A DNA stretch of 64,000 nucleotides, taken from assembly GCA_035502455.1 (NCBI GenBank), contig DATJUI010000019.1:13378-77377 (forward strand), read 5' to 3'. This DNA is from Thermoplasmata archaeon. Its GTDB lineage: Archaea; Thermoplasmatota; Thermoplasmata; Lutacidiplasmatales; UBA184. This document shows, piece after piece, positions 1-64,000 of the stretch. A program made the translations under genes and the position numbers. Positions within the stretch are counted from its first letter, which is position 1. The number at the start of each line of letters is the position of its first letter. Below the pieces are notes generated by a model. That model made no database searches. It was not told where the DNA came from and worked only from the letters and a program-made list of their open reading frames with translations.

Positions 1-957
1 TTGCCTGTCCGATCTGCTTCGACTTCTTCTGGTAAAACCGCTTGACCGCCGTCTCCTGGCGGGCGAGCTGCATCCCCATCACGGCGTTGCAGAGGAACCG
101 CTTCAGCACCAGGTCCCCGGGCTTCACCCGACGGTGCCAGCTCACATGGTCCCCGGAATTGTCGGCGCGGGGCACCAGCCCCGCGTACGAGGCGAGCTCG
201 CGCTTCGTGGGGAACCGTCGAATGTCGCCGATCTCGGCGACCAGCGCCACCGCGGTGTAGTAGTCGACCCCGGGGATCGTCATCAGCAGACGGACGTCCT
301 CGCGCTCCACTGCGAGCTGGGCGAGCTCGCGCTGGAGATCGTTCTCCTGGCTCGCGAGGTAGCTCAACTGGCGGAGCGAGCGGGCGAGGACCGCCCGCTC
401 CTCCGCGCCCAGCGGAAGGGCGGTCAGCGTGCGCAGCCCCTTCACGGCGAACCAGTCGGTGACCCCCCGCATCTCGCCGTCGAGCAGGTTCCGCGTGACC
501 AGCGCGTGGACCTGATTCTTGACGAGCGCCGCCTTCCGCCCGAGGTCCTGGCGCTCGCGCACCACCGAGCGCATCCGATCGATCTCGGGTGGGGGCACGT
601 AGCACTCCGGGAGGAACCCGGCTTGGAAGAGGTGCGCCAAGATCTCACTGTCCCGTTGGTCGATCTTCACCGAGCTCTTCGCGATGAGCCCGACGTCCCT
701 CGGCGAGGCCATGTGGAGCTGCCACCCCTCCTCCTTCAGCAGGTGGGCGACGGCCTTGCCCGCCGTGCTCGCCTCGAGCACGATCGGGACCGACGCATCG
801 ACCTCCGCTCGGAGCGCGACGAGCGCGCCCCGGGTGGTCGAGAAGGTCCACGCTCTCTTCGGCTTTCCGTCCGGGCTCAGATACGTTGCGGTCGTGGTCG
901 ACTTGTGGACATCGAGCCCGAGACATGGGCTCGGAGTCCATTCTCTCTCCTCGTTCA
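1..957 (-). mobile_element. IS110-family transposase, partial; C-terminus runs off window start, likely GTG start near 957
   Basis: Minus-strand translation gives ...CLGLDVHKSTTTATYLSPDGK... (N-terminal DEDD domain) and ...TIPGVDYYTAVALVAEIGDIRRFPTKRELASYAGLVPRADNSGD... (Transposase_20 helix-hairpin-helix motif), both hallmarks of IS110/IS1111 transposases. This frame is not in the supplied ORF track; read directly from sequence. Confidence 0.75.
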
Positions 958-1270
958 CCTTCGTCTTCCCTCCGTTGGGTCGTGGAACTCGGGCACGGGT
1001 CTCGACAACCTCCCGTACGTGCACACGGTCTTCGTGGACCGGGGCACAGATGGACCCGTCGTGAGGGCGGCCACACTTCCTAGCGCACTCGACGTGCAAA
1101 GGGGTTGACGGCCGCCCGGGCCCGAGCTCACGTGGGCCCCCAGGCGTAGCAGCGGGATGAACCCGCTTTCAGGTCCACTTCCTCGTCCCGGAGGCGACCC
1201 CTCCGGGGCCCGTTCGTTCGTTCCCTCGCCGGGCCGGGGGGAGAAATAGCGGGACGGACTGTCGATTCCC

Positions 1271-1627
1271 GTGGCGCTCTGGGAGGACCGCCCCGACGCT
1301 TGGCACGAGGTCGCGCCGGGGGTCCGGCGCCGCATCCTCACGCACGACCCCACGGTGATGATGGTCCTCTACGAGATCGCGCCCGGCACCACGTTCCCGA
1401 TGCACGCCCACCCGCACCTCCAGACGGGCGTCGTCCTCGAGGGAGGCGGGTCGTTCTCGATCGGCGGCGACGCCCGGCCCGTGCGCAAGGGGTCGTCGTA
1501 CCTCGTCCCCGGCGGCGTCCCGCACGAGCTGCGCACGGCCGCCGACGCGACCACGATCGTGCTCGACGTCTTCGTCCCGCCGCGGGAGGACTTCCTCGGC
1601 GAGGCGCTCCCACCCGACCGTCCGTAG
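1271..1627 (+). CDS. cupin domain protein
   Basis: 118 aa; His-containing cupin motifs (FPMHAHPHLQTGVVLEGGG ... GVPHEL); high GC3 codon usage. Confidence 0.7.
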   Translation: MALWEDRPDAWHEVAPGVRRRILTHDPTVMMVLYEIAPGTTFPMHAHPHLQTGVVLEGGGSFSIGGDARPVRKGSSYLVPGGVPHELRTAADATTIVLDVFVPPREDFLGEALPPDRP

Positions 1628-1631
1628 CCGG

Positions 1632-2426
1632 TCAGCCGACCGACCGCAGCGCGCCGCCGTCGACGGGGACCATCGCCCCCGAGACGTAGCTCGAGAGCTC
1701 GCTCCCGAGGAAGACGACCACCCGGCCGAGCTCCTCCGTCGTCCCGAGCCGGCCGAGCGGGATGTCGCGGACGAGCTCCCCGAGCACCGCGTCCGGCGAC
1801 GTCCCGCGACGGCGGGCCGCGTCCGCCACGACCTCCTCGATCCGGTCCGTCCGGGTGTAGCCCGGCAGGATGCCGTTCACCCGGATCCGCCGGGGGCCGA
1901 GCTCGCGGGCGAGCGTCCGCACGAGGCCGGCGACGGCGATCCGGCAGACGCTCGAGGTCGCGATGTTGGCGATCGGTTCGCGGATCGCGGTCGACGTGAG
2001 GAACACCATCCGGCCGCCGTGCCCGGAGCGCCCCATCGCCTCGGCCGCCCGGCGGGCGAGGTACGCGGGGCTCACCACGAGCAGCTCCGCCGCCGCGCTC
2101 CAGTCGTCGTACGACTGCTCGAGGAAGACGCCCGGCCGCGGCGACCCCGTGACGTAGACGAGCGTGTCGAGACCGCCGAGCCGGGCCACCGTGCCGTCGA
2201 CCAGACGGTCGAGCTCCGCCCGCCGCCGAAGGTCGGCGACGATCCCGTCGACCTCGCCGAGCGTGCGGAGCTCCGCCACCGCGCGGTCGAGCCGCTCCCG
2301 GTTCGAGGAGTTGACGACCACCCGCGCCCCCTCGGCGAGGAACGCCCGAGCGGCCCCGAGCCCGATCCCCCGGCTGGCCGCGGTGACGAGCACCCGGGCG
2401 CCGCGGAGCCCCGGGTCGAGCGTCAT
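1632..2426 (-). CDS. SDR-family short-chain dehydrogenase/reductase
   Basis: Internal start MTLDPGLRGARVLVTAASRGIGLGAA (TGxxxGIG Rossmann motif); track ORF extended upstream by a spurious Arg-rich stretch; 4-nt overlap with downstream cyclase gene. Confidence 0.8.
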   Translation of the reverse strand: MTLDPGLRGARVLVTAASRGIGLGAARAFLAEGARVVVNSSNRERLDRAVAELRTLGEVDGIVADLRRRAELDRLVDGTVARLGGLDTLVYVTGSPRPGVFLEQSYDDWSAAAELLVVSPAYLARRAAEAMGRSGHGGRMVFLTSTAIREPIANIATSSVCRIAVAGLVRTLARELGPRRIRVNGILPGYTRTDRIEEVVADAARRRGTSPDAVLGELVRDIPLGRLGTTEELGRVVVFLGSELSSYVSGAMVPVDGGALRSVG

Positions 2427-3094
2427 GCGGTCCCGCCCCGGGCGATCGCGAGCACCCGCGCCATCCCGCCGCTCCCGCCCGCGATCTTGAGGGGGGCCAC
2501 GACCACGGTGTACTCCCGACCCTCCTCGAGCTCGTCCAAGTGATCGAGCGCTTCCACGAGCCAGATGTCGTGCCGCAGCAGCGCCTTGTGCGCGGCGTAC
2601 TCCGTGTTCGCGTACGGGTCGATGCCGAGCGTGTCGGTGCCGACCCCCTTGAGCCCCCGGAGTGCGAGCCATTCCGCGGCGTCCACGCTGAGCCCGGGGA
2701 AGTCGTAGAGATACCGGCGCGTCGGGCCCCGCACCCGGCTCCAGTCGGTGCGCAGCAGCACGATCTCGGGCGTGCCCCGGGCCGGCCAGTGGCGCTCGAG
2801 CGCGGGACGCGGGATCAGCGTGCCTTCGAGCTCGGCGCGCAGGTCGAGGACGACGCCGGTGCCGACGAGCCGCTCGGGCGGGATCCGGTCCACGGTCCGC
2901 CCATCCTCCAGGAAGTGGTACGGCGCGTCGACGTGGGTCCCCGTGTGGGTCAGGCAGTCGATCCGCTCCATCGAATAGCCGTCGCGGGGGACGAGCGCGA
3001 CGGGCGCGAACGAGGGGGCGGGCGACGTCGGCCAGGTCGCCATGTTCGTCTCGAGCAGCGCCGTCAAGTCGTGCACGCGCGGGGAGCCGGCCAT
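2423..3094 (-). CDS. cyclase-family protein (kynurenine formamidase-like)
   Basis: HTGTHVDAPYHF metal-binding motif typical of the cyclase/arylformamidase family; translationally coupled to the SDR gene. Confidence 0.75.
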   Translation of the reverse strand: MAGSPRVHDLTALLETNMATWPTSPAPSFAPVALVPRDGYSMERIDCLTHTGTHVDAPYHFLEDGRTVDRIPPERLVGTGVVLDLRAELEGTLIPRPALERHWPARGTPEIVLLRTDWSRVRGPTRRYLYDFPGLSVDAAEWLALRGLKGVGTDTLGIDPYANTEYAAHKALLRHDIWLVEALDHLDELEEGREYTVVVAPLKIAGGSGGMARVLAIARGGTA

Positions 3095-3137
3095 CGGGCC
3101 GGGAAGGTCGGACCGCTACTAAAGCGGCCGAGGCCGC

Positions 3138-4307
3138 TCAGCCCCGCTGGGCGCCGTGGCGCTCGAGGAACCGCCGCAGGCGGCGGATCCCCTCCTCGAG
3201 CGTGTCCAAGGAGCTCGTGAACGACAGGCGGACGTGCCGCTCCCCGGCCGGACCGAACGCGACGCCCGGGACGAGCGCGAGGCGCTCCTCCTCGAGGAGC
3301 CGCGTACAGAAGTCGACCGACGACAGCGCGAGGTCGTAGCGCGGGAACGCGTAGAACGCCCCCTCGGGCGGCACGCACGAGATCCCGGGCAGATCGTCCA
3401 GCCGGGCGAGCAGGTGATCGCGACGCTCGCGGAACGCCTCGCGAAAGCGCGCCTCGTCGGCCGCCCCGTGGGCGAGCGCCCAGACGCACGCGCGCTGGAC
3501 GAACGGCGGGACGCAGGTCAGCGTGTGCTCGACCACCTTCACCACGCGCGCCCGGATCGCGGGGGGCGCGGCGAGGTAGCCGGCCCGCCAGCCCGTCATC
3601 GCGTACAGCTTCGAGAAGCTCCCGATGGTGACCACCGGGACCTCGGGCGGCGCGAGCGCGGCCGGGGAGACGTGGGTGCCGTCGTAGACCAGGGACTCGT
3701 ACGTCTCGTCGCTGACGACCGTGAGCCCCTTGCGGGCCGCGATCTCGAGCGCGTCCTTGATCTCCCCCCGACGGAGCAACCGGCCCGTCGGGTTCGCCGG
3801 GGAGACCAGCAGGAGGAGCTTCGCGCGCGGCGTGATCGCGTCGAACAGCGCGTTCGGGTCGAACGCGAAGTTCTCGCGCGACGGGAAGTAGACCGGTTTC
3901 GCCCCGATCAGCCGGATCGGCTGCTCGAACAGGTAGGTCGGATCGGGCAGCAGCACCTCGTCGCCGGGGCCGACCGTGGCGAGCAGCGTCGCGTAGATCG
4001 CGAACTTGGCGGGGAGCACGACCACGTCCTCGGGCCCGACCGGGATGCGGTGGCGCTCGCCGAGGCGCTGGGCGATCGCCGCCCGCAGCTCGGGGAGACC
4101 GGCCGCCGGGGCGTAGCGGGTCCATCCCTCGTTCATCGCCGCGTACGCCGCGTCCCGGATGCCGGCGGGGGTGTCGAAGTCCGGCTCGCCGATGTGCAGG
4201 CCGACTACCGGTTCGCCCTGCGCCCGCAGCCGGAAGATCCGCTCGATCAACGCGAGGATCGGGGACTCGCCGATCTCGTCGACGGTCACGGGCGCTCCAT
4301 CCCGCAC
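3138..4307 (-). CDS. PLP-dependent aminotransferase class I/II (aspartate aminotransferase-like)
   Basis: 389 aa; SFSKLYAMTGWRAGY PLP-lysine motif; LVSPANPTG motif. Confidence 0.85.
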   Translation of the reverse strand: MRDGAPVTVDEIGESPILALIERIFRLRAQGEPVVGLHIGEPDFDTPAGIRDAAYAAMNEGWTRYAPAAGLPELRAAIAQRLGERHRIPVGPEDVVVLPAKFAIYATLLATVGPGDEVLLPDPTYLFEQPIRLIGAKPVYFPSRENFAFDPNALFDAITPRAKLLLLVSPANPTGRLLRRGEIKDALEIAARKGLTVVSDETYESLVYDGTHVSPAALAPPEVPVVTIGSFSKLYAMTGWRAGYLAAPPAIRARVVKVVEHTLTCVPPFVQRACVWALAHGAADEARFREAFRERRDHLLARLDDLPGISCVPPEGAFYAFPRYDLALSSVDFCTRLLEEERLALVPGVAFGPAGERHVRLSFTSSLDTLEEGIRRLRRFLERHGAQRG

Positions 4308-4353
4308 GGAGGATAAGCCCGGCGACGGCCCGGAGGCGCCCCGCCCGTGCGGG

Positions 4354-4914
4354 TCAGCGGGCGCGCCGCGCGGCCCGCAGCGCGGCCCCGACCTTGCGCA
4401 TCGCGCGCGCGCGATGCGAGATCGCGTTCTTCGCCGCGGCCGGCGCTTCGCCGAACGTCCGATCCCAGCCGTTCGGCACGAAGATCGGGTCGTAGCCGAA
4501 CCCGTGGCGTCCGCGGGGCCGGTCCGCGATCGAGCCGTGCACCTCGCCCCGGAACGTCCAGCGGCGACGTCCGCGCCGCAGCCCGGCGACGGTGGCGAAG
4601 TACGCGCCGCGCGGCCGGTGGGCCAGCAGCTCGAAGATCGGGCCGAACCGCCAGACGCGCAGGAAGTGGGCGGAGTAGACGCCGGGGAAGCCGCGCAGCG
4701 ACGGGATGAACAGCCCGGAGTCCTCGATCAGTACGTAGCCCTCCACGTCGTCCACCGCATCGAGCTTGGCCGCCACCACCTCCTCGAGGCGGTCGGCCTG
4801 CGGCTCGGGCAGCGTCCGCGGCGCCCAGCGCGTCGCGACGCCGAACTCGGCGAGGACGTCGCGGACCTCCCGGAACTTCCCGGGGTTGCTGCTCACGAAC
4901 GTGACGGTCGTCAC
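4354..4914 (-). CDS. non-canonical purine NTP pyrophosphatase (Ham1/RdgB/ITPase family)
   Basis: FVSSNPGKFREV ... GFGYDPIFVP motifs characteristic of ITPases. Confidence 0.8.
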   Translation of the reverse strand: MTTVTFVSSNPGKFREVRDVLAEFGVATRWAPRTLPEPQADRLEEVVAAKLDAVDDVEGYVLIEDSGLFIPSLRGFPGVYSAHFLRVWRFGPIFELLAHRPRGAYFATVAGLRRGRRRWTFRGEVHGSIADRPRGRHGFGYDPIFVPNGWDRTFGEAPAAAKNAISHRARAMRKVGAALRAARRAR

Positions 4915-4926
4915 CGGACGGGCCCC

Positions 4927-5463
4927 CTACCAGGGGTACTCGTCGTAGGCGATGATCTCGTCCGGGCTCTTGCGCCCGTCGCCGTCGCCCTTCGCCGAAC
5001 CGTTCGACGCGACGGGGTAGCCGATCGGGACGATCGCGATCGGGTGGATCCCCTCGGGCACGTGCAGCACCGTACGGACCTTCTCGTCGTTGAAGTCGAT
5101 GATCCAGTTCGTGCCCAGCCCCTCGGCGGTGGCCGCCAGCTGGAGGTGGTCGATCGCGACGGCCACGTCGAGCGGATAGGCCGAGATGTAGCCCCCGATG
5201 GTCACCGCGATGTCCTCCTCGACGGCGAAGGCGACGATCGCCGCGGGGGCCTCGGCGATGAGCCGCCCGCGGCTCGACGCCTGCGCCAACAGCCGCTTGC
5301 GCTCGTCGTCCTGGACGACCACGAACCGCCACGGCTGGAGGTTGTGCTGGCTCGGGGCGAGTCGCGCGGCCCCGAGGATCGCCTTCAGCTTCTCGGGCGG
5401 CACCGGTCGCGGCTGGTACTGCGCGCAGGGCCGGAACGAGCGAATCGCGTCGAGAACGTCCAT
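4927..5463 (-). CDS. nitroreductase-family protein
   Basis: Internal start MDVLDAIRSFRP...; PSQHNLQPWRFVVV nitroreductase motif; track ORF has a spurious N-terminal extension. Confidence 0.65.
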   Translation of the reverse strand: MDVLDAIRSFRPCAQYQPRPVPPEKLKAILGAARLAPSQHNLQPWRFVVVQDDERKRLLAQASSRGRLIAEAPAAIVAFAVEEDIAVTIGGYISAYPLDVAVAIDHLQLAATAEGLGTNWIIDFNDEKVRTVLHVPEGIHPIAIVPIGYPVASNGSAKGDGDGRKSPDEIIAYDEYPW

Positions 5464-5718
5464 GACGACCGACCGAGAAGAAAGGGGCGATGGTACGGGG
5501 TGGCCTCGGGAGCCTACCCCTCCGTGCACGCAGGGCGCATCCGACGTTGCGAGGGGGGCGCCCGTTAAAAGCATTTGCGACAGCCGACGCGCCCGACGCG
5601 CGCGGTCGCCTCCGCGGGCGGCCGGCCCGAGGGCGAGCCGCGGTCCCAGGTCCCGCCAGACGGTCGCGGTCTCGTGGTGCGCCCCCGCCGCGGTCGAGAT
5701 CCAACCGGTGCCGACCCG

Positions 5719-6297
5719 CTACCCCCCGATCGCTTCGCAGAGACGGCGGGCGGGTTTGTCGGACAGCACCCCCACGACCGCCGACGCGGCCCCGATCGCG
5801 CCCAGGTCGTGGGCGAGCGACCCCGCGAGGGGGCGCCCGAGGCCGCGGCCCCGGTAGGGACGCCGCAAGCAGATCGCGCCGATCTCCCCGCGGGCCCCCA
5901 CGTGCGGCGGTCGGGCGTCGCCGCCCCGGACGAAGCCGACGATCCCGTCGGACCGGGTGTCGGCCACGAGCGTCGCCTCGTCGTCGCCCGACGTCAGGTG
6001 GCGCGCCCATCGCTCGGTCCGTTGGGGGAGCTCCCGGGACAGCCGCTCCAAGTAGGCGGGGTCCCCGATGCCCCGGTAGGCGGCCCGCCGGATCGGGATG
6101 CGGACGTCGGCCAGCGCCCCCGCGTCGGCGGCGGCCGCCCGCCGGATCCGGACCTCCGTCCCCGCCGACAGCCGACCGCCGGACGTCCCGACCCCACGCG
6201 GGACCGGCAGTCCGCCTATAGTGTTAAATATGGCGGACAGGGCTCGGGGAGCGCTGCTGACAAGCGTCCGACAAACGGGCGGGCGTCGGCGACGCAC
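5719..6297 (-). CDS. GNAT-family N-acetyltransferase (start uncertain)
   Basis: C-terminal half has the acetyl-CoA binding pattern (ICLRRPYRGRGLGRPLAGSL); no ATG/GTG/TTG between the called GTG and the core, so the long form was kept. Confidence 0.55.
   Translation of the reverse strand: MRRRRPPVCRTLVSSAPRALSAIFNTIGGLPVPRGVGTSGGRLSAGTEVRIRRAAAADAGALADVRIPIRRAAYRGIGDPAYLERLSRELPQRTERWARHLTSGDDEATLVADTRSDGIVGFVRGGDARPPHVGARGEIGAICLRRPYRGRGLGRPLAGSLAHDLGAIGAASAVVGVLSDKPARRLCEAIGG
6222..6230 (+). promoter_or_regulatory. TATA-box-like element (gttaaatat) about 100 nt upstream of smc; SD-like aggaagg lies 8 nt before the smc ATG
   Basis: AT-rich octamer in an otherwise about 70 % GC context; lies inside the called GNAT ORF. 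Confidence 0.3.
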
Positions 6298-6332
6298 GAC
6301 GGACCACGAAACCCCACAGGAAGGCGCGCGCG

Positions 6333-9300
6333 ATGTATCTGAAGCGGGTGAAGCTGAGGAACTTCAAGTCGTTCTCCGGCGCGACCGAGATCCCGTTCCA
6401 GCCCGGGTTCACCGGGGTCGCGGGACCGAACGGGATGGGCAAGTCGAACATCTCGGACGCCATCCTGTTCGTGCTCGGCCCGACCAGCTCGAAGGCGCTG
6501 CGGGCCGAGCGGCTCACGCACCTGTTCTTCAACGGGGGCGCCTCGAAGAAGCCGGCGACCGAGTGCGAGGTCTCCCTCGTCTTCGACAACGGGGACCGGC
6601 TGCTGCCCGTCGACACCCCCGAGGTCGAGATCACCCGGTACGTGAAGCTCGCCCCGTCCGACCCGGACGGCTACTACTCGTACTTCTACGTCAACGGCAA
6701 GCGGACGACCCAGACCGACATCGACAACGTCCTCTCCCACGCGCGCCTCTCGGGCGACGGCTACAACCTCGTCCAGCAGGGGGACGTCAACAAGGTCGTG
6801 ACGATGGGCCCGATCCCCCGCCGGGGACTGGTCGAGCGGCTGGCCGGGATCAGCCACTACGACGAGGAGCTCGACCGGGCCGCCGCGAAGCGGACCGATC
6901 TCGAGCAGAACCTCGACCGGATCGGCACCCTCCTCTCCGAGATCAAGAGCCGCATCGGCGCCCTCGAGGGGCAGCGGCTGCAGGCGATCCAGTACCAGCA
7001 GCTCCAGGACCAGAAGCGACGGTCCGAGGCTCGCCTCGCGAGGGCCGGTCACAAGCTCGCCGAGCAGGAGCTCGCGACGTGTACGAAGCAGGTCGAGGCC
7101 GTCCGGACCGAGCTCGCCCGTCTCGACACCGAGCGGGCGACGCTCGCCGCACGCGAGGCCGAGCTCGCGGCGCAGATCGACGCGATCGACCGGGAGGTCG
7201 CCGAGGCCGGCGGCCAGGCCGCGGTGAAGTTCAAGGCCGAGCTCGACGAGAAGAAGATGGCGTACGCCCGGCTCGATCAGAGCGTGGGCCACCTGACGGA
7301 GGCGCTCGAGGCGCTCGACGCCCAGGTCGCCGAGCTGGGAAAGTCCCTCGGGGCCGACCGGCGCCAGCACGACGCCCTGAACCGTCAGGAGGTCGGGCTC
7401 GCCGAGGAGCTCGCGGCGCTGGAGAAGAGCGCCGAGGCGCAGTCGCGCGAGATGCAGGGCGCGGCCGGGACCCCCGGGCGCTCGCAGGAGAAGCTCGCCG
7501 GGGCCCGCAAGCAGCAGCTCGAGCTCGAGCGGCAGCTCGACGCGAAGCAGAAGGCGTGGCAAGCCGCGATCCAGGCCCGCGAGGCCGCCAGCGCGGCGGT
7601 CCAGGCGGCCGAACGGGACCAGGCCCAGGCCGAGGACGACGTGCGGGAGCGCGAGGTCGAGGCGAAGGACCTCGAGCTTCGCATCCGGGAGGCCGCCCCC
7701 TCGAAGGGCACGACCCCCGCGTCGACCGGCGACCTCCAGAAGGAGCTGTTCCAGCTCAAGACCAAGGAGAAGGCGCTCACCGCCGAGGCGGACCGCCTCG
7801 GCGCCGAGGTCACCGAGCTCAACCGTCGCTACCTCACGCTCGATGCGCGTCTCAAGGCCCGCGCGGAGTCCGGCGGACGCCCCAACGCCCTCGCGGCGGT
7901 CGATTTCCTGCTCTCCCAGCGGAACCTAGGCAAGGTCCACGGCATCCGGGGCACGGTCGAGGAGCTCGCCGAGTTCGAGCCGAAGGTGAAGACCGCCCTC
8001 CAGGTCGCCGGAGGCAACCGGTTCCAGGCGCTGGTCGTCGAGACCGATCAGGTCGCGGAGGAGTGCATCCGGCGGCTCCGGGACGAGAAGCGGGGCCGTG
8101 CGACGTTCCTTCCCCTCAACAAGATGCTGCCCGGCCGGCCGCACGGCAAGTCGTTGCTGGTGGCGAAGTCGGACGGCGCGGAGGGGTTCGCGATCGACCT
8201 GGTGCGGTTCGACGAGGCCCTGCGCCCCGCGTTCTGGTACGTCTTCGGCGAGACGGTCGTGATGAGCGACCTCGCGCGCGCCCGAGCCCAGATGGGCGGC
8301 GTCCGCCTCGTCACGCTCTCGGGCGACCTCATCGAGGCGACCGGCGCGATCTCGGGCGGCTATCTCGACCCGTCCGGTGGTCGGGGCGCCGACAGTGCGG
8401 TGGAACTGAAGCGCGTCGGCGACGAGCTCCGCGAGAAGAGCGGGGCCGAGTCGGCGGCCCGCACCGAACTCGCGAAGACCGCGGAACGGATCCGGGTCGT
8501 CGCCGAGGAGCTCGCCACCCGATCGATCCAGGACCAGGCCCACCAGTCGACGCGGGCCGTGCTCGACAAGGACCTCGCGGCCGCCCGCCAACGCCTCTCC
8601 GACGCCCGCGCCCGCGTGACCGCGGGCACGCAGGCGGAGGGCAAGGCCCGCGGCGCGCTCGCGACGGCCGAGGCGGGGGTCGCGAAGCTGACCGGCGAGA
8701 TCGCGACGATCAAGACGTCGATCCAGCAGGCCCAGGAGCAGTACCTCGGCCTGCTCCCCGAGGCGCTCTCGTCCCGGCTGCGCACGCTGCAGGAAGCGAG
8801 CCAGAAGACCGCCGACGCGCGCGTCCGGGTGAACGGCGAGCTCGAGTCGGTCCGGGCCTCGATCGCCGCGCTCGCGACGAACCTCTCCGCGCGCACCGCC
8901 GAGCTCGACTCCGCGAACCGGGCGGTGGCCGCGAAGCGCAAGGAGCTCGCGGCGACGCAGAGGTCGCTCGCCGCGGCCCGCGAGTCGCTCGACGCGCTCA
9001 AGGCCGTGGAGGCGAAGCAGGGCGAGGCCCAGAAGGGGCTCGCGGAGAAGAAGCGCGCGATCGACGCGGAGCGGCTCAAGGTCACGGGGCGCCTCGGCGA
9101 GGTCCAGGCGAACCTCACCACCCGCCAGGGGATGCTCACTTCCGAGGAGACCCGACGGGCCCTGGCGGAGCAGCACCTGAACGAGCTTCGGGAGGCGCTG
9201 CGGCAGTACCCGGATCCGGAGCCGGACGAAAAGCCGGCGTCGATCGAGGAGCTGAAGCGATCGATCGCGACGTACGAGCAGCAGCTCGCGGCGATGGGCG

Positions 9301-9956
9301 CCGTGAACCTGAAGGCCGTCGAGGAGTACGACGCCGAGAAAGGACGCCTCGACGAGTTCGCCCACGAGGTCGACCGGCTCACGACCGAGAAGACCGAGCT
9401 CACCGGGCTCGTCGCGGAGATCGAGACGAAGAAGCGCGAGAAGCTGCGCGAGGTCGTCGGCCAGGTCGGCACGCACTTCAAGGAGATCTACGGCGAGCTG
9501 TCGGCGGGCGGCGAGGGCGAGATCGAGCTCGAGAACCCGGACGATCCGCTCGCGGGAGGGCTCCTGATCCGCGCCCAACCGGTCGGCAAGACCGTCGCGC
9601 GGCTCGAGCAGCTGTCCGGGGGCGAGAAGTCGCTCGCCAGCCTCGCGTTCATCTTCTCGCTGCAGCGGTACGACCCGAGCCCGCTCTACGTCTTTGACGA
9701 GGTCGACATGTCGCTGGACGGGCTCAACGCGGAGTACGTCGGGCGGATGCTCCGGCGGAACTCCGAGCGCGCGCAGTTCGTCGTGATCTCGCTGCGCAAG
9801 GTGACCCTCAAGTTCGCCCAGCATCTGTTCGGCGTCACGATGCGCGGAGACGGCTGCTCCCGCGCGGTCGGGATCCACCTCGACGACATCCACGACGTGG
9901 AGAGCCGGGACGGGGCCCGGTCGCCCGACGGTCCGATGCCGATGGAGGCCCGGTGA
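6333..9956 (+). CDS. smc: chromosome segregation protein SMC
   Basis: 1207 aa; N-terminal Walker A (FTGVAGPNGMGKSNISDAILFVLG), long coiled-coil arms, hinge, C-terminal signature LSGGEKSLASLAFIFSLQRY and Walker B LYVFDEVD. Confidence 0.95.
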   Translation: MYLKRVKLRNFKSFSGATEIPFQPGFTGVAGPNGMGKSNISDAILFVLGPTSSKALRAERLTHLFFNGGASKKPATECEVSLVFDNGDRLLPVDTPEVEITRYVKLAPSDPDGYYSYFYVNGKRTTQTDIDNVLSHARLSGDGYNLVQQGDVNKVVTMGPIPRRGLVERLAGISHYDEELDRAAAKRTDLEQNLDRIGTLLSEIKSRIGALEGQRLQAIQYQQLQDQKRRSEARLARAGHKLAEQELATCTKQVEAVRTELARLDTERATLAAREAELAAQIDAIDREVAEAGGQAAVKFKAELDEKKMAYARLDQSVGHLTEALEALDAQVAELGKSLGADRRQHDALNRQEVGLAEELAALEKSAEAQSREMQGAAGTPGRSQEKLAGARKQQLELERQLDAKQKAWQAAIQAREAASAAVQAAERDQAQAEDDVREREVEAKDLELRIREAAPSKGTTPASTGDLQKELFQLKTKEKALTAEADRLGAEVTELNRRYLTLDARLKARAESGGRPNALAAVDFLLSQRNLGKVHGIRGTVEELAEFEPKVKTALQVAGGNRFQALVVETDQVAEECIRRLRDEKRGRATFLPLNKMLPGRPHGKSLLVAKSDGAEGFAIDLVRFDEALRPAFWYVFGETVVMSDLARARAQMGGVRLVTLSGDLIEATGAISGGYLDPSGGRGADSAVELKRVGDELREKSGAESAARTELAKTAERIRVVAEELATRSIQDQAHQSTRAVLDKDLAAARQRLSDARARVTAGTQAEGKARGALATAEAGVAKLTGEIATIKTSIQQAQEQYLGLLPEALSSRLRTLQEASQKTADARVRVNGELESVRASIAALATNLSARTAELDSANRAVAAKRKELAATQRSLAAARESLDALKAVEAKQGEAQKGLAEKKRAIDAERLKVTGRLGEVQANLTTRQGMLTSEETRRALAEQHLNELREALRQYPDPEPDEKPASIEELKRSIATYEQQLAAMGAVNLKAVEEYDAEKGRLDEFAHEVDRLTTEKTELTGLVAEIETKKREKLREVVGQVGTHFKEIYGELSAGGEGEIELENPDDPLAGGLLIRAQPVGKTVARLEQLSGGEKSLASLAFIFSLQRYDPSPLYVFDEVDMSLDGLNAEYVGRMLRRNSERAQFVVISLRKVTLKFAQHLFGVTMRGDGCSRAVGIHLDDIHDVESRDGARSPDGPMPMEAR

Positions 9957-10912
9957 CGATCGCCGAGTCGGAGGCCCGCGAGCTCGTCGCGCCGGCCGCG
10001 ATCCCCCGCGAAGCGGCCGAGAAGGTGCTGCGCTACCTCGTCTTCCACCGCTCGCTCCTCGGCGAGACCGAGGACGCCTCCCAGCTCCTCGAGCGGTACC
10101 TCGGCCTCGTCGAGAACCTCAAGGAAGGGGTCCACCTCGTGATCCCCGACCCGTTCCAGCGGGCGATGGCGCTCCTGTTCGAGCTCGTCATGGAGGAGGA
10201 GTTCGATCCGTGGGAGATCGACCTCGTGAAGTTCACCCAGTCGTACCTCGAGCGCGTCCGCACCGACGGCGCGGTGAACTTCGCGATCGCCGGGCGGCTC
10301 ATCTACATGGCGTGGAGCATCCTCTACCTCCAATCGGAGGAGCTGCTGAGGGCCCGGGCCGAGCCCGAGGTCACGGCGCCCGCCGACGGTACGGTCGACG
10401 CGGCCCCGGACGACGGGTACCTGCCGCTGATGGAGACGCCCGAGGCGGTCGACGTCACGTCGCAGGTGCTGGGCACCGCGGACGCCCCGCCCCTCCTCGA
10501 GATGGTCCGTCACCCCGAGACCCGGCCGGTCTCGCTCCTCGAGCTCGTCCGCGCGTTCGGGGAGGCCGAGGAGGACGCCCGTCGGACGATCAAGATCCAG
10601 GAGCTGCGCGAGCGACTCCGCGAGGAGCAGCGGGCGCCGCCCGAGGTCCTCGTCCACGGGGACATCCCCGAGGTCGATCTCGCCGACACGTGGGAGGCCG
10701 CGCGGCGGCACCCGATCGGCGAGCCGTTCCCGCTCCTCTCGCTCTGGAACCCGCGCTCCGGCCGCGACCGGCTCGTCGCCGTGTTCCTCGCCGCGCTGTT
10801 CCTCGCCCGCGAGCGGTCGATCGAGCTGCGGCAGGAGCGCCTCGCGGAGTCGCCGGTCGAGGTCGTCCGGACGGCGGACGAACGGCGGCGCGTCGTCGAG
10901 GAGGCGCCCTGA
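9953..10912 (+). CDS. scpA: segregation and condensation protein A (kleisin)
   Basis: 319 aa; 4-nt overlap with smc; ScpA-like N-terminal region (FDPWEIDLVKFTQSYLE) and C-terminal winged helix. Confidence 0.85.
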   Translation: MTIAESEARELVAPAAIPREAAEKVLRYLVFHRSLLGETEDASQLLERYLGLVENLKEGVHLVIPDPFQRAMALLFELVMEEEFDPWEIDLVKFTQSYLERVRTDGAVNFAIAGRLIYMAWSILYLQSEELLRARAEPEVTAPADGTVDAAPDDGYLPLMETPEAVDVTSQVLGTADAPPLLEMVRHPETRPVSLLELVRAFGEAEEDARRTIKIQELRERLREEQRAPPEVLVHGDIPEVDLADTWEAARRHPIGEPFPLLSLWNPRSGRDRLVAVFLAALFLARERSIELRQERLAESPVEVVRTADERRRVVEEAP

Positions 10913-10916
10913 TCCC

Positions 10917-11552
10917 ATGCCGTCGAAGCTGGACGACCTCGTCTTCCGCGTCGAAGCGATCCTGTTCGCCGCCGGCCGGCCGATGAGCGTGAAGGAGCTC
11001 ACCGCGGCGCTGGGCCTCGACGACTACCGACCGGTCCAGCATGCCGTGCGGACGCTCGAGCAGACGTACGACCACCGCCAGTCGGCGCTCGAGGTCCGAC
11101 GGGTCGGCGACCGCTACGCGCTCCAGCTCCGCGAGCCGTACGTCCCCACGGTCCACGCCGTCACCCCCGTCGAGATGGCGCCGCGGACGCTGAAGGCGCT
11201 CACGGTCATCGCCTACCACCAGCCGATCCTCCAGAGCGTCCTCGTCCGGATGATCGGGGACGTCGCCTACGAGGAGGTCCAGCATCTGCGCGGCCTCGGG
11301 CTCGTCAGCACCGAGCCGAAGGGCTCGACCCTCGAGCTCGCGACGACCCGTCGGTTCGCCGAGTACTTCGGCATCGCCTCGACGCGCCCCGAGGAGATCC
11401 GCCGCTTCCTCGAGCAGAAGCTCGGGGTCCCGCCGGCGCCAGCCCCGGCCCCGGCGGAACCGGGCCCCGCCGGGCCGCCGGCCGATCCCCCCGCGCCCGA
11501 CGACGCCTCCCCGCCGCTCGAGGCGGCCCCGCCCCCCGCGCCGGCGGCCTAG
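10917..11552 (+). CDS. scpB: segregation and condensation protein B
   Basis: 211 aa; ScpB-like tandem winged-helix region (VEAILFAAGRPMSVKELTAALG...); Pro/Ala-rich tail; completes the smc-scpA-scpB operon. Confidence 0.85.
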   Translation: MPSKLDDLVFRVEAILFAAGRPMSVKELTAALGLDDYRPVQHAVRTLEQTYDHRQSALEVRRVGDRYALQLREPYVPTVHAVTPVEMAPRTLKALTVIAYHQPILQSVLVRMIGDVAYEEVQHLRGLGLVSTEPKGSTLELATTRRFAEYFGIASTRPEEIRRFLEQKLGVPPAPAPAPAEPGPAGPPADPPAPDDASPPLEAAPPPAPAA

Positions 11553-13906
11553 AGCGCGCCGCACTGGGGGCAGCGCACCGGCTCCGCCGGCCGGGCCGTC
11601 CCGCAGTACGGGCACTGGAACGTCGCGCCGGCGCTCCCGGGCGGGGCGGCCGGAGGGAGCGGCGGCGCCGCCGGCGGCGGGGACGGGGCGTGCGCCCCCC
11701 ACGGGACGGCGGCGGGCTTCGGCCGGCTCGGACGGACCAGCACGAGGACGAGGACCACGGCGACGGCGACCCCGACGCCGAAGATGATCTCGACCGTGGC
11801 CCACGGGAACGACGACCCGCCCGAGCTCGGGGGGATGCCGGGCGTGGGCCCCGTGTACACGTAGCCGGTGATCGTGCCGTTGTACAGCATGGCGAGCAGC
11901 GGCACCGCTTCGAGCGTCCCCCAGCCCGTGGTCGGGTCCCAGCCGGCGGCCGCCGCGAAGACGTAGTTGTTCCCCTCCACGACGTCGAGGAACGGGCTCG
12001 TCGGCACGCTCGGGTGGGCGGCGTAGAAGCTCGCCGACGCGTAGAGGGCCGGGTCGAGGTACCCGAGCGGGCGGAACGTGGCCAGCGAGTTGTCGCTGCG
12101 GACGGCGACCTCGTCGGCCACCAGGCCCGCGAAGGTCGGGGCGGCGATGCTCGTCCCCTCGAGGAGCTCGCCGAAGATCGCGCCCGTCGCGTTCGCAAAG
12201 ACGGTGACGATCGTCGTGTTCGCCGGGAACGCCACGTCCGGCTCGGCGCGATCGAGCACCCCGAGGCCCTGGGTCGCGGCCGCGCTCGCGATCGCCGGCT
12301 GGGCCGCCGAGTGGAACTGCCACGACGGCTCCGCGTAGACGGTGCTGAGGCCGCCTTCGCTGCCCGCGTACTCCCCCGGGCCGCCGAGCGTGTCGTACCA
12401 GGTCACCACGTTGCGGATGCCCGTGATGTTCCCGTCGAACTCGACGACGAAGCCGCCGGTCTCGTTGTACCACCCGGCCGGGACGCCGGACAGCGTGAGG
12501 GAGACGCCGCCGACGGCGATCGCCCCGCTCGTGTTGAACGCCGCGCTCGCCGGCCAGGACGGCCACGGGCCGGTCGCGCGGCCGGTGAGGCTGTCGGGCG
12601 CGTTGCCCTGGTCGCCGCTCGCGACCGAGATCGTCACGCCCGTCGCGGCCGCCTTGGCGAGCCCGGCGTCCCAGATCGCGTCGGTCGTGTCGGGCAGTCC
12701 GAAGGAGGCGCTGACGGCCGCGAGGCCGGCGGCCCCGTACGAGTAGTTGAGCGCGGCGCCGAGCTCGTACCCGAAGTCGTCCGCGATGTCCCCGAGCGTC
12801 GCGGAGCCAGTGACGAGGCTGCCCGAGAAGTAGAAATTGTAGAGTGGGGCGCCCGGCGCAAGGCTGCCCGCCATCTCGAGATCGAGGCAGTTCTCGACCT
12901 GGTCGAGGGTGCTGTCGTTGAGCCCGGTGTACGGGCCGGGCGGCGGAGGGGTGAGGCCGTCGAGGGTCACGGGGACCCCCGTCACGTTCGACACGGGCCA
13001 CCCCGGCCCGAGCGTGTGCTCGAGGTACCAGTCGACGACCGTCGGATCGAACGGCGCGAGGTCCGTGCCCGTCGACTCGTTCCAGCCGCTCGCGAGCAGC
13101 GTGGCGACCGCGACGTGCGTGGGGTACGTGGCGTTGAGGACGTCGCCGCCGGCCAGCAGTTCGCTCGCGCCCAGCGCCTCGGTGAAGTCGGAGCCCAGGA
13201 ACCACTGGGCGCCCGAGGTGTTGCCCTCGATGTACGCGGGGGCTGTCGCGGGATCGGTGAGCGGGACCGGCGCGGACGCCGTCATCTCGTACGAGAGCGC
13301 GGGGTCCGCGGCGTTCGAGAGGCCGCCGATCCCGGTCACGATCTTCGCGAGCGCGCTCGGCAGCGTGACGGCACCGACCGAGGTGTAGAGCGGCGAGGCG
13401 CCCGACGCGCCGAGGTCGTCGAGCTCGACCCCGAACATCGACTCCACCTCGCCCGCCGGGACGACCGCGCGGACGCCGAGATCGCCCGGCACGACCTCGA
13501 GGTCGGTCGCTCCGTGCCCGCTCAGGAAGGAAGACGCCTCCGCGACCGAGCTCGGGGGCGGGGCGAACTCGGCGTCGTACTCCGCCGAGGTAAGATAGTG
13601 GCCGTACTGCGGCGAGGCGGGATCCTCGATCGCCGCAAGGAACGCGGAGAGCCCACCCGGATCGGCCCCGGCGAGCGTCAGGGTGAGGCCGATGGGGGTG
13701 TCGGCGGCCAGGGCGAGCGGGTGGACGCCGGCCGGGACCGGCTGGGCGTCCGTGAGCGGTTCGGACGCGGCACCGGTCTCGGCGGCCGTCGGGCCGGGCC
13801 CGGCGGCCGCCGCTCCGACCGGATGCACGCTCGCGCACGCGCTCGCCACGACCAGGAACCCGGCGAGCACCGCGAGCGTCGCCCGTCGGGGGAGCATCGC
13901 CCGCAC
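11549..13906 (-). CDS. S53-family (sedolisin/kumamolisin-like) serine peptidase with signal peptide, C-terminal TM helix and terminal zinc ribbon
   Basis: 785 aa; signal peptide MRAMLPRRATLAVLAGFLVVASACAS; pro-kumamolisin activation domain; SGDQG and GTSIAAPTFAG catalytic motifs; more than 10 N-x-S/T sequons; TM segment IIFGVGVAVAVVLVLVLV; C-terminal CPYCG...CPQCG. Confidence 0.8.
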   Translation of the reverse strand: MRAMLPRRATLAVLAGFLVVASACASVHPVGAAAAGPGPTAAETGAASEPLTDAQPVPAGVHPLALAADTPIGLTLTLAGADPGGLSAFLAAIEDPASPQYGHYLTSAEYDAEFAPPPSSVAEASSFLSGHGATDLEVVPGDLGVRAVVPAGEVESMFGVELDDLGASGASPLYTSVGAVTLPSALAKIVTGIGGLSNAADPALSYEMTASAPVPLTDPATAPAYIEGNTSGAQWFLGSDFTEALGASELLAGGDVLNATYPTHVAVATLLASGWNESTGTDLAPFDPTVVDWYLEHTLGPGWPVSNVTGVPVTLDGLTPPPPGPYTGLNDSTLDQVENCLDLEMAGSLAPGAPLYNFYFSGSLVTGSATLGDIADDFGYELGAALNYSYGAAGLAAVSASFGLPDTTDAIWDAGLAKAAATGVTISVASGDQGNAPDSLTGRATGPWPSWPASAAFNTSGAIAVGGVSLTLSGVPAGWYNETGGFVVEFDGNITGIRNVVTWYDTLGGPGEYAGSEGGLSTVYAEPSWQFHSAAQPAIASAAATQGLGVLDRAEPDVAFPANTTIVTVFANATGAIFGELLEGTSIAAPTFAGLVADEVAVRSDNSLATFRPLGYLDPALYASASFYAAHPSVPTSPFLDVVEGNNYVFAAAAGWDPTTGWGTLEAVPLLAMLYNGTITGYVYTGPTPGIPPSSGGSSFPWATVEIIFGVGVAVAVVLVLVLVRPSRPKPAAVPWGAHAPSPPPAAPPLPPAAPPGSAGATFQCPYCGTARPAEPVRCPQCGAL

Positions 13907-13986
13907 CCACCCGCGCGCTCCTAATCAGGCGAGCGGTCGGACCGGGTCGAGCAATCCTTTAGCGGCGACCGGGTTAGCCCGCCGCG

Positions 13987-14412
13987 ATGGCCCCGCCGGA
14001 GCCGAGCGCCCCGCCCGAGTGCGTCTTCTGCCGGATCGCGGAGCACCGGGCGCCGGCGCACGTGCTGTACGAGGACGACGCCACGATGGCGTTCCTCGAC
14101 ATTTTCCCGTTCACGCGCGGCCACGCCCTCGTGATCCCGAAGCGCCACGGCGCCCGGATCACCGACCTTCCGCTCGAGGACCAGACCCGCCTCGTGCAGA
14201 CGCTCGATACGATCTGCCGCCGGTCGGAGCGGCTCACGGACGACTACAACGTCGCGCTCAACGCGGGGGCCCGGGCCGGCCAGATCGTCTTCCACGTGCA
14301 CTTCCATGTGATCCCCCGGTACGGGGAGGCGAACCCGTTCCATCCGAACGTCCGCAACCGCCTCGCGGACGATGACGCGCGGGCGCTCGTCGCGACGCTC
14401 TCCGCGCCCTGA
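13987..14412 (+). CDS. HIT-family (histidine triad) nucleotide hydrolase
   Basis: 141 aa; HVHFHVIP histidine-triad motif. Confidence 0.85.
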   Translation: MAPPEPSAPPECVFCRIAEHRAPAHVLYEDDATMAFLDIFPFTRGHALVIPKRHGARITDLPLEDQTRLVQTLDTICRRSERLTDDYNVALNAGARAGQIVFHVHFHVIPRYGEANPFHPNVRNRLADDDARALVATLSAP

Positions 14413-14418
14413 GGCCGG

Positions 14419-15279
14419 ATGGAGCCCGAGCCTCGAAGCCCCGCGGTGGCCGGGACGTTCTACGCCGAGGACGGTTCGGCGCTCGCCCGCCAGATCGAGG
14501 CGTGCTTCCTCTCGGATCGGGGCCCCGGTGCGCTGCCCACCCGCCAGCGCAGCCGGACGCGTCGGCTCCGCGCGGTCGTCGTGCCCCACGCCGGCTACGA
14601 GTACTCCGGACCGATCGCCGCGCTCGCGTACGCGCGGATCGCCGCCGAGGCCCCGCCCGAGGCGGTCGTGATCCTGGGCGTCGACCACTACGGCCTCGGC
14701 CGGGGTCCCGCGCTCTCCGATCGGCCGTGGGCGACGCCCTTGGGACCGGTCGCGGTCGACCACGGGCTCGTCGAGCGGTTGCGCGTCCCGCCGATCGCCG
14801 TCGACGAGGCGGCCCACGCCCGGGAGCATTCGATCGAGGTCCAGCTGCCGTTCCTCGACTATGTCCTGCCGCATCCCCGGTTCGTCGCCCTCCAGGTGCC
14901 GTTCGCCCCGATCGAGGAGCTCCGACGGGTGGGCGAGGCGGTCGCGCGGGCCGTCGAGGGCCGGGACGTCCTGCTCGTCGCCTCCACGGACCTCTCCCAT
15001 TACGTGCCCGCACCCACGGCCGACCGCCTCGACCATCTCGCGCTCGCGGCGATCGAGGCCCGCGATCCGGTCGGCCTCTACCGCACGGTCGTGGAGCAGG
15101 AGATCTCGATGTGCGGGATCGCCCCCACGACCGCGCTCCTGTTCGCCACGGCCGCGCAACCGCTCGAGGTCACCCTGCTGCGCTGGGGCCACTCGGGCGA
15201 GGCCGCGCCGATGCGCGAGGTCGTGGGGTACGCCGCGCTCGCGCTCGCCCGACCGGCGGACGCCGCGACCGCCCCTTAA
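14419..15279 (+). CDS. MEMO1-family protein (AmmeMemoRadiSam system protein B)
   Basis: 286 aa; VVPHAGYEYSG and DLSHY motifs typical of MEMO1/extradiol dioxygenase class III-like fold. Confidence 0.8.
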   Translation: MEPEPRSPAVAGTFYAEDGSALARQIEACFLSDRGPGALPTRQRSRTRRLRAVVVPHAGYEYSGPIAALAYARIAAEAPPEAVVILGVDHYGLGRGPALSDRPWATPLGPVAVDHGLVERLRVPPIAVDEAAHAREHSIEVQLPFLDYVLPHPRFVALQVPFAPIEELRRVGEAVARAVEGRDVLLVASTDLSHYVPAPTADRLDHLALAAIEARDPVGLYRTVVEQEISMCGIAPTTALLFATAAQPLEVTLLRWGHSGEAAPMREVVGYAALALARPADAATAP

Positions 15280-15313
15280 ATAGGTCGGCCGACTCCGCGC
15301 CGCCGGCCGGCGC

Positions 15314-15907
15314 ATGATCCTCTCCGACACCAAGATCCGCGAGGCGCTGGCGAGCGGTCGGATCGTCATCCGCCCGTTCCGCCCGGACTGCCTCGGGACG
15401 AACTCCTACGACGTGCACCTCGGCCCCTACCTCGCGGTCTACGCCTCGGCGGCCCTCGACGCCCGGACCGCCAACCGCGTCCGCGAGTTCCGCATCCCGG
15501 CGGGCGGCTTCGTGCTCGTGCCCGGGCAGCTGTATCTCGGCGTCACCGAGGAGTACACGGAGACCCACGGCTACGTCCCGTTCCTCGAGGGTAAGTCGAG
15601 CGTCGGCCGGCTCGGGATCGACATCCACTCGACCGCGGGCAAGGGGGACGAGGGCTTCTGCAACTACTGGACCCTCGAGATGAGCGTGAAGCTCCCGGTG
15701 CGGATCTACGCCGGCATGCCCGTGGGGCAGCTCATCTACTTCGAGATCTCGGGCGCGGTGAAGCGCAGCTACTCCGCGAAGTCGTCGGCCAAGTACCGGA
15801 CCGTCTCGCCGCATCCGACGCCGTCGCGGATGTTCCTCAATTTCGCGCGGGCCCCGCGCGCGGCGGGGCGGCCTAGGCGTCGGACCGCGGCTCGCCGGGG
15901 CGCGTGA
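15314..15907 (+). CDS. dcd: dCTP deaminase
   Basis: MILSDTKIRE ... GKSSVGRLGIDIH ... LIYFE motifs of dCTP deaminase/dUTPase superfamily; ttaaatag TATA-like element about 30 nt upstream (15277-15284), consistent with a leaderless transcript. Confidence 0.85.
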   Translation: MILSDTKIREALASGRIVIRPFRPDCLGTNSYDVHLGPYLAVYASAALDARTANRVREFRIPAGGFVLVPGQLYLGVTEEYTETHGYVPFLEGKSSVGRLGIDIHSTAGKGDEGFCNYWTLEMSVKLPVRIYAGMPVGQLIYFEISGAVKRSYSAKSSAKYRTVSPHPTPSRMFLNFARAPRAAGRPRRRTAARRGA

Positions 15908-18809
15908 GATAGAACGCGGGGCGGCCGGGCCGGGCCCGGTCGCGTCGTCCGGTCGGGTCGTCCTCGGCGGCGGCCTCCTCGGGAACGACCCGGACCACGC
16001 GGAAGCCGAACCGGCGCGCGAGGTACCCCTCGGCGGTCGCGAGGACCGCGGCCTCGTCCACGGCGGGGCCCACCTCCCGGCTCTCGCCGCGGAGCAGCTT
16101 CGCGACGCGCTCGACGTACCGCGGCAGTTGCGCCCGATGCGCGAGCACGTCGGGGTGCCCCTGGGCGCGCTCCATCAGGGCTCGGATCGTCGGCGTCTCC
16201 CCGCGGTCGAGCGCGTCGCGGATCCAGCGCTCCACCTCCGCCTTCCACGGGGGGGCGACGAAGAAGACGACCGCATCCGGCGCCGGCTCGGACTTCTCGC
16301 GCGTCGGCCGAAGGACGGCGCGCAGATCGTCCTCCACCCGGTCGAGGAACGCCTCGCGGGCCTCGGCGACCGGGGACCGCGCGAACTCGTCGGCCTCGGG
16401 CATCCGCGCCTCGGCGACGAGCCCCTCGAACCAGCCGCCGTTGAGCTCCTCCGCGACGTGCGGCGTGAACGGGGCGATGAGCCGGACCGCGACGCGGCCG
16501 AGGGTATCCGTCGCCGATCCTCCTGCCGCGCCCCCGCGGGCGAGGTACCGGCGCAGGAGCGCGGGCAGCTCGGCGAACGCGATCTCGGCGGCGTCCCGGA
16601 ACTCCCACGCCGCGAACGCCGCGTGGTACCGGGCGACGAGATCGTGCAGGCGGGAGGTGAGCCAGGCATCGAGCTCGGGCGGGCCGGCCCCGTCGCCCGG
16701 GCACCCCGCGATCAGCCGCTCCATCTCGCGGAGCCGCTCCGCGGCGGCCTCGACCGCCTCCTCGCTCCACTCGAGGTCCTGCGCCGGCGCCGCCGCCACG
16801 ACCTGGGCGAGCCGGAGCGGATCCGGACCCCACTGACCGAGCGCATCGTCGATCGCGGGGATCCGCTGGCGGCGCCCGGTCGAGTGCCCGCCCTTCGCCG
16901 CGACGTCCTTCTTCGAGAGCTTGCCGCCCTGCTCGTTCGTGATCCACCCGTGCTCGAACACGCCCCGGGGCTGGAGCTCGTCCGGCAGGAGCTTCGCGTG
17001 GGTGTAGAGGAAGACCGGGAAGTGGACCCGCTTGTGCTCCTTCGCGGCGATGTTGACGTCGAGCGGGTACCAATAGAGGAACTCCTCCCGGACCGTCGCC
17101 GCGAGCCCGGGATCGACGGTCGGCTCGCCCGGGCCCCGGCCGAGAAAGACGGCGTCGAAGAACGGGTCCGTGAGCTGCTCGGTCCTAAGCCGCCCGTCGG
17201 CGACGAACCGGCGCACGACGAAGTACGCCATGTAGAACGTCGAGTCGGCGATGGGCTCGACGATCCACGCCGGGTCGAGCGGAAACGGCGTCCCGAGCCA
17301 CGGTCCCTTGCGCGCGCAGGGGCGGTCACCGAACCAGTCGATGATCCCGGGGAGGTCCCGGGCGTAGTCGGCCGGCACGGTCGTCACGCGGGCGGTCACG
17401 GCCCGCGTGCGGGCCTTCCAGGCCGGATCGCTGTAGCGGAGGAACCACTGGTCCGGGATGCGCCGGATGACGACCTCGTGGCCGTTGCGGCAGACGACCG
17501 GCTTCGAGAACTCCCGAAGCTCGAAGCTCCCGCCCCGTTCGAGAAGGCGCGCGGCGACCGTCACGCGGGCCTCGCGGACCGGGACGCCGTCGAGGCCGGC
17601 GACGCGCATCACCCCGCGGCTGAACTCGAGCCGATAGAGCCGTTCGGTCGCCTCGTCGATCGGCGCGGGGCCCGACCCCCCGGCTGCGCCGACCGCGCGG
17701 AGCGCCCGCTCGGCGGGGGTGCCTTCGCCCGCCTCGAGGGCCGCCTCGGAGGCGGCGAGCCCGCCCGTGCGGTCGAGATCGAGCAGGACCGGCGGCGTTC
17801 CGATCCGCGCCCGATCGTCCGGCGGCAGCTCGGCGACGGCCGCCGCGTCCGCCGGCGCGTGGGCCGGCACCGACATCACCACCCCCGTGCCGACGCGGGG
17901 ATCGACCAGCGCGCTCGGCAGCACGGGAACGACGACGTCCCGGAACGGGACCCGGACGCCGCGGCCGAGGAGGCCCGCGACGGGCACGGGATGGCCGAGG
18001 CGACCGCCGTGCTGCTCCACGAGCCGCTCGCCGCCGGCCCGGGCCACGAGGAACTCGTCGCTGCCCCGGTGCCAGACCACGAGCTCGCCGGCGGGCGGCA
18101 GCCAGAGGTTGGTGACGCCGAAGACGGTCTCGGGGCGCAGGGTCGCGGCGAGGAGCGTACGGCCGTCGTCCAGGCGGAACGGCACCGTGGTGTACGCCAC
18201 CACCTCCGCGTCCCCGCCCTGCGAGAGGTCCGTCTCCGCGGCGTCGACCGCGACGGGGCCGCAGACCGGACAGACCGACGCGAAGTAGGCGCCCTGGACG
18301 ACCTCCCCCTCGCGGGCGAGGGTCGTGATCTGCCAGCGCACGAACGCACGATAGTCGTCGTCGATCGTCGTGACGTACGAGTCGGGATCGACGAGCACGC
18401 CGAGGCGGCGAAGGACGCGCAGGTACTCGCGGCCGAGGAAGCGGGCCGCGTACTCGGGTTGCTCGAGACGCTTTCGCTCGGCCGGGGAGACCCCGTGGTC
18501 GTCGAGCTGGGCGATCGTGCCGGGGTCGCCCGACTCGACCTTGCGGGCCCAGGCGACCGCCGGAAGACCCGAGGCGTGGACCCCGAACGGGAAGAAGACC
18601 TGCACCCCGCGCATGCGGTGGTAGCGGTGGAGCGGGTCCGCGTACGCGTACCCCCGCAGATGCCCCACGTGGAGGAAGCCGCTCGTCCCCGGGTACGCGA
18701 CCAGCGCATAGAACTTCCCGCGCCCCGGGACGCGCCGGGCGCGGGCGAGGCCGGCCCGGTCCCAGGCCTCCTGCCAAAAGGTCGCCCGGTCCGGCTCCAT
18801 CGGCGCCAT
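15873..18809 (-). CDS. leuS: leucyl-tRNA synthetase, archaeal type
   Basis: 978 aa; class I HIGH (SGFLHVGHLRGY) and KMSKS-like (KLSKK) motifs; archaeal/eukaryal LeuRS domain order. Confidence 0.95.
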   Translation of the reverse strand: MAPMEPDRATFWQEAWDRAGLARARRVPGRGKFYALVAYPGTSGFLHVGHLRGYAYADPLHRYHRMRGVQVFFPFGVHASGLPAVAWARKVESGDPGTIAQLDDHGVSPAERKRLEQPEYAARFLGREYLRVLRRLGVLVDPDSYVTTIDDDYRAFVRWQITTLAREGEVVQGAYFASVCPVCGPVAVDAAETDLSQGGDAEVVAYTTVPFRLDDGRTLLAATLRPETVFGVTNLWLPPAGELVVWHRGSDEFLVARAGGERLVEQHGGRLGHPVPVAGLLGRGVRVPFRDVVVPVLPSALVDPRVGTGVVMSVPAHAPADAAAVAELPPDDRARIGTPPVLLDLDRTGGLAASEAALEAGEGTPAERALRAVGAAGGSGPAPIDEATERLYRLEFSRGVMRVAGLDGVPVREARVTVAARLLERGGSFELREFSKPVVCRNGHEVVIRRIPDQWFLRYSDPAWKARTRAVTARVTTVPADYARDLPGIIDWFGDRPCARKGPWLGTPFPLDPAWIVEPIADSTFYMAYFVVRRFVADGRLRTEQLTDPFFDAVFLGRGPGEPTVDPGLAATVREEFLYWYPLDVNIAAKEHKRVHFPVFLYTHAKLLPDELQPRGVFEHGWITNEQGGKLSKKDVAAKGGHSTGRRQRIPAIDDALGQWGPDPLRLAQVVAAAPAQDLEWSEEAVEAAAERLREMERLIAGCPGDGAGPPELDAWLTSRLHDLVARYHAAFAAWEFRDAAEIAFAELPALLRRYLARGGAAGGSATDTLGRVAVRLIAPFTPHVAEELNGGWFEGLVAEARMPEADEFARSPVAEAREAFLDRVEDDLRAVLRPTREKSEPAPDAVVFFVAPPWKAEVERWIRDALDRGETPTIRALMERAQGHPDVLAHRAQLPRYVERVAKLLRGESREVGPAVDEAAVLATAEGYLARRFGFRVVRVVPEEAAAEDDPTGRRDRARPGRPAFYLTRPGEPRSDA

Positions 18810-18832
18810 CGAGCGGCCGGCGCTCTTAACCC

Positions 18833-19537
18833 GTGTGGGCGAGCCGCGGCCGGCCGCACCGGACGGGCCGGGCTCGAACTAAAGTCCTCGACCCATCTTT
18901 GCGCACCGTGCGGATCATCGAAGTGTTCCACTCCGTGCAGGGGGAGGGTCCGCTCTCGGGGGTCCGCACGACGTTCGTGCGCACGGCGCGGTGCAACCTG
19001 CGCTGCCGCTGGTGCGATACGACGTATTCGTTCGGGCCGGGTCGGGAGCGGTCGCTCGCGTCGATCGAGCGGACGATCGCCCGGAACCGGACGCGCCACG
19101 TCTGCCTCACGGGCGGCGAGCCGCTCCTCCAGCGCGAGTCGCTCGCGCTCGTGCGCCGTCTCGCCCGCAAGGGGCTCTCCACCGTGATCGAGACCGGCGG
19201 CTCGCTCGACGTACGGCCGTACCTCGACGTGCCGAACGTGATCCTGAGCGTGGACGTGAAGTGCCCCGCGTCCGGGATGGAACGACGGAACCGCTGGGCG
19301 AACCTCCCGTTGCTCCGGGCCCAGGACGTGCTCAAGTTCGTCATCCAGGACCGTCCCGACTACCTGTACGCGCGCCGGGTCGTGCGGGGGTATCGGGGAC
19401 CGGCGCAGATCGTCTTTCAGCCGGTCTGGGGGACCGACGCCGGCCGCCTCGCGGACTGGGTGCTCGCGGATCGCCTCGACGTCCGCGTGATGCTGCAGGA
19501 GCACAAGCTCCTCTGGGGCGACGTCCGCGGCCGGTAG
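18833..19537 (+). CDS. queE: 7-carboxy-7-deazaguanine synthase (radical SAM); true start may be GTG near 18908
   Basis: IEVFHSVQGEGPLSGVRTTFVRTARCNLRCRWCDT matches QueE N-terminal motifs; called start leaves only 24 nt to divergent leuS. Confidence 0.8.
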   Translation: MWASRGRPHRTGRARTKVLDPSLRTVRIIEVFHSVQGEGPLSGVRTTFVRTARCNLRCRWCDTTYSFGPGRERSLASIERTIARNRTRHVCLTGGEPLLQRESLALVRRLARKGLSTVIETGGSLDVRPYLDVPNVILSVDVKCPASGMERRNRWANLPLLRAQDVLKFVIQDRPDYLYARRVVRGYRGPAQIVFQPVWGTDAGRLADWVLADRLDVRVMLQEHKLLWGDVRGR

Positions 19538-19602
19538 GCGCGCGCCGACTCCCGCCGGGGATAGGCTAATGAGCCGCCGGCCCTCGTCCGCCGCCTCGGG
19601 GC

Positions 19603-20712
19603 ATGGGCGCGCCGGATCCGTCGAACCCGCACCGGCTGCCGGGCTACGAGGTGCCGTTCGGCAAGGCGCGCGGGATGGTGTTCCCGCGGATCGTCCTGGT
19701 CGGCCACGGGGTGCTCGAAGAGCTGGCAGGGACCTGCCACCAGTTCGATTTCCCCTCGCAGGGGGCGGTCGTCACCGGACCGACCACGGCGAAGCTGGCC
19801 GGGGACCGGGCCGCGGCGCTGCTCGGTCAGGACGGGTATCGGGTCTCGACGATCATCGCGCACGACGCGACCGAGTCCGAGGTCGCCCGCGTCGCCGGTC
19901 TCGCCCGCGACGCCGGAGCCCGGTTCCTCGTCGGGGCAGGCGGCGGGAGCAAGATCGACATCACCAAGGTCGTCGCCTCGCGGCTCAAGATCCCCTTCGT
20001 GAGCCTCCCGACCTCCGCCGCGCACGACGGGATCTCCTCCCCCCGGGCGTCCCTGCACGGAGGGCCGACCCCGACCAGCATCGAAGCGGCGGTCCCCGTC
20101 GGCGTGATCGCGGACACGGAGCTCCTCGTCCGCGCGCCGTTCCGCCTGCTCGCCTCGGGGTGCGCGGACGTCATCTCGAACAGCACGGCCATCCTCGACT
20201 GGAAGCTCGCGGTCCGCCTCCGCAACGAGGAGTACTCGTCGACCGCGGCGACGCTCAGCGAGTACGCGGCCCGGGAGATCATCGACCACGCGGACGCGAT
20301 CAAGCCGAACCTCGAGGAGTCGGTCTGGCTCGCGATCCGCCCGATCCTGGTCGCGGGGATCGCCATGAGCGTCGCCGGGTCGTCGCGGCCGTGTTCGGGG
20401 AGCGAGCACCTGTTCAGCCACGCGCTCGACCGGATCGCGCGCACCCCGGGGCTGCACGGCGACCAGTGCGGCGTGGGGGCGATCATGATGATGCACCTCC
20501 ACGGCGGCGACTGGCAGCGGCTCAAGGCCGCGCTCATGACGATCGGGGCGCCGACGACCGCCGACGAGCTCGGCGTGAGCCGCGAGGAGATCGTGAGCGC
20601 GCTCGTGCTCGCGCACTCGATCCGTCCCGACCGCTACACGATCCTCGGCGACAACGGCCTCACGCGCGAGGCGGCCGAGCGCCTGGCCGGCGTCACCGGG
20701 GTGATCGGCTGA
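19603..20712 (+). CDS. egsA: NAD(P)-dependent glycerol-1-phosphate dehydrogenase
   Basis: 369 aa iron-containing alcohol dehydrogenase fold with G1PDH-specific N-terminus (MVFPRIVLVGHGVLEEL); archaeal lipid-biosynthesis marker. Confidence 0.9.
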   Translation: MGAPDPSNPHRLPGYEVPFGKARGMVFPRIVLVGHGVLEELAGTCHQFDFPSQGAVVTGPTTAKLAGDRAAALLGQDGYRVSTIIAHDATESEVARVAGLARDAGARFLVGAGGGSKIDITKVVASRLKIPFVSLPTSAAHDGISSPRASLHGGPTPTSIEAAVPVGVIADTELLVRAPFRLLASGCADVISNSTAILDWKLAVRLRNEEYSSTAATLSEYAAREIIDHADAIKPNLEESVWLAIRPILVAGIAMSVAGSSRPCSGSEHLFSHALDRIARTPGLHGDQCGVGAIMMMHLHGGDWQRLKAALMTIGAPTTADELGVSREEIVSALVLAHSIRPDRYTILGDNGLTREAAERLAGVTGVIG

Positions 20713-20713
20713 G

Positions 20714-21142
20714 ATGGCGGAGATCACCCTGCTCGCGATCGGCGAGGCGCGCGAAGGGTTCGAGTTCGTCTACCAGGGCGGCGCGCCGGTCTGCCGGACC
20801 TGCCCGTACCGGCACGCCTGCCTCACGCTCGACGCCGGCCGGCGCTACGCCGTCACCAAGGTCCGGCCGATCACGCACCCGTGCGCGTTGCAGGAGAGCG
20901 ACGCCCACGTCGTCGAGGTCCGTCCGGTCCCCCGGCCCCTCGTCCTCGACGCGCGGACCGCGATCGTCGGGAGCCAGGTCGAGGTCGCCCGCTACCCCTG
21001 CCGCCGCCTCGACTGCCCGAACTGGTCGATCTGCGCCGGCCCCTCGGTCCCGACGCGGCAGCGGTTTCGGATCGAGTCGATCGGCGACGGGACGGCCGAG
21101 TGCCGGATCGGCCGAACGTTGAAGCGCGTGGAGGCCGTCTAG
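20714..21142 (+). CDS. UPF0179-family archaeal protein
   Basis: 142 aa with conserved Cys pairs (CRTCPYRHAC ... CRRLDCPNWSIC) typical of the archaea-specific UPF0179 family; starts 2 nt after egsA stop. Confidence 0.55.
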   Translation: MAEITLLAIGEAREGFEFVYQGGAPVCRTCPYRHACLTLDAGRRYAVTKVRPITHPCALQESDAHVVEVRPVPRPLVLDARTAIVGSQVEVARYPCRRLDCPNWSICAGPSVPTRQRFRIESIGDGTAECRIGRTLKRVEAV

Positions 21143-21152
21143 CCCGCCATGC

Positions 21153-21261
21153 GGGGCTGTGGGGTAGCTTCGGGCGCGAGGAACGCGCCTCGGCCCGCTC
21201 TACTGGTCCATCCTTCGGGCTTTGGGAGCCCGGGACCCCGATTCAAATTCGGGCAGCCCCA
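21153..21261 (+). tRNA. tRNA-Pro (anticodon TGG) with putative about 34-nt intron in the D-loop
   Basis: 7-bp acceptor stem ggggctg/cagcccc; T-arm cccga-ttcaaat-tcggg; anticodon arm cgggc-tTtGGga-gcccg (anticodon 21223-21225); A14/G15 present; gene is 109 nt, so it needs an intron after about position 16. Confidence 0.6.
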
Positions 21262-21309
21262 TCGGCGCGGCTAGGGGGACCGGTGCCCGACCCCGGATTC
21301 TCCGTCACG

Positions 21310-22080
21310 ATGACCGTGCGGAACAACGTCGACACGATCCGCACGTGCCTCGACTCGCTCCTCCCCCAGGTGAAGGGGGACGGCGAGATCGTCGTCGTCG
21401 ACGCCCGCTCGAACGACGGGACCTGGGAGGCGCTTCGGGAGATCTCCGCCGCGCATCCCGAGCTCCGCGTCTTCTCGGAGCCGGCGAATCGGGGCGAAGG
21501 GCGGAACCGGGCGGCTGCCGAGGCCCGGTACCCGTACCTCCTCACCCACGTCGACGGGGACAATCGCTACGCGCCCGGCGCCCTCGCGGCCGCGGCCCGG
21601 GCGATCGCCGCCGCTCGGGTCGACCTCCTGCTCGTGGAAGGGGTCCAGGACCCGAACCCCGCGTGCACGCGGTGCTACGCCTGGACGCGGGCCGGGTTCG
21701 TGCGCGTGGGCGGGTACCCCCCGACGCAGTACGAGGAAGACATCGGCGTCCTGCTCCGCGCCCTCCGCGCGGGGATCGCGATCGGGCGGCTCCACCTTCC
21801 GCGGGTCGGCGACGACCTGAAGCCACGCCCCGACACGACGGCGTACCGCCGCCCGGCGTACGAGCGGGGGCCGGCTCTGGTGCGCGCGGCCCGGATGTTC
21901 CGGCGGGTCGGCTACACGTACCGGGAGTACGTGCGCTTTCTGTGGCTGACACGCCACGGCGGGGTGCGGTTCGCGCTGGGGAGCGTGCTCGGAGCGTACG
22001 GTTACCTCTCCCCGCGCGGCCGCGCGCTCGACGAGCGTCGGCCGCCCTCGGCCGGCGCCTCGCACGAAGGCGCCCGCTGA
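21310..22080 (+). CDS. glycosyltransferase family 2
   Basis: In-frame ATG inside a longer spurious ORF; SVTMTVRNNVDTIRTCLDSLLPQ ... IVVVDARSNDGT, classic GT2 N-terminal motifs. Confidence 0.7.
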   Translation: MTVRNNVDTIRTCLDSLLPQVKGDGEIVVVDARSNDGTWEALREISAAHPELRVFSEPANRGEGRNRAAAEARYPYLLTHVDGDNRYAPGALAAAARAIAAARVDLLLVEGVQDPNPACTRCYAWTRAGFVRVGGYPPTQYEEDIGVLLRALRAGIAIGRLHLPRVGDDLKPRPDTTAYRRPAYERGPALVRAARMFRRVGYTYREYVRFLWLTRHGGVRFALGSVLGAYGYLSPRGRALDERRPPSAGASHEGAR

Positions 22081-22143
22081 CCGGACCGCCGGCCCGGAGC
22101 GCGCGCAAGGCCGGAAGCGGCTACCCCGTCGTGGCGGTTCGGC

Positions 22144-22683
22144 GTGCCGTCCACGACGGGACAGCCCCCGCCGCCCGCGGAGTACGCGATCGCCCTCTCG
22201 GGGTCGCCCGCCGCGTGCGGCTCGGTCGTGATCGGCACGGGGTCCGGGGTCGACTCCGGGGGCAGCGTTCAGGTGCCGTCGGGCAACTGCCTCGTCGCCG
22301 CGCCGACCTGCGTGGGCGATCTCTTCGACAGCGGGGCGGCGACGGGCGGCGTCGCGGTGGGGACCGCCCTGATGCGGTACGCCTCGGCGGCCCTCCACGT
22401 GACCGGCTCCGGCTCGCTGGAAGCGATCTTCGCGCCGGCGGCCGCCTCGAGCGGGGGCGGCGCTTCGCCGTTCTTCTCGACGGCTACGCTCCTCGGGATC
22501 GGCCCCGGGCTCGCCGTCGGCGCGGCGGCGACGGCCGGGGGGTCGCTCGCGCTCCGCTACCGGGGACGGCCGGGGGGGACCGGACAAGCAGAAGTAGGCG
22601 CACGAGGTCGACGCGCGGCGCCCGCCTCCGCGAGGCCGGCCGGGCGGACGGGCGGGACCCGAACGTGGGGGATCGGAGCGTAG
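22144..22683 (+). CDS. hypothetical Gly/Ala/Ser-rich protein (uncertain)
   Basis: ORF with high GC3 between two GT2 genes; low-complexity; no recognisable domain. Confidence 0.3.
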   Translation: MPSTTGQPPPPAEYAIALSGSPAACGSVVIGTGSGVDSGGSVQVPSGNCLVAAPTCVGDLFDSGAATGGVAVGTALMRYASAALHVTGSGSLEAIFAPAAASSGGGASPFFSTATLLGIGPGLAVGAAATAGGSLALRYRGRPGGTGQAEVGARGRRAAPASARPAGRTGGTRTWGIGA

Positions 22684-23663
22684 CGGCGGTGGTCACGGCG
22701 CACGATCGGCGCCCGTACCTGGCCGGGGCGATCGACTCCGCGGTCCGCGCGGGGGCGGACGAGGTGATCGTCGTCCGAAATTTCTCGGAACCGATCGCGG
22801 GCGCTCCGAGAGTGACCGCCGATCTGCTCTGCCCCGACGCCGAGACGAACGTGAAGGAGGCGGCCGGCCTCGCGGCCGCCCGCTCGGACGTGGTGGCGTT
22901 CCTCGACGACGATGACCTCTGGACCCCCATGAAGGTGACCCGGCTTCGGGCCTGGTTCGCGCGTCCGGATCGCCCGGTCTACGCGAACCACGCCTTTCTT
23001 CCGATCGATGCGGCGGGCCAGCCCGTGCGGGCCGACCACCCCGAGATCTCGGGAAAGTCGGACGCGGCGGTCGATGAGTGGGACCGCGCCGACTTCGGGC
23101 GCTTCGTGACCTCGACCTGGCGAGGGAACAACTCGTCCACAGCCGTCGCCCGCGACTGGGCGCTCGGCTGGTTGCCGACCTTCCGCCGGGCGGGCTGGGG
23201 CGCCGACCTCTCCTGGCTGGTCGGGGCGGTCCTCAGCGGACGCCCGCTCTTCGTGTCGCCGGAGGCGCTAACCCACCTGCGACTGCACGCGGACAACATG
23301 TCGCATCAGCGGTCCGTGTCCGCGGGCGAGTTCCGGGCCCGCCACCGGCAGACCTGCGAGCGGTTCGCGCGCTCGATGGAGGTCCTGCGGGAGGCGTCCG
23401 CGGGGGTCCCGGACGCACCGCCCTCGATGACCCGCTACCTCGCGGGCAAGGCCCGCGGCTACCGGTTCCTCGCGGAGCTCGAGGACGGCGCGGGGGCCCG
23501 GGCGGCCGCCCGATCGGTGCTGCGCGCCCCGGCGGAGGTCGACACGGGCGCGCTGCGCGCGGCGCGCGTGGCCCGACTCTCACCGGGGGTCGCGCGCTGG
23601 CTGCTCTACCGGGCGAGCCGGCGCCGGTGGCGACTGGCGCCGGCGGGACCGTCAGCGGTTTAA
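22664..23663 (+). CDS. glycosyltransferase family 2 (second copy)
   Basis: GTG start; VAAVVTAHDRRPYLAGAIDSAVRAGADEVIVV ... FLDDDDLW (DxD) GT2 motifs; embedded in an 813-aa artefact ORF. Confidence 0.65.
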
Positions 23664-23685
23664 CGCGAGGCCCCTCGGGAGGTCG

Positions 23686-24648
23686 ATGGCGCGCATCGGG
23701 GTGACCGGCGCCACGGGGTTCATCGGCGGAGCCCTCGTGCCGGCGCTGGCCGCGGCGGGGTTCTCCCTCGTGCTGGTCGACGACCGATCGGGGCCGATGG
23801 TCGTCGAGCACCCCGCGCATCCGGCCGAGGCGATCCGGTTCGACTCCCCCCGGGCCCTCGAGCTCCTCGCGGGTTGCGATGCGGTGCTCCACCTCGCGGC
23901 CGTCTCGGGGGTCATGCCGTGCGCGCGGGACCCGGCGGGGACGCGGCGGGTCAACGTCGACGCGACCCGCGAGCTCCTCGAGCGGTGCGGGGCCCGCGGC
24001 GTCCCGGTCGCCTTCGCGAGCAGCTTCGCCGTCGTGGGGAAGCCCGAGCGGCTCCCCGTGAACGGGGCGACCCCGGCGCGGCCGACGCACGAGTACGCCC
24101 GCCAGAAGGCCGAGGGGGAGGCGCTGGTCGCGGCCGCGAGCCGGCGGTTCGGCACGGCAAACGCGATCCTGCGGATGAGCAACGTCTTCGGGAGCTACCG
24201 GGTCGGCGGTCGTGCGATCGCGAAGGGCAACGTGATCGCCGTCTTCCTCGCGCAGGCGGCGACCGGGGTGCTCTCCGTCAACGCGCCGGGCACCCAGCGG
24301 CGCGACTTCATCCACCTCGACGACGTCGTCGCCCACTGGGTCGCGGTCGCGGATCTCCTTTCGCGGTCCCCGCCCCCGGGAGCGCCGACGTTCGTCGTCG
24401 GGAGCGGAGAGGCCCACTCCGTCCTCGAGATCGCCGCCGAGGTCGCCCGGGACTGGACCGAGGCCCACCCGCACGACCCGGTCCCCGAGATCCGGATCGT
24501 GCCCAATCCGCGGGAGGGGGTCGAGCTCGTCGACCCGGAGTTCGCCGTCGATCGCCGGGAGACCGAGGAGCGGCTCGGGGTCCGATGCCGCCGCCACGTG
24601 GCGGAGACGATCCGGGGCGAGCTCGGGCTCCCCGCCGCCCCGGCGTAG
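23686..24648 (+). CDS. NAD-dependent epimerase/dehydratase (UDP-sugar 4-epimerase family)
   Basis: GVTGATGFIGGALV Rossmann motif; YxxxK region (YARQK). Confidence 0.85.
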   Translation: MARIGVTGATGFIGGALVPALAAAGFSLVLVDDRSGPMVVEHPAHPAEAIRFDSPRALELLAGCDAVLHLAAVSGVMPCARDPAGTRRVNVDATRELLERCGARGVPVAFASSFAVVGKPERLPVNGATPARPTHEYARQKAEGEALVAAASRRFGTANAILRMSNVFGSYRVGGRAIAKGNVIAVFLAQAATGVLSVNAPGTQRRDFIHLDDVVAHWVAVADLLSRSPPPGAPTFVVGSGEAHSVLEIAAEVARDWTEAHPHDPVPEIRIVPNPREGVELVDPEFAVDRRETEERLGVRCRRHVAETIRGELGLPAAPA

Positions 24649-24771
24649 ACGACCCCGGGTGGCCCGTGGGGCGCGCCGGGTCCGGGTCCCGAACCGCGAG
24701 CTCCCACCGGGGCGGCCGATGCCCCCACGGAGCGCAACGCTGATGGGGGACGCCCCGTCTGCCGGGCGCGC

Positions 24772-25584
24772 ATGAGCGACGACGACGCCCGCGAAGGCCC
24801 GGGCCGCGCGCCGCTCGCGGTGCACGCCGCCGAGCTCCGTTGCGAACCGTGCGCGGCGGTGACCCCGCACCGGATCCTCCGGCTGGCCCGCGGCCGAGGA
24901 GGCGGCCCGGTGCGCGGACTCGCCCGCTGCCGCAGTTGCGGGTTCACGCACCCGTTCGAGTCCGAGGTCCCCCGCACCGAGCTCACGACCGTGATCCTGT
25001 CGGACGGCCCGCGCTCGACCCGACATCGGCTCCTCCTCGCGTCGGGGACGCGCCTCGTGGTCGGCGGTCGCATCCCGGGGGCGCCGGGACCCTGGACGGT
25101 GCGCCGGCTCGAGGACCCCGACGGACGTTCCGCCTCCGAGGCGCGGGTGGGGAAGATCGCCGCGGTGTGGGCCGTCCCGACCGGCGACCGCGCGGTCCCC
25201 TTCTCGCTCGTCATCGGCCGGATCACGCGCGCCGGACGGCTCCCGCTCGCCCCCGACACCCCGCTCGAGGTCGGAGCGCCCGTCCGCCTGCCCGAAGGGC
25301 CGGCGACGATCGTCGGGCTGCGGGCGCGCCAGCGGACCTGGCGGAAGGAGGGGGATCGGTTCGCGGCCGAGGAGGTGCAGCGGATCTACGCCCGGCGGAC
25401 GTCGATCCCTCCGGCCGGGAGGAGCGACTGGAGGAGCGAACGCGGCACCCCGAGCTCGCGCGCGAGCGCGACCTCGCGTTCCGCCCGAGCGCGCTCGTCG
25501 CCGGGCACGAGGACCGCCCGGACCTCGCCGAGGGCCCGCACCGACGCCACCGGCGCGGCGGTCCACCGCAACGCCCCTTCGTAG
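24772..25584 (+). CDS. hypothetical protein with N-terminal zinc ribbon
   Basis: CEPC...CRSCGF Cys4 motif then a beta-rich domain; 3' end overlaps convergent NFACT gene by about 200 nt. Confidence 0.5.
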   Translation: MSDDDAREGPGRAPLAVHAAELRCEPCAAVTPHRILRLARGRGGGPVRGLARCRSCGFTHPFESEVPRTELTTVILSDGPRSTRHRLLLASGTRLVVGGRIPGAPGPWTVRRLEDPDGRSASEARVGKIAAVWAVPTGDRAVPFSLVIGRITRAGRLPLAPDTPLEVGAPVRLPEGPATIVGLRARQRTWRKEGDRFAAEEVQRIYARRTSIPPAGRSDWRSERGTPSSRASATSRSARARSSPGTRTARTSPRARTDATGAAVHRNAPS

Positions 25585-27419
25585 TCGATCGGCCCGAGCG
25601 CGAGCTCGAGCGGCAGGTCCTTCAGCACGTTCTTCGTTCCGTGGATCACCCACGCGCCCCGGGAGACGAACTCCCCGCTCGCCGCCGCCTTCGACACCTG
25701 GTCCGGACGGACCCAGAACGCCGAGGCCGAGGCGAGGCCGGCCCGCCACGCCTTCGAGAAGCAGACCGCCCACTGCGCGGCCTCCGCGAGCGTGGCCGGC
25801 CCGATGCTCCCCGTCTCGGGGGGGCGCTTGACGACGACGCTCGCCGCGCCGTGGAGGTCGGCGTGGAGGTAGACGTCGCCGTCTTTGAGGTGCCGACGGA
25901 CGACGAGATCGTTCGACGAGGCGTCGCGACCGGCCACCGCGACGACCCGCTCGGAGCTGACGAACCACCGGTACCGCTCGAACCACATCGGGCGGCGCGC
26001 CCGGGACGCGGCGGCCGGTTCCGCCGGACCGACCGCCGCCGGGGGCCGCGCGATCTCGAGCTCAGCGCGCGACTGGGCGAGCGCCTCGGTCGCCCCGGCG
26101 AGCTTCTGCCCGACCCGCTTCGCCTCCTCGTACAGCGCCTGCGCCGACTCGCGCGGGGAGACGCCGCGCTTCAGCTCGACGGTCCGAGCGCCGAGGACCG
26201 CCCGGACGGTCGGCCCGGGGGGACCCTCGGCCGCCGCGAGCGCCGCCTCCGCCTCGGGATAGTGGGCGTAGATCGTCTCCGCCCGCGCCTTCGTATCGTC
26301 GATCTCCGCCGACAGGGCGGCGACCGCCGCCTCCTGCTGTGCGATCTGACGCTCGAGCTCGCGCCGCCGGGCCGCCCGCTGCGCGTCGGCCGGGCTCACG
26401 GGCGTCGGCACGAGGGTGCGGAAGTACGCGTAGGCGGCCTCCGAGAAGGTCGGCGAGCCCTCCTCGCGGACGCCGTCGACCCCCTCCCAACGGGCGGAGT
26501 GGTACGGCGTCGCGTCCAGGAGGTCGTCGCCCCGGAGGACCCGGTGACCGGTCGGGCGGTCCCCGATCTCGGCGCGCAGGGCGGCGATCGCGCCGGCCAG
26601 CGCCGCCGCGACCTCGTCGGGGGCCCGCGTCGCCGGCTCGGACCCGTCGCGCCGGGCCCGCGCGACGAGCTCCTCGGCGACGGGACCCCCGAACGAGAGC
26701 CGCGCCGCGACGGTGCTCGTGAGGTCGGTCCGGGACCGGGCGAGGACCGCCGCGATGCCCGCGGCATCGACGGCCCACGGGTCGGTCCGCTCGGGCGGGC
26801 GCGAGAACGGCGCGCCGACCCGCACGAGCCGGTGCGCCCAGCGGCGCGCCGTGGCGACGGCGACGAGGCGCCCCTCGCGGGCCACCGTGAGGTTCCCCGT
26901 GCCGAACATCTCGAGGGCGACGAGCGACGGCGCGGGGTCGTCGGAGCGGCCGAACGTCAGCTCGAGGTACCGCTCGCCTCGCGGCTCGGCGACCGACTTG
27001 AGCGCCGCCCCGGCGAGCAGCCGCCGCAGGTCCCGCGCGAACGGCGAGAGCTCCTCGCGGTGGTCGAGCGGGCCCGCCAGGAGCGCGGCGAACCGGCCGG
27101 GCACCAGGAGGAGCTCGCGCCGTCCGTCCTTCGCGGATCGGAGGGTCAACGACCAGCCCCCGTCCGCCGCGTCGAACGCCTTGTCGACGCGCACCGGCCC
27201 GAGGGCTCGCAGCTCCCGGGCAACGGCGAGGGTGTCGAGCGAGGTGAACCGGTCCTTGGGTGACGGCGCTGCCGGCAACGATCCCGCCCCCGAGGAGACG
27301 ACGGGGCACGACCCATTAAGAGTTCGGCGTGCTCCCGCGGGCCGTGCCGCCGGAGCTCCCCCGCGACGCGCGGGGTTGGCGGGAGCGTGCCCGATCGTTC
27401 GCGGAACGCACGGTCGCAC
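25386..27419 (-). CDS. NFACT-family ribosome quality control protein (Rqc2/NEMF/FbpA homologue); start uncertain
   Basis: N-terminal NFACT-N (SLDTLAVARELRAL...), coiled coil, and DUF814/NFACT-R (RWFVSSERVVAVAGRDASSNDLVVRRHLKDGDVYLHADLHGA). Confidence 0.8.
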   Translation of the reverse strand: MRPCVPRTIGHAPANPARRGGAPAARPAGARRTLNGSCPVVSSGAGSLPAAPSPKDRFTSLDTLAVARELRALGPVRVDKAFDAADGGWSLTLRSAKDGRRELLLVPGRFAALLAGPLDHREELSPFARDLRRLLAGAALKSVAEPRGERYLELTFGRSDDPAPSLVALEMFGTGNLTVAREGRLVAVATARRWAHRLVRVGAPFSRPPERTDPWAVDAAGIAAVLARSRTDLTSTVAARLSFGGPVAEELVARARRDGSEPATRAPDEVAAALAGAIAALRAEIGDRPTGHRVLRGDDLLDATPYHSARWEGVDGVREEGSPTFSEAAYAYFRTLVPTPVSPADAQRAARRRELERQIAQQEAAVAALSAEIDDTKARAETIYAHYPEAEAALAAAEGPPGPTVRAVLGARTVELKRGVSPRESAQALYEEAKRVGQKLAGATEALAQSRAELEIARPPAAVGPAEPAAASRARRPMWFERYRWFVSSERVVAVAGRDASSNDLVVRRHLKDGDVYLHADLHGAASVVVKRPPETGSIGPATLAEAAQWAVCFSKAWRAGLASASAFWVRPDQVSKAAASGEFVSRGAWVIHGTKNVLKDLPLELALGPIDYEGALRWTAAPVASVRALGEVRAVLVPGDERARAEREVALARELGVPRSLLQSLLPAGGIDVRRA

Positions 27420-28480
27420 CGCAGAGCGCGGCGATCGACCGGACCGACCGGGTCCCGGACGAGATCGTCGCGCAGCTCGCCCGGGAACGGTTCCTCGGTC
27501 TCGGGATCCCCGCGGCGTGGGACGGGGCGGGCGGCGACGCGCGGTCGACGGTCGCGGTCCTCGAGGAGCTGGCGTACGCCAGCGCGGCCGTCGCCGTCCT
27601 CGTCGCGGTCCACCTCTCCGTCTGCGCCGCCCCGATCCTCGCCTGGGGGACCGACACGCAGCGCTCCCGCTACCTGCGGCCGCTGGCGCGGGGAGCGACG
27701 ATCGGCGCGTTCGGCCTCACGGAGCCCGGCGCCGGCTCCGACGCCGCCGCGATCACGACGCGGTACGAGCCCGTCGCGGACGGCTACCGGCTCCGGGGCA
27801 CCAAGATGTTCACGTCCAACGCCGCGTCGGCGGGGGTCATCCTCGTCTTCGCGACCCGGGACCCCGCCCGGGGGCACGCGGGCATCTCCGCCTTCGTCGT
27901 CCCGCCGGGGACGCCCGGTTTCTCGGTGGCGCAGCGCCTCGACAAGCTCGGGCTGCGGGGCAGCGAGACGACCGAGCTCGTGCTGGACGGCGTGCCGGTG
28001 CCGCCCGACGCCCTCCTCGGCCCGGAGGGGGCGGGGCTCAAGGTCGCGCTCGGCGCCCTCGCCGGCGGACGGGTCGGGATCGCCGGCTGCGCGCTCGGCG
28101 TCGCCCGGGCGGCGTACGACGCCCTGTGCGCGGCCGCCGCTCGGACGCCCACCGACGCCCATCGTTCCGAGGTCGCGCGGGCGTACGCCCGCCTGGCGGC
28201 GGCGCGGGCGTTGGTCGAGCGGGCGGCCGAGGTAAAGGACGCGGGGGCGCCGTTCGTGCGGGAGGCGTCGGTAGCGAAGCTCGTCGCTTCGGAAGCGGCG
28301 TTCGCGATCGCCTCGGCCGGGGTCGACGTCGCGGGGCCGGCCGGCACCCGGGCGGGCGCGACGGCGGAGCGGCTCTTCCGCGACGCCCGGGTGTTCCCGA
28401 TCGTCGAGGGGACGACCGAGATCCAGGAGCTCCTCCTGGGCCGGGAGCTGCTCGGCGACCGTCGCGCGGAGAACCCTTAG
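27329..28480 (+). CDS. acyl-CoA dehydrogenase
   Basis: 383 aa; GLTEPGAGSDAAA and FPIVEGTTEIQ motifs of the ACAD family; cattaagag TATA-like element just upstream. Confidence 0.85.
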   Translation: MLPRAVPPELPRDARGWRERARSFAERTVAPQSAAIDRTDRVPDEIVAQLARERFLGLGIPAAWDGAGGDARSTVAVLEELAYASAAVAVLVAVHLSVCAAPILAWGTDTQRSRYLRPLARGATIGAFGLTEPGAGSDAAAITTRYEPVADGYRLRGTKMFTSNAASAGVILVFATRDPARGHAGISAFVVPPGTPGFSVAQRLDKLGLRGSETTELVLDGVPVPPDALLGPEGAGLKVALGALAGGRVGIAGCALGVARAAYDALCAAAARTPTDAHRSEVARAYARLAAARALVERAAEVKDAGAPFVREASVAKLVASEAAFAIASAGVDVAGPAGTRAGATAERLFRDARVFPIVEGTTEIQELLLGRELLGDRRAENP

Positions 28481-28504
28481 GTATCGGGCCCGGCTCCGTG
28501 GGCC

Positions 28505-30787
28505 GTGCCGAACCCGGACCGGGCCCGTCGACCGCCCGCCTCGGCCGAGGGCGTGGCGGTCGCCGCGACGGCGATCGATCCCGCGTGGCGCGCCGTCCTC
28601 GAGAAGGAGGGCATCACGCGGCTCTACCCGCCGCAGGCGGAGGCGGTCGGACCCGTGCTGGCCGGGGAGAGCCTCGTCCTCGCCTGCCCGACCGCGAGCG
28701 GGAAGTCGCTCGTCGCCTACCTCGCGCTCCTGCGGGCCGCGCGCGAGGGCCGTACCGGCCTCTACATGGTCCCGCTGCGGGCGCTCGCCCACGAGAAGGC
28801 CGAGGAGCTCGAGCGGTTCGCGGAGGTCGGCCTCACGGTCGGGATCTCGATCGGGGACTACGACCTGCCCAACGAGCGGTTGGAGCGGCTCGACGCGCTC
28901 GTCGCGACGAGCGAGAAGGCCGACGGGCTGCTCCGCCGCCGCAGCCCGTGGCTGGACCGGCTCGGCGTCGTCGTCGCCGACGAGGTCCACCTGATGCGCG
29001 ATCCGGACCGGGGGCCGACGCTCGAGGTCACGCTGACCCGCCTGCGCCGGGCGTACCCCGACCTTCAGATCGTGGCGCTGTCGGCGACCGTCGGGAACTC
29101 GGAGGACGTCGCCGAGTGGCTGGGCGCCCGGCACGTGAAGAGCGAGTTCCGGCCCGTCCCGCTCAAGCTCGGGGTGTACTTCGACGGGCGGGTGACGTTC
29201 ACCGACCTCTCGACGCGTCCGATCGCCGGTCCCGGCGAGGCCGTGCCGCGGCTGGTCCGCAGCGTCGTCCAGGAGGGCGGCCAGGCGCTCGTCTTCGTCA
29301 ACAGCCGGCGCGCGAGCGAGCAGCTCGCGGAGGCGCTCGGCGCGACGGTGCGACCGCTGCTCGACCCCGAGGCCCGCGCCCGCGTGAAGGCCGCCGCCGA
29401 CGAGCTCGCGACGGTCTCGGACGAGGAGACCGAGGGGATCCGGCGGCTGTCGGGACTGCTCCCGAGCGGGGTCGCCTTCCACAACGCGTCGCTCACGAAC
29501 CCGGAGCGCCGCGTCGTGGAACGCGCGTTCCGCGACCGGGGGCTGAAGGCGCTCGTCGCGACGCCGACCCTCGCCGCCGGGATCAATCTGCCGGCCCGGC
29601 GGGTCATCGTGCGGGATACCTCGCGCTACGACGACGCGCTCGGGCTGCAGGCGCCGATCCCGGCGCTCGAGGTCCACCAGATGCTGGGACGTGCCGGCCG
29701 GCCCCGGTTCGACACGGTCGGCGAGGCGCTGCTGATCGCCCGGACCGAGGACGACGAGGAGCGGCTCATGGACGGCTATCTGTCGGCGCCGCCGGAACCG
29801 ATCGAGAGCCGACTGGCAGCCGATCCCGCGCTGCGGATGCACGTCCTCGCGCTCGTGGCGAGCGGGGCCGTCGCGACCGAGGCCGAGCTCGCGTCGTTCT
29901 TCGCGTCGACGTTCTACGGCCACACCCTGCGGGCCGAGGAGCTCGACCCCCGGATCGCGCGCGTCCGCCGGTTCCTCGAGGCGCACGAGCTGCTCGAGCG
30001 CGGCCCGCAGCTGCGCGCGACGCGGTTCGGGGCGCTCACGAGCGAGCTGTACCTCGACCCGACGAGCGCGATCGTCCTCCGCCAGGTGCTCGAGCGGGCA
30101 CCGATCGGGGTCGGACCGTTCCCGCTCCTCGCCGCCATCGCCGCGACGCCGGACCTCCCGTCGCTGTTCCTCCGGCGGGGCGAGGAGTCCGACCTCCTCG
30201 CCCGCTACACCGACGAGGCGGAGGAGCTGCTCGTGAAGCCCGAGGAGCCGCCGATGGAGCTCGACTTGGACGGGTTCCTCGCGACGCTCAAGACGGCCTC
30301 GGTGCTCGAGGCGTGGATCGCCGAAACCCCGATCCTCGAGATCACCGGCCGCTTCCAGCTCGGGGCGGGCGATCTGCGGACGAAGGTCGAGGACGCGGAT
30401 TGGCTGCTGTTCGCCGCCGGCCGGCTCGCCCACGCGTTCCATCGGCGGCTCGCCCGGCCGTTCGACGACCTCGCGCTGCGCGTCCGCTACGGGGTCACCG
30501 AGGAGCTGCTCGACCTCGTCCGTCTCCGGGGGATCGGACGCGTGCGGGCGCGCATGCTCTACCGGGCCGGCTTTCCCGACCGCGAGGCGCTGCGGCAGGC
30601 ACCGTTCGCCCGGATCGAGCAGGCGTTGCGCTCGTCGGCCCTCGCCGAGATGGTCACGCGACAGTTGGGCCGCACCCGGACGGCCCGGGCGGATCCGCCG
30701 GCTCCCGACCGGCCCCCGTCCACCCCGGGTCCGGTCCGCCGGAGCGGACGCACGCTCGAGGAGTACCCCACGGACCCGGAGCCGTGA
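28505..30787 (+). CDS. hel308: ATP-dependent DNA helicase Hel308 (Ski2-like)
   Basis: 760 aa; Walker A PTASGKS, DEVH box, helicase C, and Hel308-type winged helix/ratchet/HhH C-terminal domains. Confidence 0.9.
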   Translation: MPNPDRARRPPASAEGVAVAATAIDPAWRAVLEKEGITRLYPPQAEAVGPVLAGESLVLACPTASGKSLVAYLALLRAAREGRTGLYMVPLRALAHEKAEELERFAEVGLTVGISIGDYDLPNERLERLDALVATSEKADGLLRRRSPWLDRLGVVVADEVHLMRDPDRGPTLEVTLTRLRRAYPDLQIVALSATVGNSEDVAEWLGARHVKSEFRPVPLKLGVYFDGRVTFTDLSTRPIAGPGEAVPRLVRSVVQEGGQALVFVNSRRASEQLAEALGATVRPLLDPEARARVKAAADELATVSDEETEGIRRLSGLLPSGVAFHNASLTNPERRVVERAFRDRGLKALVATPTLAAGINLPARRVIVRDTSRYDDALGLQAPIPALEVHQMLGRAGRPRFDTVGEALLIARTEDDEERLMDGYLSAPPEPIESRLAADPALRMHVLALVASGAVATEAELASFFASTFYGHTLRAEELDPRIARVRRFLEAHELLERGPQLRATRFGALTSELYLDPTSAIVLRQVLERAPIGVGPFPLLAAIAATPDLPSLFLRRGEESDLLARYTDEAEELLVKPEEPPMELDLDGFLATLKTASVLEAWIAETPILEITGRFQLGAGDLRTKVEDADWLLFAAGRLAHAFHRRLARPFDDLALRVRYGVTEELLDLVRLRGIGRVRARMLYRAGFPDREALRQAPFARIEQALRSSALAEMVTRQLGRTRTARADPPAPDRPPSTPGPVRRSGRTLEEYPTDPEP

Positions 30788-31859
30788 CCCACTCCTCGAT
30801 CGGCTGGAGCAGACGGACGACCGAGAGCGTCCCGCCGGTTCCGCCGGGCCGCACCTCGCGCCGCACGTAGCCGGCCCGCTCGAGCGCCACGATCCGGCGC
30901 CAGAGCGTCGTCGCGGGCAGCGGCCGACGCCCGAGCTCGCGGGCCAGCCGCGCCTCCAACTGCTTCACGTCGGCGAGACGGGCGCGGTCCGCGCGGGTCG
31001 CGTCCCCGATCGCCCGCACCACGTGGGTCTCGATCGAGACCGCGAACGGCGTCGGGCGCGGGAATCTCGGGTCCGCGCGGGCCGCGGCGCCCACCAGCCG
31101 CCGGCGCACGAGATCGATCGCGCGGGTCGCGCCTCCCCCGTCCTCGAGGCTGCGGGCGACCGCGTTCGCCACCCAGTCGTCCGGCGGGGGGCCGCCGATC
31201 GCGCGCTGGAACCGATCGCGCACGATCGCGGTCAGCATCGCCTCGTCGTACGGGCGCAGCGAGACGAACGGGCGGACGGGGAACGGGGGATGGACCGCGC
31301 GCTCCGCCGCGCCCAGCCCCTCGGGGGTCCCGGCGAGGACGACCCACGTCGGCGGCAGGCCGAACTCCCCCTCGGGCAGAAATCGGTCGGGCGCGCCGAG
31401 CGCCCGCAGCAGCGGCCCGAGATCCGGCCCTCCGACCTGCACGTCGTCGAGCACGAGGACGGTCGGCCGCCGCTCGCGGCGGACCCGGCGCAGGAATCCC
31501 GCGAGGATCTCGTTGACCGGAAATCCGTGGCCGGCGAACCCTTCGTCCAGCCGCTGCAGGAGCGCCGTGGCCACGCCGTGCGCCCCGCGCAGTCGCGCGG
31601 TGCGGAGGGCGAGGGTGCGGGGCGGTGCGTCCGGTCCGGCCGCGCGGATGCGCTCGACGGTCTCGCGCGCCGCCCGCCGGGCGAGGGCGGACGTGCCCGA
31701 CCCGCTCGGACCGGCGACGGCCACGGCCCACGGCGGTGGGGCGCAGGGTCGGGGCGCGTCGAGCCGTCGGACCGTCTCGGCGAGCTCCCGGGCGCGGCCG
31801 GGCAGCACCGGCGGAAGCCAGTCGTGGGCGAGCACCTCGGGATGCGCGGAGGTTTCCAT
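30654..31859 (-). CDS. Orc1/Cdc6-like AAA+ protein with C-terminal winged helix; degenerate Walker A
   Basis: 401 aa; P-loop-like GPSGSGTS lacks the conserved Lys; Walker B VLVLDDV; C-terminal wH (TLWRRIVALERAGYVRR); overlaps hel308 3' end by 134 nt. Confidence 0.4.
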   Translation of the reverse strand: METSAHPEVLAHDWLPPVLPGRARELAETVRRLDAPRPCAPPPWAVAVAGPSGSGTSALARRAARETVERIRAAGPDAPPRTLALRTARLRGAHGVATALLQRLDEGFAGHGFPVNEILAGFLRRVRRERRPTVLVLDDVQVGGPDLGPLLRALGAPDRFLPEGEFGLPPTWVVLAGTPEGLGAAERAVHPPFPVRPFVSLRPYDEAMLTAIVRDRFQRAIGGPPPDDWVANAVARSLEDGGGATRAIDLVRRRLVGAAARADPRFPRPTPFAVSIETHVVRAIGDATRADRARLADVKQLEARLARELGRRPLPATTLWRRIVALERAGYVRREVRPGGTGGTLSVVRLLQPIEEWVTAPGPWGTPRACVRSGGPDPGWTGAGREPADPPGPSGCGPTVA

Positions 31860-31952
31860 GGGACGATGTATATCTTCGATGTATAAGAATTCTTATGACT
31901 CGCCCGGACGGTCGGTGAAAGTTGCTATCTGCCGTCGCCGCTCGGCTCGACG

Positions 31953-32891
31953 ATGGCCGAGAGCCCGACCTCGACCGGTCGTCCGCTGCGGTGGCTCGCG
32001 GCGAAGCTCGTCGCCACGACCCTGGCGGCCGGTGCCATCTACGTCTTCTTCACGATCTTCAACCACCGGTTCCTCGGTTCGTTCACCGAACCCGAGATCC
32101 TGCTGCTGGAAGCGGTGGCGGTGATCGTCATCGCCTACGCGATCGCGCGCTCGGTCACCACCGCCTCGTCGGAGATCCTCGCCCGGCGAGGGCTCCTCAG
32201 CCACGGGCACGTCGTCCGGCTGTTCGCGAACCTGGTGATCGCGATCGTCGCGGTCGTCGCGCTGTTCAACCTGGCGGGGGTCCCGGCGGAGTCGATCTTC
32301 CTCGGAAGTGCCCTCGCGGGCATCGTCCTCGGCCTGGCCGCGCAGACCGTGCTCTCGAACGTCTTCGCCGGCCTCCTGCTCGTCTTCGCCGACCCGTTCC
32401 GCCCGGGGGACCGGGTCAGCTTCGTCTCGTCGTCGTACCCCGTGATCTGGCCGACGTATCCGCACGAGATCACGACCCCCGCGTACTCGGGGACGATCGA
32501 GGACGTCGGCCTCGTCTACACCGTCCTGCGCCTCGATTCGGGGCTCCAGGCGCGGCTCCCCAACGCGGTCGTGCTCGGCTCGCTGGTCCTCCAGCCCCGC
32601 TCGCCGGCCGGGACCGTCCACCGGGTCCGGGTCACGGTGCCGATCGCCGTCTCCACGACGGTGATCGAGGGGGCGCTGCCCGAGATCCAGCGGGCGTTCC
32701 CGAAGCCGAGCCCCCTCGATCCGGCGGCGCGCTTCGAGGTCGCGGACGTGACGCCGGCGTCGTGGGACGGGGTGTTCGTCCTGACGGCGACCGAAGTGCA
32801 GGACGGACGCGTGCGCGACGGCGTCCTGCGCATCGTGCTGCCCCGCATCGCCGCGGCGCTGAGGAGCCCCGGCGCGCCCGCCACTCCTTAA
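31953..32891 (+). CDS. mechanosensitive ion channel (MscS family)
   Basis: 312 aa; three N-terminal TM helices then the MscS beta domain (VGLVYTVLRLDSG...RLPNAVVL). Confidence 0.8.
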   Translation: MAESPTSTGRPLRWLAAKLVATTLAAGAIYVFFTIFNHRFLGSFTEPEILLLEAVAVIVIAYAIARSVTTASSEILARRGLLSHGHVVRLFANLVIAIVAVVALFNLAGVPAESIFLGSALAGIVLGLAAQTVLSNVFAGLLLVFADPFRPGDRVSFVSSSYPVIWPTYPHEITTPAYSGTIEDVGLVYTVLRLDSGLQARLPNAVVLGSLVLQPRSPAGTVHRVRVTVPIAVSTTVIEGALPEIQRAFPKPSPLDPAARFEVADVTPASWDGVFVLTATEVQDGRVRDGVLRIVLPRIAAALRSPGAPATP

Positions 32892-32931
32892 ATCGGCCCG
32901 ACGCTCGGCGGCAGGGCAGCGGGGATCGTCG

Positions 32932-34041
32932 ATGAGCTATCGGGTGACGCTGATCCCGGGCGACGGGATCGGCCCGGAGGTGACGGACGCCGCCCGCGCG
33001 GTCGCGGCCGCGACGGGGGTCGCGATCGACTGGGAGGTCGTGGAGGCCGGCGAGCGCGCGATCGCCGCGAGCGGCACCCCGCTCCCGGACGCCGTGCTCG
33101 ACTCCGTGCGTCGCAATCGCGTCGCGCTCAAGGGCCCCATCACGACGCCGATCGGCAGCGGGTTCCGCTCCGTCAACGTCGCGCTCCGCCAGCAGCTCGA
33201 TCTCTACGCCTCGGTCCGCCCCGCCCGGGCGATCGCCGGCGAGGGGACCCGCTTTCCCGAGACGAACCTCGTCGTGGTCCGGGAGGCGACCGAGGGCCTC
33301 TACTCCGGCGTCGAGCACTGGGTCGATCGGGACCACACCGCGGCCGAGACGGTGAACGTGATCACCCGCAAGGCGTCGGACCGGATCATCCGGTTCGCGT
33401 TCGAGCTCGCCCGACGCGACCACCGCCGCCACGTGACGGCGGTCCACAAGGCGAACATCATGAAGACGACCGGCGCGCTGTTCCAGACGGCGTTCCGGGA
33501 GCTCGCGCCGAAGTATCCCGATATCCTCGCGGACGAGCGCCTGATCGACAACATGTGCATGCAGCTCGTGAAGAAGCCCGAGGAGTACGACGTCCTCGTC
33601 ACGACGAACCTGTTCGGCGACATCCTCTCCGACCTCTGCGCGGGCCTCGCGGGCGGCCTCGGGGTCGCGCCCGGGGCGCTCTACGGGGAGGGGCTCGCCG
33701 TGTTCGAGCCGGTCCACGGCTCCGCGCCGAAGTACGCGGGCCAGGACAAGGCGGACCCGGTGGCGGAGATCCTCTGCCTCGAGCTCCTGCTCCGCCATCT
33801 CGGGGAGCGGGCGGCCGCCGACCGCGTGTTCCGCGCCGTCTGGGAGACGATCCAGGAGAAGAAGGTCGTGACCTACGACCTCGCCCTGCCGGGCTACACC
33901 CAGCGGCCGGTCCCTCCGTCGTCGTGCAGCGCGATGGCCCGGGAGATCGCCCGCAAGGTCCCGCTCGTCGACCTCTCGACCCCGCTGCCGGCGCCGCCCG
34001 TGCACGAGGCCGGCCGGATCGACTCGCAGCTCGTCAGCTGA
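32932..34041 (+). CDS. isocitrate/isopropylmalate dehydrogenase-family enzyme (probably NAD(P)-isocitrate dehydrogenase)
   Basis: 369 aa; IPGDGIGPEV, LKGPITTPIGSGFRSVNVALRQQLDLYASVRPAR, KANIMKTTGALF motifs; cttaaatc TATA-like element about 45 nt upstream. Confidence 0.85.
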   Translation: MSYRVTLIPGDGIGPEVTDAARAVAAATGVAIDWEVVEAGERAIAASGTPLPDAVLDSVRRNRVALKGPITTPIGSGFRSVNVALRQQLDLYASVRPARAIAGEGTRFPETNLVVVREATEGLYSGVEHWVDRDHTAAETVNVITRKASDRIIRFAFELARRDHRRHVTAVHKANIMKTTGALFQTAFRELAPKYPDILADERLIDNMCMQLVKKPEEYDVLVTTNLFGDILSDLCAGLAGGLGVAPGALYGEGLAVFEPVHGSAPKYAGQDKADPVAEILCLELLLRHLGERAAADRVFRAVWETIQEKKVVTYDLALPGYTQRPVPPSSCSAMAREIARKVPLVDLSTPLPAPPVHEAGRIDSQLVS

Positions 34042-34096
34042 TCCGCTACGGCTCCGGGCGTACCCTTAAGGCTCGGCGGCCTCGCTCCCCTCGGCC

Positions 34097-34648
34097 GTGT
34101 CGAGCCCCCGACCCGTACGGATCGCCCGCCCCGCGCCGACGACCGAGGCGCGGCCGCGGCGCGCGCGCCGTCGGGCCGACCCCGAGTCGGACGCACCCGG
34201 TTGGCGGCCGAACACCGCCGGCTCGCAACGGGCGGTGCACCTCGCGGAGCTGTTCGTCGGCGCGATCGTGGTGCTGTACGCGGTCCTCGCGGTGCTCGAC
34301 CGCACCGGGCCGGACGGCTCGACCCCGGGGGCCACGGTCGGCCTCCTGATCTTCACCTTTCTCGCGGTCGTCCTCGGTCTCTGCGGCGTCGTCTTCGCGC
34401 TCAGCCAGGCGCCGCGCGGCGTGGAGGTGACGGCGGACGCGACGGTCGTCGTCGGGCGGTTCGGACGGCGGACGGAGTACCCGCCGCTCGCGCGGCTCAA
34501 GGCGAGGGAGGTCCGTCGGTTCGCCCCCGGGATCCTCGCCCGCGCCCCGGTGCTGCTCGTCGAGCTTCGGACCGCGAGCGGCCGCCCTTCGAACGTCCTG
34601 CTCGAGGACGGCCTGATCCCGGTCGCGGGTCGCCCGTCCGACGACTGA
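34097..34648 (+). CDS. hypothetical membrane protein
   Basis: Two predicted TM helices (VGAIVVLYAVLAVL; LLIFTFLAVVLGLCGVVFAL) then a soluble domain. Confidence 0.45.
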   Translation: MSSPRPVRIARPAPTTEARPRRARRRADPESDAPGWRPNTAGSQRAVHLAELFVGAIVVLYAVLAVLDRTGPDGSTPGATVGLLIFTFLAVVLGLCGVVFALSQAPRGVEVTADATVVVGRFGRRTEYPPLARLKAREVRRFAPGILARAPVLLVELRTASGRPSNVLLEDGLIPVAGRPSDD

Positions 34649-34654
34649 ACGGCG

Positions 34655-35060
34655 CTATTCGAGCAGGTCCTCGAGCTCGCTCGCCACGAGGGTGAGCAGC
34701 TGGTCGAGCGACCGGTTCTTGAGCTCGGTGATGTGGCCGACGTCCGTCTCGAGGCGCGCGAGGAAGTCCTCCCCGTCGCGGACGAACGACAGGGAGAGCA
34801 CGTGACGCCGTCCGTCCGGCGACGGGACCTCGAGGGCCGCGGTCGGGGCCTTCGGCGCCGCACTCGCCTTCGCGGCCGGGGGCGTCCGGCCCTTCGGCGC
34901 CGCCTTCGCGGTGACCTTCGGGGCCGGCTTGCCCCCGCGCGAACCGGCCGTCGGTCGCGCGGCGGGCACTGCCCGGCGCGACGCCGCAGGTCGCTTCGAC
35001 GCGGGCTTCGCCTTCGGCTTCTGACGGTGGGAGCTCGGCAACCGGGTCGCCTCGAGTCGG
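34655..35060 (-). CDS. small Lys/Ala/Pro-rich protein with conserved C-terminal domain; leaderless, TTG start inferred
   Basis: Minus-strand frame ...SSHRQKPKAKPASKRPAASRRAVPAARPTAGSRGGKPAPKVTAKAAPKGRTPPAAKASAAPKAPTAALEVPSPDGRRHVLSLSFVRDGEDFLARLETDVGHITELKNRSLDQLLTLVASELEDLLE; a perfect TATA box lies about 20-25 nt upstream of the TTG. Confidence 0.45.
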
Positions 35061-35070
35061 GCGCACCAAG

Positions 35071-35086
35071 CCCCCCTATTTATGCG
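35071..35086 (-). promoter_or_regulatory. archaeal TATA box (minus strand reads gcataaataggggg)
   Basis: Isolated A/T octamer ataaatag in GC-rich intergenic DNA, positioned for a leaderless transcript of the 34655-35060 gene. Confidence 0.4.
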
Positions 35087-35170
35087 TTCGCGGGGCGACG
35101 GCGCGCCCGAGCGGCCCGCGCGGGTCCGGGCGCACGCCTTTAGCCCGAACGCCCCCCTACCGCTCCGCGC

Positions 35171-37009
35171 ATGGGCGCCGCGAGCCGACCGCCCCAGGGG
35201 GCCCGACCCGCCGCGCCGGAGGCGATCCGCCCCGAGATCCTGCTGCTCCTCGCCGGGCTGTCGCTGCTGCTCGTCTTCCTCGCGCTCGAGCCGTACCTGT
35301 CGTACGCCGTGTTCGGTTCGGACTCGGGCGAGTACTACCGGCTCACGGCGACGCTGTTGTCGACGGGCACGCTCCCCCACGGGGCGGCGTACGGCGGGTG
35401 GGGCACCGCGTACCCCGACTTCCCCGGCATCTACCTGCTCGCCGGCGCGAGCGCGGGGGCGCTCGGCATCGGGGCGTTCGACGCGCTCACCGTCGTCGTC
35501 CCGGTCGTCGCCGTCCTCTCGGTGTTCCCGCTGTTCCTCCTGTTCCGCCGGCTCTATCCCCACGACACCGTCGCGCTGCTCGCCGCCGCGATCGCATCGA
35601 TCGCCATGCCGCGCCTCTTCTCGATCGCCCACCCGGCGCCGCTCGCGCTGGGCGACTTCCTGTGCGTGGCCTCCCTCTGGATGCTCGTCGAGAGCCGACG
35701 GGACGTGCGGTGGCTGGTCCCGCTGTCGCTCACGGGCGGGGCGTTGATCGTCACGCACCACCTCTCCTCGTACTTCTTCGTCGTGAGCGCCCTCGGCGGC
35801 CTCTTCTTCCTCGAGATGTGGCGGCCGGGGCTCTGGAGTCGCCGCTTCCCGACGCGGGAGCTCGCGTGGCTCGGCGGGTTCGTCACGGCGACCTTCGTCT
35901 TCTGGTTCTACGGGACGACCTCGTTCGTCACCAAGGTGATCCTCGAGGGGCTGCCGTACCCGTCGTACGTCGGGTTCGTCGGATTCGAGGCGATCGCCCT
36001 CGGGGTGATCGGCGCGGCCGCCCTGCTGATCCGCTGGCGGCGCGCCCGGTACCGCCCGCGACCCGCGCGCGTGCGGCTGCCGACCGACCGCAGCCTGGTC
36101 CGGGACCTCACGGCGATCGCCGTCGTCGTCTTCGTGCTCGTCGGGGTGATCGTCTTCGTCCCGATCCCCGGCACGACGCAGACCACGACGCCCGCGACGA
36201 TCCTGTGGTTCGCCCCGCTCCTCGCGCTCGGCGTCTTCGCCGCCGGGAGCCGCCGGACGCCCTCGGTCGCGCGCCTGGGGCCGTTCGCCCTCACCTGGCT
36301 GGGGGGTCTCGGCCTGTCGGCCGGCCTCATGCTCGCCCTCTCGGCCATCGCCGGGACGGGCGGTCAGTACGAGACGCTCGCGAGCTTCGCGTCGACCCTC
36401 TCCCCCGAGCGGACGGTCGAGTACCTGTTCCTGCCCCTCGGCCTCCTGTTCGCGATCGGCCTCGCCCGCCTCGTCACCCGGGCCGGCGACGCGGGCGGAC
36501 GCCGCGCGTTCGTCGCGGCGGCGACCGGGGTCGTGGTGCTGCTCGCGGTGAACGCCGCGATCGTCTACCCGCCGCAAGCCCAGTTCGGCGGCTTCGAGGA
36601 GGGGCTCACCCGCGGCGACGCGGCGCTGTGGATGTGGGTCGGGATCGCGGCCCCGACGACCTGGGTCGTCGCGAGCGACCACCGGCTGAGCTCCATGGTG
36701 TTCGGCTTCGACGGCAATCCGGCCACGTGGGTCACGACCCCCGCGCTGTTCACCGGCACGAACGCCTCGCAGGCGTACGCCGAATTACGGAGCGTCGGGG
36801 CGCCCAACCCGGCCGACCCGCATCCGGTCGACCTCGTAGCGATCGACGCGGTGATGTACACGGGCGTTGCGCTCAACCCGTCGGACGCGGCGCCGCCGCT
36901 CACCGCCCAGGCGATCGCGTGGTTCGGAACGATGCCGTTCGTCCCGCTCTACGAGAGCGGCCTCTACGTCGTCTACCTCGTCGTGGGGCCGGCCGTCCCC
37001 GCGGGATAG
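35171..37009 (+). CDS. large polytopic membrane protein, possible GT-C-type glycosyltransferase or oligosaccharyltransferase-like
   Basis: 612 aa; at least 12 predicted TM helices and a C-terminal soluble domain; adjacent to the GT2/epimerase genes. Confidence 0.55.
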   Translation: MGAASRPPQGARPAAPEAIRPEILLLLAGLSLLLVFLALEPYLSYAVFGSDSGEYYRLTATLLSTGTLPHGAAYGGWGTAYPDFPGIYLLAGASAGALGIGAFDALTVVVPVVAVLSVFPLFLLFRRLYPHDTVALLAAAIASIAMPRLFSIAHPAPLALGDFLCVASLWMLVESRRDVRWLVPLSLTGGALIVTHHLSSYFFVVSALGGLFFLEMWRPGLWSRRFPTRELAWLGGFVTATFVFWFYGTTSFVTKVILEGLPYPSYVGFVGFEAIALGVIGAAALLIRWRRARYRPRPARVRLPTDRSLVRDLTAIAVVVFVLVGVIVFVPIPGTTQTTTPATILWFAPLLALGVFAAGSRRTPSVARLGPFALTWLGGLGLSAGLMLALSAIAGTGGQYETLASFASTLSPERTVEYLFLPLGLLFAIGLARLVTRAGDAGGRRAFVAAATGVVVLLAVNAAIVYPPQAQFGGFEEGLTRGDAALWMWVGIAAPTTWVVASDHRLSSMVFGFDGNPATWVTTPALFTGTNASQAYAELRSVGAPNPADPHPVDLVAIDAVMYTGVALNPSDAAPPLTAQAIAWFGTMPFVPLYESGLYVVYLVVGPAVPAG

Positions 37010-37716
37010 GGGACCATCGACCCGTCGCTCCCCCAGAGCAGCACGGGCGTCGTCCCGTCCCGGGCGAGGACGGCGAGCAGCGCGTTCGCCCATCGGAGCT
37101 TCGCGAGCTTGCGGGCGGCGCGGGCCGGGTCGGCCTCGACGACCCGGTCGAACGCGAAGCCCCAGAGCAGGATGCGGCGGGCGCCGACCTCGTCCGCGAG
37201 GTACGCCGCCCGGTCCCCGTCGGTGAACCCGCCCACGTCGAGGAGGCCCTCGCGCGGCGGGCCCGCCCACGACCCCGCGAGCGCGCCGTCGAACGCCGGG
37301 ACCCACTCCTCGAGCGCCGGCACGTTGTCGCCGTGCGCGTGCACGACGACGAGGCTGCCGTGCCGGTTGGCGGAGATCTCGGCCGGGACCGACCCGTCCA
37401 GGTCCGTCGTGATGACCGACGGGACCAGTCCGGCCCGGACGAGCGCCGCCGTCGCGCCGTCGGCGGCGACGAGCGCGGGCTCGGGCTCGGTCGCCGGGAG
37501 CCGCCACAGCGGCGGCGGGTCGACGCCCGGGGCGTCCCCGACGACGATCGTGTCGCGCCCCCGAAGCCGCTCGGCGACCCGCTCGAGGGCCCGCGCCCGG
37601 GCGGCCGGTGGGAGTAGCTCGACCAGGCGACGGGCGGCGCCCTCCTCGCGGCTCCAGGGGAAGCCGAACTCCGTCCGCAGCCGTTCGTACCACGGAGCCC
37701 ACGCCGCGTAGCGCAC
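36973..37716 (-). CDS. MptE-like 6-hydroxymethyl-7,8-dihydropterin pyrophosphokinase (DUF115)
   Basis: GTG start; VITTDLDG ... [11 protein letters not shown] motifs typical of archaeal MptE; track embeds it in a 705-aa artefact ORF. Confidence 0.65.
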
Positions 37717-37741
37717 GGAGGCGGCGACACCGCCGTAACGC

Positions 37742-37750
37742 TTTATAATA
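37742..37750. promoter_or_regulatory. near-palindromic TATA box (tttataata) shared by divergent mptE-like and ftsZ genes; SD-like aggag 10 nt before the ftsZ ATG
   Basis: Sits 26 nt from the mptE GTG (leaderless geometry) and 36 nt from the ftsZ ATG. Confidence 0.4.
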
Positions 37751-37785
37751 GAGTCCCTGCTCCCGCCGTCAGGAGAAGCCCACCG

Positions 37786-38910
37786 ATGCGGCCGCTCGCG
37801 CAGGAGATCCTCTCGCACCTTCCGACGGACAGCAAGCGCGGGGCCGAGAGCCCCGCCCCGCCGTCGAACGACGACAGCGAGCTCGAAGCGATCCTCGCCT
37901 CGCTCAAGACCAACATCAAGGTGGTCGGGTGCGGCGGCGGCGGCTGCAACACGATCAACCGGCTGTCCGAGGAGGGCCTGCAGGGCGCCGAGATGGTCGC
38001 GTGCAACACCGACGCGCAGCACCTCCTCGCGATCCACGCCCCGAAGAAGATCCTGCTCGGCCGGCGCCTGACCCGCGGGCTCGGGGCCGGCGCGCTCCCC
38101 CAGGTCGGCGAACAGGCCGCTCGCGAGGCCGAGGACGAGCTCAAGAAGGCGCTCGCGAGCTCCGACATGGTGTTCATCACCCTGGGCCTCGGCGGGGGCA
38201 CCGGGACCGGCTCCGCGCCGGTCGTCGCCCAGTGCGCGAAGGACGCCAACGGCGGCAACCCGCTCACGATCGCCGTCTGCACGCTCCCGTTCGCCTCCGA
38301 GGGGATGGTCCGGCAGGAGAACGCGATGTGGGGCCTCGAGCGCCTGCGCTCCGTCGTCGACACGGTGATCACCATCCCGAACGACCGGCTGCTCGAGCTG
38401 GTCCCCCGCCTCCCGATCCAGACGGCGTTCAAGGTCGCCGACTCGGTCCTCGCCCGGGCGATCCGCGGGATCGCCGAGATCATCACCCGTCCCGGGCTCG
38501 TCAACCTCGACTTCAACGACCTGAGGACGATCATGAAGGGCGGCGGCGTCGCCCTCATCGGGATCGGGGAGTCCGAGTCCGACAACCGGGCGGAGGACGC
38601 GGTCCTCGAGGCGATCAACTCGCCGCTCCTCCATGTCGACATCGCCGGCGCCACGGGGGCGCTCATCAACGTTACCGGCGGTCCGGACATGACGGTGAGC
38701 GAGGCCCAGAAGGCGGCCGAGGTCGTCCAGAAGACGGTCTCCCCGACGGCCCGCATCATCTGGGGCGCGGCGGTCGATCCGACGATGCAGAGCACCATCC
38801 GGGTGATGCTGGTGGTGACCGGAGTTAAATCCCCCCAGATTTTCGGGGGCGCGCCGCCCGGGTCCGTCCCGGCCCGGAAGTCGGGGCCGGACCTCGATGT
38901 GGTCCACTAG
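37786..38910 (+). CDS. ftsZ: cell division GTPase FtsZ
   Basis: 374 aa; tubulin signature GGGTGTG ([15 protein letters not shown]) and T7 loop NxDxxD-type region. Confidence 0.95.
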
Positions 38911-38917
38911 GTAGCGG

Positions 38918-39163
38918 ATGGCGTTCCTCGATCGCGCGCGCAAGGTGCAGGACCAGTTCGACGGCCGGCTCCGTACCTTCGGCCACGGCAAGTACGGCCG
39001 CATCCTTCGGATGGCCCGCCGTCCGACCTCCGAAGAGTACGTGAAGGTCCTCGAGGTGACGTGGCTCGGCGCGATCCTGATCGGGCTCACCGGGTTCGCG
39101 ATCTACATCTTCTTCACGCAGGTCGCGCCCTGGCTCTGGGCCAATTACCTCGCCGGGCTGTAG
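38918..39163 (+). CDS. secE: preprotein translocase subunit SecE (Sec61 gamma)
   Basis: 81 aa; ARRPTSEEYVKVL then a single TM helix (LGAILIGLTGFAIYIFF). Confidence 0.8.
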   Translation: MAFLDRARKVQDQFDGRLRTFGHGKYGRILRMARRPTSEEYVKVLEVTWLGAILIGLTGFAIYIFFTQVAPWLWANYLAGL

Positions 39164-39184
39164 CCCGGTCGCACCGAGGGATAG

Positions 39185-40177
39185 ATGGACGAGGAAGGGA
39201 AGGACGACGGCATCGGTCTCCTGTCGGGTGCTCCGGCCGCCGCCGCCGCGGCGAAGCCCGCGGCCGCCGCGCCCGCGCCGAGCGCCCCGGCGCCCGTCGT
39301 CGTCCCGGCACCGAAGCCCGAGACGCCGACCGCGCTCACGCTCAAGGCGGCGGACGACACCGTCCGCCCCGTGACCGCCGGCACCGTGACGACGCTCTCG
39401 GCCGTGCTCTCGAGCCGGTCGGCGGAGCCGACGACCGCGACCGTCACGATCGAGGTCGGCTACACGTCGACCTACCCCGGCGAGGGGGCCGAGTGGCCGG
39501 TCCGCTGGCTGCCGCCGGGGAAGCGGCAGTCGGTCGAGCTGTTCCCGCGCAAGGAGACCCACTCGCTCGCGCTGGCGCCGAACGTCGGCGTGCCGCTCTC
39601 CTTCGAGATCGAGGCGCCGGTCGGGGTCCGCTACGGGGACAAGGTCGAGGTCCGCCTCGCGGCGAGCGGCGCGGACGGCGGCGCGCCGGTCAAGCTCACG
39701 CTCGCGTGCGTGGCGCGCCAGGCGGTCCTCGCGATCAAGACGTCGCGGGGCTACGAGCGCGAGGTCGCGGACACGCTGCTCGCCCGCGCGGAGGAAAAGC
39801 CGGACGTCGTCTTCGCGATGCTCGTCCCGGGCTCGCTGCGCGGCTACGTCTTCGCCGAGGGGATGAGCTTCGAGGGCGTGCGCGAGATGCTGAAGGGGAT
39901 CCGCAAGGCCCGCGGCCTCGTGGAGGGCGAGACGACCCTCAAGGAGGTCGAGCCGCTCCTGGTCCCGAAGGTCACCGTCGAAGGGTTCGTCGAGGGCGCG
40001 ATCGTCGAGCTCATCAGCGGGCCGTTCAAGGGCGAGAAGGCCCGGGTCAAGAAGATCGACCAGGCCAAGGAGGAGATCACGGTGGAGCTCATCGAGGCGG
40101 TCGTGCCGATCCCGGTGACGGTGCGCGGCGACCACGTGCGGATGCTCGAGAAGGGAGGCGGCAAGAGTGGCGGATGA
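39185..40177 (+). CDS. spt5: transcription elongation factor Spt5 (NusG homologue) with in-frame about 170-aa N-terminal extension
   Basis: C-terminal 150 aa = NGN (AVLAIKTSRGYEREVADTLLARA) + KOW (GEKARVKKIDQAKEEITVELIEAVVPIPVTVRGDHVRML); N-terminal region = acidic start, Ala/Pro linker, beta-rich domain; no stop between them. Confidence 0.8.
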   Translation: MDEEGKDDGIGLLSGAPAAAAAAKPAAAAPAPSAPAPVVVPAPKPETPTALTLKAADDTVRPVTAGTVTTLSAVLSSRSAEPTTATVTIEVGYTSTYPGEGAEWPVRWLPPGKRQSVELFPRKETHSLALAPNVGVPLSFEIEAPVGVRYGDKVEVRLAASGADGGAPVKLTLACVARQAVLAIKTSRGYEREVADTLLARAEEKPDVVFAMLVPGSLRGYVFAEGMSFEGVREMLKGIRKARGLVEGETTLKEVEPLLVPKVTVEGFVEGAIVELISGPFKGEKARVKKIDQAKEEITVELIEAVVPIPVTVRGDHVRMLEKGGGKSGG

Positions 40178-40634
40178 GGTGAGCGTCCTCGTCGAGGGCG
40201 GCAAGGCGTCCGCCGGACCGCCGCTCGGGCCCGCGCTCGGGCCGCTCGGGGTGAACGTGGGCCAGGTCGTCGCCCAGATCAACGAGCAGACGAAGCAGTT
40301 CGCCGGGATGCGCGTACCGGTCGTCGTGAAGGTCGACCCGGCGACGCGCGCCTTCACGCTCACCGTCGGCCGGCCCCCGGTCGCGGCGCTCCTCCTCAAG
40401 GAGGCGAAGAAGGAGAAGGGCTCGGGCAAGCCGAAGACCGAGGTCGCCGGCGACGTGACCCTGGCCGCGGTCGCCCGGATCGCCGAGGCGAAGGGGGACG
40501 ACCTGTTCGGCCGATCGGCCGAGGAGAAGGTCAACCAGGTGATCGGCACCTGCGTCTCGCTCGGCCTCACGGTCGACGGCGAGGACCCCCGCGTCGTCCT
40601 CCAGCGACGCCTCGCGGAGCGGGGCGCCCGATGA
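40167..40634 (+). CDS. rpl11: 50S ribosomal protein L11
   Basis: 155 aa; GGKASAGPPLGPALGPLGVNVGQVV motif; 11-nt overlap with spt5. Confidence 0.9.
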   Translation: MADEVSVLVEGGKASAGPPLGPALGPLGVNVGQVVAQINEQTKQFAGMRVPVVVKVDPATRAFTLTVGRPPVAALLLKEAKKEKGSGKPKTEVAGDVTLAAVARIAEAKGDDLFGRSAEEKVNQVIGTCVSLGLTVDGEDPRVVLQRRLAERGAR

Positions 40635-40927
40635 TGGGCGGTCCGGGCGGTCCGCCCCCCGACCTCAGCAACGCGGAGATCGTCGACTACGAGGCCATCG
40701 AGGGCGACGGCAAGGTCCGCCTGAAGCTCAAGGACGGCTCGGTGGTCGAGATCCGGCTCGAGATCATGAACATCCTTCGGGCCGGGAACGACCCGAGCAC
40801 GGGGCTCCCGATCTACGTCGTGCAGTCCGCGCCGCTCGTGCGCCTCGTGGAGACGCCGAAGGAGCTGCGCAAGGCGCCCCTGCGGCCGGGCCCGAAGGAC
40901 CCGAAGGCGATCCCGGGGTTCGGCTGA
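40631..40927 (+). CDS. hypothetical small protein, translationally coupled to rpl11
   Basis: 98 aa; 4-nt overlap with rpl11 stop; occupies the slot where L1/L10/L12 normally follow. Confidence 0.5.
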   Translation: MMGGPGGPPPDLSNAEIVDYEAIEGDGKVRLKLKDGSVVEIRLEIMNILRAGNDPSTGLPIYVVQSAPLVRLVETPKELRKAPLRPGPKDPKAIPGFG

Positions 40928-40966
40928 CGCCGACAAACCCTTTAGGCCCCCCTCGCTGCCGCGTCC

Positions 40967-41284
40967 GTGGTCGACCTCCAGGAGACCCCCGCGGTCCCGC
41001 CGTTCGACCCCGGCGGCGACCCACGCCTCGGGCTGTTCGTCGCGGGCGGGATCCTGATCGCCCTCGGCTGGGGGCTCGCGGTCGCCGCGAACCTCCTCCT
41101 CCACGCCGCGGCCGGGGCGGGCGGGATGCCCGTCCTCTGGTTCCGCGTCTCCGCGACCCTCGGCGAGTACGCCTGGGGCGCCTTCGGGCTCGGCATCGTC
41201 ACCGGCGCGGTCGGCGTCGGGCTCCTCCTGGTCGGCCGCGCCACCCCACGGGGCCCGTTCGTGCTGCCCGGCGTCACCTACTGA
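40967..41284 (+). CDS. hypothetical membrane protein
   Basis: 105 aa; three hydrophobic helices; tttagg TATA-like element about 25 nt upstream. Confidence 0.4.
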   Translation: MVDLQETPAVPPFDPGGDPRLGLFVAGGILIALGWGLAVAANLLLHAAAGAGGMPVLWFRVSATLGEYAWGAFGLGIVTGAVGVGLLLVGRATPRGPFVLPGVTY

Positions 41285-41305
41285 GCGGTCGGAACGGCGG
41301 GCACC

Positions 41306-41521
41306 CTACTGGGTGCGGCCGGGAACGGCCGGTCCGCGGTGGACCTTGCGCGACGGCGGTCCGCGGTGCTCGATCGGGCTCTTCGTCCGGCGGGTCGACG
41401 ACTCGCAGTCGAGGCACATCCGCTCCTCGGGATCGAGGCACGAGCGGCAGACCGTCCGGCCGCAGACCGTGCAACCCAGCGAGGCCGGAGCCCCGCACCG
41501 CGCGCACTGCCCGACGAGCAC
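41306..41521 (-). CDS. small zinc-ribbon protein
   Basis: 71 aa; CARCG...CTVCG...CRSC...CLDC Cys pairs. Confidence 0.4.
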   Translation of the reverse strand: MLVGQCARCGAPASLGCTVCGRTVCRSCLDPEERMCLDCESSTRRTKSPIEHRGPPSRKVHRGPAVPGRTQ

Positions 41522-41547
41522 CTGAGGTTCCTCCCGGACGGAACCGG

Positions 41548-42165
41548 TCAGGCGAGCACCCCGCTCGCCTTAAGCCCTTCGACAAACCCTTCCGCGTAGC
41601 TCGCCCGGGCCACGTACCGGGCGGCCCGCCGGGCGCGCGGGCTCCCCGAGGCGAAGCTGACGCCGAACCCCGCCGCCCGCAGCATGGCGGCGTCGTTGTC
41701 GCCGTCGCCGAGGGCGACGCACTCCGCCAGGGAGAGGCCCCGTCGCGCGAGGGCGTGCTCGAGCGCGGGCCGCTTGCCGGCGCCCCGCGCGAGAAGGTGG
41801 ATCGCGAACCCCGTCGCCTCGACCGTGATCGGGTACCCCGAGAGGACCCGCGCGATCCGGCCCACGCCGACCGTCGGCTCGAGCGCGACCTCGGTCGTGC
41901 GCCAGCGGTCCGTGAACAGTCGGCGGACGGGCAGTCCGGCGGCGACGAGCGCCCGGTACCCGCGCAACGCGACCGCGCGGTCGGCGAGCTTCTCGACCCG
42001 CGGGCGCCGGTCGGTCCCGAGGTCGTAGACGATCCCGCCGTTCTCGGCGACGACCGGACCGCTCAGGCCGAGCGAGCGCTGGAGGGCGAGCGCGATCGGC
42101 AGCACGTTGCCGGTCGCGAGGACGACGGGGAGGCCCCGGTCCTCGAGCCGACGGACGACGGCCAC
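41548..42165 (-). CDS. HAD-superfamily phosphatase (archaeal phosphoglycolate phosphatase/Cof-like)
   Basis: ALGDGDNDAAML HAD motif III/IV; N-terminus possibly truncated in the call. Confidence 0.7.
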   Translation of the reverse strand: MAVVRRLEDRGLPVVLATGNVLPIALALQRSLGLSGPVVAENGGIVYDLGTDRRPRVEKLADRAVALRGYRALVAAGLPVRRLFTDRWRTTEVALEPTVGVGRIARVLSGYPITVEATGFAIHLLARGAGKRPALEHALARRGLSLAECVALGDGDNDAAMLRAAGFGVSFASGSPRARRAARYVARASYAEGFVEGLKASGVLA

Positions 42166-42259
42166 CGCGGCCGGGTCGAGCCGTCGCGACGCGTCGGTGA
42201 GCGTGCCGTCGACGTCGGTGACGACCGCGCGGTACGGCGGGGGGCCGACGGGCGTGGCC

Positions 42260-44122
42260 CTACCCTCCCCCGGCCTGCGACGCGATCGCGGCCCGGAGCA
42301 CGCGGGCGACCTCCTGGCCGTCCCGCCGGCCGCGGACCTCCTTCATGACGTCCCCCATGAGCGGCGCGAAGGCAGCGGCGCCGCGCGCCCGGACGAGCGG
42401 AAGGTTCCGCTCCACGACCCGGGCGACGAGCGCCGCGAGCTCGTCGGCGGAGAGGCCCGCGAGACCGCTGCGGGCGAGCGCGGCCTCCAGCGTCGGCGCG
42501 CCGGCGGCGAGCGCGGCGAGGACGGTCGGGATCCCCTCCTTCGCGAACCGTCCGGCCTCGGCCGCCGCGAGCAGGGCGTCGAGCGCGTCTTCCGACGGGT
42601 CGAACTGGACGACCCCCTCCGGAAGGACGAGGCCGGGGAGATCCTGAGTGAGCAGGCGGGCGACCAGCGTCGGCGACCGCCCCCGGTGCGCCAGCGCCTC
42701 GAACAGCTCGAGCCGATCGGACGACTGGAGCTGGCGGACGAGCTCGGGCGCGAGGCGGTAGGTGGCGGCGACCCGCGCCCGCTGCGTCGCGGGGCGCTCG
42801 GGGAGGGATCGGGCGAGCCGGGCGAGCCGTTCGGCCTCGACCACGAGGGGGGGGATGTCAGTCTCCGGGTACATCCGGTCGCGCCCCGGCAGCGGGCGGG
42901 AGTAGCGGCTCCGGCCGTCCGGCAGCGGGTCGCGGGTCTCGCCGGGGATGCCGAGCCGGGCCGCGTCCGCCCGGCGCGCCACGCGGGCGATCGCGCGGCG
43001 GGCCCGCGTCGCATCGACATCGGTGAGCAGCACGAACCCGTCGCCGGGCCCGAGGCCGAGGTCGGCCCGGACCCCGGCCACGCGGGCGCCGTCGATCCCG
43101 TACGCCGGAAGCTCGTCGGAATGCACGAGACCCCGCAGCCCGAGGACCCGCACCTGCTCCGCGAGCTCCCGCCCGAGCCGCTCCTCGCTCCCGGGCGGCG
43201 AACGCAATAGGTCCGCGAACCCCCGCAGGCGCAGGGCGAGGACCCGCCCCGGGCCCCGGCCCCGCGCCCCGAGGGGGCCCGAGTCGAGATCGGCGAACCG
43301 CGCAGTGAGGTCGACCGGGTCGTCGGCCACCGGCGGGGCCCCGCGTCGCGCGAGCTCGTCGCGGACGGCGAGCAGGATCCGCTGCCGCTCGGCCTCGCCC
43401 TCCACGTACTGCTGGATCCGGTTGAGCTCCTGGACGCCCTTGAGCTCGATCCGGTGCCCGCCCTCGATCGAGACGTTGAGGTCCTCGCGGATCGTCCCCA
43501 GGCCCCGCTTCACGCGATGCGTGGCGCGGAGGAGCGCCCCCAGCTCCTCGGCGACCGCCCGGGCCTCGGGCCCCGTCGTGATCTCGGGACCGGTGGCAAT
43601 CTCGACGAGCGGGATGCCGAGCCGATCGAGGCGGTAGACGACCTCCGTCTCGGACCCGCCGGACCTCCGCGCGGCGTCCTCCTCGAGGCAGATCGACAGG
43701 ACCGAGTAGCGCCGGCCGTCGACCTCGAGGTGGCCGTCGACCGCGACGAGCGCGGTCCGCTGGAACCCGGCCGTGTTCGAACCGTCGACGACGATCTTGC
43801 GCATCACCTCGATCTCGTCGACCGGTCGGGCGTCGAGGAGGAGCGCGAGGGTGAGCGCGACGTCGAGCGCGTCGTGGTTGATCGGATGCGGCGGCTCCTC
43901 GTCCAGGTCGACGAGGCAGTCGGACGGCCCGGACTCGTACCGGTAGACGAGACCGCGCGACGCCTGGAACGCCGCGGCCGGGTCGACCGCGAGATTCTCG
44001 CCGCTCGCCGCGCGCAGCCGACGGACGAACGACCGATCGACCTCGTCGGTGAGCTCGCTCGGACAGGCGCAGAACAGCTTGCCGGTCGCCAGCTGCTGGT
44101 GGACCTCGAGGCCGGCCTTCAC
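42260..44122 (-). CDS. gatE: Glu-tRNA(Gln) amidotransferase subunit E
   Basis: GTG start VKAGLEVHQQLATGKLFCACPSE... inside a 1048-aa artefact ORF; GatE-specific insertion and C-terminal GatB/YqeY-like domain. Confidence 0.9.
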   Translation of the reverse strand: MKAGLEVHQQLATGKLFCACPSELTDEVDRSFVRRLRAASGENLAVDPAAAFQASRGLVYRYESGPSDCLVDLDEEPPHPINHDALDVALTLALLLDARPVDEIEVMRKIVVDGSNTAGFQRTALVAVDGHLEVDGRRYSVLSICLEEDAARRSGGSETEVVYRLDRLGIPLVEIATGPEITTGPEARAVAEELGALLRATHRVKRGLGTIREDLNVSIEGGHRIELKGVQELNRIQQYVEGEAERQRILLAVRDELARRGAPPVADDPVDLTARFADLDSGPLGARGRGPGRVLALRLRGFADLLRSPPGSEERLGRELAEQVRVLGLRGLVHSDELPAYGIDGARVAGVRADLGLGPGDGFVLLTDVDATRARRAIARVARRADAARLGIPGETRDPLPDGRSRYSRPLPGRDRMYPETDIPPLVVEAERLARLARSLPERPATQRARVAATYRLAPELVRQLQSSDRLELFEALAHRGRSPTLVARLLTQDLPGLVLPEGVVQFDPSEDALDALLAAAEAGRFAKEGIPTVLAALAAGAPTLEAALARSGLAGLSADELAALVARVVERNLPLVRARGAAAFAPLMGDVMKEVRGRRDGQEVARVLRAAIASQAGGG

Positions 44123-45432
44123 GGCGCGGCCTCGGGCGCGTGCCGGTCGTGGAACTCGCCCGCCCGGTCGGTCCGTAGCAGCTCCTCGACCCGCTTCGGG
44201 TCCGCCGCGTGGCCGAGCGCCCAGCACAGCTTGGCGTAGGCCGTCTCGGGGAGGAGATCGCCGAGGTACAAGACCCCCGAGCGCAGCAGCTCGCGGCCGG
44301 TCGCGTAGACGTACGGGTCCGCGTTCCCGGCGAGGCACTGGGTCGTCATGGCGACGACCATCCCGCGGGCGGTCGCCGACCGGATCCAGGTGAGATGGTT
44401 CGAGCCGACGTGGCCGAGTCCCGTGCCCGCGAGCACGATCCCGCGCAGACCGCGCGAGAACGCTTCCGCGCGGTCCGCGGTGAGCCCGGGATAGAACCAG
44501 AGCAGGCCGGCGCGGGCATCGAGCGGTCCGTCCAGGCGCGCCGGGCCGGCGGCGGGCGGCCGCACCGGCTGCTCCCACCGGATCGAGCCGTCGACCACGT
44601 AGCCCAGCGGGGGCCCGTTGCGGCTCTGGAACGCATCGCGACGGCTCGAGTGCATCTTCCGCACCCAGGTCGCGCGGTGGATCGCGAGCCGGTCGTCGGA
44701 CGGCCCCGCGTGCATGACGACCACCACCTCGCCGCACCCGCGCTCGCGCGCGACCGCGACCGCCCCACCGAGGTTCGTGGCCCCGTCGGACGACGGCCGA
44801 TCGGGCGACCGCTGGGCCCCCGCCACCACGACCGGTCCGGGGAGGTCGACGAGCAGGAAGCTGAGGGCGGCGGCGGTGAAGCCGAGGGTGTCGGTGCCGT
44901 GCGCGATCACGACGCCGCGGGCCCCCGCCCCGAACGCCTCGACGACCTTCGAGGCGATCGCGACCCAATCCTCGGGGGCCAGGTCCTCGCTGAGCCGATC
45001 GAAGACGGGGACGATGCGGACCGGACCGTCGCGCTCGAGATCGGGGAAGAACGCGAGGATCCCCGACTCGTCCTTCACGGGTCGCACGCCACCGGTCTCG
45101 TAGTCGACCCGCGAGGCGATCGTGCCCCCGGTCGTCAGCAGCGCGACCGGCGCCCCCCCGACGGGGGATGACGGTCGGTCCGACGTCCCGGCGGACCGCC
45201 CCTCGTCGGCGGGACCGTCCTCCATCAGGCGGAAGCCGAACGAGGGTCCGATCCGGATCCCCACGTTGTAGCCGCTCTCCAGCTTGAGCGGCAGGATCCG
45301 ATCGCCCGACAGCTCGTGCCGGGGCACGATGGTCCCCGTCCACGTGCGGGCCCCGTCCGTGATCTCGACCCGACGGCCCATCGGCAGGGAGCGCAGGGCG
45401 TCCCACGGGTCCTTCGGTTCCGCTCCCGACAT
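44119..45432 (-). CDS. gatD: Glu-tRNA(Gln) amidotransferase subunit D (asparaginase-like)
   Basis: 437 aa; LLTTGGTIAS asparaginase threonine motif; 4-nt overlap with gatE. Confidence 0.9.
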   Translation of the reverse strand: MSGAEPKDPWDALRSLPMGRRVEITDGARTWTGTIVPRHELSGDRILPLKLESGYNVGIRIGPSFGFRLMEDGPADEGRSAGTSDRPSSPVGGAPVALLTTGGTIASRVDYETGGVRPVKDESGILAFFPDLERDGPVRIVPVFDRLSEDLAPEDWVAIASKVVEAFGAGARGVVIAHGTDTLGFTAAALSFLLVDLPGPVVVAGAQRSPDRPSSDGATNLGGAVAVARERGCGEVVVVMHAGPSDDRLAIHRATWVRKMHSSRRDAFQSRNGPPLGYVVDGSIRWEQPVRPPAAGPARLDGPLDARAGLLWFYPGLTADRAEAFSRGLRGIVLAGTGLGHVGSNHLTWIRSATARGMVVAMTTQCLAGNADPYVYATGRELLRSGVLYLGDLLPETAYAKLCWALGHAADPKRVEELLRTDRAGEFHDRHAPEAAP

Positions 45433-45555
45433 CGATCCGTTCCGGCGCGCCGTCGGACCCGGGAGCGGGTACGGCTAATAAGCGTCCACGACCGCTCGGT
45501 CCGGCCGGCCCCGGTCTTTTATACCGGACCCTCCTCGGCGCGCCGGGAACGCGCG

Positions 45556-45663
45556 AAGATCCGGATGCCCGTGTGGGGTAGCTTCGAGGTCGGGGTCGTC
45601 CCCCGCCTCGCTGCAGTGGATTATCCTAGAGGCCTGCGGAGCCTCAGACCTGGGTTCGAATCC
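45556..45663 (+). tRNA. tRNA-Arg (anticodon GCG) with putative about 33-nt intron in the D-loop
   Basis: 7-bp acceptor gcccgtg/cacgggc; T-arm ctggg-ttcgaat-cccag; anticodon arm gaggc-cTGCGga-gcctc (U33; anticodon 45625-45627); A14/G15; extra about 33 nt after position about 16, same place as in tRNA-Pro. Confidence 0.65.
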
Positions 45664-45795
45664 CAGCACGGGCGAGTTCCTCTCCCCAGCCGAGAGGCTT
45701 GGGGTCGGGGCGGTGCCTCGGCCCCGTTCGGAAGTGACCGAAGTTCCCCTAACGGTCCTACCCGAGCCTCACCATAGAACCGTCGGTCGAAGACC
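45645..45795 (+). repeat. repeat copy 1: tRNA-Arg 3' end plus about 130 nt of downstream flank (attL-like)
   Basis: Diverged homologue at 49404-49555; 15-nt exact core atcccagcacgggcg repeated at 47183-47197. Confidence 0.55.
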
Positions 45796-45801
45796 AAACT
45801 G

Positions 45802-46278
45802 CTACTTTCGGGCCCGGCCACCGGGACCGGGGCGCCTGTGCGTCCCTCGTCCACGAGGAGGTGGCCGTCTTGAGGATGTGGGCTCTCTTCCGAGACGTAT
45901 CCAGATTCCGTCGGGATCCTTGACCATCGCTGCCCATCCCCCAGTGGATTCCGGGGTGAACCGCGTGGCTCTACCTCCGTTTCGCAGGAGTTTCCGGTAC
46001 GCTCTATCGAGAGTGTAAGCCGGAGACGCACCGAGCGAGACGTCGATGTGATCCAGCTCGTCTCCCTTGCGGTACTTGGACGAGAACATGGAGCTTCGGG
46101 GATACCAGTTGAGTTCGAGGAGACGACGCGAGGTGGGATCCTGGAGGAGAGCGGTCACTCCGCCCCCCCAGCTACGACAATCATCCCTCCGGATCACGCG
46201 AAGTCCTAGTGCTCTCGTGTAGAACCTCACCGAACGCGGGAGATTCCCCACACGAATGCCGACACACTCGAGCCGCAT
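45802..46278 (-). CDS. VOC-family (glyoxalase/bleomycin-resistance fold) protein
   Basis: MRLECVGIRVGNLPRSVRFYTRALGL ... DPDGIWIRL beta-alpha-beta-beta-beta signature; C-terminal 30 aa probably read-through into the repeat. Confidence 0.6.
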   Translation of the reverse strand: MRLECVGIRVGNLPRSVRFYTRALGLRVIRRDDCRSWGGGVTALLQDPTSRRLLELNWYPRSSMFSSKYRKGDELDHIDVSLGASPAYTLDRAYRKLLRNGGRATRFTPESTGGWAAMVKDPDGIWIRLGREPTSSRRPPPRGRGTHRRPGPGGRARK

Positions 46279-46481
46279 CCTGAAGCATAGCGATCGAGGC
46301 TACTTAGGACCGAACCCAGTAGTTTCGACGCGCCCCCAGAGGTGCCGACCGAGACGCTAGATGGGTCCGCTGCGTACGGCCCCCAGCGAACTTTTCGCTG
46401 AGGGATTCGAACAAACGGCGATTCGACCACTAGCACGGGTGCTCTCCGAGCCGGCTCGATGAGCTATGTTCCCGACACGAC

Positions 46482-46508
46482 TATATTGATGTAGTGTATT
46501 GATGTGTA
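46482..46508 (+). promoter_or_regulatory. putative vapBC promoter/operator: two attgatgt direct repeats plus ctatatt TATA-like element
   Basis: attgatgt at 46485-46492 and 46498-46505, 5-15 nt upstream of vapB; RHH antitoxins typically autoregulate via repeats like this. Confidence 0.35.
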
Positions 46509-46511
46509 ACT

Positions 46512-46757
46512 GTGTCCGCAAAGACGGTGGCGTTGGACCCGGAGGCCTATGATATGCTGCGGCGCCAACGGCGAAGCGGCGAGACCTTTAGCGATGCGGT
46601 CAAGCGCCTTTCCGGCAAGCGCCGGTCGATCCTGGACTTTGCCGGGATATGGAAGGACATCCCCGACGAAGACCTCGAGAGGCTCCGCTCCTTCCTCGCA
46701 GAAGGACGGCGTCGGGACCGCGCGCGAATCGAGCGCCTGTTCCAGAAGGGGGGCTGA
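46512..46757 (+). CDS. vapB: type II antitoxin VapB (ribbon-helix-helix/COG4423-like)
   Basis: 81 aa; precedes the PIN gene with a 3-nt gap. Confidence 0.65.
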   Translation: MSAKTVALDPEAYDMLRRQRRSGETFSDAVKRLSGKRRSILDFAGIWKDIPDEDLERLRSFLAEGRRRDRARIERLFQKGG

Positions 46758-46760
46758 ACG

Positions 46761-47147
46761 GTGCGCTGCTTCGATTCAACTTTCCTTATCGATTACGTCC
46801 GGGGCGACGCGGACGCGGTCGGGAAAGTGAGAGAGCTCGTGGAGTTGGGTGAACGTCTCACGACCCCGTCCGCGGCTGCGGCCGAGGTCCTCGTCGGAGC
46901 TCACTTCCGGGGGCGGGGAGAACTCTCGCGAACTCTGGAATTCCTCGACCGCCTAGAGATCCTTCCCTTCGACATCGCCGAGGCAACCGAAGCCGGCAGG
47001 ATCGGTGCCGAGGCGCTTCGGCGGGGCGCCCCCATAGCGGGCAACGACCTGTTGGTCGCAGCGACCGCGCGACATCGCGGAGGGATACTCGTGAGCCGGG
47101 ACGGAGTCTTCTCGCAAGTGCCGGGCCTGGCGGTGGAAACGTACTGA
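46761..47147 (+). CDS. vapC: type II toxin VapC (PIN-domain ribonuclease)
   Basis: 128 aa; acidic PIN residues at conserved positions (CFDSTFLIDY ... AEV ... GNDLLVAATA ... SRDG). Confidence 0.8.
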   Translation: MRCFDSTFLIDYVRGDADAVGKVRELVELGERLTTPSAAAAEVLVGAHFRGRGELSRTLEFLDRLEILPFDIAEATEAGRIGAEALRRGAPIAGNDLLVAATARHRGGILVSRDGVFSQVPGLAVETY

Positions 47148-47182
47148 CGGATGGAGGGGATTCGTTACGGGGGCCGTAACGG

Positions 47183-47197
47183 ATCCCAGCACGGGCG
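47183..47197 (+). repeat. repeat copy 2: 15-nt exact match to the tRNA-Arg 3' end (atcccagcacgggcg) with about 45 nt of degenerate flank
   Basis: Identical to 45648-45662; follows vapC by 36 nt. Confidence 0.5.
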
Positions 47198-47486
47198 CCT
47201 TCCTCGGACCCGTGAGGAGCGGCGTGAGATTCGAGCACGATGAGACTCGGGCCCCCCCCGCGTCCAAGTGCGGGGTCTCGGCTGCTGGAGTCGAGGTGCC
47301 GTCGAGGTCGCCCGCTGACCCATGTGGGTGAGACGAACGTCTCGAAGTGCTCCCGATGAAGGTTCGCACCCGTGCAGCCTTGCCTCCTCCGCGGGACGTT
47401 ACCCCCGGTTTCAGATTCTGGGGAACCGCGGGTCAAGGAGGTCGAATGGCAGCCATTCAGCGAATCCGCTCGTCTTGCGGCGGGGG

Positions 47487-48320
47487 CTAGGTCTTCGGCT
47501 GGGCTCGCCCGACTGCGAAGGGACAAGCGAATCCCCAAATGATGATGACTACTAATGATCCCAGAATAAGAGGGAAGACGAATCTCGGTATCGAGTTCCC
47601 CGTAAAGATCCAAGCTGTCGCGGCTCCGCCGATAAAGCCTACGGTTCCTCCAATAAACCCTACGATCGCCATCCAATTTGGAAATACGCGGCTGTTCCAG
47701 AAGGCGACACTGAAGAGCGACACGCCCAAACCGAGGGCCGAGAAACCGAGGACCTCCCAACCATCCGTGATGTTGTACCAAAGCGCGGCCTCGTACGCAG
47801 CCGTCGCCGATGACGGAGCCGTGGTCGTCGATATGGCGTTGAGCGCGCTGTAGCTCGCGGCATTCGACACGGCCAACACGAATGCGCCGAAGAGGAACAC
47901 GAGCATGGAGGCCCATACCAGACCTCGACTTTGGGACTTGAGCGCCCCGCCGAGATACGTCGCGAAGGGCGTAACTCCCAAGGCGAAGACCAGGACCCAC
48001 AAATCGCTGAATGCGGTCGCGGCCTTGTTCGAATTGAACACGGCAAGCTGGTTCGACGGTGTCGAAGGTTCGGGTATGGTGACGAGTCCGGCGATGGTGA
48101 TTGCCGAGATCAGACCCGCCAAGATGGCGGCGATGAGAAAACCAGTCGGTCGGCCGGCGTCCGTGGGTATCGAGGTGTTTTCGGTTTCCGGAGGCTCGGG
48201 CAACATCGCGGCGACCGGGTTCTGAGGGATAAACGTTCCGAAGTCGCAAACCCTCTCTTTCGCCGAGCGGGGCGAGGAGTCGGGACCCGCCAGCGCCTGT
48301 CCGCCCAACGCCGGTCTCAA
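47487..48320 (-). CDS. hypothetical polytopic membrane protein (start possibly the internal Met at 48206)
   Basis: About 6 predicted TM helices; about 55-58 % GC, lower than the genome background. Confidence 0.55.
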   Translation of the reverse strand: MRPALGGQALAGPDSSPRSAKERVCDFGTFIPQNPVAAMLPEPPETENTSIPTDAGRPTGFLIAAILAGLISAITIAGLVTIPEPSTPSNQLAVFNSNKAATAFSDLWVLVFALGVTPFATYLGGALKSQSRGLVWASMLVFLFGAFVLAVSNAASYSALNAISTTTAPSSATAAYEAALWYNITDGWEVLGFSALGLGVSLFSVAFWNSRVFPNWMAIVGFIGGTVGFIGGAATAWIFTGNSIPRFVFPLILGSLVVIIIWGFACPFAVGRAQPKT

Positions 48321-48672
48321 GATCTCGGGCGGCCGGCCCGCTGCGCGGCGTCCGTGTCCGAGGCGCTTGTGCTCGGTCCTGAGCCCCTCGACTCGACCCG
48401 GGATTGAGGGAGGTGTCGATCACAAATCCACAAGTGAGGTCATGGACCGGTTCCACGACCTCACGGCGGGTACGTGCTCCCGCGTCCCGAGCGGGCGCGG
48501 TGGAGTCGAATACGTAGCTGCTCGAATCCCAGTAGGGGCGCCTACCCTATCTCTGCCCGCGAGCGTGGACACGAAGGTAGAGAGACCTACGACACCTCGC
48601 GCCCCCACGGACTCGCACGGGGAGTCGCGCGTCGCCGGGAGTTGGGATGTCGCACCCCGGCTCCAAGACCGG

Positions 48673-49290
48673 TCAGGCGGGCTTCTTGGCGATGACAAAA
48701 TCCATCGCATGGCGGTGGGGAACGCCACTCGAGTTGCAATCGAACTCTACCTCCCCCGAGTCCAGGATCTGCCAGTCCCCGTAGTACCCGAGCAGCTCGC
48801 CGGGGCGATAGGGGTGCTCCGCGGGATCCATTTCGGGCGGAGGATCGAGATAGGGCTTGGGAACAAAGGCGTTCACCGCATGAATGCCTCCCCGAACGGT
48901 GTGGGCTTGGAAGTGAGCAAAACGGGCCGGTCGGGCGCCCCGCGGGAGATTGTTGAGGACCCCGGAACTGAAGACCACATCGAATCGACGGCTCAGTTGG
49001 TACGATCGGATGTCGCCGATGCGAAAGCGCACCGCTAGACCGAGACGAGCGGCCCTTCGCTCCCCCTTGACCAGCCCGACGCGAGAGACGTCGACGCCAA
49101 GAACTCGAAACCCGTGACGGGCGAAGTGAATCGAATCTCGCCCCTCACCCGAGCCGAGATCGAGCAGCGTCGGCGACTTCGCCGGAAGGGTCCGGGCGAC
49201 TCGAACGACCTCGCGTGCCAGTCCGGTCGGCCTCGTCCCCCAGTACCAGCCCGGCCGTGAGTACCGCTGGTCGTAACTCGGTTCCCGCAT
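48673..49290 (-). CDS. class I SAM-dependent methyltransferase (TehB/thiopurine-MTase-like)
   Basis: LLDLGSGEGRDSIHFARHGFRVLGVDVS motif I plus post-I acidic residue; WYWG N-terminal motif. Confidence 0.75.
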   Translation of the reverse strand: MREPSYDQRYSRPGWYWGTRPTGLAREVVRVARTLPAKSPTLLDLGSGEGRDSIHFARHGFRVLGVDVSRVGLVKGERRAARLGLAVRFRIGDIRSYQLSRRFDVVFSSGVLNNLPRGARPARFAHFQAHTVRGGIHAVNAFVPKPYLDPPPEMDPAEHPYRPGELLGYYGDWQILDSGEVEFDCNSSGVPHRHAMDFVIAKKPA

Positions 49291-49403
49291 CGGTTACGTT
49301 CGCCCCCGACGGGCTATGTGTCGCGAGACTTGGGATTAGGCTATCTTGGGACTCACGACTCGTCGTCGCGGCCCGGGGGAGCGGCTCAGGACGGGGATTC
49401 TAG

Positions 49404-49555
49404 CCATCGGCGGCCGAATCGCAGCACGGGCGAGTTTCTCCCTCCACCCGAGAGGTTCGGGATCGGGTCGCTGCGCCTGTCCCGCTCGGAAGGGATCGAT
49501 GCCTCCCGCACAGTCCCACCCGGACCTCCGCATAGAGCCGTCGGGGAAAGCCCGA
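49404..49555 (+). repeat. repeat copy 3: tRNA-Arg T-loop/acceptor 3' fragment plus about 130 nt of flank, about 75 % identical to copy 1
   Basis: cgaatcGcagcacgggcgagtt (one mismatch to tRNA) then co-linear similarity to 45663-45795. Confidence 0.55.
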
Positions 49556-49664
49556 ACCGGCCTCCCCGGGCATGGGGAGTCGGATCGACGATCCGTGCCA
49601 CGCGGTGACGGCCGCCGTCCCTCGCCGCATTGGCCTCCACCCGGACGGGGGTCCGCACGCGCGT

Positions 49665-50723
49665 TCAATGCTTCGCGTAGTACTCCGCCACCGCGCGGAA
49701 CGACTCATTGGGCTCCCAGGGCATGTCGGGGTAGGTCGCCCCATGACCCCGTTCCAGGTAGCGAGCGAGGCTCGGGGAGGCCGTGTCCACGTCGAACCGT
49801 GGCTCCTCGTCGTAGGGCGTAATCTGCGATTGAAAGGTGCTAACGAAGCCGCCCAAGACGCCGGCTCGCTCGATCCGGTCCAATTGGGCGACCAGCTTCT
49901 GGGCCTGGGACTTTTCGTCTCGGACGAGGGGTGTCTTCAGCCGGGGGCGCACGAATCGGCCGATGAGGGGGAGTTGATGCAGGAGCTGAGAGCGGACATC
50001 GATCGGCGAGGGTTTGAGACCCGCGGAGTCCAGGAACCCATCGGCGCCCGGACCGTCGTCCGCCGTGGAGAATCCGAACTCCGTGATGACGACCGGCTTG
50101 CCCGTGGCGATGGCCGGACGGAGCATCTCGGTCCAGCGGTCCGCGATGCGGGCGGTAAGGTAGTGGTCCACCCCGACGAAGTCGAAAGCAGACCAGTCGA
50201 CTCCCTCCCAGACGAGCGACGCGTAGGTGAGTCGTCCGCGATACTCGCGTTGGACGGCCTTCACGAGTCGGGTGAGTAGCTCGTTCAGCGGGCGATTGTG
50301 CCGCCCACTCTTCACGGTGGGAAAGAACTGCGGGCTCCGGACCCGGGCTCTCATGGTCCGGCCGGGAATGACTCCCTCGTTGAACAGCGTGGCTTCCATC
50401 GCTACGCCGAGCACCACCCGGTCCGGAGCCTCCTTGCGAAGCGGCTCGAGCGCCCTGGCCGCCCGGATCAGGTAGCTCGCTGAGGTCTGGGGGCTACGGT
50501 CCCAGCACTGGGGAAAGATCCAGGTCTCGAGCCCTTCCGCGAGGGCCGCCCTGCCCGCGATCACCAGTCGTGCGGGATCCTTGCCGACGATTCGCACCGC
50601 GGTACAGTGCAGGTCGCGCCGGATGATCCCGAGCTCGTGGCGGACGTTCTCCGCCCGGAAATCCGGTCGCCAGTTCATCCCGTAGACGACGCCGGCGTCG
50701 TAGCAGACACCCTTCAGCTTCAC
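49665..50723 (-). CDS. TIM-barrel glycoside hydrolase-like protein (GH-A clan-like, ITEFG nucleophile motif)
   Basis: 352 aa; VVITEFGFS resembles the clan GH-A catalytic nucleophile strand; family not assignable by eye. Confidence 0.55.
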   Translation of the reverse strand: MKLKGVCYDAGVVYGMNWRPDFRAENVRHELGIIRRDLHCTAVRIVGKDPARLVIAGRAALAEGLETWIFPQCWDRSPQTSASYLIRAARALEPLRKEAPDRVVLGVAMEATLFNEGVIPGRTMRARVRSPQFFPTVKSGRHNRPLNELLTRLVKAVQREYRGRLTYASLVWEGVDWSAFDFVGVDHYLTARIADRWTEMLRPAIATGKPVVITEFGFSTADDGPGADGFLDSAGLKPSPIDVRSQLLHQLPLIGRFVRPRLKTPLVRDEKSQAQKLVAQLDRIERAGVLGGFVSTFQSQITPYDEEPRFDVDTASPSLARYLERGHGATYPDMPWEPNESFRAVAEYYAKH

Positions 50724-50918
50724 GCGCGCGGCGCTCCGTCGACCCGGCGCTCCCGTAAATCATCGTCGCGGAGTTGGACGCGGGCGCCGGTGGAGACGAT
50801 CGGACTCGAACTGAGTCGTCCGGCCGAAACGCGCCGATCGAGAGTCTCGGTCGGACCCCCGTACGGGTGCGTGGAAACTACGGAACCCGAGCTCGGCGGG
50901 ACGTTCGACCCACTGGGG

Positions 50919-51653
50919 CTACGTGGGGTCCTTGAGCCCGAGCAGCAACCCCCGGCCCGGAGTTAGGCCTCGCCGCAGGAAGCGGGCGGTCAGTCCGGCC
51001 TCCTCCATGAGTCGCACCAGCCGGCTTCGGGGTACGAGGAGGCCGATGTCCACCTCCTCGAGATGCTCCACGCGGCGCCCCGTTCTTCCGATGAGGTAGT
51101 GATAGTGGACCGCCGAGCGTCCCCCCCGCCGCGAAGAGAACGCCATGCGGGCGACCGTGACCGAGGGGCTCGTCCGAGTCAGCAGGTGAACGTACCCCGA
51201 GCGGAAGTCCGAGGGATCGATCCACGGCTCCACGATGACGACGCCGCCCGGCTGCAGGTGACGGGCGAAGTTCGAGAACGTCGCGGCGAGCTCCCGTTCG
51301 GTCTTGAGGTGACCGATCGCACTGTAGAGGCAGCTTACCACGTCAAAAGTCTCGTCGAGACGAAAGCTCCGCATGTCCCCGGGAATCAGCCGGACCCGGG
51401 GCAGACGACGCCGCGCCACCCGGAGCATCTCGCGACTCACGTCAACGCCCGTGACCGTGTAGTCACGCCGGAGGAAGCTCAGATGTCGTCCAGTACCGCA
51501 CGCCACATCCAGCCACGCCCGTCCTCGAGAACGGCCGAACTGGCGAGCGAGCGATTCGAGAACGCGGGCTTCCGAACGGTAGTCCTTCCCTCCCACCAGA
51601 TCGTCGTAGTAGAGCGCCAGTCGATGGAACATGAGGGGCTTGACTCGGGCCAT
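50919..51653 (-). CDS. TylM1/DesVI-family dTDP-aminosugar N,N-dimethyltransferase-like methyltransferase
   Basis: Co-linear similarity to TylM1 along the whole length: LALYYDDL, WLDVACGTGRHLSFL (vs LLDVACGTGMHLRHL), GDMRSFRLDETFDVVSCLYSAIGHL (vs GDMRDFSLGRRFSAVTCMFSSIGHL), GGVVIVEPWIDPSDFRSGYV (vs DGVVVVEPWWFPENFTPGYV), HYHYL (vs HYLV). Confidence 0.8.
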   Translation of the reverse strand: MARVKPLMFHRLALYYDDLVGGKDYRSEARVLESLARQFGRSRGRAWLDVACGTGRHLSFLRRDYTVTGVDVSREMLRVARRRLPRVRLIPGDMRSFRLDETFDVVSCLYSAIGHLKTERELAATFSNFARHLQPGGVVIVEPWIDPSDFRSGYVHLLTRTSPSVTVARMAFSSRRGGRSAVHYHYLIGRTGRRVEHLEEVDIGLLVPRSRLVRLMEEAGLTARFLRRGLTPGRGLLLGLKDPT

Positions 51654-52123
51654 ATCGAGCTCCCTCGACCGCTTCGGGCCCCTACGTGAACCCCTGGGTC
51701 ATGAATAAGAACGGGGTGCCACCGACGACCGGCTGGCTTCCCAACCTGGGAGTGCCGCCGTCCCGCCGGCTCTACCCGCATGCCGGATCGGATCCGGCCG
51801 AGATCGTGGGCCGGATGCCGGCTCTCGCCGTGCGCCCTCCTCTCGAGAGCGCGCTCGAGAGGCGGAGGGAGCTCGATCGTCGACCGGGGGGCGGGGACGC
51901 TCGACCTCGGACCCGCCGCACGCGTCTCTCATTCACCCATCGATCCCTCGTCAGGACCTCACGGGCGCCGGCCGCGATCGAACTCCGCTTCCGGAAGCTT
52001 CCCCCAATTTCTCGTCGATGCGGCGATGCTACGTTGCAAGTACGCGGTGGGCCACGGGGACGAGCCCTACGCGCCCGGTCCTGCCGAGGTCGAGGGGGTC
52101 CGGTCACGGGGGGGCGCTGCCCA

Positions 52124-52615
52124 TCAGGAGTTCAGGGCGGTGTCCCTGCGACGGGGGGTCGGAGCGTCGTCACCCCTTCCCGCTTGCGAAGTCCGTTCGT
52201 CCAAGCGCTTGAGGAGGTCCCGGAGCTGGAGGAGGTCTTGGGTCTCCCAGCCATCGAAAACCCCCTGGTGGTGGGCCAGCCGCTTGTGGACATGACTGTG
52301 GACGTGCAAGCCAACGCGAGTCGTCTGCACACGTACAAGACGGCGGTCCTCCCGGTCGCGGTGGCGACGTACGAGGTGGTCGCGCTCCATCTGGTCAATG
52401 ATCCCGGTCACGTGAGCCGGGCTGACGCCCAGAAACTGGGCGAGTTCACTCTGGGTGATCCCGCCGGGGGTCTGAGCGGCGTGGAGGGTCAGGTGGTGCA
52501 ACATCGGGAGCTGGGAGTGCAAGTGCGGACCGAACCGGGGGACCGCCCGGCGGAACACCCGACGGAGCAATCCCAGCGTCTCCTCGATCAGCTCGTCCCG
52601 ATCCGACTCGATCAT
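52124..52615 (-). CDS. MarR-family transcriptional regulator
   Basis: 163 aa winged HTH (ITQSELAQFLGVSPAHVTGIIDQMERDHLVRRHRDREDRRLVRVQTT). Confidence 0.8.
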   Translation of the reverse strand: MIESDRDELIEETLGLLRRVFRRAVPRFGPHLHSQLPMLHHLTLHAAQTPGGITQSELAQFLGVSPAHVTGIIDQMERDHLVRRHRDREDRRLVRVQTTRVGLHVHSHVHKRLAHHQGVFDGWETQDLLQLRDLLKRLDERTSQAGRGDDAPTPRRRDTALNS

Positions 52616-52660
52616 CCCGTCGTTCCCTCATCGCCCCGAAGGGCATAGAACCTTCGCCTC

Positions 52661-52705
52661 CAAATCATTCAATCAAAAATGTTTTAATACTGAATGAATA
52701 TAGAG
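52661..52705. promoter_or_regulatory. AT-rich divergent promoter/operator between marR and the ABC exporter; inverted repeat cattca...tgaatg and TATA-like aatatag
   Basis: Sequence tcattcaatcaaaaatgttttaatactgaatgaatatag; the ABC ATPase ATG is about 10 nt downstream. Confidence 0.4.
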
Positions 52706-52710
52706 GACGC

Positions 52711-53802
52711 ATGGCCGCAGCCGCCCGCCCTGCGAGCACCGTCCCCCGTGTCACCTACGGACCGTCCCGTTCCGACGCGATGATCGAGGTCCAGGATCTC
52801 GTCAAGGTCTACGGCGGCGGTCGCGGCCCGACCGCCGAGCCCGAGGTCCGAGCGGTCGACGGCATCAGCTTCTCGGTCTCCGAGGGAGAGTTCTTCGGGT
52901 TCCTCGGCCCGAACGGTTCGGGCAAGACCACGACGATGAAGATTCTCACGACCCTGCTCGGCCGGACGAGCGGACGGGTTCGGGTCGCGGGCTTCGACAT
53001 CGACCACGATGGGGCCCGGATGCGGAAGCAGATCGGCTACACCGGGCAGTCGATCGGGGTGGACGGGGATCTCACCGGCCGGGAGAACCTCATGCTGATG
53101 GGCCGACTGTACCACTTGCCCGGTCCTCTGGTCCGGGACCGAGTGGAAGACCTGCTCCGGCTCTTGCAGCTAACCGAAGCGGCCGATCGTCCCGCGTTCA
53201 CGTACTCGGGAGGGATGCGACGCCGGCTCGACCTCGGCTCGGCGCTCGTCCACCGGCCGAAGCTCCTGTTCCTTGATGAACCGACCACCGGATTGGACCC
53301 TCAGACCCGCAACGCCCTGTGGGAGTACCTCCGAGAGCTCCACGTCCGGGACGGGGTCACGATCTTCCTCACGACGCAGTACATGGAGGAGGCCGACCGG
53401 CTCTGCGAGCGCGTCGCGATCATCGACCACGGCCGTATCGTCGCGCAGGGAACGCCGGCGCAGCTCAAAGCCGAAATCGGGGCGGACAGCGTCACGATTC
53501 GCCTCCCGCTCGACGAGCGGCTCGAGGCGCGGAGACGGGAGGCGCTCGAGCTCGTCCGAACGGTCCCGGAAGTGGTCGGCGCTGCGCCCTTTGAGTTCGG
53601 GGTGACCGTCCAGGCCCGAAACGGAGGGGCGGCTCTCGTCGAGATCCTGCGGCGCCTCGAGTCGGGTCATGTCCCGGTGAAGGAAGTGGCGGTCTCGCCC
53701 CCGACCCTCGACCAGGTCTTCCTCCAGCACACGGGTCGCGAGATGCGCGCGGAGGAAGTGAGGCCGATGACCCGCATGGCCCGCCGCGGGATGGGACGGT
53801 AG
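52711..53802 (+). CDS. ABC transporter ATP-binding protein, DrrA-like (ABC-2 exporter ATPase)
   Basis: Walker A GPNGSGKTT, signature YSGGMRRRL, Walker B LLFLDEPTTGLD; DrrA-type C-terminal extension. Confidence 0.85.
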   Translation: MAAAARPASTVPRVTYGPSRSDAMIEVQDLVKVYGGGRGPTAEPEVRAVDGISFSVSEGEFFGFLGPNGSGKTTTMKILTTLLGRTSGRVRVAGFDIDHDGARMRKQIGYTGQSIGVDGDLTGRENLMLMGRLYHLPGPLVRDRVEDLLRLLQLTEAADRPAFTYSGGMRRRLDLGSALVHRPKLLFLDEPTTGLDPQTRNALWEYLRELHVRDGVTIFLTTQYMEEADRLCERVAIIDHGRIVAQGTPAQLKAEIGADSVTIRLPLDERLEARRREALELVRTVPEVVGAAPFEFGVTVQARNGGAALVEILRRLESGHVPVKEVAVSPPTLDQVFLQHTGREMRAEEVRPMTRMARRGMGR

Positions 53803-53803
53803 C

Positions 53804-54670
53804 ATGGCGACAGGGACCGGCCACCGCTACGAGCTCCCCGAGCTCTCGGTACCCTCGCCCGGATTCGGCTCCTTCTTCTCGGATATCGCGTGGGTCTGCT
53901 ACCGGAGTTTGAGGAAGCTCTCCCGCAACCCACTTCTCCTGATGTTCACGTTGATCATGCCGCTCATCTGGCTCGGGATGTTCAGCCAGACCTTCGGAAC
54001 GGTGTTCTCGAGGGCGGAGAGCGCCCCCGGTACCGCTCCCCTGCCGTACGACTACATCGCGGTTCTCTTGCCCGGGATTGCCATCATGACCGCGATCCAG
54101 GCGGCGTCACAGTCCGGGTTTGTGATGGTCTCGGACATCGAAACGGGCTTCATGGACAAGTTCTTCGTCGCTCCGATTCGCCGCAGTTCGGTCCTGGTCG
54201 GAAAGCTCCTCGGCGACGCCATCCGGATGGCGGGACAGGCGATCATCGTGCTCGGGATCGCCTACGTCTTCACGCTCGCCTTCGGCTGGAAGATCCCATT
54301 CGCGACGGGCATCCTGGGGGGCCTCCTGATCGTCCTGCTCGCCGCGCTCTTCGGGGTCGCGTTCTCGGGCCTGTCGAACTCGGTCGCGCTGTTCACGAAG
54401 AACACCGAGACGACGATGATGGTGGCGTTCACGCTCACCTTCCCGCTGCTCTTCCTCTCGACGGCGATGGTACCGCTCAGTCTCCTTCCGGGGTGGGTCC
54501 AGACGTTCTCGATGTTCAACCCGGTGAGCTACGTCGCCACCGCCTCGCGCGCGATGATCCTCACGGGCTTCAACTGGCCCGAGGTCGGCCAAGCGTTCGC
54601 AGCGATCGCGATTGTCGGAGTGCTGCTCAACGCGCTCGCGGTGTACGCGTTCCGGCGACAGGGCCGCTAG
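53804..54670 (+). CDS. ABC-2 family transporter permease (DrrB-like)
   Basis: 288 aa, 6 TM helices; starts 2 nt after the ATPase stop. Confidence 0.8.
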   Translation: MATGTGHRYELPELSVPSPGFGSFFSDIAWVCYRSLRKLSRNPLLLMFTLIMPLIWLGMFSQTFGTVFSRAESAPGTAPLPYDYIAVLLPGIAIMTAIQAASQSGFVMVSDIETGFMDKFFVAPIRRSSVLVGKLLGDAIRMAGQAIIVLGIAYVFTLAFGWKIPFATGILGGLLIVLLAALFGVAFSGLSNSVALFTKNTETTMMVAFTLTFPLLFLSTAMVPLSLLPGWVQTFSMFNPVSYVATASRAMILTGFNWPEVGQAFAAIAIVGVLLNALAVYAFRRQGR

Positions 54671-54677
54671 GGTGGAG

Positions 54678-55091
54678 ATGTCGACCGATCCGGAGCTCAC
54701 GCCCGGGGGAGGTCCCATCCAGCGCGGGACCGAGGCACCGTCCGACGAGCTCCCGGTGGGCTCGCGGAACGCGCCGAAGGCGCGCCGAGCCGCTCGCGAC
54801 CCGAAGCGACCGGGCGAACGATGCCGTGCGGCCCCGGGTCACTGGATCCCGGTCGTTGATCGGGCCCAGTGCGAGGGCAAAGCCGAATGCGTCGACGTTT
54901 GTCCGTACGCGGTCTTCCAGATCGGAACCCTCACGGACGAAGAGTATCGATCGCTGAGCTACCTGGGACGGGCCCGGGCGCGCCACCACCAGTTCCAGAC
55001 CTCTCGCACGCCCCGTGCCGCGGAGTGTCGGGCATGCGGGCTCTGCGTGGTCGCGTGCCCCGAGGATGCGCTGAAGCTGATCCGAAGCTGA
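54678..55091 (+). CDS. 4Fe-4S ferredoxin-domain protein with disordered N-terminus
   Basis: Two cluster-binding cysteine motifs, CEGKAECVDVCP and CRACGLCVVACP. Confidence 0.6.
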   Translation: MSTDPELTPGGGPIQRGTEAPSDELPVGSRNAPKARRAARDPKRPGERCRAAPGHWIPVVDRAQCEGKAECVDVCPYAVFQIGTLTDEEYRSLSYLGRARARHHQFQTSRTPRAAECRACGLCVVACPEDALKLIRS

Positions 55092-55408
55092 CGCGGGCGG
55101 GGTCCGACGCGAAGGGAACCCTCCTCCGGTTCGGCCAGCTCTACGGGCCGGGGACCTACTCTGAGTCAAGGCAACCGGCCCCCCCGCGGATCCACGTAGA
55201 CTCGGCGGCGCGTCGAACGTATGCGGCGCTGGGATCACCCCCGGGAGTCGTCACACTCGTGGACGAGTGAGCCACGACCGAGCGGGACCTCCAGCCGTTG
55301 AGACGGGGGTCGGCCCTTCGGTCATCGCCCGTCGGTTCCTTTCCCTGCTGGACCGGCGAGAAGGGCGGCGGAGTTCGGTCGCGCCCCGAAACCGGTCCGT
55401 CGGCGCCG

Positions 55409-55786
55409 TTACCTCGCCTTTCCGGCCCGATGTCTGCGGTCGGCGTCCCGCACGAGCTTCTTGATCAGCGGAATCGGAATCGGCTCGCCGAGCGGGAAGC
55501 GAAGCGCGGAGTTCGCGTTCTGGTATCTGGCAATCTCCTCCGCGTGAGGTGCTAGGTCCTTGGGTCGAAGGAAGAGCCCGATGCTCGCCCGCTGCAGCCC
55601 AAAGTAGCAGAGCCGTCGTTCGATCCCGGCTTCTCCCTGGTAGCTGTAGAACGGCATTCCGTAGCTGATGCTCTCGTCGGCCCCGGGGGCGGCCTCTCGG
55701 ATGGCCGCTCGGAGCTGCTTCAGCACGCTCCGCGTTCCGACCGGGGCCGATCGGATGTATTGATCGACGCTCTTCGCGGGGGGCAC
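55409..55786 (-). CDS. DUF1801 (YdhG-like) domain protein
   Basis: 125 aa; DQYIRSAPVGTRSVLKQLRAAIREAAPGADESISYGMPFY matches the DUF1801 N-terminal pattern. Confidence 0.6.
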   Translation of the reverse strand: MPPAKSVDQYIRSAPVGTRSVLKQLRAAIREAAPGADESISYGMPFYSYQGEAGIERRLCYFGLQRASIGLFLRPKDLAPHAEEIARYQNANSALRFPLGEPIPIPLIKKLVRDADRRHRAGKAR

Positions 55787-56206
55787 CGGGTTCCGAGGCC
55801 CGTTAGCGCTTATGAGAGCTTTCGCGCCCGGCCGGGCGCCCGCTCGGGCCGGTCAACGGCCGGAGCCACTCTCGGTCCCACCCCGGGCCGACCGGACACG
55901 ACGGCCCGCTGAGGCCCACCGCGGCGTGCCTCGACTCCCGCGATCCCGGAGCCCCGGGCCGGCGGCCGCGCGGGGGGCGTTTACCCCTTCGGAGGCCCCA
56001 GTTCCGGGTCGTGGAACCGCGGGGCGAGACGGGGCTGCCGGCGCGTAGGAGAGCCCGGCCGCGATGTTCCGGCTCGACGGCCCGGGCGCACCGGGCTTAT
56101 GGGGCGCGAGCGGATGTGGACGGAGGAGCCATGGCCGCCTTCTCCCGCCCGCCCCGCCTGCTTCGCACGGCGCGGCGGGTGGCCGAAGGGCTCCGGGGGG
56201 GCCGCG

Positions 56207-57274
56207 ATGGCGGTCGTTAAGCCGGTCGTCCTGCGGAGCCTGAACCGCGCCCTGCGCAACCTCGCCGGCGAGAAGAGCCCGGTCATCGCGGGGCACAAGC
56301 TGCTCTACCGGTGCAACCTCGAATGCAAGATGTGCCCGTTCTGGCGGCGGGAGGACGAGCAGCTGCTCGGGCTCGCGGACGAGATCCGGATGATGGAGGC
56401 CCTCGCGCGGGCGGGCGTCTCGTTCCTGGGCTTCGAGGGCGGCGAACCGCTCCTGCGGCGCGATGTCGGCGAGATCGTGGCCGAGGCCCACACCCGGTTC
56501 CATACCTCCCTCGTCACGAACGGTTGGCTCCTCGAGCACCGGTTGCCCGAGATCGCCCCGCACCTCGACCTGCTGTTCGTGTCGCTCGACGGCATCGGGG
56601 CGACGCACGACCGGCTGCGGGGGATCCCTCGGTCGTTCGACCGGGCGGTCAGCGGCATGAAGGCGTCGCGATCCGAGGTGCCGACGGTCATCAGCCACAC
56701 CGTGACCCGCGAGAACGCCGACCAGGCGGAGCAGGTCGTCGAGCTCGCCGAGCGCCTCGACGTGGGGATCACGGTCCAGATCGCGTACGACTACCGGACC
56801 GCCGACGCGATGTCGCCGAAGCCCGAGCAGCTCCGCCCGGTCATCGAACGGCTCCGCGACCTGCGCAAGAGCGGGGCGCCCCTCCTCGAATCGGTCGACT
56901 ACTTCGACGCGATCCTCGGGTCCTGGTACGGCGAGAAGCCGTGGCGGTGCAAGCCGTGGCTGACGGTGAACGTCGACCCGCAGGGACGTCTCGTCCTCCC
57001 CTGCTACGTCCTCCAGGAGTACGAGGGTTCCCTACCGGTCTGGGACGTCGACGTGCGCGCCCTCTGGAACTCGTTCGACTGGGCCCCGTACGAGTCGTGC
57101 AACAAGTGCGCGCTCGCCTGCTACCTCGAGCCGTCGCTGTTCCGGTGGACCGACTTCGCGAGCCTCAAGGACCGGGTGGTGGACGCCTCCGTCCACTATC
57201 TGCGGCGCACCACCCGCACATCGACCCGCATGCCCTCGAGCTCGCTCGTCCAGATCGAGGCCGCCGCCGACTGA
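56207..57274 (+). CDS. radical SAM enzyme with SPASM/twitch-like C-terminal Cys cluster
   Basis: Internal ATG MAVVKP...; CNLECKMC (CxxxCxxC), GFEGGEPLL, C-terminal CKPW...PCY...CNKCALACY; track ORF has a spurious upstream extension. Confidence 0.75.
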   Translation: MAVVKPVVLRSLNRALRNLAGEKSPVIAGHKLLYRCNLECKMCPFWRREDEQLLGLADEIRMMEALARAGVSFLGFEGGEPLLRRDVGEIVAEAHTRFHTSLVTNGWLLEHRLPEIAPHLDLLFVSLDGIGATHDRLRGIPRSFDRAVSGMKASRSEVPTVISHTVTRENADQAEQVVELAERLDVGITVQIAYDYRTADAMSPKPEQLRPVIERLRDLRKSGAPLLESVDYFDAILGSWYGEKPWRCKPWLTVNVDPQGRLVLPCYVLQEYEGSLPVWDVDVRALWNSFDWAPYESCNKCALACYLEPSLFRWTDFASLKDRVVDASVHYLRRTTRTSTRMPSSSLVQIEAAAD

Positions 57275-57327
57275 CCCCGCGGGGCGCGCCGGCTCCCCCC
57301 TCGCCGGACGGGTCCGCCCGGCGAGGC

Positions 57328-58182
57328 TCAGGAGGCGCGCGGCCCCCGGGCGCGGCCGGGGCGCGCCCGCGCGGCGATGCCCACGACCTCGGGAGGGACG
57401 GCGAGCTCGGAGTCGTCGAGGTAGACGGACGGCGCGCCCCGGGGCCGCTCGATCCGCCGGTCGAACGCGAGGAACTCGTTGCCGTCCGGGTCCGAGAAGC
57501 GGATCGTGCGCTCCCCCCACGGCTCGACCTCGACGCCGTGCGTGATCTGGGCGTGGGCATGGCGCAGCCGGAGCTCGAGCGCCTCCACGCTGTCGGTCTG
57601 GAAGACGATCCCCTTCGAGGCGCCGAGGCGCGCGAGCGCCTCGGAGTATTCCGGCTCCCCCCACTCCGGGCGGGGCGCGATCAGCGAGAGGGCGACCGCG
57701 CCGGGCCCCAGCGCGAGCTCGACGTACTGCGTGTCGACGTCGTGGCGGACCACGTCGAGGCCCAGCACGTCCCGGTACCAGTCGATCGCCCGGGCCTGGT
57801 CCCGGACCACCACGGGCACCCGCTGGACCTGGGTGAGCCGTCCGGAGCCGCGGGCGGGCGGCGGCTCGATGACCACGCCGGAACCGGCCCGGGCAGGGCT
57901 CCACGCCAGCACCTGGTACTCCGAGCCGGGGAGCTCGCGCAACGGATCCTTGCGGAGCAGGCGCGTCGCCTCGGCCGCATCGGTCGCCCGGAACACGAGC
58001 AGGTCGCCGTCCGGCTGGACGAGCGGGCCGTGGGCCACGAGCCGCCCGACGCGATCGAACTCGTCGAGGTAGCTGCGGATCACGCTCGGGCGGGGGACGC
58101 TCTCGAGCGAGTCGGCCCCGAACCGGACGAGACGGACGAACAGCCGCTTCGGCTTCTGCCGTCGCCGCGTCCCGGGAACCAT
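57328..58182 (-). CDS. YciI-like (dimeric alpha/beta barrel) plus VOC/glyoxalase fusion protein
   Basis: 284-aa C-terminal part of a 1319-aa artefact ORF; FVRLVRF...LDEFDRVGRLVAHGPL (YciI-like) then VVVRDQARAIDWYRDVLGL...RFSDPDGNEFLAF (VOC). Confidence 0.6.
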   Translation of the reverse strand: MVPGTRRRQKPKRLFVRLVRFGADSLESVPRPSVIRSYLDEFDRVGRLVAHGPLVQPDGDLLVFRATDAAEATRLLRKDPLRELPGSEYQVLAWSPARAGSGVVIEPPPARGSGRLTQVQRVPVVVRDQARAIDWYRDVLGLDVVRHDVDTQYVELALGPGAVALSLIAPRPEWGEPEYSEALARLGASKGIVFQTDSVEALELRLRHAHAQITHGVEVEPWGERTIRFSDPDGNEFLAFDRRIERPRGAPSVYLDDSELAVPPEVVGIAARARPGRARGPRAS

Positions 58183-58293
58183 CGTGCCGATAGGCCGACC
58201 GGCCACTCGGATTTGTACTCTTCCCGCGACCGGGACCCGGTCGGCCGGCCCCCGTCGCGCAAAATACGCGCGCGGGGTCCGCCTCTCCCGACC

Positions 58294-59082
58294 ATGCCGA
58301 CTCTCGAAGTCCCCCGCGCGTTCGACCGGATCTCTCCCCAGTACGACGCGACGCGCGAGCCGCTCGAGCCGGCGGCCCTCGACCGACTCGGCGCGACGCT
58401 GCGGGACCGGGGGGTCCACCGACTGCTCGAGGTCGGGGTCGGGACCGGCCGGATCGCGGGTCCGCTCGCCGCGAAGGGGATCCGGGTCACCGGGATCGAC
58501 GCGTCGACGGGGATGCTCGCGCAGGCGCGGCAGAAGGGCGTGGTGCGCCTCGTCCGGGGGACCGCGTACCGGCTCCCGTTCGCCGACGGGGCGTTCGACG
58601 GGGCGCTGTTCGTCCACGTGATCCACCTGCTCGAGGAACCGCGGGCGGCGATCGCCGAGGCGCTCCGGGTCGGCCCGCGCGGGGCGTTCGCGCTGGTCCG
58701 GCCGCTCGGCGACGGGACGGGCGAACGCCGGCCCGGTCCGGGGCGCGAGGCGCGGCGGGTCTTCTTCCGGATCCTGGGCGAGCGGGGGTACCCGGTGCCG
58801 CTGCGCCGCGAGGGGGCCGGGGGGCCCTCGGTCCGGGAGGCGAAGGTGCTCGCCGAGCTCCCGCCGGACCGCCTCGAGACGCTCGCGGAGGTCACCGTGG
58901 AGAGCTCGGTCGGGGCGAGCCTTAAGATGTTCGCGCTCGGCGCGAGCCGGCACACGCTCGACATACCCCGCGACGTGCTCCAGGCCGCGGCCGACGCCGC
59001 GCTCGCGGAGGTCGGCGACCGGCCGTTCTCCTACCGCCGGGTCGAGGCGCTGGCCCAGTGGACCCGCCGGCCGGCCCCCTAG
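58294..59082 (+). CDS. class I SAM-dependent methyltransferase
   Basis: LLEVGVGTGRIAGPLAAKGIRVTGIDAS motif I; inside a 923-aa artefact ORF. Confidence 0.75.
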   Translation: MPTLEVPRAFDRISPQYDATREPLEPAALDRLGATLRDRGVHRLLEVGVGTGRIAGPLAAKGIRVTGIDASTGMLAQARQKGVVRLVRGTAYRLPFADGAFDGALFVHVIHLLEEPRAAIAEALRVGPRGAFALVRPLGDGTGERRPGPGREARRVFFRILGERGYPVPLRREGAGGPSVREAKVLAELPPDRLETLAEVTVESSVGASLKMFALGASRHTLDIPRDVLQAAADAALAEVGDRPFSYRRVEALAQWTRRPAP

Positions 59083-61769
59083 GGCGACCGGCCGGTCGCG
59101 AAGCGGTGCTCCATCACGTACGGCAGGACGCCGCCGGCCCGATAGTACCCGAGCTCGGTCGTCGAGTGGATCTCGCACCGCGCGACGAAGCGGACGGCGC
59201 TGCCGTCGTCCCGCCGCGCCTCCACCTCGACCTCGCCCCGCGGGGCGAGCGCTCCGCCCGGCACGCGGAGCTCGAACGCCTCGCGCCCGGTGAGCCCGAG
59301 GGCCTTCCAGCCGCGGCCGGCCGGGAAGGTGAGGGGGAGCACCCCCATCTCGACCAGGTTCGACCGGTGGATCCGCTCGAACGTCTCGCAGATCACCGCC
59401 CCCACGCCGAGCAGCCGCGGGCCTTTCGCGGCCCAGTCCCGCGAGCTCCCCTGCCCGTAGCCCTTCCCCGCGAGGACGATCAGGGGGACGCCGTCGCGCG
59501 CGTACCGCTGCGCGGCCTCGAAGATCGACGCCGGGGCGCCGTCCGGCAGGTGGACCGTCACGCCGCCCTCCCGGGGCACGGCGAGCTCGTTCTTGAGGCG
59601 CACGTTCCCGAAGGTGCCGCGGACCATCACCTCGTGATGGCCGCGCCGCGTCCCGTAGGTGTTGAACTCCGCCGGCGGGACGCCGCGCGCGATCAGCCAC
59701 TGGCCCGCGGGCGAGCTCTCGGGGATCTCCCCCGCCGGGGAGATGTGGTCCGTGGAGACCCGGTCCCCGAGCACCACGAGCGCCCGGGCCCCGGCGACCA
59801 GCCGCCCGTCCACCGGCCGCCACGGCGGCGGCAGCGACAGGTACGGGGCTTCCGCGAGGTAGGTCGACGCGGGGTCCCACGGGTAGTTCGCGCCGCTCGG
59901 GACGTCGAGCGATTCCCAGTGGACGTCCCCGACCTCGATCGCCCGGTACTTCTCCGTGTACATCGAGGGATCGAGGCTCTTCGCCACGATCCCCTGGATC
60001 TCGCCCGGGCTCGGCCAGAGGTCCTTGAGGTAGATCGGCCGGCCGTCCCGGCCCTTCCCCAGCGGCTGGTGGGTGAGGTCGACGTCCATCCGGCCCGCGA
60101 GCGCGTAGGCCACGACGAGCATCGGGGAGGCGAGGTAGGCGGTCCGGGTGTCGTTGTTGATCCGCGCGTCGAAGTTGCGGTTGCCGCTGAGCACCGCGGC
60201 GACCACGAGGTCGCGGTCGCGGACCTGCTGCGACACCGCCGGGATGAGCGGGCCGGAGTTGCCGATGCAGGTCGTGCATCCGAACCCGACGACCGCGAAG
60301 CCGAGCTGGGCGAGCGGGTCCAAGAGGCCGGCGCGCTCGAGGTACGCGGTGACGACCTTCGACCCCGGCGCCAGCGAGGTCTTCACGTGCGGCGGGACGG
60401 AGAGCCCGAGCGCGAGCGCCCTCTGCGCGATGAGGCCCGCGCCGACCATCACGGACGGGTTCGAGGTGTTCGTGCAGCTGGTGATCGCCGCGATGACCAC
60501 CGCGCCGTCGTCGATCGCCGGGGCGACGGGCGGCGCCGTCGCCGCCTTCGCCGGGTGCCCGGCGCGGTACGCGGCGACCGCCTTCTGGAACGACAGCGGC
60601 GCGTCGCCGAGCGCGACCGACTCGTCCGGGTTGCGGGGGCCGGCGACCGTCGGCACCACGCGGCCGAGGTCGATGGAGAGCGTCGAGTCGTAGTCGATCG
60701 CACCCGGGGCCGGGGAGCCCCACAGCCCCTGGGCGCGCGCGTACGCCTCGACCCGCGCGATCTGCGCGGGGTCGCGCCCGGTCGCGGCGAGATAGGCGAG
60801 CGTCGCCGCGTCGATCGGGAAGTACGCGGCGGTCGCCCCGTACTCCGGGCACATGTTGGAGATCGTCGCCCGGTCCGGCACGGAGAGGTGGGCGACGCCC
60901 GGACCGAAGAACTCCACGAACTGATCGACGACCCCCTGCTCGCGGAGCCGCCGGGTGACGGTCAGCACGAGGTCGGTCGCGGTCGCCCCCTCGGGGAGCA
61001 CGCCCGTGAGCTCGACGCCGACGACGACCGGGCGCGGCAGGAAGTACGGCTCGCCGAGCATCACCGCCTCGGCCTCGATGCCGCCGACCCCCCACCCCAG
61101 CACGGAGACGCCGTTCACCATCGTCGTGTGGGAGTCCGTGCCGATGAGGGTGTCCGGAAACGCGACGGGGCCCCCGTCGCCGTCGCGGCGGGTGACGACG
61201 GTCGCCAGGTACTCGAGGTTCACCTGGTGGCAGATCCCGTTGCCCGGCGGGACGATCCGAAGGTGCCGGTAGGCGCCCTTCGCCCACCGCAGGAAGCGGT
61301 ACCGCTCGTGGTTGCGCTCGTACTCCCGGTCGAGGTTGATCATCAGCGAGCGGGGCGAGCCGAAGCTGTCGACCTGTACGGAGTGGTCGACGATCAGATC
61401 GACCGGGATCGAGGGATTGACGCGCTCGGCCGGGAGTCCCCGGGTCACCGCCGCGCTGCGGAGGATCGAAAGGTCGACGATCACGGGGACGCCCGTGAAG
61501 TCCTGGAGCAGCACCCGCTCGGGGTAGTACGCGAACTCGGTCCCCTCCGGGATCGACTGCCCGTTCGCGAGCGCGACGATCGCCGCCGCGTCGCCGTGCG
61601 CCGGATCGAAGTGGCGGACGACGTTCTCGAGGATCACCCGGACGGTCCGCGGACGGCGGGAGAAGCGGACAGGGTCGACGCCCGCCAGCCGCTCGGGGCG
61701 AAAGATCGTCACGGCGTCGTTCCCGAGCGCGAGTCGGTCGGCGGCGCCGAGGGGATCGGAGCGGGTCAT
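59079..61769 (-). CDS. acnA: aconitate hydratase A
   Basis: 896 aa; aconitase domains 1-4 with Fe-S ligand cysteines (ITSCTNTSNP; GFGCTTCIGNSG). Confidence 0.9.
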   Translation of the reverse strand: MTRSDPLGAADRLALGNDAVTIFRPERLAGVDPVRFSRRPRTVRVILENVVRHFDPAHGDAAAIVALANGQSIPEGTEFAYYPERVLLQDFTGVPVIVDLSILRSAAVTRGLPAERVNPSIPVDLIVDHSVQVDSFGSPRSLMINLDREYERNHERYRFLRWAKGAYRHLRIVPPGNGICHQVNLEYLATVVTRRDGDGGPVAFPDTLIGTDSHTTMVNGVSVLGWGVGGIEAEAVMLGEPYFLPRPVVVGVELTGVLPEGATATDLVLTVTRRLREQGVVDQFVEFFGPGVAHLSVPDRATISNMCPEYGATAAYFPIDAATLAYLAATGRDPAQIARVEAYARAQGLWGSPAPGAIDYDSTLSIDLGRVVPTVAGPRNPDESVALGDAPLSFQKAVAAYRAGHPAKAATAPPVAPAIDDGAVVIAAITSCTNTSNPSVMVGAGLIAQRALALGLSVPPHVKTSLAPGSKVVTAYLERAGLLDPLAQLGFAVVGFGCTTCIGNSGPLIPAVSQQVRDRDLVVAAVLSGNRNFDARINNDTRTAYLASPMLVVAYALAGRMDVDLTHQPLGKGRDGRPIYLKDLWPSPGEIQGIVAKSLDPSMYTEKYRAIEVGDVHWESLDVPSGANYPWDPASTYLAEAPYLSLPPPWRPVDGRLVAGARALVVLGDRVSTDHISPAGEIPESSPAGQWLIARGVPPAEFNTYGTRRGHHEVMVRGTFGNVRLKNELAVPREGGVTVHLPDGAPASIFEAAQRYARDGVPLIVLAGKGYGQGSSRDWAAKGPRLLGVGAVICETFERIHRSNLVEMGVLPLTFPAGRGWKALGLTGREAFELRVPGGALAPRGEVEVEARRDDGSAVRFVARCEIHSTTELGYYRAGGVLPYVMEHRFATGRSP

Positions 61770-61776
61770 GCCGGGG

Positions 61777-62784
61777 CTAGCGGGCGTCGGCTTTTGGGCT
61801 CTTTGGGCCCGCCTCGGCGACCGGCAACGCGTCCGCGGGGTCCCAGGCGACCTCGACCGGCGTGCCCACCGCGGGGATCGCGGCGGTCGGCGGGAGTCGA
61901 AGCTCCACCCGGTCGCCCGTCGCGAGGGCGACGACGGCGAGCGCTCCGGGCCCGGTCGATCCGGCCGCCCGCACGGTCCCGGGGCGGGAGGCGTCGCCGG
62001 CCCGCGCGAACCGGGTCGCCTCGGGCCGCACGGCGACCGTCCGGCCGTCGACGGCGAGCACGTTGTACCCGAGGAACCGCGCCGCCCGGGCGTCGGGGGG
62101 GCGGCCGAAGACCGTCGCGGGCGCGTCGGGCGCCGTCAACCGCCCGTCGAACAGGAGCCCGACCCGGTCGCCCAGGAACAGCCCCTCCTCCCGGTCGTGC
62201 GTCACGTGGACCGCGGTGACGTGGAGCGCCCCCAGGACCGACTTGAAGGCGCTTCGGAGCTCCGCCTTGAGCTCGACGTCGATCGACGCGAACGGCTCGT
62301 CGAGGAGGAGCACGCGCGGTCGGGCCGCCAGCGACCGAGCGAGCGCGACGCGCTGGCGCTCCCCGCCCGACAGGGCGTCGGGGTACCGGTCCTCGAACCC
62401 GGCGAGACCGAGCAGCGCCACGAGGCGCCCCACCTCGGCGTCGATCTCGCCGCCCGGCCGACGCTGGAGGAGCGGGGCGTACGCGATGTTCTCGTAGACG
62501 GTCCGGTGGGGGAACAGCGCCGGGTCCTGGAGCATGAGCCCGATCCCGCGCCGGTGGGCGGGGACGTCGCGCACCTCGCGGCCCTCGAGCCGGATCGACC
62601 CGGCCTCGGGCCGCTCCAGCCCCGCGAGGCACCGCAGCAGCGTCGTCTTGCCGCTCCCGTTCGGGCCCATCAGCGCGAGGAGCTCCCCCTCGGCGACCGC
62701 GAACGAGACCCGATCGACGACCGGTCGTCCGCCCCAGCAGGCCGTGAGCCCGTCGACCCGGAGGACCGGCTCAGAGCTCGACAC
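61777..62784 (-). CDS. ABC importer ATP-binding protein with C-terminal TOBE-like domain (Fe3+/thiamine/molybdate family)
   Basis: Walker A GPNGSGKTT, signature LSGGERQRVALARSL, Walker B LLLDEPFASID. Confidence 0.85.
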   Translation of the reverse strand: MSSSEPVLRVDGLTACWGGRPVVDRVSFAVAEGELLALMGPNGSGKTTLLRCLAGLERPEAGSIRLEGREVRDVPAHRRGIGLMLQDPALFPHRTVYENIAYAPLLQRRPGGEIDAEVGRLVALLGLAGFEDRYPDALSGGERQRVALARSLAARPRVLLLDEPFASIDVELKAELRSAFKSVLGALHVTAVHVTHDREEGLFLGDRVGLLFDGRLTAPDAPATVFGRPPDARAARFLGYNVLAVDGRTVAVRPEATRFARAGDASRPGTVRAAGSTGPGALAVVALATGDRVELRLPPTAAIPAVGTPVEVAWDPADALPVAEAGPKSPKADAR

Positions 62785-64000
62785 GCCGTCCTCCCACGAC
62801 GATCGCCGCGAAGACCGCGAGGCTCAGCAGCAGCAGGAGCCCGGCGGCCGCGTCGGCGACCGGGAACTGGCGCGCGGAGGTGAGCACGTAGAGGGCGATC
62901 GGCAACGTGGTCAGGGTCGGGGGGACGAGGAAGTTGGTCGCGGTGAACTCCCCGAGTCCGAAGGCGAAGGCGAACAGCCCGACGGTCACGAGCCCGTCGC
63001 GCACCCGCGGGAGGTCGGCGTCGAGGAAGGCGCTCCACCCGCCGGCGCCGAGCGTTCGGGCGGCCTCCCGCGCCGACGGCGAGAGCCCGCCGAGCGGGAT
63101 CGCGAGGCTCTGCAGGGCGAACGGCAGGGCGAGGATCGCCTGGCAGACGACCACGAGGATCCAGACCGTCGCCGCCGCGCTCGCGAGCGGTCGGTAGAAC
63201 GAGGCGAGCGCGAAGGCGAGGACGATCGGCGAGAGCAGCAGCGGGACGAACAGGAGCGTGCCGAGGCCCGCCGCGCGGTCGGGTCGGGGCGTCACCGCGT
63301 AGCCCCCGACCACGCCGAGGAGGAGGGCGATCAGCGCCGCGACGGTCGCGAAGAACAGCGTGTTGCCGACGGCCGCGAGGGCGCTGGTCCCGAGGTGGGC
63401 GGTCGTGGACGGCGAGAACAGCGCCTGCCACGCCGCGCCGGCCGCCTGGCCCCCGACCGGCGCCGCGGTGCGCCACAGCACCGCGGCGAGGAGCACCGCC
63501 TCGCCGCCGAGCACCGCGGCCGTCTCCGCCGCGAGCGCCCAGGCGATCGGGTCGTCCCGCGCGACCGGGCGGGCCCGCACGGCGGTCCGGCCGGGCGACC
63601 CCCGAAGCCGCCGGGCGAGGACCACGTAGATCACCGTCGGGACGAGCAGGACCGCGACCATCCACAGCGCGAGGGCCGCGGCGGCGTTCGGGTCGAGGAA
63701 CGTCTGGTCGAGCACGTAGACCTGGGCCTCGAGCGTGTAGCAGCGGCTCCCCGTGCCGCAGAGGAGGAGCGGCGGGGCGAACGAGAGGGCGGAGAAGACG
63801 AACGTGAGCATCCCCCCGGCCGCCGCGCCGACCCACGTGGGACCGGCCCAGACGTCGCGGTACCGACGCCACGGCGGCGCGCCGAGCGTCGCCGCCGCTT
63901 CCTCGAGATCGGCGGGGGCGCTCTCGCACCCGGCCGCCGTGAGCAGGATCACGATCGGGACGTTGAAGACGAGGTTGGCGGCGACGATCGCGGGGACCCC
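62771..64000 (-). CDS. ABC importer permease (two-domain FbpB/ThiP-like); N-terminus beyond window end
   Basis: EAA-loop motifs (EEAAATLGAPPWRRYRDV and EAARTLGAGGWSAFLDADLPRV); reading frame open to window edge; overlaps ATPase gene by 14 nt. Confidence 0.7.
   Translation of the reverse strand, partial: GVPAIVAANLVFNVPIVILLTAAGCESAPADLEEAAATLGAPPWRRYRDVWAGPTWVGAAAGGMLTFVFSALSFAPPLLLCGTGSRCYTLEAQVYVLDQTFLDPNAAAALALWMVAVLLVPTVIYVVLARRLRGSPGRTAVRARPVARDDPIAWALAAETAAVLGGEAVLLAAVLWRTAAPVGGQAAGAAWQALFSPSTTAHLGTSALAAVGNTLFFATVAALIALLLGVVGGYAVTPRPDRAAGLGTLLFVPLLLSPIVLAFALASFYRPLASAAATVWILVVVCQAILALPFALQSLAIPLGGLSPSAREAARTLGAGGWSAFLDADLPRVRDGLVTVGLFAFAFGLGEFTATNFLVPPTLTTLPIALYVLTSARQFPVADAAAGLLLLLSLAVFAAIVVGGRRVEL

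Follow-up and report, generated by a model that had tools for sequence, protein, structure and literature searches.

The window analysed here is a stretch of 64 kb of DNA from a Thermoplasmata archaeon. On its minus strand it holds the gene of a pre-pro-peptidase of the S53 family that is predicted to be anchored in the membrane close to its C-terminus and that ends, directly at its stop codon, with a ribbon of four cysteines. The features of the gene are as follows, with residue numbers that refer to the 785-residue product:

11549-13906, minus strand: whole gene, 785-residue S53 (sedolisin-family) pre-pro-peptidase, anchored by a predicted C-terminal transmembrane (TM) helix and ending in a Cys4 ribbon
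13817-13906, minus strand: signal-like N-terminus, residues 1-30, where basic MLPRR precedes a hydrophobic stretch, from hydropathy and family alignment
13292-13759, minus strand: pro-kumamolisin-type activation domain, residues 50-205, from PF09286, AF2 and Foldseek
11867-13231, minus strand: S53 catalytic domain, residues 226-680, which holds all 12 sequons
12893-12895, minus strand: Glu338, predicted catalytic residue
12881-12883, minus strand: Asp342, predicted catalytic residue
12611-12613, minus strand: Asp432, predicted oxyanion residue
12149-12151, minus strand: Ser586, predicted catalytic residue
11804-11866, minus strand: predicted extracellular stalk, residues 681-701, with a conserved Y-t-G-P-T-P-G-L-P and then [VI]-P-W just before the membrane
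11735-11803, minus strand: predicted TM helix, residues 702-724, in which IFGVG, A716 and L719 are conserved
11627-11734, minus strand: predicted cytoplasmic juxtamembrane motifs (A)RPxR and VP[WFY]GA[QH], then a variable Pro/Gly-rich spacer, residues 725-760
11552-11626, minus strand: terminal Cys4 ribbon, putatively zinc-binding, ATFQCPYCGTARPAEPVRCPQCGAL, residues 761-785, the most conserved segment of the protein
11549-11552, no strand: CTAG palindrome within both convergent stop codons (S53 gene and scpB), a 4-nt overlap

The reading frame that the original prediction had placed at 11549-13906 on the minus strand is present and encodes 785 amino acids from a GTG at 13906; an alternative ATG start lies at 13897, and the public protein call P0001, with 782 amino acids, fits this second start. 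In the public annotation, the proteins of the family are named by their prodomain only. The gene runs convergent to scpB (10917-11552, plus strand), and at this locus the two overlap by 4 nt as had been claimed, but homologous loci do not preserve this overlap. The S53 gene is single-copy and has a fixed locus in this Thermoplasmata clade: the order HIT-[S53]-scpB-scpA-smc was found in all loci whose contigs reach that far, and ScpB was seen in 77 of the 85 loci. The whole housekeeping block leuS-dcd-Memo-HIT-S53-scpB-scpA-smc is collinear across the clade, and thus the adjacency of the S53 gene and scpB gives neither a functional clue nor a link to SMC. A functional link to SMC-ScpAB drawn from synteny was dismissed as uninformative on these grounds. 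Two loci of a single MAG, L011 and L043, had been candidates for paralogues; as both carry the whole syntenic block, they point to mixed binning rather than to paralogy.

Both parts of the predicted peptidase, the pro-kumamolisin prodomain and the S53 catalytic domain, are found. The Pfam model Pro-kuma_activ (PF09286) matches residues 66-198 with an E-value of 8.9e-19 and 68.6 bits (cut-off 23.5), and the domain is present in all 120 homologues. The S53 motifs E-x-x-L-D, S-G-D and G-T-S, i.e. the triad and the oxyanion-hole Asp, are all present: E338 and D342 (ENCLDLE), D432 (SGDQG) and S586 (GTS) are invariant in the sets of 19 and of 120 sequences. Tripeptidyl-peptidase 1 (TPP1) is the best sequence match in the PDB, and its SGD and GTS motifs align with those of the query. 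The AF2 model that we used was built from 120 sequences and has an overall pLDDT of 83.8 (an input of 19 sequences gave 56.5), with block means of about 88-98 across residues 51-200 of the prodomain. Its best Foldseek match is intact pro-kumamolisin (1t1e, E 7.7e-27, TM-target 0.75), and the next matches are 3ee6, 1siu and 1ga4 (TPP1, kumamolisin-As, sedolisin). S8 subtilases follow at an E-value of 1e-8 or weaker, site-1 protease is among the distant fold matches, and the Peptidase_S8 Pfam model matches weakly, at residues 392-597 and below its cut-off. Judged from motifs and model, the protein is a member of S53 with an intact active site, and it has the same activation domain, the same Glu-Asp-Ser triad with an oxyanion Asp and the same subtilisin-like fold as kumamolisin, sedolisin (PSCP) and human TPP1 (1t1e, 1ga4, 3ee6). 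We infer that the ectodomain is activated by acid and has a nutritional or a surface-processing role. Extracellular S53 peptidases have been reported to be prevalent among acidophilic Lutacidiplasmatales and acidophilic Thermoplasmatota, and an acid-soil ecology is known for the clade (PMC9287336).

Hydropathy places hydrophobic segments at about residues 8-35 and 699-729. For the first of them, the term signal peptide is based on hydropathy and charge only. A Tat signal and a lipobox were rejected: in the alignment of the family, neither the twin arginine (RR) nor Cys24 is conserved, and the residue at -3 to Cys24 is Ala. This makes a Sec signal or an N-terminal anchor the probable nature of the segment. 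More than 10 N-glycosylation sequons had been announced, and we counted 12 N-x-S/T sequons, which take 12 of the 20 asparagines; shuffled sequences contain 2.8 +/- 1.5 of them, and none of 2000 shuffles reached 12. The same holds for the family, with 11-21 sequons per protein and 51% of all asparagines used. The last 85 residues are free of sequons in each of the 120 homologues, and the net charge in the homologue family is +2.65 after the TM helix as compared to 0.06 before it. The outside-in topology therefore stands as a prediction: hydropathy, charge and the placement of the sequons suggest a type-I (N-out, C-in) bitopic membrane glycoprotein. Across the family, 29-62 residues separate the end of the TM helix from the first Cys, and AF2 predicts the spacer to be disordered.

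The tail reads from RPSRPK through the Pro-rich spacer to ATFQCPYCGTARPAEPVRCPQCGAL and the stop codon. The tail of the original prediction recurs in every family member examined: the ribbon is present in all 120 best homologues, where it ends exactly three residues past the last Cys, and with the same terminus in all 82 loci whose 3' end is complete, even at an overall identity of only 42%. These homologues and loci come from Thermoplasmata MAGs, Lutacidiplasmatales included. C765, C768, C779 and C782 are invariant in both sets, with a spacing that is always 10, and the loop residues R772, P773, E775, P776, V777 and R778 are conserved to at least 90%. The majority-residue frequency is 0.88 in the ribbon, 0.71 in the catalytic domain and 0.40 in the spacer. 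The invariant ribbon residues are encoded by two to five synonymous codons, and pairwise differences at codon positions 1, 2 and 3 amount to 0.17, 0.15 and 0.48, a pattern from which we conclude that the tail is translated and is under purifying selection at the protein level.

Since the ribbon models match only below threshold, we recognise the ribbon from its CPxCG-x10-CPxCG pattern and its conservation. The gathering thresholds of the Pfam models Zn_Ribbon_1 (PF13240), Zn_ribbon_3 (PF13248), DZR and DUF7577 are not reached; the best matches are those of DUF7577 (E 0.05) and Zn_Ribbon_1 (E 0.057), with 13.7 bits each against cut-offs of 28 and 25. The rubredoxin-like model of NCBIfam scores 12.6 bits (cut-off 45), and the sub-threshold zinc-ribbon matches from Pfam and NCBIfam together span E-values of 0.05-0.3. 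AF2 proposes two short hairpins with moderate confidence (pLDDT about 75), and the ribbon presumably binds zinc. Generic ribbons of membrane proteins (Zn_Ribbon_1, Zn_ribbon_3, DZR PF12773, DUF7577) have the same pair of CPxCG knuckles, at a distance of about 10 residues, and the same flanking aromatic/hydrophobic pair; as a rule, such short ribbons are joined to TM segments of surface proteins. The S53 ribbon differs from them by its score below gathering (13.7 versus 25 bits), its near-invariant RPAEPVR loop and its restriction to one protein family, whereas the loop of the generic ribbons among the other profile matches varies from protein to protein. A ribbon profile run on 1.84e9 representative proteins met the CPYCGxxRPxEPxRCPxCG subtype nowhere but on this S53 family and its N-truncated fragments. 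On this result with a ribbon-only profile, we rejected a modular tail common to other ectodomains. Short matches such as P0135, P0146, P0148 and P0163 proved to be N-truncated S53 proteins, and no second copy of the ribbon was found within the 64-kb window. Against the PDB, the ribbon profile gave marginal matches only, the best one with the C4 finger at the N-terminus of bacterial RadA/Sms (5lkm, E 0.0025; ATF-C-x2-C-G...R-C-P-x-C-G with equal spacing). The RadA finger is reported to mediate protein-protein contact, but it is located at the N-terminus of a soluble DNA-repair helicase, and the likeness is so short and marginal that it can serve as a lead only.

The architecture had been called atypical, and this is correct in comparison with the solved S53 structures matched by Foldseek, none of which includes a membrane anchor. 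To our knowledge, the characterised S53 members are all soluble secreted or lysosomal enzymes, and we know of no enzyme among the matched solved structures with such a TM-ribbon tail. As compared to known S53 enzymes, the catalytic domain is about 100 residues longer and rich in sequons, and the C-terminal TM helix and the predicted cytoplasmic Cys4 ribbon are added. The term does not fit the family itself, in which every member examined has the tail, nor the archaea, where such tails are a recurrent theme. In the open-access literature, we found no description of an S53 domain combined with a TM helix and a ribbon, or of ribbon tails on archaeal exo-proteases, and the intracellular job of the ribbon is apparently undescribed. 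By analogy, not homology, the same logic is realised in furin and the other proprotein convertases and in site-1 protease, with a signal, an inhibitory prodomain, a subtilisin fold, a single TM helix and a short cytoplasmic tail. Furin-type cytoplasmic tails bind intracellular partners. These tethered eukaryotic subtilases differ, however, in belonging to family S8 (His-Asp-Ser) and to another domain of life, and their tails work through linear sorting motifs rather than a zinc ribbon.

Taken together, we favour, with modest confidence, the idea of a surface-tethered acid peptidase whose ribbon docks a putative intracellular partner. The protein would be a type-I membrane-tethered, N-glycosylated serine-carboxyl peptidase (S53, sedolisin/kumamolisin-type) of acid-soil Thermoplasmata: the pre-pro-enzyme would be exported via its N-terminal signal, the prodomain and the catalytic domain would fold outside the cell, and at low external pH the enzyme would presumably free itself of the prodomain by autocatalysis, like other S53 enzymes. 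The C-terminal stop-transfer helix would keep the mature catalytic domain at the cell surface, so that peptides are released beside the cell. About 60 residues would remain in the cytoplasm, i.e. the basic ARPxR clamp, the VPWGAQ motif, the flexible Pro/Gly spacer and the Cys4 ribbon of 24 residues. This ribbon would most likely serve to dock a conserved partner, cytoplasmic or membrane-peripheral, which positions, clusters or retains the protease or controls its turnover. Such an intracellular partner would fit the extreme conservation seen in the ribbon loop; many of the conserved residues of the 24-residue ribbon could also be purely structural.

The ribbon might do its work without any specific partner, as a fast-folding, metal-clamped C-terminal knob that passively holds the tail in the cytoplasm and stabilises the single-helix anchoring of a large glycosylated ectodomain. 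Ribbon tails are indeed found at the N- or the C-terminus of many unrelated surface proteins of archaea, always on the inferred cytoplasmic side, and the domain is minimal, with a spacer that varies in length and sequence. We nevertheless regard such a topogenic lock as unlikely, even if it deserves to be taken seriously: the TM helix and the conserved positive-inside ARPxR clamp should suffice for topology, a lock should tolerate changes in the loop whereas RPAEPVR is near-invariant even where the identity of the catalytic domain has fallen to 42%, and each protease family retains its own distinctive ribbon sequence. Stalk, TM helix (with IFGVG, A716 and L719) and juxtamembrane motifs are conserved to a degree that goes far past a generic anchor. 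This could also reflect transmembrane signalling, in which stalk, helix and tail transmit the ectodomain's state to the cytoplasm, or regulated shedding, in which this module is cut within the membrane and the protease or a ribbon-bearing peptide is set free. It might also fit here that in crenarchaeal analogues a second ribbon-tailed surface protein is encoded together with the protease and that TPR-containing genes are near in two of the four loci examined. Yet the tail has no output domain beyond its 24 residues, and neither a regulator nor an intramembrane protease is linked to the gene in the conserved neighbourhood, and we give signalling or shedding little credence.

Many zinc ribbons bind nucleic acids, and the position of the S53 gene beside scpB is invariant; both facts could be taken to suggest that the ribbon binds DNA or SMC-ScpAB and so links the protease to the nucleoid or to chromosome segregation. 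We hold this to be very improbable: the adjacency is not specific given the collinearity of the whole block, the two genes are convergent rather than co-transcribed and their overlap is unconserved, and a ribbon with just two Arg and one Glu is a weak basis for DNA binding. Equally improbable is a cleaved sorting signal of the archaeosortase (PGF/PEF-CTERM-like) or a similar type, with removal of the tail during lipid anchoring. PGF-CTERM and archaeosortase A serve the same purpose of holding a glycosylated surface protein on the cell, and the hydrophobic helix near the C-terminus, with basic residues behind it and a conserved Pro-rich motif just upstream, does resemble the tripartite sorting signals. 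However, no *-CTERM model of NCBIfam matches at E <= 1 (only the weak rubredoxin-like match was obtained), and a PGF or PEF motif is absent, the family consensus being [VI]PW..I..IFGVG. Moreover, the helix is followed by 61 residues, among them the segment under the strongest selection in the whole protein, whereas the PEF-like termini of other profile matches stop right after the basic cluster. A PGF-type signal had been named beforehand as a possible refutation, as had an untranslated C-terminus, for example through a frameshift. That the last 60 codons are untranslated, owing to a frameshift or a mis-called stop, has a negligible probability, with nothing found in its favour, given that the same frame and terminus occur in all 120 proteins and all 82 independent assemblies and that the substitutions follow a synonymous pattern.

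By their predicted topology, the S53 peptidases of this Thermoplasmata clade are membrane-tethered enzymes whose most strongly selected part is a putative 24-residue zinc knob within the cell, which implies that the protease is controlled or put to use from inside the cell. Residues 761-785 make a small, well-defined bait for finding a partner. The predicted TM-plus-terminal-ribbon architecture is not unique to these proteins, as it also occurs on crenarchaeal trypsin-like proteases and on other archaeal surface proteins, and independent archaeal protease families bear their own family-specific terminal ribbons. The presence of the same kind of tail on independent protease families of Crenarchaeota suggests that the ribbon may mark a general management of surface enzymes in archaea, many of which lack cell walls. 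It is tempting to go further and to speculate, although we consider it rather doubtful, that the ribbon is the handle of a general archaeal system in which an intracellular factor grasps the ribbon tails of type-I or type-II surface proteins so as to position, cluster or extract them or to sort them, for example to vesicles or division sites; among these proteins are members of at least three exo-protease families that are unrelated to each other, with the S53 ribbon as the most tightly co-evolved example. If true, this would be a prokaryotic counterpart of the cytoplasmic-tail-mediated sorting of furin-like proteases in eukaryotes. The S1C trypsin-like peptidases of Desulfurococcales, Sulfolobales and Fervidicoccaceae show the same order of signal or anchor, protease, TM helix, basic clamp, low-complexity spacer and terminal ribbon, and C-x2-C-x10-C-x2-C stands at the extreme C-terminus in 32 of the 32 members examined. 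They differ from the S53 protein in their unrelated catalytic fold and in their ribbon, [YF]K[YF]C[WI]NCG[RK]xIPxDxxxCPYCG, and their gene is followed by that of a second ribbon-tailed surface protein in all four loci examined, whereas the S53 gene has no such neighbour. In the sources, these ribbon-tailed S1C peptidases are named only "trypsin-like peptidase domain-containing protein".

The S53 (sedolisin-family) peptidase encoded at 11549-13906 on the reverse strand is in itself an ordinary enzyme; what is out of the ordinary is that the most conserved part of a putatively extracellular protease is a 24-residue knob predicted to lie inside the cell. The surrounding DNA has a G+C content of 70-77% over most of the window. 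The relevant features of the protein are:

S53 gene, reverse strand, C-terminal reading: RPSRPK, a Pro-rich spacer and ATFQCPYCGTARPAEPVRCPQCGAL, directly before the stop codon
S53 protein, residues ~8-35 and 699-729: hydrophobic segments, the first signal-like and N-terminal, the second the C-terminal helix

Residue numbers count from GTG 13906, which yields 785 amino acids. In the public record the identical protein (P0001) has 782, fitting a start at ATG 13897, and carries no name beyond 'protease pro-enzyme activation domain-containing protein [Thermoplasmata archaeon]'; the region 13895-13925 is thus ambiguous with respect to the start site. An AGGAG motif is located at 13919-13923, and an A/T-rich 'ctaaaggatt' is found about 50 nt upstream, within the 80-nt spacer that separates the S53 gene from the divergent HIT gene.

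The helix, a spacer and the terminal Cys4 ribbon are present in the window protein and in every family member examined. All of the 120 best homologues (48-61% identity, 754-808 aa) share the C-terminal helix, a variable spacer and the near-invariant end [A]TF[L]CPYCGxxRPAEPVRCPxCGA[LFY]-COOH. Moreover, a search with one genome per GTDB species identified 290 loci with relatives of the protein, and wherever the 3' end was complete (82/82 loci) C-x2-C-x10-C-x2-C plus exactly three residues was terminal, down to 42% overall identity. The best 80 of the 290 loci all belong to Thermoplasmata/Thermoplasmatota MAGs (among them the AcS/SubAcS MAGs, GcC5-34, labelled Lutacidiplasmatales, and UBA184), except for one record labelled 'bacterium'. 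The AcS/SubAcS names match the naming of AcS3-62, the type genome of the Lutacidiplasmatales (PMC9287336). The majority-residue frequency is 0.88 in the ribbon, as compared to 0.71 in the catalytic domain, 0.62 in the helix, 0.59 in the prodomain and 0.40 in the spacer. Many different synonymous codons specify the invariant ribbon residues (CGG 25, CGC 19, CGT 16, CGA 18 and AGG 2 for the invariant Arg), and pairwise differences at codon positions 1/2/3 amount to 0.17/0.15/0.48. Therefore, selection acts on the peptide and not on the DNA overlapping scpB: the tail is translated and strongly selected. Conservation extends to a stalk motif, Y-t-G-P-T-P-G-L-P, to IFGVG, A716 and L719 in the helix, to ARPxR at its cytoplasmic end and to VP[WFY]GA[QH] about ten residues beyond.

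The ectodomain belongs to peptidase family S53, as had been proposed. Pfam assigns residues 66-198 to the pro-kumamolisin activation domain (E 8.9e-19); the subtilase signal is weak and below threshold. Alignments of 19 and of 120 family members show no variation at Glu338 and Asp342 (ENSLDLEM), Asp432 (SGDQGNAP) or Ser586 (GTS). Among solved structures, sequence comparison points to human tripeptidyl-peptidase 1 alone, with SGD and GTS motifs that align to their counterparts in the window protein. An AlphaFold2 model built from 120 sequences (mean pLDDT 83.8, pTM 0.81) gave intact pro-kumamolisin 1t1e as the best Foldseek match (E 7.7e-27, TM-target 0.75), followed by the TPP1 precursor, kumamolisin-As and Pseudomonas sedolisin, with S8 subtilases far behind. 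Sequence motifs and the predicted fold thus describe a bona fide S53 zymogen that is presumably active.

Several lines of evidence are consistent with the predicted topology, a type-I glycoprotein whose prodomain and catalytic domain face outwards while the C-terminal ~60 residues lie within the cell. More than ten N-glycosylation sequons had been claimed, and we counted 12 N-x-S/T sites that occupy 12 of the 20 Asn residues; shuffled sequences contain 2.8 +/- 1.5, and none of 2000 reached 12. Across the 120 sequences, the proteins carry 11-21 sequons (mean 15.1) that use 51% of all Asn; 14 positions are common to at least 60 of them, and the sequons at N276 and N563 occur in every one. None of the 120 has a sequon in its last 85 residues. 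In addition, the mean net charge is +2.65 over the 16 residues after the helix versus 0.06 over the 15 residues before. The window protein's N-terminus contains a twin-Arg and Cys24, but neither is conserved in the family alignment, so the protein is unlikely to use a Tat signal or a lipobox.

The ribbon subtype is private to this one protein family. A ribbon-only profile of 31 positions had 127 matches at E <= 1e-3 among 1.84 billion representative proteins, and every match of the subtype CPYCGxxRPxEPxRCPxCG was a member of this S53 family or an N-terminally truncated fragment of one (confirmed by blastp); no second copy was found within the 64-kb window. The top match, P0121 (3932 aa, 65 partial matches, no C-x2-C...C-x2-C pattern), is a repetitive or low-complexity false positive. 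The generic matches include archaeal proteins in which a signal, an ectodomain (Ig-like, PKD, beta-helix or CarboxypepD_reg), a TM helix and a low-complexity linker precede one or several terminal ribbons, and 29 proteins carry ribbons N-terminal to the first TM helix. Eight giants of ~1300-2500 aa (P0125, P0152, P0158, P0167, P0189, P0190, P0214 and P0219) combine zinc-ribbon arrays N-terminal to a TM helix with a very large ectodomain and, at the C-terminus, a PEF-CTERM-like sequence (...IPEF, helix, RKRK). Their ribbons are again presumed to face the cytoplasm, at the opposite end of the protein from the S53 ribbon.

The same layout occurs with unrelated proteases. On a 40% G+C archaeal contig, a trypsin-like S1C protease of 493 aa (L086:3513-4994) consists of a signal, the protease, a TM helix at 398-424, KRKK, a spacer and ...YKFCWNCGRRIPADAKICPYCGASQEE. 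A TM helix and a family-specific terminal ribbon are found in 32/32 members of this family, whose source records name Desulfurococcales, Sulfolobales and Fervidicoccaceae; in a third group, S1 combined with an Ig-like domain, the ribbon differs again. At all four crenarchaeal S1C loci examined (L086-L089; 40-52% G+C over the fetched stretch), another surface protein is encoded downstream on that strand. It likewise ends in a TM helix and one or two ribbons, with 5-15 sequons in the three counted, for example:

L086:5001-6971, same strand as the S1C gene: uncharacterised surface protein ending in a TM helix and ribbon(s)

So at least three archaeal lineages, whose catalytic domains are unrelated, combine an exo-protease with a C-terminal TM helix and a terminal Cys4 ribbon predicted to be cytoplasmic. 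The architecture, called atypical in the original prediction, is thus not unique; we found no description of it in the open-access full-text literature. Both the S53 peptidase with its conserved anchor and ribbon and the wider archaeal theme are apparently undescribed. With two qualifications, that every family member and locus examined has the tail, which is thus no peculiarity of this gene, and that it is one case of a wider theme, the original observation is confirmed and its interpretation supported.

The order leuS-dcd-Memo-HIT-[S53]-scpB-scpA-smc is preserved in 85/85 loci as far as the contigs extend, and because of this constancy the S53 gene is a core gene at a fixed locus, one per locus. 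The neighbours are better conserved than the S53 ectodomain (55-85% identity for SMC versus 42-61%). The gene is convergent with scpB, and the predicted 4-nt overlap corresponds to the palindrome CTAG at 11549-11552 that the two stop codons share; it is also present in loci L001 and L002, with gaps of 37-60 nt instead in L003 and L004. ScpB ends in a Pro/Ala-rich low-complexity tail of ~45 residues (PPAPAPAPAEPGPAGPPADPPAPDDASPPLEAAPPPAPAA; 11400-11552, forward strand), encoded opposite to the 3' flank of the protease gene. Two contigs of MAG SMAG_U12138 (L011 and L043) each contain the leuS...smc block in full, including S53 genes whose products share 53% and 47% identity with the window protein. 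This suggests a bin mixing two related genomes rather than paralogues; the ribbon tails of L041 and L043 are identical. The record labelled 'bacterium isolate clean3188' (L049, DAIDCO010000009.1) has the full archaeal block, with ScpB, ScpA and SMC 75-90% identical to those of the window, and is probably mislabelled.

Established S53 biology, together with the clade's acid-soil ecology (PMC9287336), suggests that the protein would be exported and glycosylated, its prodomain might be removed in response to acid, and surface-retained proteolysis could feed peptide uptake or process surface proteins. For the ribbon we favour, tentatively, docking of an intracellular partner. No ribbon should be needed to fix the topology, given the helix and the ARPxR clamp; the RPAEPVR loop is at least 90% conserved while the loops of the generic ribbons among the other profile matches vary from protein to protein; and every protease family has retained a ribbon sequence of its own. 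Moreover, as a lead only, the solved sequence that comes closest (E 0.0025) belongs to the RadA C4 finger, which is reported to mediate protein contact. A ribbon that merely locks fold or topology without a specific partner is a weaker candidate, and transmembrane signalling or regulated shedding, to which the conserved stalk-TM module would lend itself, is unlikely.

A link to the nucleoid or SMC is very improbable: the adjacency to smc-scpAB says nothing specific because the entire block is collinear, the genes are convergent, and L003 and L004 lack the overlap. Cleavage of the helix as a sorting signal is equally improbable, as archaeosortase-type models do not match the protein even at E <= 1 and the family has [VI]PW..I..IFGVG in place of a PGF or PEF motif. 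Furthermore, the PEF-like termini of other ribbon-profile matches stop directly after the basic cluster, whereas here 61 residues follow the helix, the best-conserved segment of the protein among them. A frameshifted or untranslated C-terminus of ~60 aa is excluded by the same tail in 120/120 homologues and 82/82 loci and by the synonymous codon pattern, making an artefact barely conceivable. For docking, the 24-residue ribbon provides a concrete bait for a partner search.

Elsewhere in the window, the stretch 46000-55500 has a lower G+C content (62-68% versus 72-77%) and is probably an accessory or acquired island. Judged from translations only, it contains:

46761-47147: ORF resembling a PIN/VapC-type protein
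48673-49290 and 50919-51653: ORFs resembling SAM-methyltransferases
49665-50723: ORF resembling a glycoside hydrolase
52124-52615: ORF resembling a MarR-type regulator
52711-54670: ORFs resembling an ABC ATPase and permease pair

Finally, a 71-aa ORF at 41306-41521 on the reverse strand with four C-x2-C pairs (CARCG...CTVCG...CRSC...CLDC) encodes a small double zinc-finger protein that has no sequence kinship to the protease ribbon.

Follow-up and report, generated by a model that had tools for sequence, protein, structure and literature searches.

We analyzed a 64-kb stretch of DNA (hereafter the window) whose G+C content is 72-77%, with ~67% between 44 and 56 kb. Soil-metagenome contigs in ENA match the window, and it contains the archaeal markers sn-glycerol-1-phosphate dehydrogenase, GatD, Spt5/L11 and archaeal-type LeuRS. 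Its UPF0179 protein is identical to HTT73846.1 ("MAG TPA: Thermoplasmata archaeon"), and a homologue with 77% identity bears the label Ca. Lutacidiplasmatales. The window contains genes for tRNA-Pro(TGG) and tRNA-Arg(GCG), and both of these tRNA genes (2/2) carry an insert in the D-loop (Table 1). Neither default ARAGORN nor Rfam at the gathering score called any tRNA in the whole 64-kb window, and with permissive E-values Rfam gave nothing but chance matches over the tRNA-Pro gene.

Both genes have a perfect 7-bp acceptor stem and 5-bp anticodon and T stems, share the 5' segment U8-G9-GGGU-AGCU, and have the insert in the alpha part of the D-loop, between A14 and G18. A previous sequence-only reading had described two tRNAs, Pro-TGG and Arg-GCG, each with an insert at the same D-loop position. 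Inspection of the sequence bore this out and yielded complete tRNAs of 109 and 108 nt, respectively; the coordinates given at that time for tRNA-Arg (45556-45663) were 11 nt too low and should be 45567-45674. The anticodon loops, UUUGGGA in tRNA-Pro and CUGCGGA in tRNA-Arg, are uninterrupted, and the variable regions, GGAC and AGAC, respectively, are 4 nt long. [quoted passage not shown]

When the inserts were deleted at the boundaries initially proposed, ARAGORN called Pro-TGG (75 nt) and Arg-GCG (76 nt), i.e., removal of the insert restored the cloverleaf in both genes. The intron option of this program (-i) gave solutions with a 43-45-nt intron and a 64-67-nt tRNA, which were discarded as artefacts of a forced anticodon-loop intron and a truncated tRNA; calls of Thr-GGT, Gly and Asn for the tRNA-Pro orthologues were due to the same forcing. 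No further tRNAs of any kind were found in the window and ~2 Mb of related loci, nor did these loci yield a third tRNA with this intron.

Table 1. Features of the two intron-containing tRNA genes. Positions are those of the window; splice sites and intron boundaries are predicted.
Feature	Position	Strand	Basis
tRNA-Pro(TGG) gene, 109 nt with intron, no encoded CCA	21153..21261	+	sequence reading; ARAGORN after removal of the insert
Pro exon 1, tRNA positions 1-17, ending A14 G15 C16 U17	21153..21169	+	boundary inferred from the bulge rule and from invariant U17 versus variable position 18
34-nt Pro intron (pre-tRNA positions 18-51), made up of bulge base, hairpin and CUCUAC	21170..21203	+	variable region; boundaries uncertain by ~1 nt
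Hairpin h' of the Pro intron, two 5-bp stems with a 1-nt bulge between them and a 6-nt loop	21171..21197	+	covariation
Pro exon 2, starting U-G18-G19-UCCA	21204..21261	+	invariant save compensatory anticodon-stem changes
TTTTATA, possible archaeal TATA box ~45 nt upstream of tRNA-Arg	45517..45523	+	sequence reading
tRNA-Arg(GCG) gene, 108 nt with intron, no encoded CCA	45567..45674	+	sequence reading; ARAGORN after removal of the insert
Arg exon 1, positions 1-17	45567..45583	+	invariant in 65 distinct sequences
Helix H 5' strand, exon G12 U13 A14 G15	45578..45581	+	pairs with 45611-45614 in 65/65
3-nt bulge C16 U17 / U18 with predicted 5' splice site, cut after 45583	45582..45584	+	geometry search
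Arg intron, 33 nt, positions 18-50	45584..45616	+	variable region
Hairpin h' of the Arg intron, two 5-bp stems with a 1-nt bulge between them and a 5-nt loop	45585..45610	+	covariation; hairpin also predicted by RNAalifold
Helix H 3' strand, intron C45 U46 G47 C48	45611..45614	+	100% paired with exon positions 15-12
A49 G50 / U51, predicted 3' splice site, cut after 45616, outer helix absent	45615..45617	+	A49 and U51 invariant; position 50 any base
Arg exon 2	45617..45674	+	invariant save single changes at four positions, including columns U56, A64 and G92

In the region 20714-21153 of the window, tRNA-Pro starts 10 nt past the stop codon of the UPF0179 gene, and this order is kept in 80 of the 80 readable species loci. 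No TATA-like box is visible between the two genes, and tRNA-Pro may be co-transcribed with the UPF0179 gene or driven by a promoter inside it. We used the UPF0179 protein to fetch the corresponding loci of relatives, which gave 80 loci from different GTDB species, all of them "Thermoplasmata archaeon" MAGs (UPF0179 protein 73-85% identical, locus GC 0.63-0.75). Because these loci were picked by a neighboring protein, the sampling was blind to the intron. Every one of the 80 loci with a readable tRNA region had the insert at the same place, with a length of 33-36 nt. In an alignment of 79 distinct sequences, the window's own included, the only exon differences were compensatory G-C/A-U exchanges in the anticodon stem and two changes at C16 (exon 1), and the insert was variable at most positions. 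It nevertheless forms a conserved hairpin: 7 of its 10 pairs showed compensatory changes on both sides, 94% of the cells were paired, and the covariation score was reached by none of 500 column shuffles and by no slid register. A separate peculiarity of this tRNA is the last pair of the T stem, which is A53-U61 in all 79 relatives versus the near-universal G53-C61 (T arm, window 21237-21253).

For tRNA-Arg, a metagenome collection was scanned with a DNA pattern of the shared junctions, from which Pro(TGG) was excluded through its unusual A53. The scan gave at least 120 loci, which comprised at least 73 tRNA-Arg(GCG) genes with a 31-35-nt insert at the same place, one foreign tRNA-Pro(GGG) and 46 chance matches; since the pattern demanded the intron, the Arg set is unable to show intron-less relatives. 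Among the matches listed, 65 distinct Arg sequences had near-invariant exons, part of this invariance being by construction as the pattern fixed the AGCU, TGG and T-loop columns, and 7 of the 10 hairpin pairs again showed compensatory changes. Viral contigs scanned for intron-less or intron-bearing copies yielded nothing, or chance matches only. A 15-nt segment of the Arg hairpin in the window, TCGAGGTCGGGGTCG, has an exact copy at 58427-58441, which is GC-rich, has no tRNA features around it and is probably a chance occurrence at such base composition.

The presence of the same insert at the same place in all readable Pro loci and in at least 73 Arg contigs excludes chance as its source. These data also bear on the possibility that the genes are inactivated copies, such as pseudogenes hit by a small mobile insertion, or assembly artefacts. 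Default tRNA finders do reject both genes, and tRNA-Arg adjoins what appears to be an integrated mini-element (see below). However, the same structure occurs in more than 140 independent assemblies, strict purifying selection acts on the exons, in which changes of the anticodon stem are compensatory, and no other Pro or Arg tRNA was found in the window and related loci. We therefore consider inactivation or artefact extremely unlikely. The proposal of the sequence-only reading that the inserts form a lineage-specific family held in part: they are lineage-wide and conserved, but the same site and junction motif also occur in the tRNA-Pro(GGG) on a contig of an unrelated organism with a contig GC of 35%, so the site is not unique to the lineage. 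This gene (contig Ga0180301_10075996; positions 649-729 of the retrieved locus, minus strand) has a 32-nt intron at the same D-loop site, with a perfect central helix CUAG/CUAG and the junctions AGCU/UCGG...CGCUAGAA/UGG. Its position 12 is C and the intron partner of this position is G, which represents true covariation across families.

As in the A. fulgidus complex and in the canonical 37/38 geometry, archaeal splicing endonuclease cuts after the second base of each bulge. The substrate of archaeal splicing endonucleases consists of two 3-nt bulges with a 4-bp helix between them (PMC5829648, PMC6379350). A register search in tRNA-Arg found helix H, which on the 5' strand is separated from the hairpin by precisely three unpaired bases (C16 U17 W18). 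All 65 Arg sequences form helix H, and in them position 47 is only G or A (opposite U13) and position 48 is only C or U (opposite G12). Thus, a 4-bp helix H, a 3-nt bulge and an intron helix are all found in tRNA-Arg, and three of the four H pairs are found in tRNA-Pro. Position 18 of tRNA-Arg is A in 64 of the 65 sequences and U only in the window genome; all four bases occur at position 50, and A49 and U51 never change. When the Pro and Arg sets are viewed together, U17 and the U before G18 are invariant and the flanking positions 18 and 50/51 are variable.

In an exhaustive register search for the strict hBHBh' motif, neither gene had a tRNA-yielding site at which an outer helix h of 2 bp or more could be drawn. 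G11 faces G52 in tRNA-Arg and G53 in tRNA-Pro, leaving the 3' site unclosed, and the motif is therefore of the relaxed HBh' type: H, one proper bulge and h' are present, and the 3' site consists of A-N/U followed by unpaired D-loop bases. Hence, of the bulge-helix-bulge folding suggested for the junctions by the sequence-only reading, the relaxed form was recovered and the strict form was found in neither gene.

Application of the bulge rule to helix H would place the Arg cuts after U17 and before U51, yielding a mature tRNA of 75 nt. The predicted Pro cuts, after U17 and before U52, are in the same register and would also yield a 75-nt tRNA. The spliced junctions predicted in this manner are GGGGUAGCU-UGGUCCAUCC and GGGGUAGCU-UGGAUUAUCC, with the junction strings GGGGTAGCTTGGTCCATCC (Pro) and GGGGTAGCTTGGATTATCC (Arg). 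When the ARAGORN threshold was varied, the 75-nt products were detected up to -ps117/120 and those of the register one base further up to 102/105, and the Arg product initially proposed was intermediate. The insert had been suggested to start after C16 (16/17). Its placement in the D-loop is correct, but the site is most likely 17/17a, one base further 3'; in addition, the Arg intron as then delimited was one base out of register with the Pro intron. The TTCG at the 5' end of both inserts, which had been viewed as an intron signature, consists of exon base U17, the variable bulge base and the bases C-G with which the hairpin opens, and most relatives have U/ACG instead. The features that the two tRNAs do have in common are the U8-U17 flank, the junction motifs U/WCG and GCU-NN-A-N/UGG, and the hairpin of ~10 bp.

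Taken together, tRNA-Pro(TGG) and tRNA-Arg(GCG) are probably functional tRNA genes, each with a short, protein-spliced archaeal BHB-type intron of the HBh' form in the D-loop, at 17/17a. In the precursor, G12 U13 A14 G15, from the D-stem's 5' strand and the first D-loop bases, would leave their tRNA partners and pair with the four intron bases located right after the intron hairpin, thereby generating the 4-bp central helix H. Beyond H, the 5' side would present a 3-nt bulge, C16 U17 / A-or-U18, and then the ~10-bp hairpin h', and the 3' side would present A-N / U with the outer helix absent. Cleavage by splicing endonuclease would occur just 3' of the second bulge base of either strand, and RtcB, the archaeal RNA ligase, would then ligate the two exons. 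The expected products are 75-nt tRNAs with an 11-nt D-loop AGCUUGG...: AGCUUGGUCCA (Pro) and AGCUUGGAUUA (Arg).

Several observations do not fit this scheme well. In the splice register, 79 of 79 Pro sequences have the mismatched U x C at 13:48 of the helix, and three have lost its A14:U47 pair. A competing Pro helix, G11-G15/C48-U52, has five perfect and invariant pairs. For tRNA-Arg, RNAalifold prefers a long exon-exon helix with a 6-nt bulge around the hairpin; we set this fold aside because it leaves 47 and 48 unpaired despite variation that always keeps their pairing with U13 and G12. It is conceivable, then, that the introns are real and that the cuts are made at sites other than 17/52 (Pro) and 17/51 (Arg): at 16/17; after position 18, which would give 77-nt tRNAs with 13-nt D-loops; or, in tRNA-Pro only, as dictated by the helix G12-G15/C48-Y51, in which case the 3' cut would fall after G53 and the product would be 73 nt long. 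The junction strings under these alternatives would be AGCCTGG, AGCTWNTGG and AGCTGTCC. A shift by one base is made plausible by C16, which can pair with the hairpin-closing G to form an equally good 4-bp H one base over, and the Pro product of the 16/17 site, AGCCUGGUCCA, scores equal to AGCUUGGUCCA in ARAGORN. However, the 16/17 site misfits the 4-bp/3-nt geometry relative to the hairpin, the register after position 18 has 13-nt D-loops and the lowest ARAGORN scores, and with either of them the hypervariable Arg position 50 would enter an otherwise invariant tRNA. The competing Pro helix, besides being perfect and invariant, is favored by position 51, which stays C or U, both pairing with G12; its use by the enzyme would nevertheless remove one of the invariant G18/G19 at the 3' cut, and is therefore deemed unlikely. 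Overall, it is rather unlikely that one of these other pairs of sites is the one used.

A more radical possibility is that the insert is kept and that the mature tRNAs have an extra helical D-loop arm, which would be a new tRNA architecture. Covariation in the hairpin is also expected of a structural arm, positions 16-17 are solvent-facing in the tRNA fold, and the EndA of the lineage is of the "narrow" type (see below). The four bases after the hairpin argue against this explanation. Only bases able to pair with positions 12-13 of the D-stem and with A14-G15 occur there; such pairing is impossible with a folded D-stem and is a need of a splicing motif, not of an arm. Furthermore, the sequences of loop and stem are free to evolve, an arm at the elbow would probably get in the way of contacts with RNase P and the ribosome, and we know of no natural precedent for a retained D-loop arm. 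We regard a retained arm as very improbable, and removal by splicing at 17/17a as the preferred explanation. A content of K-turn or C/D-box guide type was also considered for the intron and rejected, as the intron is too short and the G-A motif is not conserved.

A radical-SAM QueE-like gene (7-carboxy-7-deazaguanine synthase of the preQ0/archaeosine pathway) is located at 18833-19537, 1.6 kb upstream of tRNA-Pro; this proximity may be a coincidence. As helix H of the proposed precursor engages G15, the site of archaeosine, this base would have to be modified after splicing. That a D-loop intron is strictly retained beside this site raises the question of whether the intron orders the modification steps.

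The next question is which enzyme would remove such introns. EndA is absent from the window and from all tRNA loci, as judged by tblastn and Pfam searches. We built a profile of solved EndA catalytic units, which led to Methanomassiliicoccales proteins, and a second profile then led to 1,786 relatives. The best among these 1,786 include a dense family of 350-aa proteins, whose identity is 72-94% to a GC-rich seed (over the segment matched) and ~50% to the EndA of Methanomassiliicoccales. Where labels are given, they are mostly Thermoplasmata archaeon, with a few older ones reading Euryarchaeota or Methanobacteriota archaeon. The EndA loci, with 66-69% GC, belong to the soil-MAG and ERZ2725xxxx data series from which the window also comes. 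The family is abundant in soil Thermoplasmata assemblies of this kind, and we infer that it supplies the enzyme of the window genome, a match made at the level of the group and from other assemblies.

The chain contains the Pfam domains tRNA_int_endo_N and tRNA_int_endo twice, in the order N-C-N-C, and aligns end to end with the A. fulgidus alpha' and the fused M. kandleri enzymes. The C-terminal unit has the residues Y, H and K in FRAY / HHAKY / GVKK, and the N-terminal unit has no His aligned with the catalytic His. These features correspond to the alpha'2 type of Cluster II Euryarchaeota, an assignment that for the N-terminal unit is based on the position of the catalytic His. In the alignment of the 350-aa family, neither the 11-residue CSL/L1 insertion of Sulfolobales-type alpha subunits nor the ARMAN-type insertion before the catalytic His is present. 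The EndA of the group is therefore not of either broad-specificity form, (alpha-beta)2 with CSL/L1 or epsilon2 with ASL. The sequence-only reading had predicted a matching endonuclease specificity; this found no support, as the EndA recovered is an ordinary two-unit alpha' enzyme without the CSL insertion.

Two features of the EndA entries and loci may be mentioned here. One entry of the clade (P0136, 254 aa) lacks, relative to P0254 (351 aa), ~97 residues, from the last part of unit 1 through the N-domain of unit 2, and may be a gene-model artefact or a deletion variant. In the 15 loci that extend upstream, EndA lies just downstream of, and opposite to, a PDDEXK_19/HTH_3 gene; a HAD hydrolase gene follows EndA in all but one short locus, and then a DUF1028 gene wherever the locus is long enough.

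Cluster II Euryarchaeota have been assigned only alpha'2 enzymes, and those of Thermoplasma and Archaeoglobus are classed as narrow (PMC5829648, PMC6379350, PMC3241643). In particular, the A. fulgidus alpha'2 enzyme shows hardly any cleavage of a D-loop intron (PMC3241643, PMC6379350). Intron type and enzyme type thus appear mismatched in this group. It has also been reported that the Archaeoglobus enzyme is able to cut a bulge-helix-loop at 37/38 when this is part of a full-length precursor (reviewed in one of PMC5829648, PMC6379350 and PMC3241643), which makes a mode assisted by the tRNA body a plausible way out of the mismatch. Whether the high-GC soil Thermoplasmata clade, which is near Lutacidiplasmatales and Methanomassiliicoccales, routinely splices HBh' D-loop introns with a loop-less alpha'2-type EndA is in our view an evenly balanced matter. 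If it does, broad or tRNA-body-assisted recognition arose by a route other than CSL or ASL insertions, and the pairing of the alpha'2 enzyme with strict, canonical introns only would fail for an order-level group. As the published link is between relaxed non-canonical introns and endonucleases with a specificity loop, a lineage with an apparently plain alpha' enzyme provides a direct test case.

D-loop introns, including one of the HBh' type, are established in archaea, e.g., in A. pernix tRNA-Thr and at 20b/21 in M. kandleri tRNA-Glu (PMC3241643, PMC5829648). [quoted passage not shown] However, the M. kandleri intron is at 20b/21, on the other side of G18/G19, versus 17/17a here, and it occurs in a single tRNA of one species, which also has a canonical intron, whereas the present intron occurs in two tRNAs, across ~80 sampled species for Pro and at least 73 metagenome contigs for Arg. 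The enzymes differ as well: that of M. kandleri is an (alpha-beta)2 heterotetramer and the candidate described here is a fused two-unit alpha' protein. The crenarchaeal D-loop intron (PMC3241643) has a similar placement and is removed in vitro by EndA alone, showing that location in the D-loop does not in itself preclude splicing by EndA; unlike the introns described here, it has a motif described as a canonical BHB and a host with a broad (alpha-beta)2 EndA containing CSL, and it is this intron that the A. fulgidus alpha'2 enzyme hardly cut. ARMAN-2 (Ca. Micrarchaeum; PMC3239211) is also a non-TACK archaeon having non-canonical tRNA introns with relaxed motifs, but its EndA is a three-unit epsilon2 enzyme with ASL, an insertion not seen in the enzyme found here.

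In the "intron transposition" of Thermoproteales (Fujishima et al. 2010, as summarized in PMC4090602), different isoacceptor tRNAs also have introns of similar architecture. According to this summary, those introns are close in sequence and occupy many positions, whereas here a single position in two tRNAs is documented. The sequence similarity between the Pro and Arg introns is weak beyond the constrained junctions, and a common origin may only be conjectured.

In the papers searched, we found no mention of tRNA introns in Lutacidiplasmatales or Thermoplasmata MAGs. What is new is the host lineage, a clade of soil Thermoplasmata that is abundant, high in GC and uncultured, together with the retention of the intron in two tRNAs across the Pro species and the many Arg metagenome contigs sampled, and the apparent mismatch of intron type with enzyme type. 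The finding also reveals an annotation blind spot, in that the only two tRNA genes of a 64-kb window were missed by default ARAGORN and by Rfam at the gathering score. The tRNA complements, and genome quality calls based on tRNA counts, will be understated for this abundant soil group unless archaeal intron-aware tools are used.

The region downstream of tRNA-Arg has features of its own. The last 15 nt of the gene (ATCCCAGCACGGGCG, 45660-45674) are repeated exactly at 47183-47197, 1.5 kb downstream, and the two repeats bracket a VapB antitoxin / VapC PIN toxin pair (genes 46503-46757 and 46758-47147). This looks like a small element integrated in the 3' end of tRNA-Arg, with att-like direct repeats. 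Directly downstream of tRNA-Arg (~44000-56000), the G+C content drops from ~0.75 to 0.67, and GC at third codon positions is lower too. The segment encodes a DUF4386 protein, a methyltransferase, a MarR regulator and an ABC-2 transporter pair, and may constitute an island acquired by horizontal transfer beside the tRNA gene. Finally, an IS110-family transposase gene (DEDD_Tnp_IS110 and Transposase_20 domains) is located at the edge of the window (5-1168, minus strand).

Follow-up and report, generated by a model that had tools for sequence, protein, structure and literature searches.

Orc1/Cdc6 proteins are seen as initiators controlled by an ATP switch, which is considered universal among Orc1/Cdc6 and ORC. 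Eukaryotic ORC2 and ORC3, like other degenerate AAA+ subunits, have lost residues for nucleotide binding or hydrolysis and are still essential structural and DNA-binding parts of the initiator. In S. islandicus, Orc1-1 with the K69A substitution binds oriC1 in vivo, but firing is lost (PMC3607249). The non-initiator paralogue Orc1-2 requires both ATP binding and hydrolysis to function (PMC9738581), so a regulatory role is no automatic consequence of ATPase loss. In Methanomassiliicoccales, a second copy, orc1/cdc6.2, is suggested to be inactive or accessory (PMC4153887), and in Haloferax volcanii hel308 lies near oriC1/orc1 (PMC1868953).

The window analyzed here is a 64,000-nt stretch from a Thermoplasmata archaeon (GCA_035502455.1; contig DATJUI010000019.1, forward-strand positions 13,378 to 77,377). 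It carries an ORF with an ATG start (30654..31859, minus strand) for a 401-aa Orc1/Cdc6-like protein that lacks the Walker A lysine and consists of an AAA+ base, a lid, a winged helix, and a disordered tail. Convergent with this Orc-like gene is hel308 (28505..30787, plus strand; 760 aa), identified by the Pfam domains DEAD, Helicase_C, and Helicase_dom4_arc and by NCBIfam PRK02362 (4e-230, with a bit score of 766 that lies below the curated model cutoff of 887). The two genes overlap at their 3' ends by 134 nt (30654..30787). A 93-nt intergenic region (31860-31952) separates the Orc-like gene from a divergent MscS-type mechanosensitive channel gene (31953..32891, plus strand; Pfam MS_channel_2nd). 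The overlap, the 93-nt region, the divergent MscS gene, and the P-loop GPSGSGTS had been picked out in the first-pass annotation and were all confirmed. The MscS gene adjoins the Orc-like gene in 31/54 family loci and is a neighbor outside the system. An FtsZ-SecE-Spt5-L11 cluster lies ~6 kb from the Orc-like gene, and the same cluster flanks canonical Cdc6 in 17/21 other Thermoplasmata loci; the ribosomal L1-L10-L12 block that usually stands ahead of canonical Cdc6 is absent after L11 in the window.

Profile searches, an AlphaFold (AF2) model, and Foldseek all bear out the initial description of an Orc1/Cdc6-type protein with AAA+ plus winged helix. TIGR02928 matched the 401-aa protein at 49.6 bits (2.6e-13), short of the family cutoff of 181.3, and the equivalog models NF001625 and NF001623 gave 12 to 15 bits against cutoffs of 311 to 501. 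The best PDB match of the family profile was 2qby_A (Orc1-1; 4e-8), followed by 1fnn, 1w5s, and eukaryotic Cdc6/Orc1, and a profile of canonical Thermoplasmata Cdc6 picked up genes of the family at about 1e-13 to 1e-27. The model (mean pLDDT, 84.5) has the AAA+/lid/winged-helix layout, and its best Foldseek matches were Orc1/Cdc6/ORC structures (E 7e-14 to 1e-6). Among the 50 matches listed, all before rank 42 were of this kind, the first plant NLR appeared at rank 42 (E ~1e-6), and the alignments to Orc1/Cdc6 were full-length (380 to 395 columns). Pfam, taken by itself, might suggest a STAND/AAA_16-type NTPase, for example in signaling or defense, rather than an Orc1/Cdc6 relative: the protein matched only AAA_16 (limited to residues 19 to 154) and AAA_22, weak nSTAND matches occurred in 12/26 members, and WHD_Cdc6 was detected in none of the 26 members scanned. 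However, STAND NTPases usually carry extra sensor or effector domains; the Orc-like protein has no additional domains and no PADLOC match, its gene is single-copy in housekeeping synteny, and Cdc6_lid was found in 6/26 members. With Orc1/Cdc6 ranking above STAND/NLR across the full length by both sequence profile and fold, the clear non-Orc AAA+ classification that the first-pass annotation had named as its opposing outcome did not emerge, and a STAND-type identity is extremely improbable. We take the 401-aa protein, on its profile matches and predicted fold, to be a diverged Orc1/Cdc6 homologue.

In the degenerate P-loop GPSGSGTS (residues 50 to 57; 31689..31712, minus strand), Thr56 replaces the Walker A lysine. 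All 119 family members keep G50, G53, and G55, and 118 have S57, while position 56 is T in 100, S in 15, A in 4, and K in 0, giving a family-wide pattern of G-x-x-G-x-G-[T/S/A]-S with a P-loop column identity of 0.82. The missing lysine noticed in the single sequence is thus a family-wide property (0/119 with Lys at position 56), which lends support to the accompanying suggestion that ATP hydrolysis is unlikely; because the loss is family-wide, canonical ATP hydrolysis by the Orc-like protein appears very unlikely. The Walker B strand, TVLVLDD(V) (residues 133 to 139; TVLVLDDV at 133 to 140; 31443..31463, minus strand), had been described as intact (VLVLDDV). The strand is indeed there, but "intact" overstates the case, since D-D replaces the usual D-E (D138 in 119/119 and D139 in 118/119 members). 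A D-D pair also occurs in about 8 of roughly 60 sampled canonical homologues, and this criterion is therefore the weaker one. A more distant sister clade, with G-x-x-G-x-G-[TS]-[ST] and a Walker B of D-[QN], also lacks the Walker A lysine.

The polar residue of sensor 1 is not maintained across the family; the sensor-2 arginine, R246, is invariant in the family (A1) and lost in the sister clade. The lid sequence GGGA[TR]RA aligns with GDARRA of 2qby_A (the G-D-A-R motif), and the N-terminal motif DW[LV]PP..R..E is conserved. It is possible that the conserved altered P-loop, together with DW[LV]PP..R..E and R246, could still bind a nucleotide or other phosphate ligand. Since SMC retains G-x-x-G-x-G-K-S and Hel308 retains ASGKS in the same genome, GC pressure is by itself an insufficient explanation of the lysine loss in the Orc-like protein. 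Judged from its distribution among the aligned members, the motif loss is fixed and not decay.

The modules by which canonical proteins grip DNA have been retained. The segment aligning to the initiator-specific motif (ISM; residues 86 to 131, loop GFxGHGFP; 31467..31604, minus strand) has the highest column identity (0.83) and, with the winged helix, is among the best-conserved regions of the family. In the model, it forms helices 92 to 104 and 115 to 129 between strand 2 (81 to 86) and strand 3 (133 to 140), and the alignment that contains it covers Orc1-1 residues 9 to 138. A G-F-x-x-R-G-F loop is common to the family and Thermoplasmata Cdc6 (FPDRGFS). The C-terminal winged-helix domain (residues 277 to 357; 30789..31031, minus strand; mean column identity, 0.82) is modeled as helix-strand-helix-helix-strand-strand (residues 277 to 350), and where the family has the motif TTLWRR..LE.AGY, Thermoplasmata Cdc6 shows HTQFW..L...G at the aligned positions.

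Beyond the winged helix, the protein ends in a disordered tail of 44 residues plus the stop codon (30654..30788, minus strand), which is antisense to the end of hel308, has a column identity of 0.35, and falls below a pLDDT of 50 from residue 364 onward. Its GC contents by codon position (0.77/0.86/0.75) show no peak at the third position, where the core has one (0.83/0.59/0.92), and mirror the third positions of hel308. Convergent overlap with hel308 occurs in 79/81 loci at lengths of 108 to 203 nt, which leave a remainder of 2 on division by 3 in every locus except one, and hel308 was found beside canonical Cdc6 in none of 82 loci. Given this conservation, the overlap as an oddity of one genome was rejected. 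The antisense frame of hel308 has 15 stops in 761 codons, so stretches of about 44 codons without one are nothing unusual, and other convergent overlaps lie nearby in the lineage (NFACT/CPxCG, 199 nt; YjbQ/Icd, 67 nt). Because a relative with 59% GC (L088) has a 34-nt gap and no overlap, a shortage of stop codons at 74% GC is the best explanation for the overlap: the 44-residue tail and the 134-nt overlap would both arise from reading on into hel308 until a stop codon is met. On this explanation, the locus would illustrate cleanly how very high GC content gives rise to long, conserved convergent gene overlaps.

The Orc-like protein had 404 database matches, and at least 93 species-level genomes were matched in the scan; the hosts are high-GC soil Thermoplasmata (Lutacidiplasmatales-type), and the only public labels for the family are "AAA family ATPase" and "hypothetical protein." The loss of catalytic residues might be taken as the mark of a paralogue that has no function and is decaying into a pseudogene, as might the extreme composition (1 Lys in 401 residues; second-position GC of 0.62, versus 0.51 in hel308) and the faster evolution of the protein relative to hel308 (median identity, 59% versus 75%). 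Against this, 93 species-level genomes and hundreds of metagenome contigs carry an intact ORF with a conserved length near 400 aa, dozens of columns are invariant, the altered P-loop included, and the promoter described below is retained down to about 30% protein identity. This conservation pattern effectively refutes decay and indicates, at the level of sequence, a family under purifying selection.

Two cgatgtata repeats and an aagaattctt palindrome had been noted upstream of the Orc-like gene; the repeats were recovered at 31864-31872 and 31877-31885 and the palindrome at 31885-31894, within the 15/16 palindrome TATAAGAATTCTTATg at 31882-31897. The 93-nt region had also been called the most AT-rich of the window; it ranks fourth among 93-nt windows, behind 52620-52712 (GC 0.42), 47524-47616, and 46466-46558, and second among 40-nt windows. 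A putative core promoter of the Orc-like gene, read as BRE plus TATA box, occupies 31882..31898 on the minus strand (gTCATAAGAATTCTTATA; family consensus T.AACAG[A/T]ATTCTTATA). The element was present at this position in 73/75 loci, stopped 22 nt short of the start codon in 56/66, and recurred in the sister-clade loci L086 and L089; no further copy turned up in the window or in the 866 kb of loci. A promoter-proximal element (31868..31875, minus strand; AGATATAC; consensus AG..AT.C) lies at -16 to -9 from the ATG and forms conserved columns in a motif-anchored alignment of 58 loci. On the other strand, a core-promoter-like element of the MscS gene (31915..31928, plus strand; GTGAAAGTTGCTAT) ends 24 nt before the MscS ATG, and the conserved ATAGCAGTTTTCA element keeps a fixed distance from the MscS start, within 1 nt, in 30/40 family loci. 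Two conserved core-promoter-like elements at fixed start-codon distances fit the earlier idea of promoter elements between the Orc-like gene and the divergent MscS gene.

The same region had alternatively been proposed to hold degenerate ORB-like elements; on such a reading, the two 9-mers and the palindrome would act as mini-ORBs of a degenerate origin. The local AT richness of the region (GC 0.33 over 40 nt) and its position directly upstream of the Orc-like gene suit an origin, and in some loci GTGAAAAC of the MscS promoter is similar to a portion of the ORB core CAGTGGAAAC. However, an ORB search returned no match at ≤2 mismatches and a chance level of 3-mismatch matches (15 found versus 11.3 expected), in a test of limited power whose consensus also missed sites beside canonical Cdc6 in two related loci. 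Neither repeated ORB-like elements nor an extended AT-rich unwinding region was found within about 6 kb. Moreover, the region spans only 93 nt and is without repeated inverted elements, other species do not conserve the exact 9-mer repeat, and all conserved elements stand at a fixed, promoter-type distance from a start codon. A degenerate origin here is very improbable. By sequence conservation, the 93-nt region appears to be two back-to-back core promoters rather than origin-recognition boxes, and the two 9-mers appear to be the window's version of a conserved pair of TATA box and proximal element rather than a conserved repeat.

Taken together, the Orc-like protein is somewhat more probably than otherwise an ATPase-dead, DNA-binding derivative of Orc1/Cdc6 with a regulatory or architectural role, not an ATP-gated initiator. 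Such a pseudo-ATPase would have kept the fold, the ISM, and the C-terminal winged helix; the Walker A lysine and the Walker B glutamate are gone, and so, it seems, is the polar residue of sensor 1. With the nucleotide motifs lost and the DNA-binding modules kept, it most likely binds DNA constitutively, without an ATP switch, probably as a sequence-specific regulatory or architectural factor linked to replication and fork repair. Its gene would have a strongly conserved TATA/BRE promoter of its own and probably gives a leaderless transcript, and this promoter is a candidate site of auto- or cell-cycle regulation.

No canonical Orc1/Cdc6 assignable to the lineage was found in insensitive searches confined to loci and contigs, so the Orc-like protein could still be the lineage's actual initiator. 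It would then descend vertically from the Thermoplasmata Cdc6 near the FtsZ-L11 cluster and recruit MCM without an ATP switch or with a non-canonical P-loop ligand, at an origin that is cryptic or elsewhere. Neither the 64-kb window nor any of the 80-odd family loci carries another Orc/Cdc6 homologue, and the Orc-like protein has the GF..RGF loop and T..W recognition-helix motif in common with the Thermoplasmata Cdc6 group; the HMM bit scores, however, give no specific placement in that group. The FtsZ-SecE-Spt5-L11 neighborhood and the origin-proximal hel308 of Haloferax are, by analogy, a hint of an origin-proximal locus, but ORB repeats and an unwinding element are absent near the gene, and a canonical copy could have moved with the missing L1-L10-L12 block. 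The high-GC canonical Orc1 proteins that were found are singletons (one search was swamped by low-complexity words), one of them, P0244, is on a putative mobile element, and the tetranucleotide signatures of soil high-GC contigs with canonical Cdc6 fall below the 5th percentile of Lutacidiplasmatales loci. Set against these points are the inability of the Orc1-1 Walker A lysine mutant to fire its origin and the limited reach of the canonical-copy searches. We consider an initiator role unlikely. It is quite unlikely that Lutacidiplasmatales and related high-GC Thermoplasmata have no canonical Orc1/Cdc6 and use the lysine-less protein as their initiator; if they do, origin licensing would proceed order-wide without an ATP switch or with an altered P-loop ligand. 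The presence or absence of a canonical copy decides between accessory regulator and unusual initiator.

In comparison with known systems, the best matches in sequence and fold are archaeal Orc1/Cdc6 proteins (S. solfataricus Orc1-1, 2QBY_A; A. pernix ORC1, 2V1U; Thermoplasmata Cdc6), with which the family shares a three-part architecture: an AAA+ base with an ISM-type helical insert, a lid bearing the sensor-2 arginine, and a winged helix at the C terminus. With Thermoplasmata Cdc6 it further shares the D-[WY]-[LV]-P...R-E motif, the GF..RGF loop, the T..W helix, and proximity to FtsZ-SecE-Spt5-L11. Unlike archaeal Orc1/Cdc6, it has no Walker A lysine, D-D for D-E, and an unconserved sensor-1 polar residue, stays far below the TIGR02928 cutoff (49.6 versus 181.3), gives no detectable WHD_Cdc6, and has no adjacent ORB elements. 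No hel308 was seen beside canonical Cdc6 in 82 loci, whereas the Orc-like gene is always convergent with hel308 and overlaps it in 79/81. Like Orc1-2 of Sulfolobales, a global DNA damage response regulator, the family might put the Orc1/Cdc6 fold to non-firing use, and the pairing with hel308 is suggestive of a repair link; Orc1-2, however, keeps working Walker motifs, a switch that the Orc-like family cannot use. The orc1/cdc6.2 of Methanomassiliicoccales, in the same phylum, is likewise a fast-evolving copy with no adjacent ORB (PMC4153887); loss of its Walker A lysine is not reported there, and the Orc-like family differs in its strongly conserved context and promoter. ORC2 and ORC3 act in a hetero-oligomeric ring with active partners, whereas no partner Orc protein was identified for the Orc-like family. 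Losses of the lysine and the Walker B glutamate are here fixed naturally throughout an order of abundant soil archaea and in a sister clade, with strong selection still acting on the altered P-loop and on the segments aligned to the DNA-binding modules, and the family may be viewed as a natural separation-of-function variant of the initiator fold. If a canonical copy is also present, the Orc fold would here serve a new role outside initiation that is widely conserved and tied to hel308; without such a copy, the family would challenge the assumed need for an ATP switch in archaeal initiation.

The lysine-less gene (30654 to 31859, minus strand) is a 401-aa open reading frame (ORF) with an ATG start, in a window of ~74% GC and archaeal gene content. 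It is convergent with hel308 (28505 to 30787, plus strand), with which it shares 134 nt, and divergent from an MscS-type gene lying beyond a 93-nt upstream region. The ORF, its P-loop (GPSGSGTS), and the convergent overlap are as the first-pass annotation described them, and the Walker B strand reads TVLVLDDV. An SMC gene (1,231-aa open frame) followed by a ScpA-like gene, their open frames overlapping, occupies 6261 to 10912 (plus strand), and FtsZ, SecE, Spt5, and L11 are encoded at ~37.6 to 40.6 kb, so the Orc-like gene sits among chromosome-segregation and cell-division genes. The window edge carries an IS110-family transposase (DEDD_Tnp_IS110 and Transposase_20; 2 to 1168, minus strand), and Rfam and tRNA scans of the window gave no matches.

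The encoded protein is a diverged member of the Orc1/Cdc6 superfamily. Pfam returned only the generic AAA_16 and AAA_22 domains, and the NCBIfam Orc1/Cdc6 subfamily model matched at 2.6e-13 and 49.6 bits, far under its 181.3-bit cutoff. When all PDB sequences were searched with a profile built from 26 relatives, the top match was Saccharolobus (S.) solfataricus Orc1-1 (4e-8), followed by P. aerophilum Cdc6, A. pernix ORC2, and eukaryotic Cdc6/Orc1. An AlphaFold model from the same 26-relative alignment (mean pLDDT, 84.5) consists of an AAA+ base into which two helices are inserted, then a lid, a winged helix, and, from residue 364 on, a disordered tail. In a Foldseek search of the PDB with this model, Orc1/Cdc6/ORC structures aligned over the full length (best E value, 7e-14) and occupied the ranks above the first plant NLRs (rank 42). 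The canonical Thermoplasmata Cdc6 profile matched the family gene at ~1e-13 to 1e-27 among the loci listed. A role as a defense system was rejected, PADLOC giving no match, and the domain searches and Foldseek ranking ruled out a non-Orc AAA+ family; together with the profile, fold, and Cdc6-profile matches, this places the protein in the Orc1/Cdc6 superfamily. The comparison of hidden Markov models (HMMs) proposed earlier upheld superfamily membership (NCBIfam and PDB profile) but assigned the family to no particular canonical group (58 versus 73 bits for Cdc6-1-like or other groups).

A database search recovered 404 relatives; the 120 listed are ~400 aa long, share 57 to 68% identity, and carry only the source names "AAA family ATPase" or "hypothetical protein." Among genomes scanned at one per GTDB species, 93 carry the gene. 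Of these, 80 loci were listed, nearly all under the title "Thermoplasmata archaeon" (three are otherwise labeled) and mostly from soil and peat; they include UBA184 of the order Lutacidiplasmatales. The order is described as having a GC content of ~69% and genomes of close to 2.1 Mb (PMC9287336). Across 119 family members, P-loop residues G50, G53, and G55 are invariant, Ser57 is kept in 118, and 118 have D-D as the Walker B pair, while position 56 is Thr in 100 members, Ser in 15, and Ala in 4, with Lys in none. This family-wide loss (Lys in 0/119) backs the earlier suggestion that the protein likely cannot hydrolyze ATP. An exhaustive profile search of 1.84 billion representatives resolved three tiers: the family itself; a sister clade (E values of 1e-38 to 1e-10) that also lacks the Lys (GPRGSGTS) and has a D-Q or D-N Walker B; and, only beneath these, canonical G-K-[ST]/D-E proteins. 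Conservation is highest in residues 142 to 170 (0.84), the segment aligned with the initiator-specific motif (0.83), the winged helix (0.82), and the altered P-loop (0.82) and lowest in the interdomain linker (0.37) and tail (0.35). Judged from these alignments, the Lys-less P-loop is fixed and under selection, and the family is probably an unannotated pseudo-ATPase form of Orc1/Cdc6.

The whole 401-residue protein contains one Lys. In the same genome, the SMC P-loop keeps GKS and Hel308 keeps ASGKS, so GC pressure alone does not explain the loss. Two deep-branching members (P0167 and P0168) have Arg at the Walker A lysine position (G-S-G-R-T-T). The codons AAG (Lys), AGG (Arg), and ACG (Thr) differ from one another only at the second position, which hints at a GC-driven route of Lys loss after constraint had relaxed.

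The overlap of the last 134 nt with the hel308 3′ end, noted in the first-pass annotation, extends family-wide: convergent overlap is present in 79 of the 81 loci that allowed both gene ends to be located, with lengths of 108 to 203 nt (mostly 119 to 143); with a single exception, these lengths are congruent to 2 mod 3. Sister-clade loci are likewise convergent with hel308, with overlaps of 107 and 131 nt at 73% GC, whereas at 59% GC (L088) a 34-nt gap separates the genes. In the window, GC by codon position is 0.77/0.86/0.75 in the Orc-like tail versus 0.83/0.59/0.92 in the core; the tail thus lacks the core's third-position peak, and its second positions mirror the third positions of hel308, whose antisense frame used by the tail has only 15 stops in 761 codons. 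We read the overlap as a conserved by-product of high GC: scarcity of stop codons would let the Orc-like frame read through into hel308, and the overlap would then be frozen because both frames constrain its sequence. This high-GC lineage seems to have many long 3′ overlaps, as between an NFACT-family gene and a CPxCG zinc-finger gene (199 nt, convergent; 25386 to 25584) and between YjbQ and isocitrate dehydrogenase (Icd) in a related locus (67 nt, convergent; L004). Very long ORFs (807 to 1,385 aa) on both strands of 24840 to 30870, for example, 26713 to 30870 (plus) and 27146 to 30442 (minus), are antisense or out of frame to real genes and were rejected as artifacts of stop-codon scarcity at 74% GC. 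Hel308 of this lineage has a variable Pro/Ala/Arg-rich C-terminal linker followed at the extreme C terminus by a conserved R-x-[ST]-x-R-[RT]-L-[DE]-[DE]-[FY]-P-x-[DE] motif (loci L004 to L085; window copy RSGRTLEEYPTDPEP, 30740 to 30784, plus strand, at the end of hel308). Absent from the Hel308 of L088 (59% GC), this motif may be a protein-interaction peptide.

Two cgatgtata copies (31864 to 31872 and 31877 to 31885) and the aagaattctt palindrome were confirmed in the 93-nt upstream region. That region is not, as had been proposed, the window's most AT-rich stretch, since three other 93-nt windows at 46 to 53 kb are lower in GC (52620 to 52712, 47524 to 47616, and 46466 to 46558). These fall within a segment (46000 to 56000) of 0.62 to 0.68 GC, compared with ~0.74, that contains an ABC-2 transporter pair (52711 to 54670), a methyltransferase (50919 to 51653), and several ORFs without Pfam matches and that may be a horizontally acquired island.

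When 75 loci were aligned on the Orc-like start codon, three conserved blocks emerged upstream. Block 1, T.AACAG[A/T]ATTCTTATA, is the palindrome; it occurs in 73 of 75 loci, ends 22 nt 5′ of the ATG in 56 of 66, and has no further copy in the window or in 866 kb of family loci. Block 2 (AG..AT.C) spans approximately −16 to −9 in the window, and block 3, ATAGCAGTTTTCA, lies ~55 nt upstream of the Orc-like ATG and, on the opposite strand, ~25 nt ahead of the divergent gene's start codon. The two 9-mers are the window's own form of a TATA box plus proximal element, and the exact repeat is not kept in other species. Archaeal TATA boxes lie roughly at −26. Given these positions, the blocks probably represent BRE/TATA core promoters for a divergent pair of genes that are essentially leaderless. 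Block 1 is conserved far beyond what a generic TATA box needs, making it a candidate regulatory site; it is also found upstream of sister-clade genes, whose proteins share only ~30% identity.

Of the two alternatives first offered for these elements, promoter elements are favored by the fixed distances to both ATGs; origin-recognition boxes (ORBs), the second alternative, are not supported. A search with the euryarchaeal ORB core TTCCAGTGGAAA gave nothing above chance in the window, although the same core also missed the flanks of canonical Cdc6 genes (L090 and L091), which limits the power of the search. De novo ranking of conserved noncoding 10-mers across 74 loci returned only coding motifs (Icd) at the top, a repeat search of 30600 to 38000 found only GC-rich chance repeats, and neither origin-like repeats nor a long AT-rich region was found within ~6 kb of the Orc-like gene. 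GC skew, suggested earlier as a guide to oriC, shows no clear switch across the 64-kb window. Among metagenome contigs with canonical Cdc6 genes (L090 to L171), 21 loci exceed 12 kb, and in 17 of these the FtsZ-SecE-Spt5-L11 (-L1-L10-L12) cluster lies 4 to 7 kb upstream of Cdc6; a DUF835 gene is often found 3′ of canonical Thermoplasmata Cdc6. Synteny between FtsZ-L11 and Cdc6 in the origin region could help find origins across the phylum.

Searches with the family (A1) and canonical Thermoplasmata Cdc6 (A4) profiles found only the lysine-less gene in the window and all family loci, with no second match. Only singletons came from word-based searches that used three high-GC canonical proteins (P0244, P0266, and P0257), one search probably being swamped by low-complexity words, and neither Cdc6 nor Orc1 is listed in the supplement of the Lutacidiplasmatales paper. 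Among the canonical G-K-T Orc1/Cdc6 proteins found, only P0244, on an 18.9-kb farmland soil contig (L177; ENA ERZ1761204), equals the Orc-like family in how strongly GC drives its composition. It heads a run of >20 small codirectional ORFs without Pfam matches, has its winged-helix region predicted as an ORF of its own, and resembles a replication gene from a virus or plasmid of a high-GC host. Content of Ala, Arg, Gly, and Pro was an unreliable proxy for host GC.

That no other Orc/Cdc6 gene was found in the window or in any family locus would fit the lysine-less gene's encoding the lineage's actual replication initiator, a reading we consider less likely. The protein shares a GF..RGF loop and a T..W recognition-helix motif with the Thermoplasmata Cdc6 group, and it is encoded ~6 kb from the FtsZ-SecE-Spt5-L11 cluster, on the side opposite that where canonical Cdc6 lies 4 to 5 kb downstream in 17 of 21 long Thermoplasmata loci. 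However, L11 in the window is not followed by the L1-L10-L12 block that usually precedes canonical Cdc6, and a canonical copy may therefore have moved with that block; the HMM scores, too, link the family to no one canonical group. A metagenome scan also found canonical Cdc6 on 66 to 70% GC soil contigs. Tetranucleotide signatures of these contigs fall under the 5th percentile of Lutacidiplasmatales loci, which argues weakly that they come from another lineage.

The hel308 gene of Haloferax volcanii lies in the vicinity of oriC1 and orc1 (PMC1868953), which also speaks for the initiator reading. We lean, with modest confidence, toward an Orc derivative that binds DNA constitutively and serves a regulatory or architectural role, possibly tied to fork repair through hel308. 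This preference follows from Sulfolobus (S.) islandicus Orc1-1, in which the K69A mutant bound oriC1 in vivo without firing it, while the Walker B mutant E147A caused over-replication (PMC3607249). By analogy with K69A, in which binding was kept and firing lost, the Orc-like protein should bind DNA without ATP-dependent activity.

Follow-up and report, generated by a model that had tools for sequence, protein, structure and literature searches.

Canonical archaeal Spt5 (147 aa in M. jannaschii, 152 aa in P. furiosus and T. kodakarensis; PDB 4ZN1, 3P8B and 9BCT) has an NGN-KOW core, and its chain starts 1-3 residues ahead of the first NGN strand, beta1. In M. jannaschii Spt5, the residues A4, Y42 and L44 make up the hydrophobic pocket for the coiled-coil of the RNAP clamp, while Glu46 touches Spt4 (PMC2896526). 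Appendages to this core have been described in other lineages. NusG of T. maritima has gained the globular domain DII (PDB 2XHC), for which a role in recruitment and in stabilising the complex of NusG with RNAP was reported (PMC7819879), and NusG of A. aeolicus has gained an Ig-like insert (PDB 1M1G, 1NPP); in both proteins the accessory domain is inserted inside NGN. The N-terminal extension of actinobacterial NusG, likewise a lineage-specific appendage, was described as fully disordered (bioRxiv 10.1101/2022.10.21.513233). In eukaryotic Spt5, NGN is preceded by a flexible, partly acidic N-terminal region (PMC7819879), which is long and unstructured and has no Ig-like domain. No published description of an N-terminal domain of archaeal Spt5 was found in our literature searches.

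We analysed an spt5 gene of a Thermoplasmata archaeon in a 64,000-nt stretch of contig DATJUI010000019.1, referred to here as the window. The GC content of the window was 72.6%, and long spurious ORFs, running over hundreds of codons in other frames, were common in it. The spt5 ORF extended from the ATG at 39185 to the stop codon at 40175-40177 and coded for a product of 330 aa (Table 1). Because an in-frame TAG (39182-39184) adjoins this ATG on its 5' side, the ORF has no possible earlier start and the N-terminus is fixed.

Table 1. Positions of the long spt5 gene, its parts and its neighbours in the window
Feature	Position	Strand	Remarks
Long spt5 gene	39185..40177	+	330 codons plus stop; extension and NGN-KOW core in one ORF
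N-terminal acidic-hydrophobic peptide	39185..39229	+	residues 1-15, MDEEGKDDGIGLLSG; candidate tethered docking motif
Pro/Ala-rich flexible linker	39230..39328	+	residues 16-48
Ig-like beta-sandwich domain	39329..39715	+	residues 49-177 (predicted fold); no Pfam or NCBIfam family
Internal GTG, codon 176	39710..39712	+	ordinary Val codon
NGN domain	39716..39970	+	residues 178-262; PF03439; predicted to bind RNAP clamp coiled-coil
Linker and KOW domain	39971..40174	+	residues 263-330; PF00467
secE (Sec61 gamma)	38918..39163	+	directly upstream; TIGR00327, 43.7 bits (cut-off 36.2)
Ribosomal protein L11 gene	40167..40634	+	Pfam L11_N and L11 domain matches

The C-terminal half of the product carried the marks of Spt5. 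PF03439 (Spt5-NGN) matched residues 183-259 with 44.4 bits (cut-off 22.4), PF00467 (KOW) matched residues 271-301 with 32.2 bits (cut-off 22.3), and the archaeal Spt5 equivalog model TIGR00405 matched residues 183-323 with 152.6 bits (cut-off 69.95), covering model positions 2-142 of 145. Residues 1-175 gave no match in Pfam or NCBIfam. With E values of about 1e-33 to 1e-34, the core was 38-42% identical to Spt5 of P. furiosus, T. kodakarensis and M. jannaschii. When the protein was aligned with solved structures of Spt5, residue n of M. jannaschii corresponded to residue n+179 of the window protein. A183, Y221 and F223 thereby aligned to A4, Y42 and L44 of the clamp pocket, and E225 aligned to the Spt4-contacting E46; G220, Y221 and E225 were invariant across distant homologues. 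With the NGN and KOW domains, the equivalog score, the contact residues and the gene position all agreeing, the protein is assigned to the Spt5 family from its sequence. Because the RNAP pocket (A183, Y221, F223) and the Spt4 glutamate (E225) are kept, we infer that the core acts as an ordinary Spt5, binding RNAP and Spt4 as usual.

The protein departs from canonical Spt5 in its N-terminal part. Met1 of the 147-aa M. jannaschii protein aligned near residue 180, therefore the extension comprises about 179 aa; the chain does not begin at NGN strand beta1, and the same was found in at least 156 species. A first-pass annotation of the sequence had noticed about 180 codons ahead of NGN with no stop separating the two parts, and both observations held, since the Pfam NGN match began at residue 183 and one in-frame ORF of 330 aa ran through both parts. 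The features that it had quoted, namely the N-terminal MDEEGKDDG..., the P/A-rich linker, the segments TVTIEVGYTSTYPGEGAEWPV... and VRYGDKVEVRLAASG, and the GTG at codon 176 (39710-39712), were all present.

The gene order ftsZ-secE-spt5-L11 was present in the window. The stop codon of secE lies 21 nt ahead of the spt5 ATG, and the L11 gene, which starts with GTG, has an overlap of 11 nt with the end of spt5. Among 80 related loci, secE was found in 79 and the L11 gene in 75. The same ftsZ-secE-spt5-L11 order was also found in a distant low-GC lineage with a long spt5 coding for 305 aa. Because this 305-aa low-GC gene holds the same position, the long form is regarded as the orthologous Spt5 and not as a side copy. 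By synteny, the long gene is read as the spt5 of this lineage in the ancestral secE-spt5-L11 position, which is also that of canonical archaeal spt5.

The extension consists of three parts: a terminal peptide, a linker and a folded domain. The beta-rich module proposed in the first-pass annotation was recovered by AlphaFold2 as a confident all-beta domain with 10 strands, with a pLDDT of about 90 in the full-length model and a pLDDT of 88.6 and pTM of 0.81 when the domain was modelled alone. In the predicted structure it formed a two-sheet, all-beta sandwich superposable on known Ig-like members. The pTM of the full-length model was 0.50, with the orientation of the Ig-like domain against NGN not confidently predicted. 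The last strand of the domain (169-177) runs into NGN strand beta1 (180-185) with 2-5 residues between them. Structural matches of the domain were generic Ig-like sandwiches at 4-18% identity that gave no functional clue; the NusG structures of T. maritima and A. aeolicus were among the Foldseek matches of the full-length model. In the bacterial proteins the accessory domain interrupts NGN, whereas here it is placed N-terminal to an uninterrupted NGN. The actinobacterial extension is disordered throughout, whereas only the first ~48 residues are so in the window protein and an Ig-like fold is predicted to follow. The N-terminal region of eukaryotic Spt5 has no sequence similarity to the window protein.

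The domain could not be placed in a described family. For NPCBM_assoc (NEW3) and FixG_C, the gathering thresholds were not reached: the window protein gave no match, the best E in its clade was 0.016, and a distant homologue (P0144) scored 23.6 against 24.4 and 24.7 against 25.6, respectively. These families, and the macroglobulin MG, PapD-like and GH123 N-terminal domains, are likewise Ig-like, but they are mostly extracellular, whereas the domain described here belongs to a cytoplasmic transcription factor. We regard it as a new, unannotated domain family. The net charge of the domain ranged from -1 to -9, that is, neutral to acidic in all lineages, which argues against a nucleic-acid-binding domain.

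The N-terminal peptide was short and conserved. IGLL[ST]G was almost invariant in the clade with 2-5 acidic residues ahead of it, and the peptide reads EGIGLLSG in the window and MGLFDD or MGLLDD in distant lineages. Of the 76 distant loci with a complete 5' end, 72 had a hydrophobic-acidic peptide right at the start codon (ATG in 41, TTG in 24 and GTG in 7); the variants were MGLLDD[LF], MGLFDD, MGFLDDM and MSLLE.., and one locus of 47% GC starts with MEEEGIGLLSGEE. In the variant of the UBA184 type, 5-9 acidic or polar residues precede the motif. The peptide was kept although the linkers differ fully between lineages, being P/A-rich in some and K/E-rich in others. The linker of the window protein was 75% P or A. 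Pairwise identity was 40% in the linker and 75% in the domain, and the length of the linker was confined to 29-37 aa in 74 species. AlphaFold2 gave a disordered linker and a peptide with pLDDT below 50 that was docked nowhere.

The extension was traced through related genomes. Searching with the whole protein gave 614 matches, of which the best 120 were 325-346 aa long, aligned at ~100% coverage with 75-100% identity, and all came from MAGs named 'Thermoplasmata archaeon'. A search with the extension by itself returned the same group alone, including an entry named 'Candidatus Lutacidiplasmatales'. The order Lutacidiplasmatales is uncultured, comes from soils and peat and has a GC content of about 69% (PMC9287336). 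A scan of GTDB with one genome per species found the domain in 156 species, among them UBA184, whose genome belongs to this order. Eighty of these loci were kept for tblastn, and the codon and linker counts given here refer to 74 species. In the 80 loci, a single tblastn segment ran through extension and core wherever the contig was complete, with one exception, a frameshift within the core in a contig assembled at ~1x coverage. Neither a stop nor a frameshift between the two parts, either of which would have separated them into two genes, was found in the complete loci. The suggestion that an unannotated domain is fused to Spt5 was thus upheld, and the alignment of homologues extended it to hundreds of relatives. 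The fusion is read as conserved in one ORF across 156 species-level genomes of UBA184/Lutacidiplasmatales-type Thermoplasmata. Apparent stand-alone copies of the domain (P0137, P0130, P0143 and P0140) were identified as frameshifted assemblies because they turn into arginine-rich nonsense from midway, and the remaining ones end at contig ends.

When 1.84 billion representative proteins were searched exhaustively by profile, nearly all occurrences of the domain were N-terminal in Spt5 proteins of Thermoplasmata/Thermoplasmatota MAGs. The matches outside Spt5 were two weak ones in large repeat proteins (P0141 and P0149), and P0141 consists of Ig-like repeats. The more distant Spt5 matches came from genomes of lower GC and were 276-406 aa long with the same architecture. 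When the domain alone was compared between the window clade and this distant set by hhalign, the probability was 98.9% with E of 1.3e-17 over 114 columns, and W104, P145, G147, Y150 and G151 were invariant between the window domain and the distant set. A word-indexed protein search with the distant-domain profile returned only 2 matches. The distant set was also used to seed a metagenome scan, which yielded at least 586 related stretches; counts for distant lineages given here refer to the best 80 of these at least 586 loci, with 47-70% GC. A domain motif resembling P-x-G-x-R-Y-G-D was present in all of the best 80 metagenome loci. By these comparisons, a homologous extension is present in Thermoplasmatota lineages farther from the window clade, at 47-70% GC.

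Two readings would take the extension out of the Spt5 protein. One is that it is a spurious product of high-GC DNA, with the true start internal and the upstream part non-coding. It draws on the GC content of the window and on the long nonsense ORFs in the other strand and frames; an arginine-rich antisense ORF of 759 aa covers the same region as the extension. In the Spt5 frame, however, GC1/GC2/GC3 of codons 49-175 were 0.69/0.57/1.00, compared with 0.71/0.40/0.96 in the Spt5 core, and the coding signature of the extension in its frame matched those of ftsZ, secE, the Spt5 core and the L11 gene. Because GC3 was 1.00 and GC2 0.57, we read the extension as translated in the Spt5 frame. The dN/dS ratio was 0.33 for the peptide, 0.72 for the linker, 0.36 for the domain and 0.07 for the NGN and KOW core. 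For the domain, the ratio is about 5-fold that of the core, therefore its constraint is moderate; the values of 0.33-0.36 still speak against non-coding DNA, as do the confidently predicted fold and the relatives at 47% GC, where chance ORFs run short and the architecture is nevertheless shared. A non-coding upstream part would also leave a gap of 547 nt behind secE. Taken together, GC3, dN/dS, the fold prediction and the homologues of low GC led us to reject a high-GC artefact, whose probability we consider negligible. The three-part arrangement is ancient within Thermoplasmatota and, judged from its codons, under purifying selection. The other reading gives the locus two products: the upstream 175 codons would be a separate protein or leader, and an Spt5 of ~155 aa would be made from the GTG at codon 176 or from an internal transcript. 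The first-pass annotation had raised this as an alternative, with a separate unannotated gene upstream and an internal GTG start at VARQAVLAIKTS. The GTG is indeed located where a Spt5 of canonical length would begin, and 16 of 74 species have it in common. The codon is GTC in 55 of the 74, ATC in 2 and GTT in 1, which contradicts the alternative; 29 of the 74 lack any ATG, GTG or TTG within codons 160-183, and residue 176 is Ile, Arg or Glu in further homologues. In the window, no SD-like sequence was found ahead of codon 176, and no AT-rich 8-mer was present anywhere within 39144-40048; clear TATA-like elements were seen 5' of ftsZ and 5' of secE, and a promoter within ftsZ is proposed. The start of the long ORF lies about 15-25 nt past the secE stop in the upstream sequences inspected (40 of 74). 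The domain joins NGN without a linker, and the parts were uninterrupted in every complete locus, as described above. An internal start and a separate upstream gene were dismissed on the codon statistics of the 74 species, on the lack of SD- or TATA-like elements ahead of codon 176 in the window and on the uninterrupted frame; we see hardly any chance for two products. The predicted gene product is one 330-aa chain, and internal initiation is not a conserved feature.

For the function of the fused chain, we lean on balance towards a peptide, tether and Ig-like module mounted on a working Spt5 core, where it would act near RNAP as an interaction or stabilising module with a docking peptide. The module would comprise a peptide of 10-15 residues, a Pro/Ala tether of ~34 residues and an Ig-like sandwich of ~128 residues, followed by NGN. 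The Ig-like domain would sit beside the clamp's coiled-coil tip, at the upstream edge of the transcription bubble: A183 follows only some 6 residues after the domain, which is therefore expected to adjoin the clamp coiled-coil on the elongation complex. There, the domain may serve as a protein-protein interaction or stabilising module for Spt5-RNAP, by analogy with T. maritima DII; its acidic surface argues for protein contacts over DNA binding. The tether, with a reach of roughly 100 A if extended, would present the N-terminal peptide. The peptide itself may be a short amphipathic docking motif, a helix of two turns whose hydrophobic residues share one face, that works by 'fly-casting'. Docking could recruit a partner to transcribing RNAP, or the peptide could fold back on Spt5 for regulation.

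Other functions can be proposed for the same parts. The Ig-like domain might purely stabilise NGN, either as a chaperone built into the protein or in place of Spt4, with the peptide and linker forming a functionless tail. Spt4 of M. jannaschii chiefly stabilises NGN (PMC2896526), T. maritima DII was described as an adaptation by which the complex of NusG with RNAP is stabilised (PMC7819879), and the domain adjoins NGN without a linker. Judged from the sequence, however, replacement of Spt4 was rejected, as the Glu in contact with Spt4 is kept along with the NGN surfaces, and E225 is invariant with distant lineages included. The peptide is conserved at the start codon despite the exchange of P/A-rich for K/E-rich linkers, and the linker is constrained in length; therefore, a functionless tail is not expected, and we consider this explanation unlikely. 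The KOW domain of bacterial NusG/Spt5 is a known transcription-translation coupling device, and spt5 of most archaea adjoins the L11-L1-L10-L12 stalk operon. The peptide and hinge could accordingly be imagined as a mimic of the ribosomal P-stalk tail, which is carried on a flexible hinge and to which translational GTPases bind (PMC4267659, PMC5122897); they would recruit translational GTPases or stalk clients to RNAP-bound Spt5. The likeness would lie in an acidic run at the chain terminus followed by G-hydrophobic-G-L-hydrophobic (DDGIGLLSG, MGLFDD), with an Ala/Pro- or Lys/Glu-rich hinge next to it, resembling SDDDMGFGLFD of eukaryotic P1/P2 (PMC5122897) and L100/L103/L106/F107-G108 with the flexible hinge of archaeal aP1 (PMC4267659); the stretches that the pattern resembles are GFGLFD and LSALFG. 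The polarity is opposite, as the motif is N-terminal here and the C-terminal carboxylate of aP1 forms a salt bridge with aEF1A (PMC4267659); the match is very short, covering 5-6 residues, with a hydrophobic spacing unlike that of aP1. No aP1 stalk gene was found in the window or its flanks. Stalk mimicry is improbable in our judgement, and we give as little weight to the broader proposal that a clamp-held peptide, mimicking the P-stalk tail or another docking motif, recruits translation factors or the leading ribosome. If this proposal were true, Thermoplasmatota would have a Spt5-borne transcription-translation coupling not seen elsewhere. N-termini of the form MGLFD or MGLFG also occur in ESCRT-III-superfamily proteins. 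From this likeness, and from the predicted co-transcription of spt5 with secE, the MGLFD-type peptide might be taken for a membrane-insertion motif of the ESCRT-III/PspA/Vipp1 kind that tethers transcription complexes to the membrane. It contains only about 3 hydrophobic residues, though, between acidic flanks whose negative charge is unfavourable for membrane; the UBA184-type variant places its additional acidic or polar residues ahead of the motif; and the secE-nusG linkage is universal and not lineage-specific. A membrane role is, in our view, very improbable.

The favoured assembly of peptide, tether and Ig-like module on an Spt5 core would mean that a large group of Thermoplasmatota, uncultured and from soils and sediments, use a Spt5 about twice the normal size. 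It suggests lineage-specific elaboration of the archaeal elongation complex, comparable with DII in bacteria or with the N-terminal region of eukaryotic Spt5. It also offers a new domain family together with a terminal peptide that is conserved and allows a direct search for its partner. With the long form recognised, start sites in these high-GC genomes are less at risk of being mis-annotated. In public annotations, the proteins are named just 'transcription elongation factor Spt5' or 'NusG'.

The 3' end of ftsZ, in coding sequence whose GC3 is otherwise ~95%, contained the AT-rich stretch GAGTTAAATCCCCCCAGATTTTCGGGGG. The sequence GTTAAATC was present in 73 of the 80 related loci retained from the scan for the extension domain, with a total of 74 occurrences across the 584 kb of these loci, thus it was essentially limited to one place in each locus. 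This place, for the loci that were inspected, was the position at the ftsZ 3' end upstream of secE. The AT-rich stretch reads as a TATA-like promoter within ftsZ, from which secE-spt5-L11 would be transcribed. It could also form a C6-N7-G5 hairpin. In addition, an archaeal TATA box, CTTTATAATAG, was located in the region that separates ftsZ from a divergent minus-strand ORF, and was followed by a Shine-Dalgarno-like AGGAG ahead of ftsZ.

At the other end of spt5, the GTG start of L11 overlapped the spt5 stop by 11 nt (40167-40177), and GGGAGG was placed 8 nt upstream of this GTG. Both features would fit a coupled translation of the two genes. In archaeal gene order, the L1 gene is expected directly after L11. 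The ORF found at this position in the window encoded 98 aa and had no convincing match in Pfam or NCBIfam (a single NCBIfam match, E 0.027), and it was kept in 74 of the 80 related loci with a median identity of 83%. The next ORF, of 105 aa, was conserved in 43 of them.

Features around ftsZ, secE, spt5 and L11 in the window
Feature	Position	Strand	Remarks
Archaeal TATA box CTTTATAATAG	37741-37751		35-45 nt upstream of ftsZ ATG (37786); clear match
AT-rich stretch GAGTTAAATCCCCCCAGATTTTCGGGGG	38822-38845		3' end of ftsZ; ~75-95 nt upstream of secE ATG (38918)
98-aa ORF	40631-40927	+	directly 3' of L11
105-aa ORF	40967-41284		next after 98-aa ORF
759-codon ORF	38825-41104	-	arginine- and proline-rich; overlaps real genes on the opposite strand
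373-codon ORF	39061-40182	+	arginine- and proline-rich; overlaps real genes in a different frame

The 759- and 373-codon ORFs were rejected as genes, being typical high-GC artefacts. Likewise, the database proteins P0130, P0137, P0140 and P0143 and the related locus L055 were rejected as cases of a split or stand-alone extension; they came from assemblies with frameshifts, and their arginine-rich tails were out-of-frame sequence of the kind typical for high-GC DNA. Such entries could mislead surveys of domain architecture.

Among the distant metagenome loci of long spt5 with the N-terminal peptide at a start codon, 24 of 72 had a TTG start followed by GLFD. In these lineages, gene calling by the first ATG would remove the conserved peptide together with some of the extension behind it. 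One distant long Spt5 from a metagenome, P0146 (406 aa), carried an extra insertion of ~100 aa within the NGN domain, with a weak match to Pfam Ribosomal_L1 (E 2e-7, below cut-off). With this insertion, Spt5 of the phylum Thermoplasmatota shows a second elaboration, independent of the first.
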